DNA from: Monocercomonoides exilis PA203
Taxonomy: Eukaryota > Protista > Preaxostyla
Direction of reading: 5' to 3'
Assembly: GCA_001643675.2 (NCBI GenBank)
Contig: LSRY02000044.1
Span: 1 to 64,000 of the forward strand
Length of the DNA: 64,000 bases
Below the pieces are notes generated by a model, which was not told where the DNA came from, made no database searches, and was given only the letters and a program-made list of their open reading frames with translations. The position numbers and the translations under genes were made by a program. Numbering within the stretch: position 1 is the stretch's first letter; every line of letters begins with the position of its first letter. Shown in pieces: positions 1 to 64,000 of this stretch.

Positions 1-794
1 TTCGTCAATTGTTCATAATCCTGGAAAAAAAAGCAGAAACATTACTTGTTCTCAAAGGTTTGCAAGGTATTGGAAAGAATGTCTGGACAAATGTTCTTGC
101 TGAACTGTTGGTAGGATATTCATGTCCGAATGTCACAAAGATTGCAGAACAAACAGGACAGTTCAGCTGCATCGTCGAAGGTCAAATGCTCATTGTTCTT
201 AACGAATTGAAGAATGTTGGTGATGATCGAACAGCTAACTTTGATGCATTGAAAAGCATAATCACCGATTCAACAATCAGAATCAATGAGAAGAATCAGC
301 CAAGAAGAACAGCTGAGAATGTCGCTAACTTCATATTTGTGACAAATCACACATACCCAGTAAAAATTGAGATTGGTGACAGAAGATATGTTGTTTGTGA
401 TTGTAACTCAAAATATAAGAACAATCTCACATTCTTCAAGGATTTCACTAACTCTTTCGACAATGAATTCTATGAACAACTTCTTTGTTATTTCCTCAGC
501 AAAGATCTCACCAATTTCAACACAAGAGCTATTCCAACAACAGAGGCAAAAGAAGATATCATTGCAGCATCACTTGCTGTCATCGATGTGTTCTGTCAGG
601 AACATTGCAATAAGCTCAAAGAAGTGTGAAGATGTTCTGAAGCACTTTGTTTAAGGCCAGTTGAATACAAGAACGATCGCTCATTCTAACTGGTAATTAA
701 AGACAGGTGTGAGAGAACACGAATAGGTAGAAGAGGAAATCAAGAGTGGTGTTATAAACTCAAGCCAGAGTATGAACAACTCCTCAAACTATGA
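1..794 (+). pseudogene. SF3 helicase (D5-like / DUF5906 / NrS-1-type primase-helicase C-terminal domain), truncated by the window start and decayed
   Basis: Walker A GLQGIGKN, Walker B LIVLNE, motif C FIFVTN and arginine finger DRR lie in ORF 9..629. The frame starting at nt 2 reads SSIVHNPGKK and joins AETLLVLKG through one extra A in the A8 run (25-32). Plausible coding sequence continues in frame past TGA 627-629 and TAA 687-689 to TGA 792-794. Confidence 0.8.
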
Positions 795-896
795 GAAGAT
801 GAAGACGACATGGACTGTTCTGTGGAAATAAATAAAACATATTCGTTTTTTTGGAATCATTAATACACAAACAATCAAAAAGTGTGTGCACACCTT

Positions 897-1214
897 TTAT
901 ATTCCACCAACGACACAATGTTGCAATCGGAAAAATGACAACACAGTCCAAACAAAACGAAGATCATCAGTATTCAAGTGAAAAACATGAATATAACCCC
1001 CAAATTTTGAGGAAAACATCAACATCAACACAAACAACATGCCATCATGATAACAGTATTGAAACGATTGACGATCCAATAAATGTGTGAAATCTGTTAT
1101 ATAACATGAGTTAACACTGATGACACAATTAATGCGTGTAATCTGTGAAGTCTTAACACTTATCTGTAATTTGCATAATATCAATCGCAAACTCTCAAAA
1201 AATAACGTGTTCAA
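897..1214 (-). CDS. Small hypothetical ORF (105 aa, non-ATG start in the track), possibly part of the viral remnant
   Basis: Open frame only, with no recognisable motif. Confidence 0.2.
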   Translation of the reverse strand: MNTLFFESLRLILCKLQISVKTSQITRINCVISVNSCYITDFTHLLDRQSFQYCYHDGMLFVLMLMFSSKFGGYIHVFHLNTDDLRFVWTVLSFFRLQHCVVGGI

Positions 1215-1245
1215 CTAACGATAATAACAAGTTTCCACCACCAGT

Positions 1246-1458
1246 TTAACAATTAACTTTCTCCATAATCTCATCTAACAACTCATCATTTTCGATAAGC
1301 TTTCTCCTCAAAATCTTGATTAAATTCTTCTGTTTTTCAGATATATGTTCGTTGTTATAGTTTGTTTCTTCTTTTTGTTTTTCCTGAAACTGTTTAATCT
1401 GTTTCTGTTGAGCAGCCTTCGCTTTTTCGACGGTTGCATTTATCTTCTTTCTTCCCAT
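1246..1458 (-). CDS. Small basic/coiled-coil protein (70 aa, MGRKK...)
   Basis: ATG start, basic NLS-like N-terminus, K/E/Q-rich helical composition, convergent with the helicase. Confidence 0.45.
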   Translation of the reverse strand: MGRKKINATVEKAKAAQQKQIKQFQEKQKEETNYNNEHISEKQKNLIKILRRKLIENDELLDEIMEKVNC

Positions 1459-1579
1459 TTATCATAAAACAAAAAACTTAATCAATTATTTTTATTTGCT
1501 ATTTCACTCACGCTCACTCCAGCGATAACACAACAACGCTCACACAAACACACGTTCAACATACAACTCATGTTTTTCG

Positions 1580-1612
1580 TCAACGATTTCGTAAACGATT
1601 CATCAACGATTT
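1580..1612. repeat. Three tandem imperfect AACGATT-containing units
   Basis: caacgatttcgta-aacgattcatc-aacgatttc; the same core recurs near 1063 and 1811. Confidence 0.5.
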
Positions 1613-1697
1613 CACCACTTATTTTACCAACTTCGACACGCTATGTTCATCAAATAACAAAGCTTTCAACAAAGACCTTCAGCTAATTTTCTAGCTG

Positions 1698-1945
1698 GAG
1701 ATATCGTATTTCAACAATAGATACATACCAAATACACGAAATCAACTCTCCCATCTTTATCGAACATCACTGCTTACACATACACATCTGCAATACCAAG
1801 TATTTTAAGCAACGATTATCAATCATTTATCTCACATTATTGCTTAGTATAACTTATTTTAAATGATAACCACAGCAGCATGGCATTAAATGATAATATT
1901 GATTGGCCTAATCTGGATGGATCTATAGTTGAAATACCATATCTC
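1698..1945. repeat. 25-bp imperfect inverted repeat pair (1698-1722 / 1921-1945)
   Basis: gagatatcgtatttcaacaatagat versus the reverse complement of 1921-1945, gagatatggtatttcaactatagat: 23/25 identical. Confidence 0.8.
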
Positions 1946-2440
1946 TAATATAAATTTCCAAATTTTTTTTGATAAAAAACAATCATCAAAATAAGATAAT
2001 GTCTTTTTCTTTTCAAATCATTGAATTTCGCAATTTCAAAAAATAAAATACTCAATTTTTGTGAAGTCGAAATGTTTCGCTTTATTGTCTTTCATTGTGA
2101 AAATTGGTCAGCTTTCACAAATCTGATGAAAATGTTATTGCTCAAAATGCTTCAATTCAAAAAAATAAAAAATGCCGAATCTGATTTGAGCGATTCGATT
2201 TCTTTGTTTCAATTGAATAATCTGAATCAATGATATCGTTGCATTCGAAAATAATAATAACAATTTAAATCGCACATATTATTTCAAGAAAAAAGGGGAA
2301 AAAAGGAACAAAGAAAGAAACTTGTTGATTGCCTTTTGCTTCTTTGAAAGCAATTCCACGTCTTGAATTCTCGCTCCCAATAAAGAAAAACGCACAAATT
2401 GAATAAAATAAAATAAAATAAACTGCATTTTGGGCTTCAC

Positions 2441-5400
2441 TTAAACGTGATGAAACTTGAAAACATCGCCAATACTAACTCTTGGAAGCATCGAAGCCGT
2501 TTCAATCGAAAACTGCTCCAGAGTTTGGCTTTGAAGCAAATCATCGCAGCTGAAGGGCTGTCTTGCAGCACCTGGCAATGAAAAGCAGCACGAAAGGTAC
2601 GCATTCCTTGTAGATGAATCCAATAATCTGTGAAACTCTGAAAAGTCTTTGCCAAACTTTGCTGATGAAGGACGATTCCGCGACAACCTCAACACGCGTC
2701 GAATGATAATTCCATAGGTGCCAGCAAAATGGTCGGGCTCTTCTTCCTCGCCTGCTCTCGGCTGTGACTTCTTGTTCGCTTCTTCGCCATCTTCTGTTTT
2801 CGGATTTGAATTGTCCTCTCCTTCATCTGGCTTGCCAAGCTGCTTCTCCTTTCTTTCGTTTTCATCTTCCTCTTTTGCATTCTTTGTCTCATTCTTTGTC
2901 TCATGCTCTCTGCTTTGCGCTGCCAGAATGAGAAGTGCTTTCATCTTCAGCCACTTATTCGCTCTGGCAACAAACATGCTCATCATAACATCTTTCGTGG
3001 CCAACGAGGAACCAAACGATGTGCTTGATGTCGAAATCGTGCGGAATGGCAATGAATGTGTTTGTAATACCGAAGAAGAAGAAGAAGAAGAAGAAGAAGA
3101 AGAAGAAGAAGAAGAAGAAGAAGAAGAAGAAGAAGAAGAATCAGTTGTTGCAGTTGTGGATGGGCACAACGATCGCAGCAAAGGCACAAAAGGTGTCGGC
3201 GCAGCTGATGCTGTCGGAGGAGGAAGAGGTACCAACGAATTCGCAACAGTCGGCAAATGGCGCAGAAGAACAAAAGGATGAATCGAAAAGGCAAAGTGGC
3301 TGTGCTGCCTGTGTGAGGCGCATGGGACATTGGATGCATTCGATGGGTTTGCTGCGCTGGAGGATTGAGCCGCACAGCTGCTGCTTTGAAGGCTTGAAAG
3401 ACTCAAAGAAGAAGAAAAAGAAGAAAGAGGAGGAAGAGGAGGAGGAGACGGAGGAGGAGAAGAAGAAGGCGCAGTCGACAATTCTGAAGAAGCTGATAAA
3501 AAGCGCGGAAATGCAGATGGGAAAGAAGGGTTGAAAAGAGGAGAAGAAGGCTGCGAAGGAGCAGGAGACGAGGAACAGTTGACAAGTTGAGAGCCAAATG
3601 GCGACGAAGGGCGCGAAAGAACATTAACAGAAGAAGAAGAAGAAATCAAAGCATTTACAGGGGGAAAAGGAAGCACAGAAGATGATGGCGATGAAGATGC
3701 AGTGGAAAAGGCAAATGCCGCTGAGCCACTCGAAAAGAGTGAAGAAGCAATCGGAGAAGAAGGAGGCGCCGCCAACGCTGTTGATGTTGTTGTTGAAATA
3801 GTTGTTGTTGAAATCGTTGTTGTTGCTGTTGCTGCTGCCATTCCGCTTCTCCTTTCACCATCAAAACACAACACACTTCCACTTCCTTTCCCCGCTGCTC
3901 TCTCCCCAAGCCCAATCACACACCCAGAACTGCCTGTCTGCTTCTCCATCAAAAACGGAACTGTTCTGAACGACTGCAAAAAGAACTCGCAAACACAATG
4001 CTGCTTCGCCAAATGCTCGTCCTCGCATTTCCTGCCAGCACCTCTGCAGCAGCCCACCATCCCATCTCCGCCCTTCTGCCCTGCTCGTACACACTCCTCC
4101 GCGCCCTCAACTCCCTCTGCCTCTCCCTTCCTGCTCATCCGCCTCACGCCACTGCCACCACAACCATTGACCTCGCTCGCTGCACCGATGACTGGAGGGA
4201 AATGGAATGAGGCTGATGAAGTGTCGAAAAACACGTGAAACGGCAAAGGGAGCAGAAAACGAGACAACGACGAGGATGAAGAAGAGGATGAAGAAGAGGA
4301 TGAAAAATATGGATTTGACTGTCCTGCTGCTGATGCCCCCTGGTTCTGCTGGCTGAACGAAGAAGGCGGAGTCATCGTATGCGTCGCTGAGACAGCAGAA
4401 TGTGCACTCGAAGCACTCGAATGAAACAGCTGCTGCGGGGCAGATGCAAGCACAGGCAGCGCAGATGACTCGCAATGGCTCAGAACGCCTTCTGATGGCT
4501 GAGCTGCTATCTGCACAGGAGATGAAGAAGAAGAGAAAGAAGAAGATGATGATGAAGATGATGATGACAGCATTCTTTCCTGTGCCAAAGGCGCCTCCAA
4601 ATACAGCGGCGTGCCCTCGAACAGCCGCTCTGTCTGCAACGGAGTGATCAGATGTGCAGCCGGCGGGGTGAAATAAGCAGCAGACCGCCGGCTCAGCATG
4701 CTTGGCCCAGATGCTGCCCATGCTCCTGATAATGTTTCAGAGGGGAAGAGAGGTGGAGTGGAGCCACGCACAAAACTGCAAGGCGAGCCAGATGGCTTGT
4801 GGAACGGAGAGCTCTCAGCACAGCTCACCAGCGGCGACGACCCCAACGGAGAAGAAGGCACCCCCATGTTCGGAAGAGCCGGCGAAGACACATCTGCCGC
4901 AGGGTCACACGGCGAGGGAGGAGACGACAGCGCCAAAGACCAGCTGCCCTGTTGTGCCGCCTGCTGCTGCGCTGCCATCAGGCTCTTCAGCCGCTCCATC
5001 TCTGTCCTGCTCAAAGGCCATGCACGCCAGTGAATGAAAAGCGACTGCGAATGCGACACAGAAAGAGCACTGAGGACAGACAGCGATGCTCCCAGAGAGA
5101 ATGCTGTGCACGGGACAAGCTGCGGGGCAAGCGCTGAACAAGAACAAGAACAACAACAAGAAGAAGATGATGATGGCGACGGTGATGGAGAAGCATTCAC
5201 TGAGTGCGCCAAATGCATCGGAGACACACCCAGCGAGGAATGCTGCAGCCAGTGAGGCAAAACAGGGTGCGAACAGAGCACTGCTGGAAAAGGCGCAAAC
5301 AAGTGCCTGAAAGGGAGGGCAGGGTAATACAGATGGACAGAAGGCGCCGGCGCTCTCTGCTCCTGAAACATGTCTCTCTGCCGAAGCAAATGCTGCACCC

Positions 5401-5937
5401 GCCCCAGCCCAACCAGCTCTCCCCCGCACACCCCAGCCGCCTCCCGCAAAAGCTTGCTGTGTGCAGCATCCCCACCCGAAGCAGCACTCTCCGATATCTT
5501 CCAACCGATGCTCCCTCCTTGCTCCTCTGCCCTCTGCCCTCCATTCAGAAACGACGGCGACACAACCAGCGAGGGCAGCTGCATGCTCCGCTGCTTCTCC
5601 ACAATCCGCTCCACTTCCCCTTCCGAAAGCGATCCAGGAAACAAACCATAAAAGTCCTCTTCTCGCCCAATCGCTGCTTTGCCCACCATTTCCTGTGCTG
5701 TTCCCAGAGCATGCAGACTAATGCAGCCAGACAGACACTCTCCCCAAAACGCTCCCAACGCCAATCGAGGCAAATGTCCAGCACACACACCCCCTCCAAC
5801 CAACTCAAGCACTTTCGCGTATGCCCTCACAAACTGCTGCCGAAGCGCCCAAGCATCTGTCCCAAACACAAACACCCCTCTGTCTTCCTTCAAGTGCTGT
5901 GCCTGTCTCCTTTCCTGCCCTTCTTCTCCATTCGGAG

Positions 5938-5969
<32 letters not shown>

Positions 5970-8306
5970 TCATTCTTCTTTTTCTTCTTCTTCATTCTCT
6001 CCATTCTCTCCATTTCTGCATTGCTTGTCTGCTCCGCCCCCTCTTCCCTCCCATCCTTCCCATTCATCAACTCCCGCAGCTCCCTCCCATACCATGCCTC
6101 TCCACATATCCCTCTCTCCCTCTCTCCCTTTTCTCCCCCTTGCTCCCCCTTTCCTCTCTCCTTTGTTGCTTTCCCTTTCCTCCCTTCTTCCCCCATATCC
6201 CTTCCAGAAAACCCATTCACAAAGCAAAACCCTGCTTCTGCTTCCACTTTCAGCTTTCGAACACTTTTTGCTCCTTTCCTGTCTGAAGCAGCAGCAGCAG
6301 ATGATGATGATGATGATGATGATGATGTTGTTGTTGTTGATGTTGAATGGCTGCTGAGAACACAGCGCCGAGGAAGAAACGACAGAGTGTGCGGGCGTCG
6401 GACCAAAGACGACTGCCAAAAGCAGCTGAAGCGCCTGGTCGATGGCTGCTCCAAAGACACCCTCAAACAACCCTGCTCGTCTGCCTCGCTGCGCTGCGCT
6501 GAACACACACACCCAAACGCCCCCTTCTCTGAAGAGCCATCATTTCTCATCCGCCAACAGCCCATGCCTCTCGCTCCCTGTGCCATCAAAGGCTTCTGTG
6601 CTGGAAGTGTCACAAACGGCGATATCCCAACAAAATTGGTGGCCAGTGGAATAAGCGCATAATGCGTGCACAGCCCTCGCTCAGCTGACAGCGGCACAAT
6701 CAGAACATAATCCTCTGTGGCACATTTCCAAACATTGAAAAGAAGAAAAAGAAAAAGAAAATTACCACAAATAAAAAAATAAGGATATAAAAATCTCACC
6801 AAAAATTACTCACAAAAGCCTTTCACGAACAAAACAAGCAGCTCGTTGGCCAATCGCCCACACCTTTCACCTTCTCGCCCAGCACCAAGTCCACCCTTGC
6901 CGATGCAAAACGGCCCAAAAACACTGGAGGAGCATTCTCTTCAGCCGACTCCCTCAAAATGCACCTTTCGAGCAGCTTGCTGCCAGCCAAAGGCCAATCC
7001 CTGCAAAGCTCATGTGTGCAGCTGCAGCAAACATCCACCCAACACAAATGCAAAGAAAGAAAATAAAAAATAATAATGTGGTGATTATTCCATTCAAACA
7101 AATTCAGCCATCATCAACCTGACAAAAAGACTGATGAAAATACAAACAAATAATTTTCTTTCTTTTTTTCCCCACATCTGCTCATTCACTTCACCCAGTT
7201 GCACATCAACATGGGCTTCCTTCAACCCCTCGCCCAATACCTTGTGTGTGTCAGCACAAACACCATCGGCGCTGCCAGCCAATGGAACATGCATTCAGAC
7301 GGCACTCGCGAAACAATCTCGATCCCCTCAAACACATGCAGTCCAACACGCTCGCTCGAAACCAGCCGGAATTCGTCGTTTGTGGAGCACAGCGAATAAT
7401 CTGCGTGGCATAAAAAAAGAATAAATAAAATAAATAAATCATTATTTCCAGCTCATTCGCAAAACAACGCAATTCTCAGTGCACACAGTTGTCATCTCCA
7501 CCTGCTGGAAAGTATCCCTTCAGCCCAGGCTCGCTCAGCATCGACCTAATGCTCCCCTTCCAAATCACTTTCTCGCAAAACAAACGATTCTCGCAAGCAA
7601 AAGCCAAAAGCGGGTGTAGATTCGGCATCCTTTGGCTGCCATCAGAACGCACAGCCTCGGCCACACAGGGAAACTTCGCTGACGGAAATCGAAATGCAGA
7701 GTAGTCTCCAACGCTGCGCTTCGCTTCCTTTCCAATCTTTAAAGACCAGTCAAATAACTCTCATTCAGAAAAACAAACTTCTTCAACAATGCTTTCCCCA
7801 GTGAAATATATCAGCGACTTCCCCAGCACTTCCGACCAGAACTGCGCCTGCTCAACCTGAAAAAGCCCTGCATTCCCAGACAATATCAAAAACTCTTCCA
7901 ACACAACTGATTGCGCTCAAACTGTCTTTTCTGCCTTCCTCCACCACAAAACTCACGGACCCCTGGTGCCGCTCCAGCATCCGGCTGAGCGTCCCGAAAA
8001 ACCGCACTGTGAAGTCCTCCTCCGGCTCCCGCCACCGCGGATGCTCTGAAAATGGAAATAAGCAAACATCGCCAAATCCAAAATGCACATACGCTCCTCT
8101 TGCACGACCACCACGTCCACAACCGAGCGCTCCAGCAGCGATTCGCAGAACAGCAGCGCCTCCTGGCTCCACGCCCAGGACGTCGCGCAATTGCACTGCT
8201 GATAAAAAAGGACAAACGCCCCCTGCCCCGTTTCGCACGGGACCAGCACCGACGGCTTCTCGCAACCGCCGCTCGACACATTCACAACATGGAGGACCCG
8301 GGTCAT
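2441..8306 (-). CDS. Large multi-exon hypothetical protein, Ser/Pro-rich and largely disordered; several short 5' exons plus a long terminal exon
   Basis: ATG at 8306 (MTRVLHVVNV). The intron gtatgtg...ttttcag (about 8092-8046) joins VVVQEE in frame to QHPRWREPEEDF. Further pyrimidine-rich intron-like gaps lie near 7780-7740, 7480-7410, 7190-7040 and 6840-6730. Long ORF 2441..6802. Exact exon structure unresolved and no domain recognised. Confidence 0.7.
3072..3140. repeat. (GAA)23 microsatellite encoding poly-Ser on the minus strand
   Basis: Pure trinucleotide run read directly. Confidence 0.95.
5939..5968. repeat. (CAT)10 microsatellite, read as Met10 in the minus-strand long ORF
   Basis: Read directly. 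Confidence 0.9.
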
Positions 8307-8553
8307 CTCATCTTGGAATCAAAAATACAAAAGCAAAAAACAAAAAACAATCAAGAATCCATTCCCATTTTCTTTTCATCAGATTTATCCTTCCATTCAT
8401 TTTTTATTTTTTTTTATTTTTATCTTTTTCCGCCACACACACAATAAATACTCATAAAACAGCAAAGAAATAAAATAACAAATAAGGCAAAAGTGATGAA
8501 AAAAATGAAGTGCTTTTTATTGAAATGCGAAGTGAGCAGGTTGTTGAGAATCT

Positions 8554-11500
8554 TCATTTCTTCTTCTTCTTTTTCTTCTTCACGCCCGCCAGCACCGAGC
8601 TCGATGCGCTCGATGCACTCGATGCGCTCGCTGCGTCTGCTCCTGCCTTGCCATCTGCGCTGTGCCCTGCTGCCTCCCCTGCCTCCCGCTCTCCTCGCCC
8701 ATCTCCAGCCCCCTCCTTTTCCTTGTCCCTTCGCTCGGCCTCCTCCCCGTCCATCCCAATCGCATTCGCCCCAATCGCCCGCAGATCGATCGCCGACGCT
8801 GACACAATCGAATACCTCAGAAGCGGGTTGAACAGCCCCAAAGAAGGCAGAACTGCGGCAAGCGTCGGTGTGAACGGCGGACCAAGCGAAGGATAGAGCG
8901 GCCCGCTCATTGCACCAGCAGACGAAGAAGAAAAAGAAGACGAAGAGAAGGAAGAGGAGGAAGAGGAGGAAGAAAAAGAAGACGACGAGGAGGAGGATGA
9001 CAACGCTGCTGACGATGTGGGCGGCGAAATCGAAGGATCGATCACACCCAATGCACACTCAAAGGACAGCAGCATGTTGTTGATCGCCATCTCTTTCTCG
9101 CTCGGAACCTGTTTGTGCTGTGCTGATGAAGAAGAGGAGGAAGAAGATGATGATGAAGGCAAGGCATCGCCTCCTTCGCCCTCCCTCTGCCACGCCATCG
9201 CCTCGTGGAACTGCACCACACGCTGCCCGTCCCCCAGCGGCAGCCCAAAGCAGATCGCCCCTTCCACCTCGTTCCTCCCCAGCTGCAGCAGCACCAGCTC
9301 CACCAGCAGCCGCGCCATCCGGAACAGCGCCCGCCGCCCTTCTTTCTTCCCCACCGCCGACTGCACCGCCTCCACCCGCCGCTTCAGCCCTGCCCCTGCC
9401 AGCACCCCTCCAGACGCCCCCGCCGACACCCCCGAAAGCACCCGCACCCGATCGTCCAGCGCCGGCTTCAGCAGCGCCAGGTGCCGGCTCACCGTCTTCA
9501 CAACTGCGCTGTTCTCAGACGCCGTCAGAGGCGCCCGCCGGTCGGCTGCGTCGCACACATCCGGCAGCCGCAGGCACAGCGTGAAGAAGTCGTTGCGCTG
9601 GCACGCCTCCAGCACAGACGCAAACGACGGCAGACAGCAGCCCGACAGCCGGTATGCATCCCGGAAGATCCGCAGCGACAGCGCCTGCGGCGTCTGCGGA
9701 TAGCACACACACAGAAGAGACTCCAGCTCCGAGTACGTGATTCCTCTGCACACTGCCCCTGGCGATGACGATGATGATGTTGTTGATGCTGATGATGATG
9801 AAGTCGATGAATCGCCACTGCATATCGCATCATACAGCGCCTTCATCGCCTCCTTCCGCTTCGCTGCCTCCGCCCGGTAGTAGTTCAGCAGAAACCCCAG
9901 AAACACTGACGCGTCCGCCTCCCCCTTCTCCGACTGCAGCCCCTCAAACTCCCCAAAAAACATCTTGATCTTCTTCTCCGACGCCCCTTCAAGCACCGTG
10001 TTGATGCACTTCCGGCACATCCGGAACGACACCATCAGGAAGTTCTCGCTCTCCTCCATCGGCTGCTGCGGCAGCACCCCTTCAAACAGCACCGTGTAGC
10101 AGTACAGGAAGAACGACAGCTCGTCTCCCGTGAACTCCTCCCGCACAAACTTCCCAAACAGCCACACCTCCGCAAAGTCCTTCCGGAACAGCTCCACCCC
10201 GTACACCATCGCCCACCGCGCCGCCTCGCTCTTCTTCTGCGCCGTGTGCTTCTCCCCCAGCCACATGTACACAAAGTCCCCAAACCCCTGCCTCCCTGCC
10301 CCAGCCCCAGCCCCTGCCCCCGCCCCTCCCCACCCGGCACTGCCCCCGCCCACGTCTGCCGCAATCTTGTCTCCGTATATCCCCCGGATCGTCGACAGCG
10401 TCCACACCAGCGATGGCTGCAGCCCCGTCTTCAGCGGCGTCAGCAGCCGCTCCATCGGCACAGACGACCGCCGCGTGGGCGGCATCCGAAGCACATGCGC
10501 CGTTTCGTACGCCACCTGCCCCAGCGACCCTGACACTGCGCTCATCAGCCGCTCCATCGCTGTCTGCCCCGCCGGCAAAGGCACCCCGCCTGCCCCTGGC
10601 TGCCCTGCCCCCGTTCCACCACGCGAAGTCACTGGCCACTCCGACTCTTCCCGGTCTCGGCTGTCTGTCGTCTGCTCAAGAAGCATGTACAGCCGCTGCA
10701 CAACAGTCGCCTTCCCTGCCCCTGCCTCTGCCCCAGCTGGCATCCAGTCCTCCCGCTCTCTCTTCGCATCCTCGTGCGGCGACAGCGGAATCCCATACAC
10801 CGCACTCGCATCTCTTTCTTCTGCCTTTTCCCCCTCCCCTGCCTCCTCGTATTCTCCCCCTCCGCTCCTGCTCCTCCTCCTCCTCCTCCCCGCCCCATCC
10901 CTCCCTCTCCCCCCTTTCTCCTCTGCCCCGCCTTCCCTGCCCCCGCCAATCTCCCCCCGCAGCACCTGCTCCTCCAGCTCCCGAACCTGAACAACCAGCC
11001 GCTCCACCTTCTCTTCATACGACGCCTTCATTTTCTTCTGCTCCTGCTTCTTTTGCGCAAGCGCCGTCTGCTGCTTCTCAATCACCTCCTTGAACAGCGC
11101 CTTCTGCTCGCTTATCGTCTGCTCCTGCACTTTCGACAGCGCCATAAGCATCTTCGTTTCCTTCTCCATCTTGTTCATCTTCTGCCTCACACTCGCATCC
11201 ACTCCTCCTTCACCACCTCCTCCACCACCACCATTGGCCCCAGCACTGTTCTTCTCTGATCTCTCGCTGATCAATGATCTCGTTCCCTCGCTTCCGCCAC
11301 CACCTCCTCCTCCACCTCCTCCTCCCCCGCCGCTGTTTGCTTCGCCCACAACACTCACCCCGCTCCCCACTTTCACAACAACCCCCTTCCCGCTCGGGTC
11401 TGGCCCAACCACCACAGCGCTGCCATCCCCGATGCTCGCTGCAAACTTCTCCTGGCACTTTTCGCACAGCCCCGACGGCAGGATCAACGACGCCGAAGAC

Positions 11501-12907
11501 GGAATCACCCCACCCCCTGCAGACGACAACGAAGAAGGCGTGGCAAGCGGCACCCCTGCCCCTGCTCCAGAACCTGCCCCTGCCCCTGCTCCCTCGCCGT
11601 CCTCGCTCACCACCCCGCCCTGCTGCGTCCGCCGCTTCTTCTCCTTCTCAATCCCCACATCAATCAGCGCTGCCTTCTCCTTCATCGCCACCAGCTGCTC
11701 CTGCAGCTCCTTCACCTCTGCATTGTACTTCTCGCTCAGCTCCAGGATCTTCCTCTCCCGCATCCGGATGATCTTGTCCTTCTCCTGCAGCTGCTCCGCC
11801 AGCCCGCTCGTCCGCTTCGAGATCCGCTCGTCGTCCCGGATCTTCTGCAGCAGCATGTTGAACTCCGAGTACCGCTTCTCCATCTCCTGCTTCGCCTCCT
11901 CGTGCTGCTCCTTCAGCTCCCGGATCTGCCGCCCCAGCCCCTCCTTCTCCCCCGCCAGCTCCGCCACCTGCGCCTCGTACTTCATGCACGTCTCGCTCAG
12001 CATCTGCGCTGCATTCGCCTTCGTCCTCTCCAGGTCTTCCTCCTTGTTCCTCAGCTCTTCCCGCAGCCGCTCTTCCCGCGCTGCCCCCGCCTCTTGCTCC
12101 TTCCACAGCGCCCCATACACACGCGCATACTCCACCCGGATCCGGTGCAGCAGCTCTCCTTCCTCGCTGCACCGCAGCCCCAGCATCTCTCCCACATCTC
12201 CAAGCGTCACATCAATGCACATCTGGTTGTGCATAATCTGCTCCCCCGCCCCCAGCCGGTCCATCTCCTTCGCCGCCATCATCTCTTCAAACCGCTCCCC
12301 CAGCCGCCTCACCCCTTCCCTCGTGTACGTCACCAGCGGCCCTCGCGACTCTCTCCACATATTCCCCTCCATCGGCATAAAATAGCTCCCCCGTCGCTCC
12401 ATCGCCCCAAACGTTATTTTCCTCGATGCCAGCAGCCTCGCCCGGCTCATGAAGTAGTCGCTGTCGTCAATCTGCGACGGCGGGTTCCTGAAAAAAAAAC
12501 ACCAAACAAAATTCAAACACATTTCTTTCCATCGTCCAAAGGAACTGCCACACAAATCGCCAGTCCTGTCTTCCTCCATCCCGCGTGGCTCCTCAAAGGC
12601 CAGCCCTGCAACAGCTGGTGCAGCACAAAAACCCCCACGCCCGCAGAAGACAGCCAACTCGTCAAAAACAAAACAACAAATACCCAAAGCACACACTTGT
12701 GTCAATCGCATCCCCTCTCCGGATGGGGGTCAACGATCGATCCAGCAACTTCGTCTGCCCGCCCGCAGCCCCAGAAGCGCGCTTCGCTGTGCTCGAAGGC
12801 TGGAACGGCGTCGAGCGCAATTGCGTGCTTCCGCCCCCAAACGGCGACCCGGCGCGCTTTATCTGCGATGGCAGTGCAGTAGGTGTTAACTTCTTTCCGT
12901 AGTCCAT
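8554..12907 (-). CDS. Coiled-coil protein, probably flagellar/axonemal (p28 axonemal dynein light chain-like segment, TSNAXIP1-like helical/EF-hand-like C-terminal region)
   Basis: ATG at 12907 (MDYGKKLTP), donor after 12697 and probably two short introns, then the long frame to TGA at 8554. LGDVGEMLGLRCSEEGELLHRIRVEY resembles p28-type FDELIRQVTINCAERGLLLLRVRDE. Long E/K/Q heptad runs; IYGDKI...FGDFVYMWL...EVWLFGKF helical block; ends in K8. Confidence 0.75.
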
Positions 12908-14574
12908 GAGCACGCAAAACACATAAAGCTCAGAAACAGAGCGAAAACAGCAAACAAGAAAGCGAACAAAAAAATGTTGGAACACTCAACCATTTTGACA
13001 ACTCTTCAAATGACCCGGCACTGCTGCTATCCAATTGCATATGTTATTTATGTGACAGAAATATTATCATTTTTGTTATACTCACTTGTATTCGTGAGAT
13101 TTTTGGAGAAAACATCATGAAGATGAAAAAAAATATTCACAAAAAAAAATATTTTTTTTGCTCAAAAATGTGAAATAATCTTAATACAAAAGTGCAGGTG
13201 TGCGAAATGAGCACGAAGCAAGTGCAATCAAAAAAACGTTGACATGGCAAAAGAAAAGTGCTTGCAATGAAATTGCAAGGATGATTCCCAAAACAGGCAA
13301 GACTCATTCAAAAGACACATCACAAAGAGATGGAGAGATAACAGATCCATCCGACGAAGCAAAAACAAACAAACTGAAATAAAATGGAATGATAATTTGT
13401 TGCGAGAATAAATCACTTATTCTTTTTGTCCGCTTGTCAATTGCAACCTGCTTTGCTTTTGCATTGAAAATATCTTCAACTTCTCAAAGACTCCTTCTTT
13501 TCCTTAACTTTCACAACTTTCTCGCATCTTTGAATAAGTTGATGAGCAAATAGAAATCCATTTCCTCTTCCAAAACGATGCTGATGAACGATGATCCAGA
13601 AAAGTTCGAAAGAATTGTTTCAATGGAATCTTCTTCCATTCTTTTCTTTCGTAATCATCAATGCTGCCTGTTCTCCTCTTCAATAATGTTCCAATCTAAA
13701 AACAGCCTTCAATCTGATTTTTCTTCTTCATTTTCCCTTCTTCCTTTCTCCAAAAGAAATCTTCCAGCAAATAGAATGCGTCAGGTATTTCTCAAATAAC
13801 TTCCATTGCCCTAAAACATGAGAAAATAAAAATTAAAAATTCAATTTTCGTGAAAAGATTCGAATAAAACAGAGTCTGTCGCATACCAATTGCAAATAGA
13901 ATCCCTTCCTTGCAACCTCTTTGCATTAACAAAATATGTCCATTTTCACTCATTTTTCCTTTTGTCCTTTTTTCTTTGAATTGAAATTCCATCTCTATCT
14001 GCAAGAAAATCACATCAAAAACCCAACCCAAATGCTCAAATAACCTTGTTCCATGCATCCCATCCCTTTTGCCAAAAGTGTCCATTTCGGCCAATCGAGG
14101 CAAAAACAATCATTTCTTTCAAAACATCAAAAATCTCTTCAAATAAAAATATCACAAAAATTCCACCAAAAGACATACATTTATATGTGGTGCAGGATTA
14201 CAAAACTTTCAGCACTCACACCTCTTCCATTCTTCTGTGAAACCAATTTTCACAACATTCATTTCTTTCCCAATTGCCTTTTCTCATGAAAACACAGCCA
14301 TCAAAATTATATGCTCTAAATAATGTGTTGTTCCATCTCAGAGGCAGATATCGCTGGATGGAGAGTGACGGCTGAAATATCAGAACATCAACAAAAATGG
14401 ATGAATCATTCTCTATTATTCATCGGATCATAAATTAATGTTGAAAAATAAACAAAGGAGAATATTTATTTTGATATAACAACATGATATTCAACAAAAG
14501 TTGAATGTAATTTTTTGTTGAAGTGCCCATATTAGTCTGTGAAAGAAAAAAGAAAAGAAAGCAGTTGGAGAGGC

Positions 14575-17500
14575 ATGGTATTGGGGCTGTCAGGAATATT
14601 ATATTGTGTGTGGATAATTAGCGTGGGGTGCGTGTGCAAGGGTGCCACAAGTGATGGAGCAGGATTTGTTGAGGAATCAGCGAAAGAAGGAGAATTGGAT
14701 TGTGCTAAAGGCACATGGTCAGAGAAGGCTCAAAACAACAAAATTGGAGATGACAATTTATTTGACACGCATGTTGAAGGAAAAGAAGGTGGAGCGAGAG
14801 AAACCTGGAAAGAGGCGATAACAATGAAGAAATGCACAAAACGGTGGAATGGGAGAAGTGGAGAGATTGGGAAAGTTCGAAAATGGGGTTTTTGTGAAGA
14901 GTGGAAAATGTGGGGAAAGGAGGGTGTGTGTGGTGGGAGTGGGGTTGAGGGAAGTGTTGTTGTGGTCAATTCATCACTGAAACTGAATTCATTGGGATTG
15001 AGGGAAAGAGGTGAGGAGAGTGTGCTCAGGGCATCGGATGGAAGTTCTGTTGAGGTGAGTGGCTGTGTGATTGGAGTTGAGAGAGAGACATCGCCCTTTG
15101 ATTTTTGTGGGAGCTGTGGATTGTTCACCAACATTTCCCTCAGATCGTCTTCAACTTCGTCTTCAACCTCGACTGAACAGATATTTCCTCCACTTTTCTC
15201 TTCAAAAGCAGTGGAAGGGGAGATTTCAGAGAAATGCCACATTTCTGTTTGTTCTTCTCATTTCTCTTCTTTTTGTGTGTCTTCAGCTCCATTCATCTCA
15301 TCGCACTTTGTTTTTCTTTCCCAATTAGAATTCTTCAACATCTCCACAAATCCACAGAAAACAAGACAACTGGCTGAAAGGCTGAGCCAAACCTCGTTTC
15401 TGATGAGTGGATGTGAATTTGTGTCGGTGTGGGATGTTTATGATGGGGGCATTGTCCCTTCACTCAACAGCCCCTCATCTTCATTGGCTGCCTCAAACAC
15501 CTCATTTGTCAGATGCTATCGGTCTCAGAATGTTGCAGTCAATGGGAGTGAAGGGAATCCATCGAAACCAGGGAGACAGCAGATAGCAGACAATGGGGCG
15601 AATTCGTTCACTTGGTGTGTGTGGAATGGGTCAAGTACAACTGGGACAAGTTATTCTTATTCAGATGGGACATCGAGTGGAGGGGCGATTAATATGTATA
15701 ACAAGACATCAGGAACACTTTCAGTGAAATTTTGTTCATTCAACAACTGCACTGCATATTATGCTGGGGGAGGAATTATGTGCCGTTCTCTCAATTCCAT
15801 CAAAATCGAAAACAGCTCATTCAATTCTTGCACAGCTCAAAAAGATTATGGAGGAGGGATGTATGTTAATTCGATTTCGTCATGTGTCAGGATCAGTGGT
15901 TGCGAGTTCCAGAAATGCAAAGCAAGTGGTTATGGAGGAGGGCTTTTTCTTTATAATTTTAATGTTTCTGGATCTTCCTGCATTGGAACAGAAAATGGGA
16001 AAGGGGAGAGTGCTTGTGTGTTTGAGTGCTCGTTCACTTCATGTACACTTTCGAGTACTGGCGGAGGAGGGATGTATTGCTCATGTGTTACAGCTGCATT
16101 CAAAATGAGAAGTGTACAGTTCATTTCGTGTCGTGTAGTAGCTTGGGGAGGAGGATTGGATTTTTATGCGGGTCAATCAACAGCTCCAAGCAACAATCTT
16201 TATTTTTATTTTCTCTTCTTCCATGATTGCAGATGCACAACCACTTCCACTCCATATGGTCATGATGTTTGTTTTCGAGATCTATACAATCTCTTTTCAT
16301 CGAACAATCCGTTCTATGAATCTTTTACAACAAACAGCAATGAAAGCAGATTATGTTATACATACACACAATCAGGCAGTTGGAAATATCAGCATACAGA
16401 AAAGATGAATTGGCAAAGTTACATGAAGGAGCGATATGTTGGGGTGAGTGGAAGTGATGCGAGCAATCTGTGTGGGATGAGTGAGTCTGCACCTTGCAAA
16501 ACCGTGGGGCATGCAGTGGGGTCGAGCATGGCGCAGCTGAGCTCGACAATCACAGTGCTGGGTGGGAAGCATGTGAGTGAAAATTCAACAATCAATGTTG
16601 GGGAAAAGACGATTTCTGTTGTTGGGAGAGGGAAGGCAGTGAGTGTGATTGGGACGAATTCTCTTTCGACCTCTTCGACAACGCTGTTTAGCATATCTAC
16701 TGGTCAACTGGAGGTGGGGCATGTGGGAATCGACCACAACGCGGCAAGAAGCCCATCGCCGAGTGTGTTTGTGGTGTCACTGGGAAGCGGGACTCTTTTG
16801 CTGGAGGATGTGGTGATCGACTCTTCGACATCAGGTGGGAATGGAATGATGAAGTGTGTGTTTGAAGTGACGCTGAAGCAATTGAAGACAATTGATGTGG
16901 AGATAAAAAATATGAAAATGAGTCAATCGCTATTTGCAGAACCATCATCAACAGGATCTTCATCAGGAGAAAGTGTTTTGGCGAATGTGACAATTCGGAA
17001 TGTGAATCGGATAGGAGGAGATGGAGTGGTTTTGGCAAAGAGTGTGAGGGGAGGGGAGACATTTGTGGTGTGGAACACAACAATGGAAGGGTGTGAGTGT
17101 GTGAATGGGAATGGAGGGGGGATAAAGGTTGAGTTGGAAGCGCCTTCAAGCAAAACTCGGATTGGAACATCAACATCGCACAGCGGAGGGACAACGAAAT
17201 TCAACAAAACGAAGTGCAGTGGATATGGAGGAGGTGTGATGCTGTGGCTGGCAAATAATTCATTTGATTTTGCAATAACATCAGTGAGTTTTGTTGGTTG
17301 CAGTGCAACATTGGGAGGGAAAGATGTGTTTGTGAATGGGAGCAGACTGGTGAGCGGGACAATAACAACCACAAAACTAAATGTTGGACACAATTCATCT
17401 GTTTATGATGAGCTGATGGGATATGATCGGAATGAGGGAGAGATGGGAATATTCCCATTGAATGTGTTTTTGGAGACATTTTCAGGAGCAGCACATGTGG

Positions 17501-20500
17501 GGAAGGGGGTGAATGGGTATGGAGGATATGACTCATGGTTTTGTGGGTTTGGGTATTTTCCATGCAAAACGATCGCGTTTGCTTCGCAGAACAGATTCAG
17601 TTCATCAAAGAAGAATATAACGTTGGATTCAGGGTTTGAGCTGGGAGAAGTTCTATCGATGGCCGGGTCATATGAATGGGAGGTGTATTGCACAATCAAC
17701 AAGACGAATGTGAATGTGAGAGTGCCGAGTGGAATGACATCTTCATGTTTGATAAATATTCAGAGGGCAAGCTCAATAAAGAACATTGCATTCCAAATTC
17801 CATTTCTGTTGTCAAGTGCAACATCGCTCATTGTTTTGACAAGCTCATCACTCACGCTCACAGATTGCTCAGTTGCTCATTCATCAGAGAGCATATCGAG
17901 TGTGGCCTTTGGATACAGCATTGTGAATGTGCAAGGTGGGAGTCTGAATATGGAACGATTTGCGATTGAGGAAGGGCTGACATTCGATGATCACTCGGCC
18001 ATTGAATTTTGTGAAGGAATGATGAGTGTGATATGTTCAGGATGCAATATCAGTGGAGTTGTGAAGAATGAGGGAGATGGAGGATGGATGAAAGGAACAG
18101 TTGGAGGGAGTGGAACGTTGACAGTTGATGGATGCAATGTGAATGGGTGCAGTTGTGTTGGTGGAAATGGGGGAGGAATATATGTTGGATTGAAGGGAAA
18201 TGGGAAAGTGGTTGTGAATGGAACGAGTGTGATTGATGGGAATAAGGCAGAGAATAATGGAGGGAATGGAGGGAGAGGAGGAGGGATGTTTGTGTTGATG
18301 GAGAGCGAGGGATGTGGACTGACAATTGGGCATGATGCTGAGTTTTCGAAAGTGAATGGGAATGTGGCAGAATATGGGAAGGATGTGTTTGTTGATTGTG
18401 GGAGTGGAGTGTTTTTGGAGTCAAAAGTGAATACCAGTTCATTTGCATTTTTTGACACAAACACAATTCCATCAGATGTATTGAAACTGAGTGGGAGTGA
18501 AAATGGGGATGAAAGTGGAGTGATTCCACTGTTTGTGTTTTTGTGCACAATGGGTACAAAAGTGATTGTTGATGGGAGTGGAGGAAATGGGAAGGATAAC
18601 AACCATTGTGGATTTGAGACATTCAGGTGTTTGACAGTTGATTATTGTGCGAATTCAAGAATGAGCAGCACTGTGAATGAAATAGAGATTGCCTCATCTT
18701 CATCAATAACCAAGGAAATAGCAGGACCATCATTTGGTGTGAGTATTTCAGGCAGAATAGTGTCATCCGATGGAGAGAGGATACAGGTGAATGTGAGTGA
18801 TGGAGGATCAGACACACAAGACTGGCTCGTTGGATGTTCGAGTTCACTGACAATGAGGAGACTTTCATTTGTTGTGAAAGGACAGTTGAAATCAAGAAGA
18901 AGTGCATTCATTCACTCAACATCAACACTCAGTGTGACGAACTGTTCAGTCTCATTTGAGGGCGGGGCATTCACAGATGGAAAGATAGGATACAGCATCA
19001 TTGAGATGACAGGAGGGAATCTGATTGTTGATGGATTTGTGATGGAAAGTGGAGTGACGCTGAAGATGAATGGGAAATCACCAATCACAATGACAAGTGG
19101 AGTGAAATTGGAGATTTTGAATAGCAGAGTGAGTGGAGTGGAAGTGGAAGTTGCAGGTGGAAGTGGAGGAGGAGGATGCTTGAATGTTGGGATGGGCGCT
19201 AATGGGAATGTGAAAATTGAAGAATCTAATTTGTCCTCGACATGCTCAGGTGGAAGTGGAATGAAAGGAGGAGGGATGATGATATCAGTTGGAAGCGGAG
19301 GAACATTGAGGGTGAAAGGAGTGAACATATCAGGATGTGAAGTGCCATCAGAGGATGATGAGAATGGAGGGAGAGGAATGGGAGGAGGGATGTTTGCTGA
19401 ACTTGCCAATCAAATGGGATCATTTTCATTGGAGAGCATGACATTTAGCGGGTGCAATGCATGGAAAGGGAAGAATTTGTTTGTGGAAGCACAGGATTTG
19501 ACAACTGTTATCAACAGCACATCAATTGGATTCAATCCAGAAATTGGAATTAAAGTTGCAGACTTGAATGAACTTTGTGGAAGAGAAAGAGGTGAGGCAG
19601 AGCTGATTGTTCCACTTGTTGTGTTTCTTCGAACATTTTCATCAACAGCATATGTGAGTGGGAGAAAACAAGGAAGTGAATTCAGGCTGTGTGGATATGA
19701 AGATTTCCCATGCAAAGGAATTGGGAATGTTGGAGAAGTTCAGTTTCCGAGTTCAAAGAGAGTGATCAGACTGACAAGCACATTTTCATTTGTTGAAGAA
19801 GTGAAGTTGGATGAACAATCATATGAGATTGATTCGAGCAACAAAGATGTTGGATTGAAAGTTGGAGGAACAGGAACAAAAACACAAGAAGCATTGGTGA
19901 TGAACAGTGTTTCATCAACATTGACAGGGATATTATTTGAATTGGGAGGATCGATTTGGGAACATACATCATTTGTTCATTCTTCAGGAGGCACATTGAG
20001 ATTTGCTGATTGTGGGATAAAGATGGGAAATGGAGTGGATTCTGCGAATTATGTGTTTGTGAGTGCGAGTGGAGGGGCATTATCCATTTCAGATTTCAGT
20101 ATGACTCATGTGAAATTTGGAATGAATCCATTCATTGTTATTAATGGAAATGGAGAGGCTTCGATTGGAGATTCGTTGCTTGAGAGTGTGGAAACAACAA
20201 ATATGAAGGGATTGATTGAGTATTCGTCTTCATCGAGTCCATTGACGATCGGGAATGTGACAGCACAAGAATGTGTGATGGGAGGAAAAGGACTGATATG
20301 GGATGAAAATGGAAAGAAGCTGGGGATGAGGAATTGCACGATTATGAAGACTCACAGTTTGGAGGGAAATGGGAGTGTTGTGAGTGGAGAAGTTGGGGAT
20401 GGATGTGTTATTGAGGTGAATGATGTTGTGATTGAAGGATGTGGAACATTGAAGGGATGTGGAGGAGGGATGAGCGTGATACTGAAGGGAACAGGAGAAA

Positions 20501-23500
20501 TGCGTTTGGGGAAGAGTGGAGTGGTGACATCGTTTGAGAAATGTTCAGCTGGAGGTGAGGGATCAATTGGGGGATATGGGGGAGGAGTGAATTTGGATTT
20601 GAGTGACGATTGCGTGAATAACTTTGTGTTGACAACATTGATATTCAAAGGCAATGTTGCTGCCGAGGGAAGGGATTTGTTCATTTCTTGCAAGAAACTG
20701 AATGAAACAGTGACGAAGGAGAGGTTTGGATTTGAATACAAATATGAAAATGGAGAAGGAGAATGGATGGAAGTTGATATGAAAGGGGTTGACAGAGAGC
20801 ATTTTGTGGAGAGTGTTGATCTTGGGTTGTTTCTTGTTGAAATGAAGGGAATGGATGTGTGTGTGTCGAAGGAGGGGTATGACACATTGGGATGTGGGAG
20901 TGAAGCATATCCATGCGAATCGATGTGGAGTGGAATAAGCCACATTGACAGAAGTGAGACAGAAGGAGAAAGGAAAGTGAAAGTGAGGGATGAAGGGACA
21001 ATTGAAGATGTTTATTCATTCACAGATGCACTTGTGATTGATGGATGTGTGAATGAAGGAGATGAAACCAAACACAAGCCTATTCAGTTTAATGAAAGGA
21101 TCAAAGGGAATTCTGCATCATCATCTTCATCTGTTATTTCATCAACAGTATCACTCAGCTTGTTATCTTTGAAGTTACAAATTCCAAGTCAATTTGAGCC
21201 AAATATGAATTCACTGATCTCATCGAGTGGGGTTCTTCAACTCGAAAGCTGTTTATTTAGCATCCAATCATCAACGACCATTCAATACTCATTGATATCC
21301 ACAATAAGTGGAAGTTGCATATTGAAAGGATGTAGTCTGACAGATTTTTCATTTTCCATTTCACCACTGGTAATGGCTTCTTCTGTTTTGTTCGAAAACA
21401 GCAACTTTTCAAACATTAGGAACACTGGAAGTGGTGAAGAAGGAGGCGTTGCAAAAGTGATATTGCAAGGGAATGAAGATTTAGTTATTAAATCAACAAA
21501 TGCATCATCGTGTTCACTTTCATCAGGCAATGGAAAAGGAGGATTTCTGTATTTGGATTGCCAAAATTGTTTGAATGAGAAGCCATTTGTTTTTGATGCT
21601 GACGTAACTTTTAAGAATAACAATGCAGCCATTGGAAAGAACATGTTCATTTTGGGAAATGATTTTAATTCTTCTGTGACAAATGATTCATTCCACTTCA
21701 ATTACTTGCCCATGATAAATGAAAAAACTCTGTTTGTGGGGAGTGATGATTTTCATTCAAACAAAGATTTATTCATGTTTCTGATTCCATACAGCTCAAC
21801 TGAGATATTTATCTCATCGAGTGGATTTGATGTGGCGCGTTGTGGAAGTGAAGAAGAGCCTTGCTTCACAATGTGGAAAGGGATGGAAAACGTGAAACAG
21901 GAGGTTGGAAAGAAAACAATTCAGATTGAAGGATCAACTATCATTCAAGATTCATTCAATGTATCCAATTATCAGATCAAAAAGGGTGTGAAGATGGGAG
22001 AAGAGAATGTGAAAGCAACTTTGAATTTTGAAAATGCAATTGGAGATCAACTGGAATATTTCATGGGAAATGATATTCATCTTGAATTGACCAACATTCA
22101 ACTGAAACTGACATCTGGATTTGACAATTCAGCCAAAACAATTATTTCAAACAGAAAAGGTGAGTTGGTGATAACTGGATGCTCATTCTATTCAGAGATT
22201 GGTGTTAATAATGGATTTGATTGTGTGTTTGTGGATGCGATTGGAGGCAGTGTGGAAGTGAATGATTTGTCGATTGAATCGTGCAATGTTGGAAACAGTA
22301 TATTTACCATTCATGATTCTGGAGTTTCTTGCCATTTTGTGAATGTTCGAGTGGATTCGTTAAATGAAAGCAGAGAATGTCTTCTTCTGATCAAAGGAAC
22401 TGAATCAACAACAAAGATAAATGAAAAATGTGTTAATATTGAGATTGATAATTCATCATTTTCAGGAGTGAAGAGAAGTGACAATGGAGCGAGCATTTTG
22501 GAATCAAAGAGTGAGAATAAGATTTGTTTGGTTGTGAATTCGAGCAACATCACAGAAGACAAGGCAGAAACAAGTGAAAAAGGAGGGGCAATATTCTTCA
22601 CATTGGGCGCATCAGGATCAATGAAGATGATTAAGTCCGAAGTCAGTCAATGCAGCTGCAGTGTTAGTTCAGGAAAAGGTGGAGGGGTGAATCTGGTTAC
22701 AAAAGAAAGAGGGGATTTGAATTTCACATTTATGGGAATGAAATTCAGTGCAAACACAGCAAAAGTGGGAAATGATATTTTCATTGAATGTTTCAACATC
22801 ACATCTCAGATCAATGAAAGCCAATTTCAGTTTGATCTTCGAGAGAATCATTATTCACAAATTAATGCAATCTATGGAATTGATAGTTGTGAACACAAAG
22901 AAGATACAAATCTGATTGATTTTGTGACGATTTATCAGAGTGATACAATCATTGTGAGCAGCTTGAATGGATCGAATGACAGACTATGTGGAACAAACAC
23001 ACTTCCATGTGATTCAATTGATCAAGGATTGATTCATCTAACTTCAGAGCTGATTAGTCAAATTCTCGTGATAGAAGAGAGTGTGATTGGAGAAGAAATA
23101 AATCTGGAGGAGATGAGTCTGAGTTCGAAGAGCAGAGAGATGTGTGAAGTTGAAGTGAAATCAAGTATTGAAAAAACAAGAGGGGCATTGATGACAACAA
23201 TGGGAACAGTTTCATTGCTGAGAGTGAATTTCGTGTTTGATTCGAATTTCATCTCTTCACATGAATCACTGATATCACCCGAAGGAGGAATTCTTGAAGT
23301 GATGAATTGTTCATTCACAACAAAACAATCGGCTAGAGAAGGAAGTATAGAATTAGCAAACATTCCATTTCACATCATTAATACGGCAGAAGGAGAATTA
23401 CAAGTTGATGGATGCACAATATCAAATTTCACTCTTCAAAAATCTTCAATATATCTATCATCATCACTTCCAGCAGTGATTGATTCATTAACGATTTGCA

Positions 23501-25809
23501 ATTTAACTGTTTCAAAATCACTATTGGACATTAATGAATGTGGTCAATTAACAATCAAGGATTTCAATACAGAAAATATCACAGTTGAAGGAAATGAAGA
23601 ATCATTGATTTCTTGCTTTTCAATGAAAAAGACAATGCAATTGACAAATTGCACAATGGGTGGAGTCAGTGCAAAGACAACAAAAGGGAAATTGATGAAA
23701 GTGGAGAGTTGTTTGGATGTGAAAATGGACAGTTGTGTTTTTGATGGGAGTTCAAAAGAAAGAAACGAGAAGAATTTGAATGAAGGGGAAGAGATGTGCA
23801 GATGGTCAGGATCTCTTGTGGATGTTGTGAAGAGTTCTATGGTGATGAAAGACACAACAATCTCGAATTCACCAGAGGGTGCAATAACAACAAGTGGAGG
23901 AAATGTGAAAATTGAAGCAGGGAATTTCTCAAACAATAATCCATCAATTGATGGATATCCATCATTGAGAAGAAATATCATCTGTTCAGATTCAGGAGTG
24001 TTGAATGTGGTGAGTTTGAAAGGAGGAGATGGAGTTTTTCCAAATTCATCACTTTGGATGTCGAATAAAGGATGCAATTTTGAAGGGATTGCTTCAGAAA
24101 GGGATTCATCATTCTTCATTCCTGTTCTGGAGAGTGTAGAAGTAAAAGAAGAGACAGATAGAATGAGGCTGACATTCAAAGGATTGCTTCTTATTCCATG
24201 CAATTTGTCATTCTCAGTTGTGAAGAGGAAAGGTGAAGAGAAAGAGATTGAAAAACATGATTTTGATTCAAATGGATTCTTGTCAGAAAGAGAAGTCGAA
24301 GGGAGAATAGCAAAGGATCTAATCAGCAATAATGGAGATGATGTTGAAGTGAGCGTGCATATTTTATTTGGAAACGCAAAATCTCCTTCATCAACAAATT
24401 CATTCATTTTGAAGAATTACAGCGAAGCAAAGACAAATGGAGATGAAAGGATTGTTGAAGGAGGAAAAGAAGGGAAATCATATTGGTTGTTGATTGTGAT
24501 TGTGCTTGTTGTAATTCTGCTGATTGTTCTGATTGTGTCAATTGTTCTGGCTGTTCGATGGAGAAAAGCAAAGAAAGAGAACAAAGATCTGAGAAAGATT
24601 GTGAATGATAACATCAAGAAGGATCCGAAGGCGTTTGAGATGGTGACAATGGAGATGTCACCAGAGGCGCAGTGGAGGAGTGAAGAGATGAATAATGAAG
24701 AGAATGCAAAGAAGAGGGTGTTTGTGAAGACAATGGTGCATTCGGAGTCAGAAGAGTATTTGCTGAGTGAGAGTGGATCGACAGAATATATTCTTGGAAA
24801 GGATTCAGACAAGATTCCTGAATGGGCACTGGAGAAAGAAGAAGAAGAAGAGATAAGGAAGAGATCACCATCACCATCCGTCTCATCCATTTCATCCACA
24901 GACACAGAAACAACATTTGTTCGTGGAGAAGATCTGTGTCCAACAACCTCATCGATGTCGAATCTGGTGGATGCAATTGCCTGTTCAACTCCACATGAGA
25001 AGCTGATTGTGGATTTGAGGGATTCGCTGTTCATGTTGTTGCATGGGCTGAACAAGACAAAGGAGATGGCGATAGGCACATTGAAGGAAAGAGAGCAGAC
25101 AGCAGCAGAAGTGCTGCTGCTGGTGGCGAATCTGGCGCTCCACTCGTTTGACGAGATGGAAGTTCAACTTCAATCACTTATCAATCTGAGTCCGCACATT
25201 GTTCTGTTTTCGGAGCACATGGTGATCTGCATTGCACTCCACTCAGACTGTTCGTCAGATGATGACTCAGATTCTTCATCCATTTCTTCATCAACATTTG
25301 TGACATCTGCCAGTGATGATGATGATGATAGTGACTCTCTTCCCTCATCAGCGTTTGAGGATGAGCCCGACAACTGGAATGAGTGTTTGAGATGGAAGGC
25401 GCCAGAGTTGCAGATGAAGAGGAAGATGGGAGCAACAAAGAGCTCAGTTGTGTTTTCGATGGGGATGATGCTGTGGGAGATTCTGACAGTGGAGATTCCG
25501 TTTGGGGAGTATTCAGCAGAGGTGGCGGGGCAGAAGATTGTGAATGGGGAGAGGCCGGAGATGGAGAAGGTGGCGGGGTCGTCATTTGGCGGGGTTGTGA
25601 AGGGGTGTGTGGCGTGTGCGCCTGGAGACCGGTGTGGGCTGGGGGAGCTGAGGCGAGAGCTGGCGGCGAGGCGCGGGCCAGAGGCGATGATGGTGACAGC
25701 ATCGGATGCGCTTTGCCTGGTGGATGGGTCGGTGATCAGGCGAGACAAAAGCGGGGATGAGATTGTGTCGAGCAGCTATTTGAAAGGGGAAGAGAGAGGG
25801 ATGGCGTGA
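14575..25809 (+). CDS. Giant single-pass surface protein (3744 aa from ATG 14575): signal peptide, pectin-lyase/Pmp-like beta-helix repeats with seven CGxxxx(P/R)C modules, TM helix, cytoplasmic degenerate TK/TKL-like kinase
   Basis: Intronless ORF with a hydrophobic N-terminus MVLGLSGILYCVWIISVG and GGAI/GGG plus FxxC repeats. Modules: CGMSESAPC, CGFGYFPC, CGFETFRC, CGYEDFPC, CGSEAYPC, CGSEEEPC, CGTNTLPC. TM YWLLIVIVLVVILLIVLIVSIVLAV-RWRK. Kinase C-lobe LRWKAPE...VFSMGMMLWEILTVEIPF...GERP. Confidence 0.9.
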   Translation: MVLGLSGILYCVWIISVGCVCKGATSDGAGFVEESAKEGELDCAKGTWSEKAQNNKIGDDNLFDTHVEGKEGGARETWKEAITMKKCTKRWNGRSGEIGKVRKWGFCEEWKMWGKEGVCGGSGVEGSVVVVNSSLKLNSLGLRERGEESVLRASDGSSVEVSGCVIGVERETSPFDFCGSCGLFTNISLRSSSTSSSTSTEQIFPPLFSSKAVEGEISEKCHISVCSSHFSSFCVSSAPFISSHFVFLSQLEFFNISTNPQKTRQLAERLSQTSFLMSGCEFVSVWDVYDGGIVPSLNSPSSSLAASNTSFVRCYRSQNVAVNGSEGNPSKPGRQQIADNGANSFTWCVWNGSSTTGTSYSYSDGTSSGGAINMYNKTSGTLSVKFCSFNNCTAYYAGGGIMCRSLNSIKIENSSFNSCTAQKDYGGGMYVNSISSCVRISGCEFQKCKASGYGGGLFLYNFNVSGSSCIGTENGKGESACVFECSFTSCTLSSTGGGGMYCSCVTAAFKMRSVQFISCRVVAWGGGLDFYAGQSTAPSNNLYFYFLFFHDCRCTTTSTPYGHDVCFRDLYNLFSSNNPFYESFTTNSNESRLCYTYTQSGSWKYQHTEKMNWQSYMKERYVGVSGSDASNLCGMSESAPCKTVGHAVGSSMAQLSSTITVLGGKHVSENSTINVGEKTISVVGRGKAVSVIGTNSLSTSSTTLFSISTGQLEVGHVGIDHNAARSPSPSVFVVSLGSGTLLLEDVVIDSSTSGGNGMMKCVFEVTLKQLKTIDVEIKNMKMSQSLFAEPSSTGSSSGESVLANVTIRNVNRIGGDGVVLAKSVRGGETFVVWNTTMEGCECVNGNGGGIKVELEAPSSKTRIGTSTSHSGGTTKFNKTKCSGYGGGVMLWLANNSFDFAITSVSFVGCSATLGGKDVFVNGSRLVSGTITTTKLNVGHNSSVYDELMGYDRNEGEMGIFPLNVFLETFSGAAHVGKGVNGYGGYDSWFCGFGYFPCKTIAFASQNRFSSSKKNITLDSGFELGEVLSMAGSYEWEVYCTINKTNVNVRVPSGMTSSCLINIQRASSIKNIAFQIPFLLSSATSLIVLTSSSLTLTDCSVAHSSESISSVAFGYSIVNVQGGSLNMERFAIEEGLTFDDHSAIEFCEGMMSVICSGCNISGVVKNEGDGGWMKGTVGGSGTLTVDGCNVNGCSCVGGNGGGIYVGLKGNGKVVVNGTSVIDGNKAENNGGNGGRGGGMFVLMESEGCGLTIGHDAEFSKVNGNVAEYGKDVFVDCGSGVFLESKVNTSSFAFFDTNTIPSDVLKLSGSENGDESGVIPLFVFLCTMGTKVIVDGSGGNGKDNNHCGFETFRCLTVDYCANSRMSSTVNEIEIASSSSITKEIAGPSFGVSISGRIVSSDGERIQVNVSDGGSDTQDWLVGCSSSLTMRRLSFVVKGQLKSRRSAFIHSTSTLSVTNCSVSFEGGAFTDGKIGYSIIEMTGGNLIVDGFVMESGVTLKMNGKSPITMTSGVKLEILNSRVSGVEVEVAGGSGGGGCLNVGMGANGNVKIEESNLSSTCSGGSGMKGGGMMISVGSGGTLRVKGVNISGCEVPSEDDENGGRGMGGGMFAELANQMGSFSLESMTFSGCNAWKGKNLFVEAQDLTTVINSTSIGFNPEIGIKVADLNELCGRERGEAELIVPLVVFLRTFSSTAYVSGRKQGSEFRLCGYEDFPCKGIGNVGEVQFPSSKRVIRLTSTFSFVEEVKLDEQSYEIDSSNKDVGLKVGGTGTKTQEALVMNSVSSTLTGILFELGGSIWEHTSFVHSSGGTLRFADCGIKMGNGVDSANYVFVSASGGALSISDFSMTHVKFGMNPFIVINGNGEASIGDSLLESVETTNMKGLIEYSSSSSPLTIGNVTAQECVMGGKGLIWDENGKKLGMRNCTIMKTHSLEGNGSVVSGEVGDGCVIEVNDVVIEGCGTLKGCGGGMSVILKGTGEMRLGKSGVVTSFEKCSAGGEGSIGGYGGGVNLDLSDDCVNNFVLTTLIFKGNVAAEGRDLFISCKKLNETVTKERFGFEYKYENGEGEWMEVDMKGVDREHFVESVDLGLFLVEMKGMDVCVSKEGYDTLGCGSEAYPCESMWSGISHIDRSETEGERKVKVRDEGTIEDVYSFTDALVIDGCVNEGDETKHKPIQFNERIKGNSASSSSSVISSTVSLSLLSLKLQIPSQFEPNMNSLISSSGVLQLESCLFSIQSSTTIQYSLISTISGSCILKGCSLTDFSFSISPLVMASSVLFENSNFSNIRNTGSGEEGGVAKVILQGNEDLVIKSTNASSCSLSSGNGKGGFLYLDCQNCLNEKPFVFDADVTFKNNNAAIGKNMFILGNDFNSSVTNDSFHFNYLPMINEKTLFVGSDDFHSNKDLFMFLIPYSSTEIFISSSGFDVARCGSEEEPCFTMWKGMENVKQEVGKKTIQIEGSTIIQDSFNVSNYQIKKGVKMGEENVKATLNFENAIGDQLEYFMGNDIHLELTNIQLKLTSGFDNSAKTIISNRKGELVITGCSFYSEIGVNNGFDCVFVDAIGGSVEVNDLSIESCNVGNSIFTIHDSGVSCHFVNVRVDSLNESRECLLLIKGTESTTKINEKCVNIEIDNSSFSGVKRSDNGASILESKSENKICLVVNSSNITEDKAETSEKGGAIFFTLGASGSMKMIKSEVSQCSCSVSSGKGGGVNLVTKERGDLNFTFMGMKFSANTAKVGNDIFIECFNITSQINESQFQFDLRENHYSQINAIYGIDSCEHKEDTNLIDFVTIYQSDTIIVSSLNGSNDRLCGTNTLPCDSIDQGLIHLTSELISQILVIEESVIGEEINLEEMSLSSKSREMCEVEVKSSIEKTRGALMTTMGTVSLLRVNFVFDSNFISSHESLISPEGGILEVMNCSFTTKQSAREGSIELANIPFHIINTAEGELQVDGCTISNFTLQKSSIYLSSSLPAVIDSLTICNLTVSKSLLDINECGQLTIKDFNTENITVEGNEESLISCFSMKKTMQLTNCTMGGVSAKTTKGKLMKVESCLDVKMDSCVFDGSSKERNEKNLNEGEEMCRWSGSLVDVVKSSMVMKDTTISNSPEGAITTSGGNVKIEAGNFSNNNPSIDGYPSLRRNIICSDSGVLNVVSLKGGDGVFPNSSLWMSNKGCNFEGIASERDSSFFIPVLESVEVKEETDRMRLTFKGLLLIPCNLSFSVVKRKGEEKEIEKHDFDSNGFLSEREVEGRIAKDLISNNGDDVEVSVHILFGNAKSPSSTNSFILKNYSEAKTNGDERIVEGGKEGKSYWLLIVIVLVVILLIVLIVSIVLAVRWRKAKKENKDLRKIVNDNIKKDPKAFEMVTMEMSPEAQWRSEEMNNEENAKKRVFVKTMVHSESEEYLLSESGSTEYILGKDSDKIPEWALEKEEEEEIRKRSPSPSVSSISSTDTETTFVRGEDLCPTTSSMSNLVDAIACSTPHEKLIVDLRDSLFMLLHGLNKTKEMAIGTLKEREQTAAEVLLLVANLALHSFDEMEVQLQSLINLSPHIVLFSEHMVICIALHSDCSSDDDSDSSSISSSTFVTSASDDDDDSDSLPSSAFEDEPDNWNECLRWKAPELQMKRKMGATKSSVVFSMGMMLWEILTVEIPFGEYSAEVAGQKIVNGERPEMEKVAGSSFGGVVKGCVACAPGDRCGLGELRRELAARRGPEAMMVTASDALCLVDGSVIRRDKSGDEIVSSSYLKGEERGMA

Positions 25810-26570
25810 ATGGACGGATAATAAAAAAGAAATGGAAATGGAGAGAAAAAGAGAAAGAAACGAAACGTTGGAGGGTTTGAACGATGGGGGTGGAGAAAGT
25901 TGAATTGGAAATGAATGTCTGGAAGATCAAGGTGAGTGAAATATGTGAAATTTTTGTTGTTTTATTGTTTTTGTTGGGTTGTATGTGAGTGAGTGAATTT
26001 TTTTTTTTTTGAATGGAATAATTCCTTCGTTTTTTGTTTTCTGTTTTCTGTTTGAAGTGTTTGATTTGCATTTGCATTTGTCTTTCATTCACATTCATCT
26101 TTCTGTTCACTTTCGAATGGAACATTTGAAGCCTCTGGTGTGTGCCAATGAACAGTTGGTGCACATATCTGTATGTATGTGTATGTATTGGTGTGTATAT
26201 GTATTTGGCTGTGCTGTGATATACTTTTGCAATATTTATCTTTTCATCATTTTTGGAGCTTCTGTTTGGTCTTCTTCACAACAAAGAAGATATACGTGTT
26301 TTCTTTTCTTTTCTTTTTTAGTTATTTTGTCATTTCAAAGGAATGTTATTGGGAATGAATAAAAGAGAACAAAACAAGAAATGTGAATGGTTAATTTGAA
26401 ATCATTGTGCTTGAAATCTCTTTGAAATTGAAACTTTTCTATGCAAATTATCTGTGCAGAAAAAAAGTCGTTATTTTGTCACATTGTATTTCAGATGGGT
26501 GATAATATTTGAAATCATTTTTTTCTTTCAAAATTTTCAGTTCGAACATATCTCTTAAATATTTGCAACT

Positions 26571-26839
26571 GTGGGAAAATATAGATTTTCAAGCTTTTAA
26601 TGCACAAAGCATGAAAAAACATATACCCTCATAACTTTATCAATCATTCTCAGATTATGAAATTAAATTGATTTTCATATCTACAATCAAAAATCAATGA
26701 TTAAGTGATATTCCATTTTGTGACATTTCACGAAAGTCGAAAAACGGACTCATTTTTTTCACAATTTTTCATCGCAAAAAGTTATCAAAAAGAACGTAAA
26801 ATTTGGAATGAAAAAACCTTAAGATAAATATTTTGCACC
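26571..26839 (+). mobile_element. Diverged second copy of the ~268-bp MITE
   Basis: Colinear with 28042-28308 through shared blocks ttttcaagctttt, tgcacaaagcatgaaaaaa, ttctcagatt and acatttcacgaa-gtc-aaaaa-ggact-attttttt. Ends are gtgggaaaa...ttttgcacc, with flanks aact/aaat. Confidence 0.7.
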
Positions 26840-27512
26840 AAATAAACATTGAAAAGAAAAAGGGCAAAATAAAGTCGTCATCGTTTTTATATCTTAAGAA
26901 ACATTTGTTCTGAACTGGTGATGATGAATTTTTCATTTGATTGCAAAATCTCTTCCCAATAATTTTCTATCTTTGACAAATGAACACACCAAAAAAAGAC
27001 TTGAATTCAAAAATAATCACCCGTGTAATAATAATTCTTACTTTCACTTGCAAAAAAATACATTAAATTTTATTAGAAAAATGAATAAAATATATATGGT
27101 CAAACTGAGTGGAACAAAATTCATGAAGCAAAAAATATCGTCACATATATACGCACATTTTTAAATTATAATTGTTTCATTTATCGATCAAAAATTTCGG
27201 TTTTGAGCTTTTTCTTATAAAAGGTTTACAAGTCAAAATAATATGTATTTTTTAGAAAATTTGTTTTTTCTTTTCGAAAAAAACGTATTCGTGAAGAATT
27301 TCCTTAAAAAAGAAAAAATTGAACCAAAATTAATTTTCTCATTATCTAATTTCCCTTTTTTTCTTTGTTAAGCTATATCGCATATAGTCTCAATTGGATA
27401 CTGCCACAAAAAGAAATGCAAAAACAAATGCGATTATATCCGATTTATGCAGTATTTTTCACTAATTGTTATGAAAGATGATATCAGTTCTTTCTTATGA
27501 AAAAAATCGAAG

Positions 27513-28957
27513 TTGCTAAGAAGAAAACTGGAAAGTGTTCATTTTCAAATCAATACAACATTCATGTTTGAATCGAAATTCAGATTGAAAACATCTCCTC
27601 CTAATAACGTTCACATTCGACCATCATCTGTTTCAAACAAGCAGTCTTTCAAACATTTCTTCTTTCTTCTCCAATCATTTCATGACTCAACCAAATACTC
27701 TCATTCACTAATCATTGACACTTTCTAATCTTCTCTAAGTCTCTCGGACTCATCGAAAAATCTAGTCGTTCATCCTTCAGATGTTCCAGTTGGTTTTTCA
27801 ATAGCTCCATTCAACATGCCAAACTCCACTCTTGTGGTAGCAGTTGCAGCTGATTGTGATTCCTTTCCAAGTTTAAAACTTTGTCCTCAAATGAATTTTC
27901 CACAGAAATAAAGGACTTGCTCGACCAGCAGCTTCACTCCTGGGAAGACAATGATGTGTGGATGATTGATGCATTGTTTGCTCGCTATACTGAAGAAATA
28001 CTACTGTTTGTGATTGTTAAAAGAAGAAAATTTCTTGATATGGGGGGAAATACTGTCTTTCAAGCTTTTTTTGCACAAAGCATGAAAAAATTGTTTCGCT
28101 CAAATCTTTATTTCGCTTTCTCAGATTTCAAAATAAATTGGATTCTCACATCTGCAAACAGGTATCGTTGAAATCAAAATATAAAGTTTTCCAACATTTC
28201 ACGAACGTCAAAAAATGGACTTATTTTTTTGTGTTTTTTGACCTCAAAAAGTCAATGAAAAGTGTTTAATTTTTTTCTGAAAATGCTTGAAGCAAAAATT
28301 TTTGCCCCATATGAACGAAGAGAGATGCTTGCTTCTCTTGGATTCTCATTTTTAAAGAGCACAGCCAGATCTGTGGCAAAAATTTGCAGATGAATCAATT
28401 GACGTTGTTGCATTTATTCCACACAGCACTCGTCTTTCACAGCCACTTGACTGCGGAGTTTTTGCTGCATTTTGAAAGTGTTTCACTTCCAATAATGTTG
28501 TTCCATCATCTTCTTCGATCACATTTAGAAGAAAAGCAGTTGCAAATGTTTTGCCACAGGCTTTGCAAACTGCATTGCTTCCTTCAACAATTCACTCTGC
28601 ATTTGAAAAGAGCGGCATGTTGTCTGGGCAGTCCAATTCCGTATTGGTGAAGTTACCTGACACTCCTTCAGTTCAGCAGAAAAAAAATCCCATCGGTTCA
28701 ATTTTCATGGGAAAAATATTTCTGACCAAGCATTTATAGATGAATGGAAAGAATGCAAAAAGATGAAAGAGGAGAAGAAGATTGATGATTCTGCTGAAGA
28801 AAAAATTGAAAAAGATTTGTTTTTTGAAGAGAAGCCGAAAAAAAGAAAAATATCCAAATCCCAATTTTTAAAAGATGATGATTTAGAAGATGATAATGAA
28901 CGAAGAAATACTAGAAAAATTATTAAAAGAGAATTAATGGATTATATTTACTACTAA
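27513..28957 (+). pseudogene. Pogo/Tigger-like (Tc1-mariner superfamily, DDE_1) transposase relic, interrupted by a MITE
   Basis: Motifs in the expected order: KYSHSLIIDTF*SSL (first-Asp region), TLVVAVAADCDSFP, VWMIDALF, CLLLLDSH (28326-28349), FIPHSTRLSQPLDCGVFAAF, IHSAFEKSG, then a K/E-rich tail. Several stops and frameshifts; TIRs not identified. Confidence 0.85.
28042..28308 (+). mobile_element. 267-bp MITE-like insertion with GGGG...CCCC termini and a 4-bp ATAT target-site duplication
   Basis: ATAT at 28038-28041 and 28309-28312. Removing the element plus one TSD restores the transposase frame KRRKFLD-M-NEERCLLLLDSH. Confidence 0.85.
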
Positions 28958-29233
28958 TTATTGCATTTTTTCGATAATTTCAACATGCGATTTATAAAAT
29001 TTTTTTTTATTTTTTTATCAAAAAATAAAAATTATGTCCTGATAAAAAAATCACTCAATAGATTTTTAGATTATACTTTTTGCTTTTAAATAATCTCTCA
29101 TAATAAATTAACTTTTGGTTATTTCCACAAATTATGTCAGAATCTTTATTGCTCTAATTTATTGTTTGAAATATTATTCTTCAAAGACAAAATGTATGAG
29201 AACAACCAATAAGATTTTTAAAAAGGAAAAATA

Positions 29234-32200
29234 TTATATCCATAGCTCTGGACAGGATAAATTCATTGTGTTCCATTTTTCTTCAGTAGAAAGGAACCAA
29301 TCTTTTTTATAGAGTAACGTGAATGTGGATATATCAGCTTCAGGTGATGATGAAGCGAAGTTTATTGAAATTTTTCCATCTTCAGCAGTCGCAATTCCTC
29401 CTTTTGCTCTTACAAAATCTTCAAGATATAGTGCAAGCTTCACTTCAAGTTCTGAAGAAGAAGAAGAAGCTGATGATGATGAAGCTACTGAAGGCAAAGG
29501 CAAAACATAATCTATGCCAGGACGGACAAGAACAAGCTCGAATGCCATCCCATCAACCTCTTCCAAAGATCGCCCAATTTCAACTCTTCCCATTGGCATG
29601 GCAGACAATGGATAAACATCCTGTCTCAGAAGAGAGCGTACAACGGAATAATGCTTTGTCAGAATGTCACTGAGTCTCTGAATGCATTTGTTATCTTCTT
29701 CCTTCTTCTTCATCAGCTGCTCTTGCGTCATCTCAACAACTGGTTTGCGCTCTGGAAGAATAATCTTGAACTCTGGTTTTCCAATTGCTTTCATCGTTGC
29801 CTTTGCTGCTTCGTTTGCATCTTTTTCTTGTTTTGGTTTCTCCTCAGCTTCTTTTTCGGCTTCTTTTTCTTCTTCTTTTTTAGCGTCTTTTGCGCTTGCT
29901 TCAATTGCAATTCCTTTCTTCTTTGCTTCCTTAAGTCTCTCAGCTTCTGCCTGTTTTGCCAATAAAGCCTTTCGTTGTGCAAGTTTTCTTTCCTTGTCAA
30001 CTTGCCTTTTGTCCTTCTTTTCTTCTTTTCCCTTTGAAGATGCCGAAGGATCCACTCCATCCACAAGCACTGTTGTAATCAAATGTTCAAGCCCATAGCA
30101 AGCAGATGAAGTGTCTCCTGATTTCTCTCCTGCTGTTGGGATCGCCTTCCCAACAGCCTTCACAAATACCTCAACATGATCTTCTGGCAATAAAGAAAGT
30201 CTTTTTCTGAGCTGCATCACACGATTGACGAACGATCTGGCGTGTCCTTGTTCAATGGCGGTCTGATCTACTTCTGTCGTCATTTCAACAATTAAGTCGC
30301 GCTCTGCAACATTCACGCGCTTGCTTGCAGATGACGGCTTTGAAGAACCTGACAATCCCTGGTTGAATTGCTCAAGTGAAACACTGGTTAAAAGACTCCT
30401 CTCCACAACCACGTCATCCCGCCCAAGCTCGTATTCCTGATCAAAGCATACAATTTTCATCTTCCCGCTTATTTCAAATTCCTCAATTGATTCTTTTGGC
30501 TGCTTTTGTAGCACTTTTCCAAGCTCCTCAACAAATTCTTTGGTTGATTTTCCTGCTCTTTTTGACATTTCAGCTGCATTCTTCCAGCACTGCTTTGAGA
30601 CATTGCAAGATAGATTAACAATGCCCTGTGGAGATTTGATAACAATTGAGCTGACATTAAGTTCTGTCTTGATATAGTTGTTCAATCCATATTTGTCAAA
30701 GCCACTTCGAACAGAATCGTTGAATGACAACACGCAAAGCTCTTTCATTGGTATCTTCAATGACAGATGAGCCTTCTCTCTGATCTGCCTTCCAAGAACA
30801 ATCACTTGCTTCATCATTGCCATTGCGTTGCATAGCTGTGAATCAGTTTCGCTCAGCGTAAATGAACTGCTTGATGATGAAGCACTCGAAGCAGAAGCTG
30901 AAGCCGATGATGAAGCATTGCACGATTGACTGTCAGAAGATAAATCGCTCTCTTTTGGATACATTGAGAAATGAACTGAGGCCAACTTTTCTTCTTCCTT
31001 CATGTATGGTTTTAATCCTTGATAGATCATCTCGCAGATGAATGGAGTAAATGGAGTCATCATTACAGAAAGTGTATGCAAAACCTCAAACAGCACACAA
31101 AGAGACTTATGCCATTCAACAGCTCCTTCCACTCCCTTCAATCTCGGACGGTTCAGTCGGACATACCAGTTGGTAAGATCAGATATGTACGACAAGGTCA
31201 GAGGCACAACAGTGTACAGTCTGTATGCACTCATCTCTGTGCGAATTTGTGAGATGAGCTGTTGAGTCGAAAGCAAAATCCACCGGTCAGTCACATTTGT
31301 CGATCCAAGTGCCACCGCGCGGTCGTGAATAAAACGCACTTTTTCTTCACCTGATGCTGGAGATGGCGAAGGGGTTGGAGTGAATGATTCGTCAGGCTTG
31401 GGGGTGTCGCTGCTTGAAGGGTCTTTATCACCTTCTGTTCCCATCATCATGGCAGCTGTCGGCTTTCCTCCCAGATGATTAAACAAAGACACGTACTGCT
31501 GGAAGAACAAGAAGCAGTTCCACCAGGGATTCATCACTTGTCTCACAACCTCCTGCACTCCTTCCTCGGTGAATGCTAAGTCTTCTGCATGGACAGCCGG
31601 TGACGATATAAGATATAACCGCAATGCGTCAGCACCAGAACGACTAACAACACCCATTGGATCGGGATAGTTCTTCAACCGCTTTGACATTTTCTGTCCA
31701 TTTGAAGCAAGCACAATGCCATTCACAATAACGTTCTTAAACGAGCACATTCCAAAAAGTGCCTGAGACAGCACAAGCAATGTGTAAAACCAACCTCGTG
31801 TCTGATCAACTCCTTCTGCAATGAACTCTCCTGGGAACGAGCGCTCAAAGAACTCCTTGTTTTCGAACGGATAGTGATTTTGGGCAAAAGGCATTGAACC
31901 TGATTCGAACCAGCAATCAAACACACCTCCGACTCTTTTAAGGAGGCCTTTTCCTTTTTTTGACGGAATAGTCATTTGATCCACAAAATCAGTGTGTATA
32001 TCTGTGATTCCTTTAATGCCTGTTGCTTCTTCTAACTCAGCTATTGATCCGATCACAACTCTTTCTTCACCATCTTCGCTCTCCCAAATTGGCAGTGGTG
32101 TTCCCCAGAATCGGTTCCGAGAAATTGCCCAGTCACGTGCATTCAACAGCCACTCCGTAAAGCGGGCTTTGATCTTGTCAGGAACCCAGCGCACAACTTG

Positions 32201-33836
32201 GTTTGCTTCAATCAATCGATTGATGTTGTCCTTCTGCGAATCAGAACTGCCCTCACCTTTTGACTGCTCTCGTTTCTCTGTCCTCATTTTGTTGTATTCG
32301 TCGGACGACTGCACTTGATGATATGGTGGGAGATCTTGTGTTTTGATTGTCTCAACAGACACAAACCAAGATGGAACAGCTTTGTACAGCAGAGGAGTAT
32401 CACTTCTCCAGCAAAACGGATATGAATGCTTGTACATCTCCTGCTTCACGACAACATGTCTGCTTTTCAGAAGTTTAATAATTGGTGTATCAGCGTCTTT
32501 CACGTACATGCCTTTGAAGTCAGTGACATCGTCAGTGAAACATCCATCTTCATTCACTGGGCACACAAATGGCTCACCTTTTGCGTTGATAACTCCGTTT
32601 TTCAAGCAAACGGCGTTATCATCTTCACCAAAGAATGGAGCGCAATGCACAATTCCTGTTCCGCTTCCTTCTTCAACAAACGAGCCTGAAACAATGCGTA
32701 GTCCGGTCTGATCAATCTTGTTCACAAAATACGGGAACAGAGCCTCGTATTTCCATCCTTCCATTTCTGATCCTTTAATTCTGATTATTTCTGTTTGATC
32801 CATTTTCGCAATTTCATCGCTGGTAAAGTATGATGAAAGACGTTCTGCTGAAATGATCCACCAAGTGTTTGTCGGAATTTTTGGTTCTTTTGGTTTTTGC
32901 GGATTTGGCAGCATTCCCCTTACTCGAACATATTCGAAATCTGGGTTAACAGCAAGAGCCATATTTGAAGGAAGAGTCCAGGGTGTTGTTGTCCATGCCA
33001 AAACATATGTATCCATTTCATTTCCTTCTGCAGTTTTCTGTGATGAAAAGTGTGCTTCTTTCAATTTAAATGCAACTGTTATCGCTGGATCTGAAACATT
33101 CTGGTAATTTTGACCTGCTTCAAAGTTTGACAGTGGAGTGTGAAGAGCAGTGGAAAATGGCATAACTTTAACTCCCTTGTAAACAAGTCCCTTTTTATCT
33201 AATTCTTTAAATGCCCACCAAACACTTTCCATATATTTTGTATCCATAGTTTTATAGCCGTTATCAAAATCAATCCAACGCCCAAGACGAGTGACATTTT
33301 GGCGCCATTCCGAGCTGTATCTCATAACGACCTGTCGACACTTCTCATTGTATTCTTTTAATGATACATTTCCGTCTCCTCCTTTTGGTGTTGGCTTTCC
33401 GATGCCAAATAGTTTTTCAACTTCAAATTCAATTGGAAGTCCATGGCAATCCCATCCAAATCGTCTCGTAACATGAAATCCTTGCATATGCCAATATCTT
33501 GTTACGACATCCTTTCGTTATTTCAAAACGTCATAGTGAAAGATCTTGAAACAAAACAAAAATCGAAGCAAATTTGAAGAAATACCTTGATTGTTCCAGC
33601 AAGAATATGTCCGTAATGGGGCAGCCCTGTTGCAAATGGAGGACCTAATCATATAAATGAAAGAAAAACAAATTATCAAAACAAGAAATCCAAGATTTTT
33701 CAATATTTCAGATACCATCATAAAACAAATATTCAGGACGTCCTTCACTTTGCTTCAATGATTGCTTGAAAGCATCAATTTCTTCCCAATATTTAAGAAT
33801 CTTTAATTCCTCCTGAGAGTACGAAAAACGACTCAT
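29234..33836 (-). CDS. IARS1: Cytosolic isoleucyl-tRNA synthetase (eukaryotic type), 3 exons: 33836-33716, 33644-33586, 33511-29234; 1485 aa
   Basis: Spliced N-terminus [24 protein letters not shown] (HIGH motif = HYGH), [46 protein letters not shown] and KMSKRLKNY. Both introns are GT-AG and preserve the frame. Confidence 0.98.
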
Positions 33837-34370
33837 TGAAAAACTGATCACAATTTACCATTTTTTACATTTAAAATCTCATTTATGCTTTATTCTCGTT
33901 TTAAGTGTTTTATGGAGCCAAATTAACATATCATATTATTCATTTTGAAATCTGTAATTTTGATGTGATATTCAAATTAAAAGTTAGATCAACTTAAAGA
34001 AATGTTACTGTTTAATTTTGATAATGAACAAAATATGAAATGGATCTTAATGATTGTTGTTTTAGTGATTTCTGTTGAAATGACGAGTAGTAATTAATGT
34101 ATGTTAATTCACGTTATTTGAGCAGGGGGATTGAGTGGGCTGTTTGTTAGAGATTATTCAATTTCTCGATGGAGATAGTCCTAGTTATTACCCCGAGATG
34201 CTTTTATTTTATATTATCAGTTTTTATTACATTTATTATTAAAATTCTTCATTTATTTTTTTGTTCATTTTCATTTTTAGGAAAACAATATTGTTTCAAA
34301 GTTTTTGCACTTCAAGTTAGAAACTAAAAAAATTGCAAAGTCATAAATTCTAATATCTTTTTTTTTAACC

Positions 34371-37257
34371 TTAATGAAAAGCATCTTTCACATTCCATGT
34401 TGAAAACTGAAGGATGCATGAATTTTCTGATGAAATGTTTTGAAATGAAAAACAAAGATTTGAAGGAGGGAGTTGGAGATGTGTCAGTGGGCGAAGTGTT
34501 GATGAAATGGTTACTGTTGGTGTTGAATTTTGAGAAGGTAATTGAGTAAAAGTTGTTGTAAGATTGAGCGTTCCTTCCTGTAAATAATAGAGCTACATTT
34601 TCATCATGATAATTTTTAATAAATAAACAATAAAAAAATAGATTTACAAATGAAGATTTGAAATAATCTCATAGCATACTGTAAGTGAAGACTGAGAAGC
34701 TAACTGCTGAAATTGCTGAGATTGTGGAGGGAAAAAGATAATTCCGGCAGAATACATGGAAGTTCGAAGAGAATGAAAGATTTGTATCGGTCGGAGATTG
34801 GCTGTTGGTGTTGAATGGATATGTGAAGTGGATGTGGAAATAGATGCACTTGAAATTGAAGGATAGCTCAGCGACTCAGGCAACGCAATCGTATGAGCAG
34901 CTTTGAGTTCTTTGATGCGTCCAGTCTCAGTGAAAATAGGGAAAAATAGGCAATTGTCTTCGGCTGAAGGACTCTTCACAGACAAGGACAGTTCGTCGGT
35001 AAGCGGGCGTTCCAATGCTATTGCACTGGAATCCTTTGGAGCAAGCATCACTGGAGTGCTTGGCTTCTCATAATCATCAAAAATCAAACGATTTGCATGA
35101 CGCATGCTTTTAACGAATGAAGTTGACTTTAAATTTGATTTCAAAAAGCCTTCAGATGTTATGTGATCTGTATTTTTCAGTTCGGAAATTGCTGAAATGC
35201 TTGCATCATTTTTTGTAAAATTAACTTTTCCATTTTCATCAGTTTTTTCATGTTTTGTTTTATATTCCACTTTTTTTCCATTGTCTGTTTTGATTTCAGT
35301 ACAATTGAGGGGCTCAGTACTGTTTTTGATAGCATTGCTAGTTCTTTCTTTACAAACTTCTTCTGCTTCTTTTTTTTCTTCCTCTTCCTCTTCCTCTTCT
35401 TTGTGTTTTCTGCTTTTATCTTTTTCCTTGGATTTGTCAATTCTTGCACGAACTGCTTTTTTGATTTGTTTGTCAATCATTTGGTCTTTTTCAGCTTTTG
35501 TCATCTGGTCTTCACTTTTTTTATGATGTTTGCGAGGCGATTTATGCAACGAATTGTGTGGAGAGATCTTCTTTATTTTTAATTTTTTGGCAGTTGGGCT
35601 GAAGGAATGATTGTTGAGACCAGCAGCATCGTCGTCTTGTTCTTCTTTCATACTTTGCGCAGATCCAACAGAAGTTGCATCTTTCTGTGAAGTCAAGCTT
35701 TCTTTTGCTGTTTTGTTTTCTTTTAGCGTTTCTGCCAATTCAACCTGAGCATTTGCATCGTTTTCATTTGCATTGAGCACTTCAATTGAATCCGAATCGT
35801 CTTCGTCTTCGTCTTCATCCAATGGGTGATACATCACATACGCCAATCGCTCGCTCCCTCTTCGTTCAGATTCTCTCAGACTGGCTTTTCTGCTTTCGTC
35901 ATCGGTTTCTTCTTCTCTGTAATCCTGAGGCAGTGAAACAATCTCGTCATCAGATAGCAAATTGTCTGAAAAGATCTCAGGAATTTCTTTTGCTTCCTCT
36001 TCTTCCTTTTCGGTTTTTTCATCATCACTATCTCCATTTTGTCCGCTTGTTTTGTCTGTCTCTTGGTTTTTTTCGATGATCCTTTCGTTTTCGCGCTCTG
36101 CATTTTCGTCATCTGAATCGTCAATCTTTCTTCGCTTTGTCGTGTTTGGTTGTATTGGCTTCTTCTCTTTATTTCGAGAAATTGAAGACAATGACTTGGA
36201 AAAAATTGACGAAGAAGGGAACGAAGGTGAATCATCAGAAGTTGGAAGTAAGGAATTAGTTTGCGTCTGGATTGCTTTAAAGAATGGAAGTTGGGAAGGT
36301 GGTAATCTTTGTGGGAAAAAAGAAGCATTGGAGGATTGGCTTGAATTATCAGAAGGAAACTGCAAAGAATAAGATTTCAAAAAAGCTTTAAAATCAGATG
36401 AAGTTGAGGGAACAGAAACTTCAAGTTTCGATTGTAAATGGTCCTGCGAAATGTTCGTATGCAAATAAGAGTTGCCGCCATTTTCATTGTGAATGGTTTC
36501 CACGCGATTTGATTGAGATAGAGGTGTTGAATTGAGCGAAGGAGAAGAAGATACCATTTCGTTTGAGGATTTTCTTGATGAGTCATGGCAATTCTGCAAC
36601 TGCAATGAATTTTCTTCCTTGTTTTCAGCGCTTTGAATCTTTGGATCATCAAATGACTTTAAATCAAAAGAAGAGGAACTGGATAAACGATCATCCTTCA
36701 AAGAAGAAAATGAAATACATTATGTGAATGAATAAAAATTGTAAATAAGCCTTCAAGCAAACTTTCTGAGAGGATGAAAAGGTGGAACCATTTTTGTGTA
36801 TTCCTTTGTTTTCATTTGCATTGAAAGCTGAGTGATCAGATGGCTCAATGTGTTCCTGTAATAATGTTTTGCTAAGAATTGGTACAATCTCTGAATGAAT
36901 AGCATCAAATTGCAGATTGTGTGAGGGTCTTTGAGCAGTAACTGTTTTTATCATTGGGATTTCTTCTTGTGAAATCGTTGAACAATTAATTATTTCCTGA
37001 TTGAACTTTTTTGGTACATGCGCATTTTCAAGCTCTTGGTGATTTGTTTCGTGAAGTTCACTCTTGTGACTTAATAATTGATGCATTTGAGAAGGGCATG
37101 CAATTGAATGAGGTAAATCAATCAACTTTTTCGTTTCAGTTGAAATTTGCTTTTTTGTATTTGTTTGAAATGGCAATATGTTAGTAGTGTTTCCAATTTT
37201 AAGGTCATTGGTATAGAGTTTTTGATCAATGAGTTCATCGAGAAAAATTGAAGCCAT
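34371..37257 (-). CDS. Probable divergent CENP-C/Mif2-like kinetochore protein, 3 exons: 37257-36763, 36695-34680, 34592-34371; 910 aa
   Basis: Two phase-0 GT-AG introns and a long disordered S/E/K-rich body. The spliced C-terminus YSAGIIFFPP...SSLT|LYYLQEGTLNLT...LQLPPSNLCFSFQNISSENSCILQF fits the CENP-C cupin pattern. The gene itself is well supported; the identity is inferred. Confidence 0.6.
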
Positions 37258-38291
37258 TCAAAGCAATAATCAAAAAGAAAAATAACCTAAATTAAAACAA
37301 TTTTTTGATGAAACAAGAGAGTAAATCTCACAAACAAATATTTACTGCAATGAAATTTGCAAAAAAACTAAGAACAAAGCAGATTCTATTTGTACAAATA
37401 ATTATTGCAAAAATATGAAAGCAGGATTTTTCGAGTCAACTACAAATCAAACATATGATATAGCAATGAAAATAAATAAATTAATAACAATATTTTATGT
37501 ACCTTTTTAAAAAAATACGATAGCGTTGTCGGTATTTAGAATAGAGTGTTTTCTATCATAATGACATTACCATAATAAAACATTGAAATGTTATGTTCAA
37601 AAATTATTATTTTCAGTTGCAATAATTTACTAACTTTGTTCGTATAACTCAAAATAATCTTAATAGGATTTTTTCATTAATTTATATAGTTATTGTTTTC
37701 GAAATGTGTAAATCGCATTATCACATACTAATAAAACACATTTAGAAAATCTTTTTAAAATTGAAATAAACCTCAACAGAGATAAATATTTTCCTTTTCA
37801 TATATTCATTTCATTTTCTTTGAACTTATAAGAATTTTTTTTTTTATTTTATTTATTTCTTTTTTTTATTTTTTTTGATAAATAAATTTCTTCTGTTATC
37901 AACATATGGGTTATTCTTTCTGAATAGGCACAAATGTTTTATATCGAAGTGAAATAAAATAGAACCATTTGTTATTATATTTTAGTAATAAAATCATCAA
38001 ACAATTCCGCTATGCAAATTTGAATTAAAGAACGTTTTATTTGCGAGAATAAACGCGTTGATGAGATATTTAATGAATTAATTACTAAAAAATATCAAAT
38101 ATTGTTCGATTTTATTAAACTCAGTTATTAAATATTTGCAACTTATCAAAATGAATAATCCATATGAAAAAAAGAAACGATTTCAAATATTATCACCAAT
38201 TTTTTATTTGATGAACACAATTTAAGAATTACAGATTGTGCAACTTTTTGGAAAATAAAAAAAATTTTTCACTTATAATAAAAAATTAAAG

Positions 38292-38348
<57 letters not shown>
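38292..38348. repeat. A57 homopolymer
   Basis: Read directly. Confidence 0.95.
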
Positions 38349-38349
<1 letters not shown>

Positions 38350-39486
38350 ACAATTCAACGAATTTGTTAAAAATATTTAATTAATCAAAAATATCACATG
38401 GAAAATTTCAGTTCAAAGATTATTTTACAAGAAACTTTCCATGTCAACTTCAATGAAATATATATGTGTAATAATTTTTGTAATCTTTGCTTTTTTCGAA
38501 GTGTTGTTTTTTCAAAGGTTGCTTGTCATTGGGAAAAGATTTTGAAACAAAAATAAAAAAACAGTCACAACTGTTTCGAAAACAAATGTTTTAACTGAAA
38601 TAAAAATGGATACAAATATTGCACAAAATACCGGACAAGATCGATTTCACAATAACTGCAAGAGGAATAATTCTGATAATTTTCTTCAAAAATAATTCAT
38701 TAATACAAACTCATTTGATATTCAAGACTTTCATTACTAACTTGTTTATGCTCGGAAAAAAAATTAATTATAAAATCTCAGAGAAACTCAAAATCCTATT
38801 TCTCCGAAATTTCAAAAATAATTCTTTCTGAGCACAAATGAAGCTGCTTTGAAAGTCACGTTTATCTAATGAGTCTGTATTAATGAGATGAATTTTGAGG
38901 AAAATTGTCAGAATTTTTCTTCTTGCAGTTATTGTGAAATCGATCTTGTCCGGTATTTTGTGCGATGTCCGGTAGTTGATGCGATATCTGCATGTCCAAA
39001 AAATGCCTTTTTGCTTTCAAGTGTGAATTTGTTCATATTCAAGGTGAATTTTAGGTTTGAAAATTTGGAATGAAAAAATATGGTATTAAAAATAATCACC
39101 CGTATCAAAAAAGATGGATTCATCAACCTTCAAAAATATAATTGCTTATATAAGACAATGCTTTTTTTCATAATTTAATCACAAAGTCAAAACATAACAA
39201 ATTATCTGTTGAAACGATATTCAAACTTTCTTCTAATTGAAACACTTGATTCTTCGAACATATAAATATTTTTTCTTCAAATTTGAAAAATAAATAAGTC
39301 TTAGATAACGAAAAAGAAAGAAATTGAAAAATGAAACATGTGAAAAAATAATCACTGAAAAGCATGTTGTGAATAAAGAAAAATAGTCAATTTATTTAAA
39401 GAAAAATTCATATTCGAGTTTATCTCCTAATTTTGTTTTTCCTTCAGGTTGCAAAATGCAATTTATGATGATAAAAAATGTTTTTC

Positions 39487-39487
<1 letters not shown>

Positions 39488-39521
<34 letters not shown>
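39488..39521. repeat. A34 homopolymer
   Basis: Read directly. Confidence 0.95.
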
Positions 39522-39523
<2 letters not shown>

Positions 39524-40295
39524 ACACAAATTGAATATACTTTTAACTTGAGGATTGAAATAAAACATATATTGAGTGAAGTGCATACAAAATGTCGATT
39601 TATTCAAACAACTTTATCTGAAAACTTATAAATTATCTTTTTATTAATTTTTTATGAAAAATTGTTTCAATTTTTTCTGATTTATCAAAAACCAAAAATA
39701 GAATTCAGTTATAAAATATTTAAAACAAGTCATTAAAAGAAAAAATGAAAAACTTTTTCAATTACAAACATGTGTTGCAAAAGTTTTTGAATCATTTCTT
39801 GTTTTTTGATATGATTTTGTTATAATATCAATATTTGAAATATTACAAATCTTGCAACAACTTTTTATGAAAAAGACGAAATTTAAAACATTTTCTGAAA
39901 TTATTCCGTCATTTTTATTTTTTCAGTTCTTCATTAAAAAGACGATAAGTATTTTTCAAATTGTATAATTAATATTTCTAATAATTTATTTCGTGTGTTT
40001 TCCTTGTGAAATAACGGAGAGATATCTACAAAATATTATTTCCAAATCTCTTGGAATTTTGCCGTCGGAATTAAGTCAAGATATCCGGACTAAATTGCTA
40101 TATTTTTCCAGAGGTCATCAAAGAGCTTGTTATGTAAATTTACAAGATAATGCAAATGACGTCGATGGAAATACTAATAAAATTCTAAAGAATTTTAAAT
40201 TTCCAACATCAGTTTTATTAATAAATAATCAAAAACCACTCAAACCTCCCACATTGTCAACTATTACGATTATTGTAGGAATATCTTCACGAGCA

Positions 40296-42416
40296 ATGAA
40301 TTCGTTGTTAATAGTTCCTTATCTATCCAGAAACTTACGAAGCATTAAATCAATGCACATTATTCAAAGAATGGAGACGCAATTTGAAATGTCATTGCGT
40401 TCTTTTAGTTCAAATCTGTTAATTTATCATTTATTTCCACATATAAGACTTCCACTATCATTCCCTTCCTCCGAAAGTGAAGTACCTAATTTTTATGAAT
40501 CATGCAATGCGTTATTGATGGAAATTATTTCTGAATCACCAATAAATATTCACTCAAAAGGGTTTATACCTTTTTTGAACAGCGAAATTTTTGCTTTTCA
40601 TTCAACAATACTTGGGAATATACCTGATACACTATTTAAATTTGCTCCAAAAATTGCATCATTGTTTAAACTTGTGACTCCCAACGGAATTCCGGATCTT
40701 GAATCAGAAGTTTATTATTGGCTTTCAAAGATTCTACGATTACAGATTCTGATGATTGGCGTAGATATAGTTGAAAAGCGATATAAAAATACTCTTAATT
40801 TGGAATTTATAAGAAATAGCAGCTGTGAATCGATTACAGACGAAGGTGGAATACTTTCCACACACAATTTTGATCATCAAACAGCCTTCTCCAAGCTAAA
40901 TGAAGCACGAACGATCTACAGCTTTTACAACGAACTGCAAAACGGCCGATTTGTCGACAGCGCCGCCCCCTCTCTGAACACTCCGATCCTCCACTCGTTC
41001 GTCTCGACGAATCTCATCCCCGCCCGTACCGGCCGTCCGCTGCCCAACCTCAGTCTGTTCCGCATTCCGCTGCTTTACCTCTCCCTCAGCGTGGCAGCAG
41101 CGATGCTCTGCGCTTCGCAGGTGGGGCCGTCTGCCTCGCTGCTCCCTACGCCGACGAAGGAGAACATGAGAGATCTGAGAAATGCGCTCTTTCAGTCACT
41201 CGCGCACTCGAAAGGCAGAGCGAAGGGGAGAAGGAACAGCAGCGCAGACAGAGAAAGAGAAGAAGGAAGGCAAGAGGAATTGGCTGGAACAACACAAACT
41301 TCATTGGTTTCACCTGGAAGAAGTGCTGATTCGTCTCAAGCACCACTCTTTGGTTTATCAGCGATTTCCTCTTCTTCAGCAAACACTTCTTCCACTTTTC
41401 TAACACCAAAAACTCAATCTTCTTTATCACCATCAATATTGTCATCATCACCTTCTCCTCCGCCTTCTCCTTCTTCCCCCATCTCCACCTCCCCACTTCC
41501 TCTCCTCACCCCAACCTCTCCTTCTCCTTCTCCTTCTCTCTCCAATCTCAATCTCAATCACAATCACAATCCTCACCCTCACTCTCTCCCTCTCCCCCTC
41601 CCTCTCCCCGTCTCTTCCTCCTCTGTTCGCATCTCCCAGATCTTCCCCATCACCCCTTCTTCTGCCATCTCCGCCATCGAAAAAGCGACCCATCTGCACA
41701 CAGAACTCACCCGCTTTGTGCGGCAGCTGCGCGACAAACCAGATTGTGATGCGCTTTTTGCCCCGTTTGCGTCTTCTGCAGCGCTTGCAGCGAATTCAAG
41801 GGGAATTAGAGGAGGAAGAAGGAGAAGCTCGTTTTCGACGAATGGGAAGGAGAAAGGGAAAGGGAATGAATGGAATTCAGTGAACGTTGGAGAACCTTTC
41901 AATGAAGATGCATTTGATGACTCTTCTATTTCTTTGCTGACACAACCACAACCTCAAATTCAATCACAATTTCAATCAACATCACCTTCTTCTTCAACAT
42001 CATTGTCTTCTTCTTCTTCTTCTTCTTCTTCTTCTTCTTCTTCTTCTTCTTCTTCTTTTTCTCTTTCTTTTCATTCACAACCTTCTTCATATCATTCATC
42101 CACTTCTCCGTCTGCCCAGTCTTCTGCTTCTTTTCTTCTCCAAACACCTTCTTCTCTTTCAGCAGACACAGAACAAACAACCAATTTACCACAAAGCAGC
42201 ACTTTTTCTTCACTTCAGCATATCCCTCCTTCTCTTCCAGCTGATTTCTCTCTCATCCAAACACCTCAAGATTCATATCACTCTTCTTCTTCTTCTTCCT
42301 TTTCTTCCTCTTCTTCCTCTTCTTTTCAAACACCCTCTGTTCCTTCATCTAACATTCTCCAAACACCTCCCTTTGAGAGATCGCATCAAAATATCACATC
42401 ATCATCATCATCATAC

Positions 42417-42448
<32 letters not shown>

Positions 42449-43777
42449 TTCTTCTTCTTCTTCCTCTTCTCTATTTGTCATATACACAGAACCCACCAAA
42501 GTCATTTCACAGCGCCTCCAACGCCTTCTCCCCCTCTACACCTCACTTCGCCACTTCGGAGAAATAACCGCATTCTCCTCATCATTTCTCCGAAACTTTT
42601 CGGAGAAATACGTGACAGCGCTAGTTCACGTGTTGAACTTCCATGCGATGAGCACATTTTTCACCGAAGACGAGTTTTCTGCCCGATTTGAGCGCATTCA
42701 GAGGAAAGTGGAGGCGCTGGACAGTTGTGTGATAAGCGAATATTCCTCTTTTATGCGGCGTGCGATGCCTGCGAACATGAAAGAGGCGATTCGGCAGACA
42801 GCGCTTCTGAAGAGGCAGATGAAGGAAAGGGAGAAAGTGCAGGCGGCGATAGAGAGGGAGACAGATGTGCTGTGGAAGACGTGGAACGCGCAGATGATCG
42901 ATTTGGAGGTGTTCTTCAGAAGATGCAGCTGCCAGCAGAAGTTCGGCAGTTTTCAGAGGGTTGTGGCGGCAGAGGCGGGAAAACAGGGGAATTCAGGGAA
43001 ATTGAGTGGAAATGGCTCTTTTGGGTATTCAATGAATGAGCAGAGGAGAACGAATAATAGGAAAGAGCATTCAACTCAGCCACAAACAGAGACATCCCAA
43101 ACTTTGTCTGTTTTTGCTGCGAACATGTCAAATTCTTCAAACATGTCAAATAAATCGAATTATTCACTCATTTCGCCTTCTCATAGCAGCACTTCACAAT
43201 CACTTTGTATTTCCTCTTTTTCTGACCCAGCTTCGTTTGCCTCAATCGAAATGAAAGAGGCAAAAAGAGAATTTGAATCACTTCTTCCCATTCATCCACC
43301 TCAGATACATCCACCACCCACCTCACAAACACCTCACAAACCATCATCAACATCTTCTTCTTCTTTTTCCTCCTCCTCCTCCTCATCATCTTCTTCTCCT
43401 TCTCCCTCTTCTTCCCTCATTCCATCTGAACCAGCACCTTCTCAAAGATCCCGTCCTCGTCCTCAATCATCTCGCTCAAACAGAATTGCTCTTTCTCCAG
43501 CGCCTTCCAACTGTCCAACCTCATTTCAACAAAATCTGCAAATGTATGTTACATCACCTTCTTCTTCTTCTTCTTCTTCTCCTCCTCCTTCATCATCATC
43601 ATCATCTTCTTCTTCAATTTCTGCCTTTTCTTCTTCTTCTTCTTTATCCCCTTCTTCTTCTTCTTCTTCTTCATATCTGCTGACTCCTCCTTCAAACAAG
43701 GCAGATGCCAATCTTCTTTCCTCTTCAGCCATTTTCAAATCAACTCCAGCTCCTTCTTTTCCCTCCTTGTCATCTCC

Positions 43778-43814
<37 letters not shown>

Positions 43815-46800
43815 ACATTAACACCTCCTCCTTCTTCTTCTTATTCTCTTCCTCCTTCTTCTCTTTCTCCTTTCCCTCCTTCTTTCCCTTCTTCTTCTTC
43901 TTCCTCTTCTTCCTCTTCTTCCTCTTCTTCCTCTTCTTCCTCTTCTTCCTCTTCTTCCTCTTCTTCCTCTTCTTCCTCTTCCTCTTCCTCTCGCAAGCCC
44001 TTCTTCACCTGCGGCGTGCACACCTTCCGCCTTCTCCCCGACTCCATCTCTTTCCTCCTCTCCGCCAGCAACGCCAGCGAAATTCTCTCTCTTCCTTCTC
44101 TTCTCCCCTTCAACACCCTCCACGCCCCTTCTCCTCTTGTCGATTCTGCCGTCTGTTTGAAAAACACACTCACGCACACTCTCACTGACGTGCTCAAAAA
44201 GATGCTTTTTGTCCACACAAACCTCAGCAAACTGCTCGAAATGACTCCAATCTTGACTGTTTCGAATTCTTCGGCAGGAAATGGATCGGAGATTCGTATG
44301 GCGATGTCATCATTAACTTCATCGTCATCATCTTCTTCTCATTCTCCTTCTCCTTCTTCGTTTTCCTCTTCCTTAGCCACATCTTCTCTTTATCAATACA
44401 CCCCTCACCCTCCTTCATCAACATCAACATCTTCTTCTTCTTCTTCTGTCTCTTCCTCCTTTCCTTCTTTTCTTTCTGTTCAACCACGTCACTTCTCTGA
44501 ATATGCAGTCAACATCCCACCGATCTTCTTCGAGTTCTCAAAAACGATCCAAATGCTCGCAAAACGCGGCTTTTTCGTCCCTTCAAAGCTGTCTTCTCTG
44601 CTTTCTTCTCTTTTTCTCTCTGAAAACTCCAATGAAAAATCTTCTTCCAATCAAAATTTCAGATTAAATCCCGCTTTTTCCTCTCTCTTTCTCTCTCTCC
44701 GCGATTTGGGCAACAGCTCCCCGCACATCGTGAAGAAAGCGCTTGTTTTGAATGACTGGGCAGACAAGCTGCATTTTGTGCTGAAAGAAAGACAACATCT
44801 TCTCCAGTCCACACACCCGCGGGTGCTCCCCCTCTTCTTCCATCACTTTGGAATCCTCGAGTCGCTTCTGAGTGATGCTGCACACAGCATTTCGTGGCAG
44901 TCACTTGCAACTCCTCAGTTTGTTCTTCCCTTGTTTGTGGTTGGGTCGCATCTGAAGACGCTCTTCAAAAGAGTCAGCCAGCTCGTCACGCTGTGTGAAG
45001 GGGTGCTGTTGAATGTGGCAAGGGCGAAGCTGTTTGGGTTGAGAGGTTCATTTTCTTCTGTACCGGCACATGCTTCTTCTCCATCGGCTTCTCCATTCGC
45101 ATCTCCATTTGCGACTCCCTCACATTCTGCTGCCAACTTACCTTCTTCCTATTCATCCTCTTCCTCTGCTTCTTCTTCCCTCCCACCAAGCAATCTTCGT
45201 TCAGTCGGGCAGATGTTTGAGGCAGAAGAGAAAGACGTGTCGAAGGGCATATCTCATCTGGAGCAGCTTTCGCGACTCGCTCAGTCGCTTTTGGGGGAAG
45301 TCTTCCAGGAAGTGGTGATTGATCTGAACATGTACTATTTAGACAGGATGAGAAGGGCGCACGCAAACAAGAGGCATCTGCAGCTGTTGGCTGCACACAC
45401 AAGGGGAAAGATAAACAGAAGATTATCAACAGCTTATTTGTCGACTTGCTCAATGAAACAGATTCCGACTGCTTCTGCAAAAAGAATACAGACAGCGTTC
45501 AGTTCATCGCCAAAGAGAGAATTTGAAGGACAGACAAGAAGATATCAGTACGGAGCATCTCAATCAGCTAATTACTCTGAGCAATTTGTGGAGGAAAAGG
45601 AAAATGCTGATGCTGCTTATGAAAGCAACGAGACAAGACGTCCGATGCCTTCTGCTGTTCAGAATGGAAACAGCTTTCAATCAAATGATCCATCCACATC
45701 AGCTCATAACGCATTCACTGATTCTCAGATGCATTCATCTTTTGTAACTCCTCTTCCCAATCAGCATGCAAATGCTACTACTAATTCTTCATCCTTTTCA
45801 CCCTCCTCATCTTCTTCATTCGTCAAACCCTTTTTTGGCCCACCCGAAGTTCTGTCTGAGCTGAAGCAGCGTTTCGAATCCTTCTTTTCTGTCTATGCTC
45901 AGCTCTTCATTGATTCTGTGCACCATGCAATTCTCCGGTCTTTGGATGCCCTCGGAGCTTCTTTCTCTGTCGAGAACAATTTTTACACACGCACTCTGTT
46001 TGAAGAGTGGGCAAGCGATCAAAAGAATGACCTGCCTTTCATTGAACCCTCACCTTTCCCCTTTCCTTTCCCTCCGAATTCACATGCATCTCCACATGTT
46101 GTGTTGTATTCGGAGTTTCTCATGCCTCGCTTCCGCTTTGCGCCATCGTTCAGCGACGTGCAGGCTTCTTTAAATGCGCTTGTTTCGCATCTCTTTCATC
46201 ACCTGCACAGGCTGAGCAAATGGAATGCTGGCAGCTTTCTGACTGGCTGGGTATGTGTCGCTGCACTCAGCAAAAATGGAGCAAATGGCAGAGACGAAGA
46301 AGGAGCTGTTATTCCCACCCCGTCTCAAACAAACTTTGCTTCTCGCATTGCTGCTGATTCTCCTCTCCAAAGCGATTATCACTATGCCGAAGCTTCCCTC
46401 ACAAAAAGCAATGAAAGTGGAGCAGATGAAATGCATCCGCAGTTCTTTGTGGAGAACATGTGGCCTGAAAACCCGGCATTGCAGCTGATGCCTCATTATC
46501 GCACATTAAGTGTGGAAGAGTTGGGAGGTGAAGACAGCGTCGTTGAGGATGAAGAAATCGACTTGGACTCTTCCATTTGGGACGAATCGCCTCGGTTTGC
46601 GGGGGGTTTTGGGTGGGGCGGAGGAGAAGGAGAAGAAGGAGAAGGAGGCGATGAAGTTGAGGAAGGGGAAGCAGAAGACGAAAGAGAGAGGAGAGAAAGA
46701 AGAAGCAGCGGAAGAATGCGAAGCACAAGTTTTTCTGAGGGAAGAGAAGTTCCGAGATTGACTGATCAACAGCTCCAGACATTTGAGTGGAAGAGAATAA

Positions 46801-49800
46801 GCCTGACTCAGCTGCAGACAGCAGCGGAGTTTGGAATCAGCGCAGATGAACTGGCATCGAGTGGATGGGCAATTTTAGAGGACGAAAGCAACACAGGCAA
46901 AAATGCTCGTTCTGATATTAATCCAAGGGAGTGGAAGACAAACAGTGATGCGTATTCGTCTTCTTCGTTCTCCGAGGGCTCTTCTTCTTTCTATCAGAAC
47001 AATCCAAATGGCCCACGTTTTTCGTCTGTGTACCAATCCTCCACGAACATCCTGCCTATGCCCACACACCTGCCTCCTTCAGACTCAACCAGAAATCTTA
47101 ACAGCATTCCGCAGCTCGACAGGGCAGTCAGAGAAGAGATAAGAAATGCGACTCTTCAACAGGCAGCGAATGAAGGAGAGAAGGACAACTCGATCTGGCA
47201 GACGCTCTCTTTAAGCTATCCGCTCATTATGAAGGTGCTGAAGATCGCCAGTTTACTTCCAGCAGAAAAAGAGTATTCTGCTGTCCTGACAGAACGCTTC
47301 TCCATGTTTGATTTCCTGTGGACTTTCAACCCGTCAAGTGTGATGGACGAGCTCAGCTTTCTCACACATTCTCCAAAACACACAAGAGATCTGCCCACAA
47401 TCTTCGTTCCTGACTCTTTCGTGCGCAACAAAGCAGCAAATGGCTCTTTCTCATTGCTTTCAGAAGATTATGCAGGTGGTGCTGGTGGTACTGCCATCAA
47501 TGCAGAAGACGGCACTTCTCCATTGTCGTTTCATTCATCTCCTCCTTCTTCAAAGTCCACAACGCCAACCTCAACCTCGCCGCGCAGCACTTTTGATCAA
47601 AGATATCTTTCTGACTTTGCTTTCCGCCCTTCTTCAGTTGCCTCACAAATGTCCCCTTCTCCTTCTCCTCCATTCTCAACTTCAAACAACATTATTTCCA
47701 CTCGCCGCAACTCTGCTTTCTCCAGCACTGCCTCTCTTTCCTCTTCTCAGCCTTTCTATTTTGGATCACCAACCACTCAATCACTTTCATTAGCGCGTTC
47801 ACACACAACTTCAGCTGCATCTTCCTCTTCTTTTATCACACCCAGTTTGAGTGTTCATTCACTTTCACTGGCTTCGTCGCCTTCCCTTTCCACAATCGTG
47901 TCCTTGTCTGCACACGGAACAGAGTCTTCTGTGAGAAGAAGAGCATCACTCGCAAAGGAAGGCTCTCGCTCTTCTTTCTTCACATCTGCCCGGACAATCC
48001 AACAGTCTGTCGCTCGCAACTATCTGAGCAAGCTGCGATACGAAGCTAAACACACACTGCAGTTCCTGAAGACACCATTTTATCCATTCTCAATAATCGT
48101 CAGAGAGCAAGAAAGAGACGAAACATCGCCTGAGCTATTCAGACCGGATGAAATGCCTTACATTTGCTCGTTTTGCAACCAGCCCTTCGCATCTGCTGTG
48201 TCGCTCACGAACCATCTTCACGAAAAGGGCAACATTCATTCAGCACAAACGCTGTCGAGAATGTTTTTTGATGTGGAAGTGGAATACATCTCGCACTGCA
48301 TCAGAAGGCTGCTGGCTTGGAGAGAAGCTCTGTCGATTGTATATTTAGTGCTCTGTTGCTCGTACGCTTTCTTTGCTCCACTCAACATTCTGAAGAGCAG
48401 AGGACTGGCTGATGAAAAAATACATTCGGTTATCAGCAACGCATCTAATCTCCACTCTGCCTCGAATTATCTCCAAATGTTTGTAAACAGAAACAGAGGC
48501 AATTGGATGGCAACTGATTTCAGCGAGAAGTTTCAGTCTGGCATTGAAGCATCATCGCTGTACTCATCTGGAAATGTGTTGAATCCATATGCATCAAAAA
48601 GAGATGATGCAAGCAATTCACCATATTCAGGTTGGAAGAGCAATGGAAACTTGCTTCGTTCAGATACTTCAGGATTAATAAACACAGATTCATTACACGG
48701 TGTCATACAAAGCACATCTGCTTCTGGAATTGGTGGTGATTATTCCAATTATTCTTCATCTGCCTCTTCAATTTCGAGTGATGGAGAAACCATTCCCGAA
48801 CAGCTCATATCAAATCTTCTTGCTATCTTTGAGCCAATTCAAGTGTGCGGTTCAATGTGTATCTCGTTTGGTCTGATCATTCCTCGTTTTGTGGAGATTC
48901 TGAACAAGTGGCTGAGCGTGTTCACAGACAGGCTCGATGCAGAAATGCACATCAAACTGAATGAGTGGCTGGAAGAGCTCACAAACATGAAGCAGAGCGT
49001 GAGTGGATCGATCGAGTCGATTGAAGACCTCCAAAGGTTGGAAGAGGCATTTGTGGTACACCAGGAGAAGTCTGTGGATATTGACCTGGCGATGGAGAGC
49101 TTGAGACATGCTTATGCTGTGCTGATGAAGGACCCCACGAAGGACAGAAGCAAAACGCATGCACTGCTGACTGAGGTGATTTCGCTTTGGAACGACATGA
49201 AAACGTCCTTCGACGAATTCCGCAATTCACTCGAGTCGAAGCAAGCGCAGCTGGCTGAGCATGTTATTCGCTATCAGGAAGAGTTTCTGTCTGGGATGAA
49301 AGTGCTGATGGACGATGTGACGACTGTTGAACCTGCCTTCCATCGGGTTGATCTCGACCCTCTGAAACAAGCAGAAACAGCGGGGCAGTATTGCCAGCAG
49401 CTCGATGAAAAACTCACAAAGCTGAAGGAGCTGAATGCAAACGAGGCTCTTCTCAATCTGCCGCAGACTACATCAGCACAGCTGACAACGGAAAATAACA
49501 AAATGCAATATGCACGCAACTTGTTTGACTTGTACAACGAGTTCAAGCAGTGGGAGAGTACAATCTCCAACACCCGCTTTGAACGAGGGGCATATGCATC
49601 TCTTGTTGATCAGCTGAACATCTACTTCATTCGCCTGCATGATGTTCAGGAGATGAAGCCGAAGGACGAGAAGCCGCTTGAGATTTCGAGTGTGTTTGAG
49701 AACGAGTTGGATGAAGTGAAGCGGCACTTCAATGCGCTCTCTGCGATCGATCCGTCACAGCTGCGCAGCCGCCACTGGGCGCAGATTGGGCAGATGGTTG

Positions 49801-52800
49801 GGTCTCTGCAGCTGCAGGACAACGACCAGGCACCCACACTGGGCACGCTGATCAAAGCAGACATCACTGGAATCACTGAGAAGATCGACAGGATGCTGCC
49901 GGATGTGATTGGCGAGTACACAATCGAGTCAGAAATAGCTCTGATTCAAAAGCGCTGGTCTTGTTTGAGGTTCGAGTTTGAGTTTTCGAAGGGTAAAGGC
50001 AAAATCATCACACAAAAATCATGTATACGTGCGATGGAAGAGGCCAACCATTCGCTGACTGTTCTGTCGCAGCTTCTGTCCAGCAAGAACAGCGCTGTCT
50101 TCTCATCACTAATTTCTGAGTGGACGGTGCTTCTCAAACACATCCCTGCGCAAATTGAGCTGCTGATCGCAACACAAAACATGTTCCAGCTGCTTCACAA
50201 GTTCTTCTGGTCGACTTCAGTTGCGAACGACTTGCCAACTGAAACGCGGCTGTTTGAGAAGTGCGAAACGGACTGGATGAAGATGCTTGTCCGCATCGAG
50301 CGCAAGTCGCTTGTTGCGCGCTGCCTGGCGAATGGAGAGTATGTCTCCAATGCGCTGCCCCAGCTGCACGAGAACCTTATCGCCTGTAAGGAGAAGATAC
50401 ATCCGTATCTGCAGAAGAAGCAGGAGGCGTTTCCTCGGCTGTTCTTTCTGACGGAAGAGGAAATCATCAAAGGTCTGTCATTCACCACAAACGTGGATGA
50501 TCTCATTCCAGAGCTTCAGCGTCTGTTTCCTCATCTGCTGTCTATTCGTGTTGCCTCATCGGATTCAATGAAAGGTCATATGCACTCACCCACATTCGAC
50601 ACAGCATATGCTCTTCCACGTGGAAGATGGGCAGGAAAGGGAAACGACGAGCAAAACAACAAAAACAAGAGCAGACGCAATTCAAAGAGGATGAGAAAAG
50701 AAGGAGAAGGTCTTCAAAGATCTGCTTCTTTTTCTGCGTTTGATGGAGAAAATGCATTCGGTTTCGGTTTAATAAATCAAAGGAGTCAACAAGAATTGTC
50801 AGACGATAACAGAACAAGAAATGGAGACAACTTTTATGCAGATCATGCGAATCCATTCGGCCTGACTCATTCACGCTCCATGGATTCTCTATTCAACGAT
50901 GGCGAAAACAGGAATAACACTTCAAATTTCAACCAATCGCCAGACCGCAGCATGTCCTCAATCTCTCTTTCGTCTGTTTCATCTTCAGACTCTTTTGGCT
51001 CTTTTCCTGGAGCACATCTGTATGCTCCTGACAATGATGCAACATCTGTGGCTGATCCGGACTTGAACGAATTTGACCATCTGCCGCGCTTTCTGCTCTG
51101 CCCTCCGTCGATCCAGCAAAGAAAAGCTATTCAACAAACAGACACACTTGCCACATTTAACTCTCATACAAGAAGCAAATTCCCATTGAGAGATGCTTCA
51201 GAGAGATCGCGCAAGGGTCTTCAATCAAGGAACAGAGGATCCCAAAGATACGTCACAGATACCACGCCTCATTCAGACGATTCTTCGCGGTTTAGAAAAC
51301 AAAATGATTCAGACAGCCATTTCCAGACAGTTTCTTCTATCTCCAAAAGTGGCCAGTCACAGCAGAGCGGAGAACGAATGATCGACCAACAGACAGCGCA
51401 AAAGAGAAGAGCAATGCAAAACTACCCGATGCGCTCTCCAATGCCAACACCTGATTTGACCAGTGAAATGGACACAGTCGATCTATCTACTATCACAGCA
51501 CGCGATGCAGGGGTTGCAAGAACGGCGACTCCGCAGTCATTTTGGACTCAATCATCCAAAGTGCTTTCTGACATGTCGGGAAATGTTGGGGGTCCAACAG
51601 CAGCAGCAGCAGCATCAGGTGAAACAGACATTGATGACAACTTTGAGCAAAGCAGCGATGAAGACTTTGATTTCTCGACTTTCCTCAATAAGGAGAAGGA
51701 AAGGAAAAGAAGGAGAAGGAGAAGGAGAAAGAACAGAAGAAGGAAAAGGAACGAGAGAGGAGGGATTAACCACAAGCACAGAAAAAACACAAGATCAGAT
51801 GAAGAGCAACTTCGAAATGCAGAAGAGGGCAGTGGAATGATGATGCAGGATTACCACGAGCATTTGGATATGCACCCTCTTCTGCTTTTTGAAGGCAAAG
51901 ACAACGATTCTTCATACTATTCCTATGAAACCGATGAAAATCTATCTGAAGGAGGATATTATGATCAATCCAATGAATATGATGATAGCGAATATGAATC
52001 AGATGAAAGCGACGAAGAAGAAAGGGATGAAAAGCCAACATACCTCAATGAATATGGAAGCAACAGAAGGAAGAAGTATCATTTTGGTGATTCAGTTTCA
52101 CCATATTCTGCGATGGAGCACAGACACAGACGAGAAAGAGGGCAGCAGACAGTGTTTGTGACAGATGTGATTGGCCCGCTGAAGGAAGAGCTGCCATTTT
52201 TGATCTCTGTCCCGTTCATTCCGGGAGACGACCTCACAAACTTCTACACACAGCTGGAAACATCGATGCGCCAGTCAGTCAATCATCTTGTGATTGAAGC
52301 AACAGTCAAGCTCTATCGCATGTTCTACACAAAGAAAGTGACAAATCCTGTTCGAAGGAAGCTTCTCGCCCAGAAAGAGAAGCAGCGCCTGAGCCAACTC
52401 GAGATTCAGACAGAGTCTTTCACGAAAGTGCTGGGAAAGTCAGAGAAGAATAAAGCAAGAAAACAGAGAGAAATTGAATCTGATAAAGAACACCAAATTC
52501 TGTTGGGTGATCCATTTGAACGACAAACTGGTACAAACGAGAGTTATGAGCAAAGCACATCGTTTTCTGTATCTTCTTCATCTTCATCTTCAGCATCATC
52601 GCCTTCTTCTTCTCAGCAACAGTCAAAGTCATCAAAGCATGAATTCCTTCCGCTTGTGCGTGTGGGTGAAGGAAACTTGATTGATGCCATTTTGGCTGTC
52701 TGTGACCGCACAGCTTTTCGAGTGTATTACGAGCGGTTTCCGAGAGTCGCGGCGTTTGTGCGATCAACCATCGCACAGTCGTGTTTCTTTGCTTTTTCTT

Positions 52801-55800
52801 CTCTGCTGTTCAGCCTCATATTCCAGGCACTGGTTGAAATTGCAGATTTCATTCAAGAAGTGGACAAGTCTGATGAACATCTGAAGACTTTGGATACAAC
52901 TTTTGTGAAGGCATCTGGCAACTATCCAGATACCAAATATTCTGCTGCTTCAGAAATGCCAATTCCGTCGAGTCCGTCTCTTTCAACAGAACCATCCAGA
53001 CAGTCCTTAAAGCAGCTATCTTCAGCCTTTTCAATATCACCAGAGCTGGAACGAACACGAATTTCTATTTCGACAAATATTCGGATGCTCCGCAGAGAGC
53101 TGTATGAAGATATCACAGCCATCCGCTCGTTTCTGGCCAGCAATCTCTGTGCACTTGACCGCATCAAAGGAGAATCAATGCTTGCCAGCTCTCTTTTCTC
53201 TCTTTCTACACTCGATCTGCTGCTGATTGCAATGAAAGACTACACTGTGCTGGGATTGCTGATCAACTGTGTTCCTCACTACATCATCCAGACCACGCCA
53301 TACACCATTGAGCTTGTTCAGATGGTGTATCCACATCTTTTGGAGCTCGAAGACGGAGCACCTGGTGAGAATGGTGAGCCAAACCCACTTTTACCATTCT
53401 TGCGCAATCCAGCTGAGTGTGTTCCTCATCCACCCTCAGCATCTCCTCTGATGCCAGACATATCTCTCCACATAGGCAACCACGCCATTCCGTATGGATG
53501 TGATTATTTGGGTCACACAACTGCAGAGATTGACATGTGGTATGGCATCATTCCGGCAACACCAGCATTCAACAAGTTCCAAAATGAGGTCGAAGATGAG
53601 TCGATTTTCTTCCTGCGCACGGCAGAATTCAGATCGACATTTGCATCAAATTTAGCTTCGCTTTATCCGTCTGCCAATTCATCTAGCGAGCGAAGCGATC
53701 TCCGTTCTGATACACTTACCTCTGATTCATATGCGACTGATGCTATTAACTCTGGACTCTTGCCATCGGTTCCCAGTTTAGGAGGATCTGCATATCAACA
53801 AGCTGCCATTCCCTTGCCTTCCACTCCATCATCTCCTTATTCAAGCTCATCTTCATCTTCAATGGGCTCTTCAGCATCTTCCAGCAACTCCATCTTCAAT
53901 GCAGCACTGGGCGAAGTGAAGTACCCTAATTCAGTGTGTACTGTACTTATGGCAGACTCCGGGCAGTCAATCAAAGACCATCTCAACCAAATGTGCTGCC
54001 TGTGCGGAAAGATCATGTTTTGTGTTGATTTTTCACCGGAAACACATCCGGTGAAAACTATCCTGAGGTTCATCAGGGGAGTTGTTGGAGGTGGAGTTTG
54101 GGGTGTGATGCGAGGGTTTTTCAGACTGAACATTTCAACACAGGAATATCTTGCTTCTCTGATAAACAATGCAGTTGTAGCTGTTGTTGAGGGACAAGCA
54201 AGAACACACATAACGAACGATATCATCACTCCTATAAAAGCTGGATTCCACTTCTTCTGCTGCGGGTTTATCAACGCAAACGATGTGGTCCTGCCACCAG
54301 TGATACGTGCTCGCTTCAGGAACATCCATCTTATCACAGCTGATCCTGCATTTGAACTGTACTCTCATCTGCTGCTCAGCGGCTTTTCGTATGCAACACA
54401 TCTTTCTCGGCGTGCCATGTTCTTCTGTGACTCATTGGCGAAGGCAACAAGACTGAGCACTGACCACATGCGATGCACACTTTCTGCACTGGGGAAGATC
54501 AGCGGTGCAATGTTGAACACAGTTGTGAGGCAGTTCATTGAACCTTTGCTTCAGAATGGTTCTCCGAAGGATTTGTCGTCGCATCCAGTTTTTTCATACG
54601 TTGACTCAGATAGAGATTCATTGATAGTGTTTAATGAGCAGACAGCACGTTCATCAGCTCTTCAGAACTTGAATGAACAATCTTTGGCACCTGCGTCGTA
54701 TTCATCTTCTTCTCCTTCTTCTTCGAATACCCCATCTTCTTTAGTAATGTCTGAAACTGCAGCTTCACCAGCTTATTCGCAGCAAAATCCGACAAATGGC
54801 AATATTCTTTCTCCTTCTTCTTTGCCTTCAAATGAATTGACCAGTTCTGATTCACCGTTTGTTCCTATTGATTCAATCGATGATTCTTCGCAAGTATTGT
54901 TTCCTTCTCCGTCAGCTCCACCAACTTTGGATTCTGATGTTGCAATGATACTTGATGTGCTGCACACAGCATTGAGAAGATCTTCACAGGTCCATCTGAA
55001 CAATGCTTTGAGACACGAGCGACTTCAATTTTTGGTGGAGTGTTTAACAGTTGCTGCTTACATGACTCACGTTACACGATTTTCACTGCAGGAAACAGAC
55101 GAGCCGATCTTCAACTCGATCGTACAAAATGTGTTTCCTGAAGTGGCTTCGTTTCTGATTCCGAATAAACTAATTGCTCGCTCCTTTTCATCAACTGACA
55201 GGAGTGAAGACAAGTCCATCTTAAGTCAAATCCAAGATCTGGATTTGGGCAGAATCGACACATTCTTCACAAAATCTCTTGCATCTTCGGCTTTTCGTCT
55301 GTCGATGTCGTTGATTGTTGTGTCACCACATGCTCCTGCTATCATCTCAGCATTGAAACAGCGAGATTTGCTATCACTTACAAGCAATCCATCTGAAAAC
55401 AAGGAAGAGGACGGAAGCGAAGAAATTAGCAGCATCGAAGAAGATGGAATATTTAGTGCTGACGAAGAAGAGGGCACGAGCATTTATGGTGAAGGAAGTG
55501 AAGACAACGAAATGTTTCACGAAGAAAGAAATGACATTTATGGAAGAGAGAGGATCATTTACAATCAGGAAGGTACTTTGGCAAACAGACAAACATTCGT
55601 TGATTGCAGGCTTCCGCTTGACACGCCAAGATACACAAGATTTCGTTATGTTCAGCTTGGCCACAGCACAGCGCTTCATGCAGCACTCCGGAACACGAAA
55701 ATGAATGGCCAAGGAATGCTAGCTGCAACTGAAGGAATGAACGAAACTGATCCTGGGGCGATGGGGAATGAAGGAATGAGAAGCGATGGAGAGAACTTTA

Positions 55801-58800
55801 ATGGGCAAATGCGGTTCAATAATGCAAATAATAACGCCTCTTTGATGTCTGAAACCCGCTCGCGAGCTGATTCACGTCTGGAGCATTTGGATTATTCGAC
55901 ATTTTCTGGAGATGCCTACAGCCAATATTCGAACAATTCACTTAGCAGTGGCAGTTCAAGTAGTGACCCGCATAACTTCACTTCTCGATGGGGAAAAGAA
56001 AGCCAAAAGAGAGCATATAACTTTGAATTAATTGGTGCTGGAAATGCAGTGCCTAAGTTTTTCAAACGCTCATCTAACGATCCATTAAATGATACTGAAG
56101 AAAAAGAGATGAAAACATCAGCAATCAAAGATGAGGCTACTGAGATGAAGAATAAATCACAAATGGAAATGAAAAGCGCGCTTTCTTCTGAAGAAGGCAA
56201 AACCGATTCGATTGAAGGGAGTCAACAAGGAAATGCAAGCAGTGCTGTGGAGAACAAGCCGTTGCCTTCGATCAGACATGTGTCTCAATTCGATCAGGAT
56301 CCATACAACACATTTTTCAGCAAGTCTCCTTTTTATCCGCAGAAATTGACAGACGTTTCAGCCGAAAAGTTTCTGGATGTGTTTGGGAAAGGCGAGCCTC
56401 AGCTGTGCAACTCCCTTTTATCGCTTGTGTCAAAAGTTGTTCAGCTGTACAGAATCATCCACAACCCTCTCCACACCGCTCCTTTGCGTGCTGGCTCCAT
56501 CCCTTCGCTTGGGCCTGTGGCTGTTGTTGGACCGCCTGGTGCTGGAAAATCGCTCGTGATTTCGACTTTGGCACGAGCACAGACACTTTCGGGAATTCCA
56601 ACAAGGATCATCCGCGTCAACCCTGCAACTCTGACATCGAAGCAGCTGTTTGGTGGATTTGATTCGACAGTTGTTCAGAGCAACCAAGATTCTATCTCAG
56701 GAGATAAAAAGAAGGAAGCGGCAGTTTACCATTCAGGCCTAGTGTCAACGGCACTCGCACAAGTTGAAGCGTCGCATGCTGCAAGACTGAAATACTTCCA
56801 GTCGATACAAAAGAAGATGCTTCGTCCTTTAAATGGATCAATGAGATCAGATGGAAATGGAGAATTCACTCATTATTATGGACAAAAGAATAATCAGATA
56901 AAATCGTTAAGTCATTTAAATTCACCTAGCAAATATCAAAACTCCACATTTAACTATGAAATTGAAGAAAACAATATTGAAATGAATGGAATAAGACTGA
57001 CAAACAGAGTGCAAGCTCAACGTTTTGATCAAATTCCAGTTGGATCTCCTCAAAGTTCTGCTTCATACAACACCAGAGGAATGTCAGAAGCAGAATCGCA
57101 GAGAAGGGCAACTTCTCCGATGACCGTCACAACGGCAGGAATGGGCGACAGCGCAGACAACTGGCACTCGTTTGATTCAAATGCTTTTAAATACGAATGG
57201 AAGACTCCTCATTCGATGGCTCGTGGGTCATTCGACTTGCAGAGCGAGGTGAAGAACTCTTCTTCTCTCACATACTCTGTTGACGGACAGCAAAAGCAGA
57301 TGTCCTACGAATCTCCTCAGGAGGCAATCGATCCAGAAGGACCAACATTTACTAAGCCTGCACCACCTGTCAGAAGACATAAGCATAAGAGCGTTCAAAA
57401 TCGTCCTGGGGCAAAGAACGCTCAACGTTTGATGAACAGCAGCGCAATAAAAGAGCGCAAACAGAATGCAAATAATCTTTCTCATTTTTCTGAAGAAGTC
57501 TTTTTGGTGTTTGATGTTACGGCAAGCTCAAACCACACCACGTCTCTTCTGGCAGACATTGCTCATTCCTATCAGACAACACCTATGACACGGAATGACA
57601 TGAAAAAGAACTTTAAGTCTGTGCCACCTCAGTTGCAATGGATAATTCAATACGATCCGCTTTTCACACGAAGCAACAGAATCCAATCTGCAATTATGAG
57701 TGAATTTCTTTTGAAAGAGCACGAGTCATTGACTGACCTGAAAGTGGAGTCTTCATTGAATCAGATCTACTCAAAAATACTTGGCTGCGAGCCTCCTCCG
57801 CCTCTGATCCTGAAGCAAAAGTACCTTCGGGGCATTCTTTTGGGAGAGCCGTGGAAAAGATCAAGCAGCGAGATGGATGATGCCACTGGGGGAAATGTCG
57901 ACCTGACTACGAGTTACGGTGTGCAGAGACTGGAAGAGCTGCTCAACTCCATTTCTCCACTGTCGTTGCAACCAGACGAAATGAGTCTTCAGCTTTCGAC
58001 GATGTCACTCGAAGAGCTGCTGCAAGTTTTAGAGGCTTCAGAAATGGACAGAACTGGGTTTGTTCTGTCGAACATGAAGAAAATCAAGATTCCACCAAAT
58101 GTGCGAATTATCATTGAAACAGACTCTTTGGACAACTTCCCTCCATCAGCACTGCAGCGCATACAAACACTGAGAGTTCCACCTTCTTTGCTTTCTTTCA
58201 CTCGTCCAGCGTTGAATATCATTGAGCTCGGGCCATTTCATCAGTTTGGTGTGGGGCTGTTTCAACATATTTACAAAGTTATTACAACGCAGCTTGCAAT
58301 GAAGGCGGCTCCTTCAACAGAAGGAAGAAAGTACTCGGAGTTGATTGACCAGTTGTATCGTCTAACAACTGAATCATCTGGGTTTATTGCTTCTCTGATG
58401 TTGGAGTGTGGGCAGTGGATGCGAAGATATTTTAACACTTTCCAGACAAAAGATCACGTTTTGACAGGAGGAAAAGGAAGGTCTAAAGTGTTCATTCCAG
58501 GACAGCATTGGACACACGAGTCACACATTGCATTTGAAGAATACGAAAATGGAATGAAGCCAGAATCCGAAGCCAACTGTGCGAGAGGCACTGATGGATC
58601 GCCAATGTACAAGTCACCTGCACAGATACTGCTGGAATGCTTTGACAGAGACGAGCTGCATTACGATCAAGTTCTAATGGCAATAACAGACAACGTACTC
58701 GCTCTATTTCAGGCGCAGCTGGACTTTCTTCTTTCATCTCTGTTTGTTGGAATTAAAGAAGTTGCCGGCTACAAGAAACAGAAGAAACACAGATCAAAGA

Positions 58801-61800
58801 AAAAGGTCAAACAAGCTGTTGGAGGTCAACTTCTCATTGCAGCAAAAGCAGGGGTATCAAAACATCAGACTTCTGGAACTTCAAATCAGTCAGCTTCTAC
58901 TTCATCGTCATCTTCTTTATCGGCTTCAGCATTGCATTCATCGAGTTATTCCTCTTTGAATGATCAGTCACAATTAGATTTTGAGGACAAGCAGCTATTC
59001 TCTGAAAGCATGAGAACAGTAACACACAGAATTGGGCTTTATGCCGTGTTGTGGGGATTTGGTGGCCCGTTTGTTGGAGATAACAATTTCATCAGCAGTT
59101 TTTCTGTGTTTCTGTGCTCTTTGTGTGATTGCTATCCACAATCTCCGACTTTGAATGCGATGACCACGCCAAATGAAAGAAATGCACTATCTCAACAGGA
59201 CATGAAGAGCATGTGTGAAATAACTGGGCAGAACGAGAAGAGAATGATGAAAGACACGCTGTTCCATTTCTTTGTGAATCTGTCAACTGGAGAATGGGAG
59301 CATTGCGTCAGTTATGTGCTTAACAATCCACTTTCATTTCGGAGCACGTCAAACGATCTCTTTAATGTGCTTCGCAAAACAGAAACAGAGCAAATCAATC
59401 CATTGTCTGTTCGTTCATCGTCTTTGCCTCTGAGTTCAGAATTAAGCGCACAAGACTCATTAAATTCTCGATCGATTGGCAGTGCTGATTTGACTACAGC
59501 TGCATCTCTTGCAATGAATATGAAACAATTGGGAGCAAGCCCTTCATTCTTTGCCTCAAGCAGTGAGTCTTCATCTGAAGATAGCTCAAAGCAACAAGAG
59601 CCTCAAGGAAATGCAAACATAGACGAGCCAAAGAGAGTTTTTCACTTTGACACATCAAAACCAGAAAGAAACGAAATTTTCAATGTGCGCATAGACTTAT
59701 CAGGATCATACTCATACGCCACATCTGAATTTACAACGCAAAATGTTCTTCCTCATTCTTCTACTCGCGATTCTTTCGAGTTAGGTGATGTGAAAGCAGG
59801 CCGTCTTTTCAAGAAACCTTCGAATATAAACAACATAACAGCAACATTTGCTCATCATGCACCCATTTTCCATGTGCTTGCTTTGTATATTTATGCCAAC
59901 CGCGGAGTGATATTGTCATACGGCGATTTCTTTAGCATCAAAACAGTTGTTGACAGAATACCTTCTGTTCCCCTTTCGTCCATGCCGCTTGTCAACTCTC
60001 TGCGAGATCACAGACTGACGATGAATGTTTCTATTTCATCCGACACACAGCCTTCGCAGCTATGGAACGTAATTAATCAAGCTCGCAAGATCTGCCACGC
60101 TCAGCAGTCGATTTTGAACTCTAACATCAAATTGCAGTTGAGGCCAATGACACGTTCATTTAACAACGCTGCTTCATCTGCGTTTTATGACAATTCTAAC
60201 GATCAATCAATGATGTGGAGCAGCGCAAGGAGATATGGCTCTCTTTCAGAGACAGTGCATTCCACACTTTCTGGACTTCGCTCGCGCAACAATAGCTATT
60301 CAGAACTTCAGAAGCTGCAGCAATCTTCGCCTCAAAATAATCTTAAGGCAAGTCAGATCCGTGCAAACAGCTCTCAAGCAACACTCGCTCCACAATTTCA
60401 ATCGCAATCTGTATTGCCGAAGAACAACCAATCAGTAAAATCAGAAAGCAATCCCCAAGAATCAAAGGGAAGTGGTGAGTCACTCCCAGCACAGCCAGCA
60501 AATGAACTTCCTCATCAAGTTATACCGATGATCTGCTTTGACCTGCTTCCACCTGTCCAGCCAGGATGCCTCGAGCTCATTCGAACAACAATTGAGACAA
60601 AGCAGGGAATCAGCTCTGACTCCTCGCCTCGCTTCGTTGAACTGTTAAACGTAAAGTTTCTTGTTCTTTTAAATGAAGCCTTTACAACTTGGATACCACC
60701 ACGCATTTCTCGCCATTTTGCTCGATTGGCCATCAGAGATCAAACTGTGGATGAGCAGTATTTAATTATGTGCAACCATATTCTTGAAGGCATTCCTCAG
60801 TACATGAAGAACAGCTGTTTGCACGACGAAATGCCAAAAGTGAAGACGCGCACTTCTTTGCATCTCACAAAAGAAAGCAGGAAGAATTACAGGTTAAGCG
60901 AAAGTGAGAATTTCAAAAAGCAAATTGCACATAGAGATTCTCAAATCAGTACCAAATCAAGCAATGAAAAGCAGGGCGATTCGTTGGCTGAATCAAAGGA
61001 TTATCAAGAAGATGATCAGAACAGTGCTGAGGAACACTTATTGGGTGAAGAAGCTTCTCATTCGTTCCCATCGAAACCTGTCTCTGAACTGTTAGATCGC
61101 ATTCCATCTGCAACTCATTTTGTTTATCAGCTGCTGACATTCATTCCGACACGAACTCTGCATGCACAACCTCTGAGACAGCAATTGGATATAATCTTCC
61201 CCATTTTCCGGGTGTTTCCTCTGACATTCCAGCAGCCTTTGATGGTCATTGCACTTTTCTGCCGCTGGGTGTGCAAAGACCCGTCCTTTTTGCAGAACAC
61301 GCTTTCTGCGTCGATCACTTGGGCACGTGCAGTGAAAACAGTCTTTTCAGACAGGCTTTCGCAAAGAGAGATTCTTTCGCTAGAGATTATCATCTCGTTC
61401 ATCTCGTCTGCTCTTTATGAAGGCAAGCCAATCGATACAAAGAGATTGGTTCGAATAATAAACAACCTTCCTCTGAAGCATCCAGAAAAAATGTATAATC
61501 TCCTTGACTTTGAGCTGATAAGGCAGATGAACAATGAAAAGGATGAGCAAGGACTGAAGAAAGCAAGGCGCATCATCATTAACAATACCGTCTTGAAGAA
61601 TATGTCCATGTACCCTCCATCTTGTACGACATATCTTGCTGCCAAACTTATGGAAATTTCAAAAAAGATAGAAAAATCTCATTTGTGCATCATTAGCGCC
61701 CCTCACTTGCTTTCACTGCCTGTTATTAACAACATCGCTGAATCAAATGGAATGGAGCATCTTCATCTGCAGGTTGGCTTATCTCCAGTTTCTGTGTTGA

Positions 61801-64000
61801 ATGTGATTCGAGCCGCAATTGTGTTTGCCACACTTGGGAAGAAAGTGATGGTTTCTTTATTCCTGCAGCATCTAACCAGTATTGTTGAGCTCAACGACTT
61901 TTTTTCCTTTTACACGAGTAAATACGAACATGCTGTGGGTCCTTCTGCGTTGGAGTCAAAAGCATTCGAAGCCAATTTGAATGCTGTGCACTACAAAGAA
62001 GCAAAAGGACATTCTCCAACAATATTAGAAGACACAATGGGGCTGCACTCAACACCTTTTATCTCTGCAAAGCATCTGTACCAGGAGGATGTATTGACTC
62101 CAGCTTCAATAAGCCAAGTTATTCTGACTGTGATTCATTCAAATGCGTCTGTTTTCCTTCTTTTCAGTGAAAAGGAGATCGAATCGATTCTTTTGGAAGC
62201 AAGACAGCAAAAGCTGACGCACTCATACAGTGCACAATGGATTCTCGATCAGGTTAAAGATAACATCCGCTTTTTGATTGTTGCTGAGCACACGAATGAC
62301 AATTACGCAACAACAAGCTCTGAATCATTTGAAGTCTCTCGTAGAGTTGTGAAGCAGATAGACAACGCGTCTGCAAAGAAGAGAAGGCTTTTGAATCATC
62401 TGGAGCTGTATCTGGCAGCTCAGCAGTCTCGCAGGCATCGCTCACACACATTGTCGAAAGCTGCTTCGCCTTTCATTGCCGGACGTCGCTCTCTTCGATT
62501 TCCTGCTGAATCCGCATTTTCTGCGCAGCAAAGGAATAATTCGAGTTTTCAGAGATTGCCATTGAATTATCAGCAGCAGTTTGTTGGAGAGGTTAATGTT
62601 GATGGAAAAGAGGATGAGAAGCGAAAGCAGCGTAAGATCAAAGAAATGTTTCCGTTGTATCCATCGCAGCTGTCTTCAATACAGTCAATTATTCCATACA
62701 TCTTTCCTGATCTTTCTTCTTCTGTTGTATCATCAACACAGGAATTAAAAGTTAGTTCCGATGGTCAAGCTCGTTCTGTGCCTTCACCTTTGTTTCCTTC
62801 ATCGTCTTCTTATTCGGCTTCAGCATTATCTCAAAGAACACGCGCAACAAACATGGCGAGCGGACAAGCCACAGGAGCAAGAGGGCGCGCACTTAATTAC
62901 TTGTCACAGGAATCAGCACTTTTTGATGGAGTTAATGCTTATCAATCGAGATTATCAGCTCAACGTGCCTCATCGTTCAACAATGGCAATGCGCAATCGT
63001 ATTCAAATAGCACTTCCACTATGGATTATCGTCAACAGCGACATGCTTCAATGCCGATTGATGGATCAACAATTTTGAAACAAGCGCCAAAATTCATTCC
63101 GCCTGATCTTTCACACAGCTGTGTTTCTTTTCCAGGCCTCACCTCTTTCGATTGGATACATGAATTGTTTGTGTTTGAGAACGTTGAGCCACTCGATGAG
63201 AGCTTTTTCATTGATACTGCGAAGGAGCTTCTGATTGACACGCCTTTGCAGCGGATGGATCTTCAGTCTCTGAAAGACTCAGAGCAGCAGCTCGTGTTTG
63301 CAGCAATGACTCTGCTGAACTCTGCCTCTTCGCAGCAGAATGTGGACCCTGCTGAGTATCGTCCATACGCCTTTGCGAATCAAAATATTGAAGTTTCAGT
63401 GGCAGAAGAAGAGATTGACGACGACGAAATCGCACAGCAGCTGGCAGCAGCGGAGATTGCATCTGCACAAACCCGTCTTTTGCAGAGAGTCACAGGACAC
63501 AATGCGACTCATCCAATGTTTGCTTCTATTCCTCGCAAAGCACAGCAGCGAAGCGAGCACAATCAGATGTCTCCTTCTCCTTCCACATCGGCACTGGGAC
63601 CTCAATCGCAACATACAATGAGTACTTCTTCATTAAGAAAGGAATCATCTCAATCTCCGCTCCCATCTTCTTTGTCTTCATCATCATCGACTTCTTCTTT
63701 TTCTTCTCCAAGCGCAAATTCTCGCACTCTTCGCCCATCCTCTTCCATCGTCTTGTCCAGCACACGTTATCCTTCTGTTCGCTTTCGAAAGCGTCGTAAG
63801 TACAACAGCCATTCAAGTGGATCACCCATGAGCAGCTCAGATGGTGTGAGTGACCCCAACCAGAAGCATTCAGCCAGAAATGAGAGCCGCAAAGTGTCTG
63901 CACCAACACAGCCGCCTCGTCCGCTTGTGCGAACAGTTCCGTTTCCCGCAAGGCTTTTGCCAAGAAAGATCATCATCATCGATTCTTCGTCTGCATTTCC
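40296..64000 (+). CDS. Giant divergent dynein heavy chain-like protein (>7,900 aa, 3' end beyond the window); the frame is open from 39969, so the true start may lie upstream of ATG 40296
   Basis: The track reports no closed ORF in this frame, consistent with no stop before the window end. Motifs in dynein order: linker LRSRHWAQI (49761), YLQKKQEAFPRLFFL (FPRLFFL at 50430), YGCDYLG (53493), AAA1 scaffold (about 53900-54500), AAA2 KVVQLY...GPPGAGKS (56529)...NPATLTSKQLFG, AAA3 RISRHF and VFSDRL, AAA4 LFSEKE...QVKDNIRF...FPGL. Confidence 0.92.
42006..42057. repeat. (TCT)n run encoding poly-Ser within the dynein-like ORF
   Basis: Read directly. Confidence 0.9.
43890..43992. repeat. (TCTTCTTCC)n-type run encoding over 30 consecutive Ser within the dynein-like ORF
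   Basis: Read directly; the antisense frame gives poly-Glu. Confidence 0.9.

Follow-up and report, generated by a model that had tools for sequence, protein, structure and literature searches.

We found that Monocercomonoides exilis contains a gene of ~11,000 codons encoding a giant dynein-like protein that retains the dynein scaffold and has lost the nucleotide motifs of its main engine. The protein is likely to be an ATPase-dead but complete dynein heavy chain that serves as a static microtubule scaffold rather than a motor; this function is inferred, and there are no expression, protein or localisation data. The absence of motility, and with it of ATPase activity, is deduced from motif loss only. 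The giant dynein belongs to an oxymonad family in which the same losses recur.

The window, the whole 64,000-nt stretch of DNA that was analysed, holds the first two thirds of this intron-poor gene (C41:39969-73175); all features described here are on the + strand. Based on frame and homology, the giant dynein-like open reading frame occupies 39969-64000 of the window and runs on to a stop at C41:73175. The initial annotation had called the frame intact, and frame +3 indeed contains 11,068 codons from 39969 without an internal stop; the span that it gave for the feature (53490-63240) leaves out the first and last thirds of the gene. Each of the other five frames contains 406-596 stops in the same interval, and the chance of a stop-free frame of this length, calculated from base composition, is P ~1e-263. 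The composition of the gene is coding-like and differs from its flanks, with a GC content of 44% as compared with 23% upstream and 35% downstream. The giant dynein is thus a real, unbroken gene, for which expression evidence is lacking. The earliest in-frame ATG is at 40296 (codon 110), and homology to a Blattamonas orthologue begins upstream of it, at codon 17. This homologous N-terminus has no obvious ATG.

We then analyzed the domain architecture. The best-conserved part of the protein is the linker (49497-50589), which matched Pfam DHC_N2 (PF08393) with an E-value of 3.6e-48 (164.9 bits, cut-off 31.9) and was also used for the linker tree. The AAA1 large domain (54036-54485) was identified by Pfam and by fold search. 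Its AAA_6 match is partial, covering only profile positions 66-210 of 214, after the P-loop, and scores 31-34.1 bits (cut-off 25.2), whereas the canonical M. exilis dyneins score 340-540 bits. An AlphaFold model of AAA1 had pLDDT values of 85-97 across residues 55-270, and in a Foldseek search with this model dynein motor domains made up 48 of the 50 matches listed, including all of the top 48. The AAA2 lid (Dynein_AAA_lid) was found at 58974-59303 (E 1e-4). When family and canonical alignments were compared with hhalign, the regions AAA2 lid-AAA3, AAA3-AAA4 and AAA5 to the C-terminus matched with probabilities of 94%, 97% and 99.7% (E 7e-27 for the last). AAA4 and AAA5 are separated by the stalk and microtubule-binding domain (MTBD), whose motifs are retained in the alignment; the Pfam MT match (E 3.7e-5, 23.4 bits) is slightly below the cut-off of 24, and Dynein_C matched with an E-value of 0.003. 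We also observed a flap-like insert in the MTBD, of the type seen in inner-arm-type dyneins. The tail aligns with Blattamonas KAK2964927 from codon 17; Pfam searches matched no domain in the first 3,170 residues, the tail domain DHC_N1 included, and detected no homology to a known dimerising dynein class. The modules were found in the right order (linker, AAA1-AAA4, stalk/MTBD, AAA5, AAA6, C-terminal domain), in agreement with the by-eye alignment of the initial annotation. These comparisons show a complete dynein scaffold with a linker, six AAA modules, a stalk and MTBD, and a C-terminal domain.

Serine-rich, low-complexity inserts account for ~56% of the length of the giant dynein. The largest lineage-specific one (1,093 aa) lies between AAA4 and the stalk; it starts at 62304, fills the window to 64000 and continues to C41:65582. 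A family-specific insert of ~200 aa directly follows the AAA2 Walker B strand.

AAA1 is the hydrolytic site of dynein, the engine that powers the power stroke. The initial annotation had proposed that the nucleotide motifs of AAA1, AAA3 and AAA4 are lost, and all six strings that it quoted are present at the positions it gave. Alignments with the 17 canonical dyneins of M. exilis and 25 from other eukaryotes confirmed its placement of the three sites. At the position of the canonical AAA1 Walker A motif GPAGTGKT, the giant dynein reads VLMADSGQSIKD (53943-53978), which has no Gly or Lys and, in the MAFFT alignment with canonical dyneins, carries a 5-residue deletion. In the AlphaFold model, the strand at this position is connected to the following helix by a turn of two residues. 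The Walker B position (54099-54125) reads WGVMRGFFR opposite WGCFDEFNR, both in HMMER alignments to PDB dyneins and in MAFFT, so that Asp-Glu is replaced by Arg-Gly. At sensor I, FCCGFI is present at 54255-54272, but the register is uncertain: it differs between two alignments, and an Asn (N4769) directly follows the predicted strand FFCCGFI. Strand beta-4/sensor I (FFCCGFI-N) and a conserved 'LP..IR..FR' motif together span 54252-54323. The sensor-I Asn may therefore survive in this copy, judging from the alignment, and N4769 is not conserved in the family. We searched the whole open reading frame for an intact Walker A motif with a DE Walker B elsewhere and found none; GxxxxGK[ST] occurs once, as GPPGAGKS in AAA2.

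The AAA3 and AAA4 sites were found to be degenerate as well, as had been proposed. In AAA3, VILSYGDFFSIKT (59907-59945) occupies the canonical strand and P-loop position (profile-profile probability 94%), and this strand with its degenerate loop, GVILSYGDFFSIKT, stands opposite canonical pvLLvGxxGTxKT. The loop aligns either as GDFFSIKT or as a 4-residue gap opposite GxxGTxKT, with 'KT' as the only remnant. The AAA3 Walker B position reads CFDL opposite FiDD and is followed by a conserved 'PPRxxRHF' (60528-60719); the lid motif W..VFSDRL stands opposite W.HE..RVF.DRL (61314-61358). In AAA4, the strand and P-loop position (probability 97%) is occupied by LCIISAPHLLSL (61683-61718), where the strand and lost P-loop, HLCIISAPHLLSLP, stand opposite canonical GHxLLVGvgGSGKxS. 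Here SAPHLLSLP replaces GvgGSGKxS, leaving no Gly-rich loop with a Lys. A conserved AAA4 block follows at 62160-62291 (LFSEKE...NIRFLIV opposite LF..dE...NLHiVL). The strict GxxxxGK[ST] pattern is not met at AAA3 and AAA4 of canonical axonemal dyneins either (GESGTSKT, GVGGSGKQS), but these, unlike the giant dynein, retain a Gly-rich loop and the Lys.

The only P-loop in the open reading frame is the AAA2 Walker A motif, GPPGAGKS (56529-56552), which aligns with the AAA2 P-loop of solved dyneins; its retention had been noted in the initial annotation. It is kept in 14 out of 14 family sequences. In the AAA2 Walker B strand, FLVFDV (57501-57518), the Asp is kept and the catalytic Glu is absent, as in canonical AAA2, which in cytoplasmic dynein structures is a structural, non-hydrolytic ATP site. 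Nine of 10 aligned family sequences have this Asp and the remaining one has Glu; this position is followed by V, L, T or M, so that no member has a catalytic Glu there. The AAA2 sensor I/second region of homology, IIIETDSLD...PPSALQR (58107-58166), stands opposite FEV.DL..ASPATVSR, and the family does not conserve the 'SR' motif Arg that would face AAA1.

To characterize the family, we compared the giant dynein with its relatives. M. exilis has three giant paralogues (contigs C56, C69 and C45), and nine related proteins were found in Blattamonas nauphoetae (KAK2964927, KAK2952531, KAK2962130, KAK2951150, KAK2958275, KAK2943275, KAK2958153, KAK2962832 and KAK2963507), so that the family comprises at least four paralogues in M. 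exilis and at least nine in Blattamonas. All four M. exilis genes grouped with eight Blattamonas proteins in a clade with 100/100 support; the ninth, KAK2963507, begins at AAA2 and was left out of the tree. In both the AAA1 and the linker tree, the family forms a separate branch that is not nested in any sampled dynein class and is too long to be traced to a canonical one. Within it, the giant dynein pairs with the C56 paralogue in the AAA1 tree (96/84) and with Blattamonas KAK2964927 in the linker tree (SH-aLRT 89). Conserved blocks are collinear from the tail to the C-terminus with paralogues and relatives at ~20-45% identity, and the nearest relatives are at most ~33% identical. The Blattamonas models are shorter (2,842-6,966 aa, as compared with ~11,000 aa), and the inserts cannot be aligned. 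Their database name, 'putative Dynein heavy chain, N-terminal region 2', is automatic, and we found no description of them as motor-dead in the literature searched.

Like the giant dynein, the Blattamonas proteins have a single Walker A motif, at AAA2, and the same AAA1 losses where AAA1 is covered. A related Streblomastix strix fragment (KAA6403757) also shows the AAA2-only pattern. Within the sequence examined, AAA2 holds the only Walker A motif in every family member (14/14); the AAA1 P-loop and catalytic Glu are absent from all 13 sequences covering AAA1, with loss of the Glu seen in 12/12 aligned members and in the Streblomastix fragment. The shared pattern in the three paralogues, Blattamonas and Streblomastix indicates that the motifs were already lost in the ancestor of an oxymonad-specific clade and that selection has maintained this state.

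M. exilis also has ~17 canonical dyneins, including a cytoplasmic dynein-1 (C43), two dynein-2 chains (C36 and C2) and a DNAH10/I1-beta type (C44). They share the domain order of the giant dynein (linker, AAA2 P-loop, stalk/MTBD, AAA5 to C-terminus), but have GPAGTGKT, DEFNR and TMNP and a length of 4,200-5,300 aa (6,360 aa for C43). Among animal dyneins, DNHD1 (DYNHD1) is an 'orphan' or 'ghost' dynein, formerly thought to be a relic, that is functional in flagella. This divergent heavy chain has disordered insertions, lacks the AAA1 Walker B catalytic residues and, together with DNAHX, provides a precedent for non-motile heavy chains (bioRxiv 10.1101/2025.01.18.633724). The resemblance of DNHD1 to the giant dynein is by analogy and implies no demonstrated kinship, as the comparison did not include a DNHD1 sequence; in a HMMER search of 1.84 billion proteins with an AAA1-AAA2 query, none of the matches whose source names were looked up was a named DNHD1. 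DNAHX occurs in animals with external fertilisation and is inferred or shown to be non-motile. It combines a complete dynein scaffold with numerous insertions and AAA1 motifs that are poorly conserved; it originated from the outer-arm alpha chain, is reported to be absent from protists, and in sea urchin heterodimerises with another heavy chain (bioRxiv 10.1101/2025.01.18.633724). The giant dynein resembles it in its complete scaffold, many inserts and degraded AAA1 motifs. However, DNAHX keeps Walker A (Thr to Val) and Walker B in AAA1 and holds ATP there, whereas the P-loop of the giant dynein is deleted, and the DNAHX MTBD is disrupted by an insert, whereas the giant dynein keeps its MTBD motifs. 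Membership of the DNAHX subfamily was rejected based on the separate long-branch clade, the deleted P-loop and the intact MTBD motifs. The trees held no outer-arm alpha or DNAHX sequence, so descent from outer-arm alpha could be judged only indirectly. Lineage-restricted, aberrant 'orphan' dyneins outside the 17 classes have been described in protists, and the oxymonad family is like them in this respect; in the part of that survey available to us, Monocercomonoides is not among the species named, no family inflated 2- to 3-fold is reported, and 'P-loop' does not occur in the main text (PMC5100056).

How could such a protein work? Without a nucleotide site at AAA1, the dynein power-stroke cycle would be impossible. 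ATP bound at AAA2 would be a structural cofactor, the role it has in canonical dyneins; the stalk and MTBD, both retained, may still bind microtubules, and the tail may anchor the protein or permit oligomerisation. The giant dynein would then cross-link, space or tether oxymonad microtubules as a static component of the cytoskeleton, with the serine-rich inserts as flexible or regulatory spacers. Movement driven by ATP turnover at AAA2 or at an unrecognised site is very improbable. The linker, stalk and ring are all present, and AAA2 keeps its Walker A motif throughout the family and its Walker B Asp in 9/10 aligned members; however, the catalytic Glu after this Asp is missing from all members, canonical AAA2 is itself non-hydrolytic, there is no second P-loop, and the 'SR' arginine that would face AAA1 is not conserved. 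Still harder to credit is a decaying, non-functional relic with an accidentally open frame, or a mis-assembly, even with the extreme divergence, more than half of the protein in low-complexity serine-rich insert, a homologous N-terminus without an obvious ATG and no evidence of expression. A recent pseudogene, which would have overturned the initial annotation, is excluded because the 11,068-codon frame has no stop (P ~1e-263) and collinear blocks with the same motif pattern are conserved from tail to C-terminus with three paralogues and two other oxymonad genera. The AAA2 P-loop in 14/14 sequences and the coding-like composition, unlike the flanks, also speak against a relic.

A further explanation, which we consider unlikely but cannot dismiss as readily, is that the dead chain is the regulatory partner of an active heavy chain, inhibiting it (phi-like) for transport or assembly, or acting as a brake in an axonemal arm. 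DNAHX, non-motile and with many inserts, does heterodimerise with another heavy chain, no part of the giant dynein is better conserved than the linker, and the flap-like MTBD insert is as in inner-arm-type dyneins; in a 2016 survey, Kollmar argues that most aberrant and orphan dyneins are axonemal (PMC5100056). However, DNAHX keeps a Walker A motif and ATP at AAA1 and its MTBD is disrupted, whereas the giant dynein has a deleted P-loop and retains the MTBD motifs. At least four M. exilis and at least nine Blattamonas paralogues are more than one would expect of a single chaperone role, and the tail has no detected homology to a known dimerising class. The static scaffold remains our preferred reading.

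Few eukaryotic proteins are as conserved as the dynein heavy chains. In this family the AAA1 P-loop is deleted throughout, while a 3,000-residue ring, the linker, the AAA2 site and the MTBD are retained; the loss is found in over a dozen genes from at least three genera and is accompanied by growth to two to three times the normal size. Non-motile dyneins are already known, and what is new here is a more extreme protist variant. Nucleotide binding at AAA2 seems to be indispensable, which supports a structural role. The family supplies testable candidates for the axostyle, whose cross-bridges, to our knowledge, have no molecular identification. These cross-bridges resemble dynein arms (PMC2114570, PMC2108841). 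It is a speculative possibility, with the location untested and microtubule binding inferred, that the oxymonad-only giant, ATPase-dead dyneins form the cross-bridges or lattice of the axostyle or preaxostyle. If true, a motor would have been converted in this lineage into a structural cross-linker of microtubules, and the bridges known from electron microscopy since the 1970s and 1980s would receive their first molecular identity. The range of 'dead dyneins' (DNAHX, DNHD1) would extend from animals to deep-branching protists, with an independent origin, and the family offers a natural experiment on the parts of dynein that a non-motor role requires.

We followed the reading frame that opens at position 39969 of the window (frame +3). 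It remained open to the window end and, with the next 18 kb of the contig (C41) included, to a stop at C41:73175, giving a giant ORF of 11,068 codons in a genome of 82.3 Mb and 101 contigs. The other five frames of the same stretch contained 406-596 stops each, and the probability of finding no stop in the ORF, computed from base composition, was ~1e-263. The GC content of the ORF was 44%, compared with 23% upstream and 35% downstream. Taken together, the open frame, the stops in the other frames and the GC content unlike that of the flanks indicate that, as judged from sequence without expression data, the ORF is a maintained coding sequence. A recent pseudogene is ruled out by the stop-free frame and the GC contrast. 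The span previously marked as a dynein heavy chain, 53490-63240, does lie in a dynein region but covers only the middle third of the gene.

Less clear is where the gene begins. Homology to KAK2964927 of the oxymonad Blattamonas nauphoetae, a protein that begins M-E-K-Y-L, extends from ORF codon 17 (E-R-Y-L), while the ORF has no in-frame ATG before codon 110 (40296). Another in-frame ATG is present upstream at 39867, but a stop at 39966-39968 lies between it and the ORF. The arrangement in the 39867-40296 region points to a short 5' intron or to a start of an unusual kind. No frame-consistent solution was found, by eye, for a simple intron joining the ATG at 39867 to the ORF.

Elsewhere in the window, a forward-strand ORF of 3,756 codons (14539-25809) matched the Pfam protein kinase domain PF07714 (E 1e-7). 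This sole Pfam match corresponds to the C-terminal half of the kinase domain and lies at the very end of the ORF, leaving the other 3,600 residues without a match. A reverse-strand ORF of 1,417 codons (29234-33487) encodes a class I aminoacyl-tRNA synthetase (tRNA-synt_1, E 6e-117, and Anticodon_1) and is an ordinary housekeeping gene. Three more reverse-strand ORFs, of 1,453 (2441-6802), 1,385 (8554-12711) and 685 codons (34644-36701), gave no Pfam match at E <= 0.001; the first two of these are located within stretches of unusually high GC content (up to 63% GC) and strongly negative GC skew.

The initial annotation had proposed that the nucleotide motifs of AAA1, AAA3 and AAA4 are lost and only the AAA2 P-loop is kept. 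All six strings that it quoted were found exactly at the coordinates assigned to them. An intact P-loop elsewhere in the ORF would have refuted the proposal, and there is none: the single GxxxxGK[ST] in the entire ORF is GPPGAGKS of AAA2 at 56529, and a search of the whole ORF for another Walker A gave no result. Pfam matches to DHC_N2 (E 3.6e-48, 49497-50589), AAA_6, Dynein_AAA_lid, the stalk family MT and Dynein_C were all in dynein order. The AAA_6 match was only partial, covering profile positions 66-210 after the P-loop (54036-54474), whereas ~17 canonical heavy chains of the same genome gave full AAA_6 matches of 340-540 bits. In alignments with these same-genome dyneins, the canonical GPAGTGKT was set against a stretch free of Gly and Lys, and DEFNR against RG. 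A phmmer search against PDB sequences likewise placed WGVMRGFFR opposite WGCFDEFNR, and VVGPPGAGKS opposite VVGPTGGGKS, the AAA2 loop of axonemal dyneins. The string FCCGFI, previously taken as the lost sensor I, is present, but its assignment opposite the canonical TMNP is uncertain.

We modelled the AAA1 module with AlphaFold from an alignment of 22 sequences, canonical ones among them; the model was confident over residues 55-270 (pLDDT 85-97). At the expected place of the P-loop it has a strand (58-63), two residues and a helix (66-80). Among the 50 Foldseek matches listed for this model, 48 were dynein motor domains, including all of the top 48 (E ~1e-8). This result is supportive but not independent, because canonical sequences were in the alignment of the model.

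The AAA3/AAA4 region had no match in single-sequence or Pfam searches. A family profile searched against PDB sequences was marginal for the AAA3-AAA4 block (E 0.064) and was replaced by an hhalign comparison of the family alignment with that of 25 canonical dyneins drawn from many eukaryotes. The block from the AAA2 lid to AAA3 aligned with a probability of 94% (E 9e-8), setting GVILSYGD/FFSIKT on the canonical AAA3 'pvLLvG..GT.KT'. The AAA3-AAA4 block aligned with a probability of 97% (E 1.7e-10). In this block, PPRISRHF was opposite the AAA3 motif 'R..RHF', W..VFSDRL opposite the AAA3-lid motif 'W.HE..RVF.DRL', HLCIISAPHLLSLP opposite the canonical AAA4 'GHxLLVGvgGSGKxS', and LFSEKE...NIRFLIV opposite 'LF..dE...NLHiVL'. 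The AAA3 and AAA4 positions proposed earlier are thus correct. Canonical axonemal dyneins also miss a strict Walker A at these two sites (e.g. GESGTSKT, GVGGSGKQS) but retain a Gly-rich loop and the Lys. Compared with AAA3 and AAA4, it is above all AAA1 that is unusual in the predicted protein.

AAA2 retains its Walker A, the Walker B Asp (FLVFDV) and the sensor-I region (IIIETDSLD). The binding motifs are present but the catalytic Glu is absent, and a family-specific insert of ~200 residues follows the Walker B. The stalk and microtubule-binding domain (MTBD), at about C41:65990-66850, keep canonical landmarks in the alignment ('NPP', 'F...L.....D.i...q.e.l..y' and 'GD.ilaaaF' at the base of the stalk). 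AAA5, AAA6 and the C-terminal domain aligned with canonical dyneins over 1,026 columns (probability 99.7%, E 7e-27). Only 4,894 residues (44%), roughly the length of one normal dynein, could be aligned to relatives. The remaining 56% consists of serine-rich inserts (19.5% Ser); the largest of these separates AAA4 from the stalk and is 1,093 residues long. A 42-base serine-codon tract at 63664-63707, rich in TCT/TCA and encoding PSSLSSSSSTSSFSS, has matches at 82-95% in at least 8 other contigs. A mobile element was rejected here; the tract is low-complexity coding sequence common to many serine-rich genes.

Using the AAA1-AAA2 and AAA3-AAA4 pieces of the gene as queries, we found three collinear paralogues in giant ORFs of the same genome, on contigs C56 (10,716 codons), C69 (10,340) and C45 (13,776), with 22-44% identity. 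In the parts read, which are not whole ORFs, P-loops are missing from AAA1, AAA3 and AAA4 of all three paralogues and present in AAA2. A word-based homologue search with the AAA1-AAA3 region gave no relatives, probably through candidates being swamped by serine-rich words, and a protein atlas look-up returned only generic dynein fragments. An exhaustive HMMER search covering 1.84 billion representative proteins gave 20 matches. The nine strongest long matches were all from B. nauphoetae, with exactly one Walker A apiece, at AAA2. The cluster of a short match holds KAA6403757 of Streblomastix strix (1,332 residues), in which the AAA1 P-loop is absent, the Walker B reads WGVIEGIF and the AAA2 GPVGSGKS is present. 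In the family alignment, a 5-residue deletion at the P-loop is common to all 12 members, none of the 12 retains the AAA1 catalytic Glu, and 'LP..(I/L)R..FRP' is conserved. Even the nearest relatives are at most ~33% identical over AAA1 (block identities 20-45%); with such divergence synonymous sites are saturated and dN/dS is not measurable.

In a maximum-likelihood tree of the AAA1 module, the four Monocercomonoides exilis and eight Blattamonas sequences grouped in a single clade with 100/100 support and a long stem, the C41 gene being sister to C56 (96/84). The linker tree also recovered the family (SH-aLRT 100), pairing the C41 gene with KAK2964927 (89), the protein that also matches its tail. 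The common motif pattern and the trees indicate that the degenerate state is older than the split of these oxymonad genera and has persisted through many duplications. The family was not seen to nest in any dynein class sampled in the two trees, which included no named members of the outer-arm classes, DNHD1 or DNAHX. The best linker matches lean towards DNAH10/I1-beta-type chains, a tendency for which the tree gives no support. A more fitting description of the finding is thus that of a single member in a family of giant AAA1-deleted dynein heavy chains specific to oxymonads.

Further giant ORFs of 5,634-9,622 codons had weak or partial AAA_6 matches (C14:~90.5-91.1 kb, C16:~482.7-483.2 kb, C30:~83.9-85.1 kb, C91:~82.1-83.0 kb, C10:~189.6-191.8 kb, C50:~545.7 kb and C51:~351.0 kb). 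In the AAA1 tree, C14, C16, C30, C91 and C10b were not part of the 12-member clade and had separate long branches. A GxxGxGKT-like AAA1 loop is present in C10b and C91 and absent in the rest. The genome appears to carry several lineages of degenerate dyneins that are independent of one another. Two canonical pairs, C65:21450-22430/C81:36904-37884 and C80:373001-373984/C80:513901-514884, had identical AAA_6 scores and AAA1 regions identical within the displayed part of the alignment. These are recent duplicates or uncollapsed haplotypes.

In dyneins, hydrolysis at AAA1 drives linker remodelling and microtubule release, and AAA2 binds ATP without turnover. With neither P-loop nor catalytic Glu in AAA1, and no catalytic Glu in AAA2, we infer from motifs that the C41 protein could not step. 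The reading as a non-motile pseudo-dynein is supported at this level only, that of sequence. The protein would probably form a nucleotide-stabilised ring with static microtubule binding, folding and binding both being inferred, and may act as a cross-linker, spacer or tether in which the long serine-rich segments would be flexible. The main rival is a role like that of DNAHX, in which the protein would pair with active dyneins and inhibit them. DNAHX is a non-motile animal heavy chain with many inserts; the preprint describing it also reports that the AAA1 Walker B residues are missing from DNHD1 and that protists have no DNAHX (bioRxiv 10.1101/2025.01.18.633724). However, the P-loop is deleted in the oxymonad family and altered in DNAHX, and the kept MTBD, the multiple copies and a length two to three times normal are all unlike DNAHX.

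We found no description of these genes in the literature on Blattamonas or Preaxostyla dyneins or on pseudo- or orphan dyneins. In its main text, the Monocercomonoides genome paper describes an almost complete set of axonemal dyneins, without mention of these giant genes. The Kollmar 2016 survey counts 75 unclassified orphan dyneins in protists and contains no family of giant AAA1-deleted dyneins (PMC5100056). The microtubule sheets of the oxymonad axostyle carry dynein-like, ATP-sensitive cross-bridges (PMC2108841; PMC2114570). In the absence of localisation data, an oxymonad-restricted dynein family would be an obvious candidate for a component of these cross-bridges.
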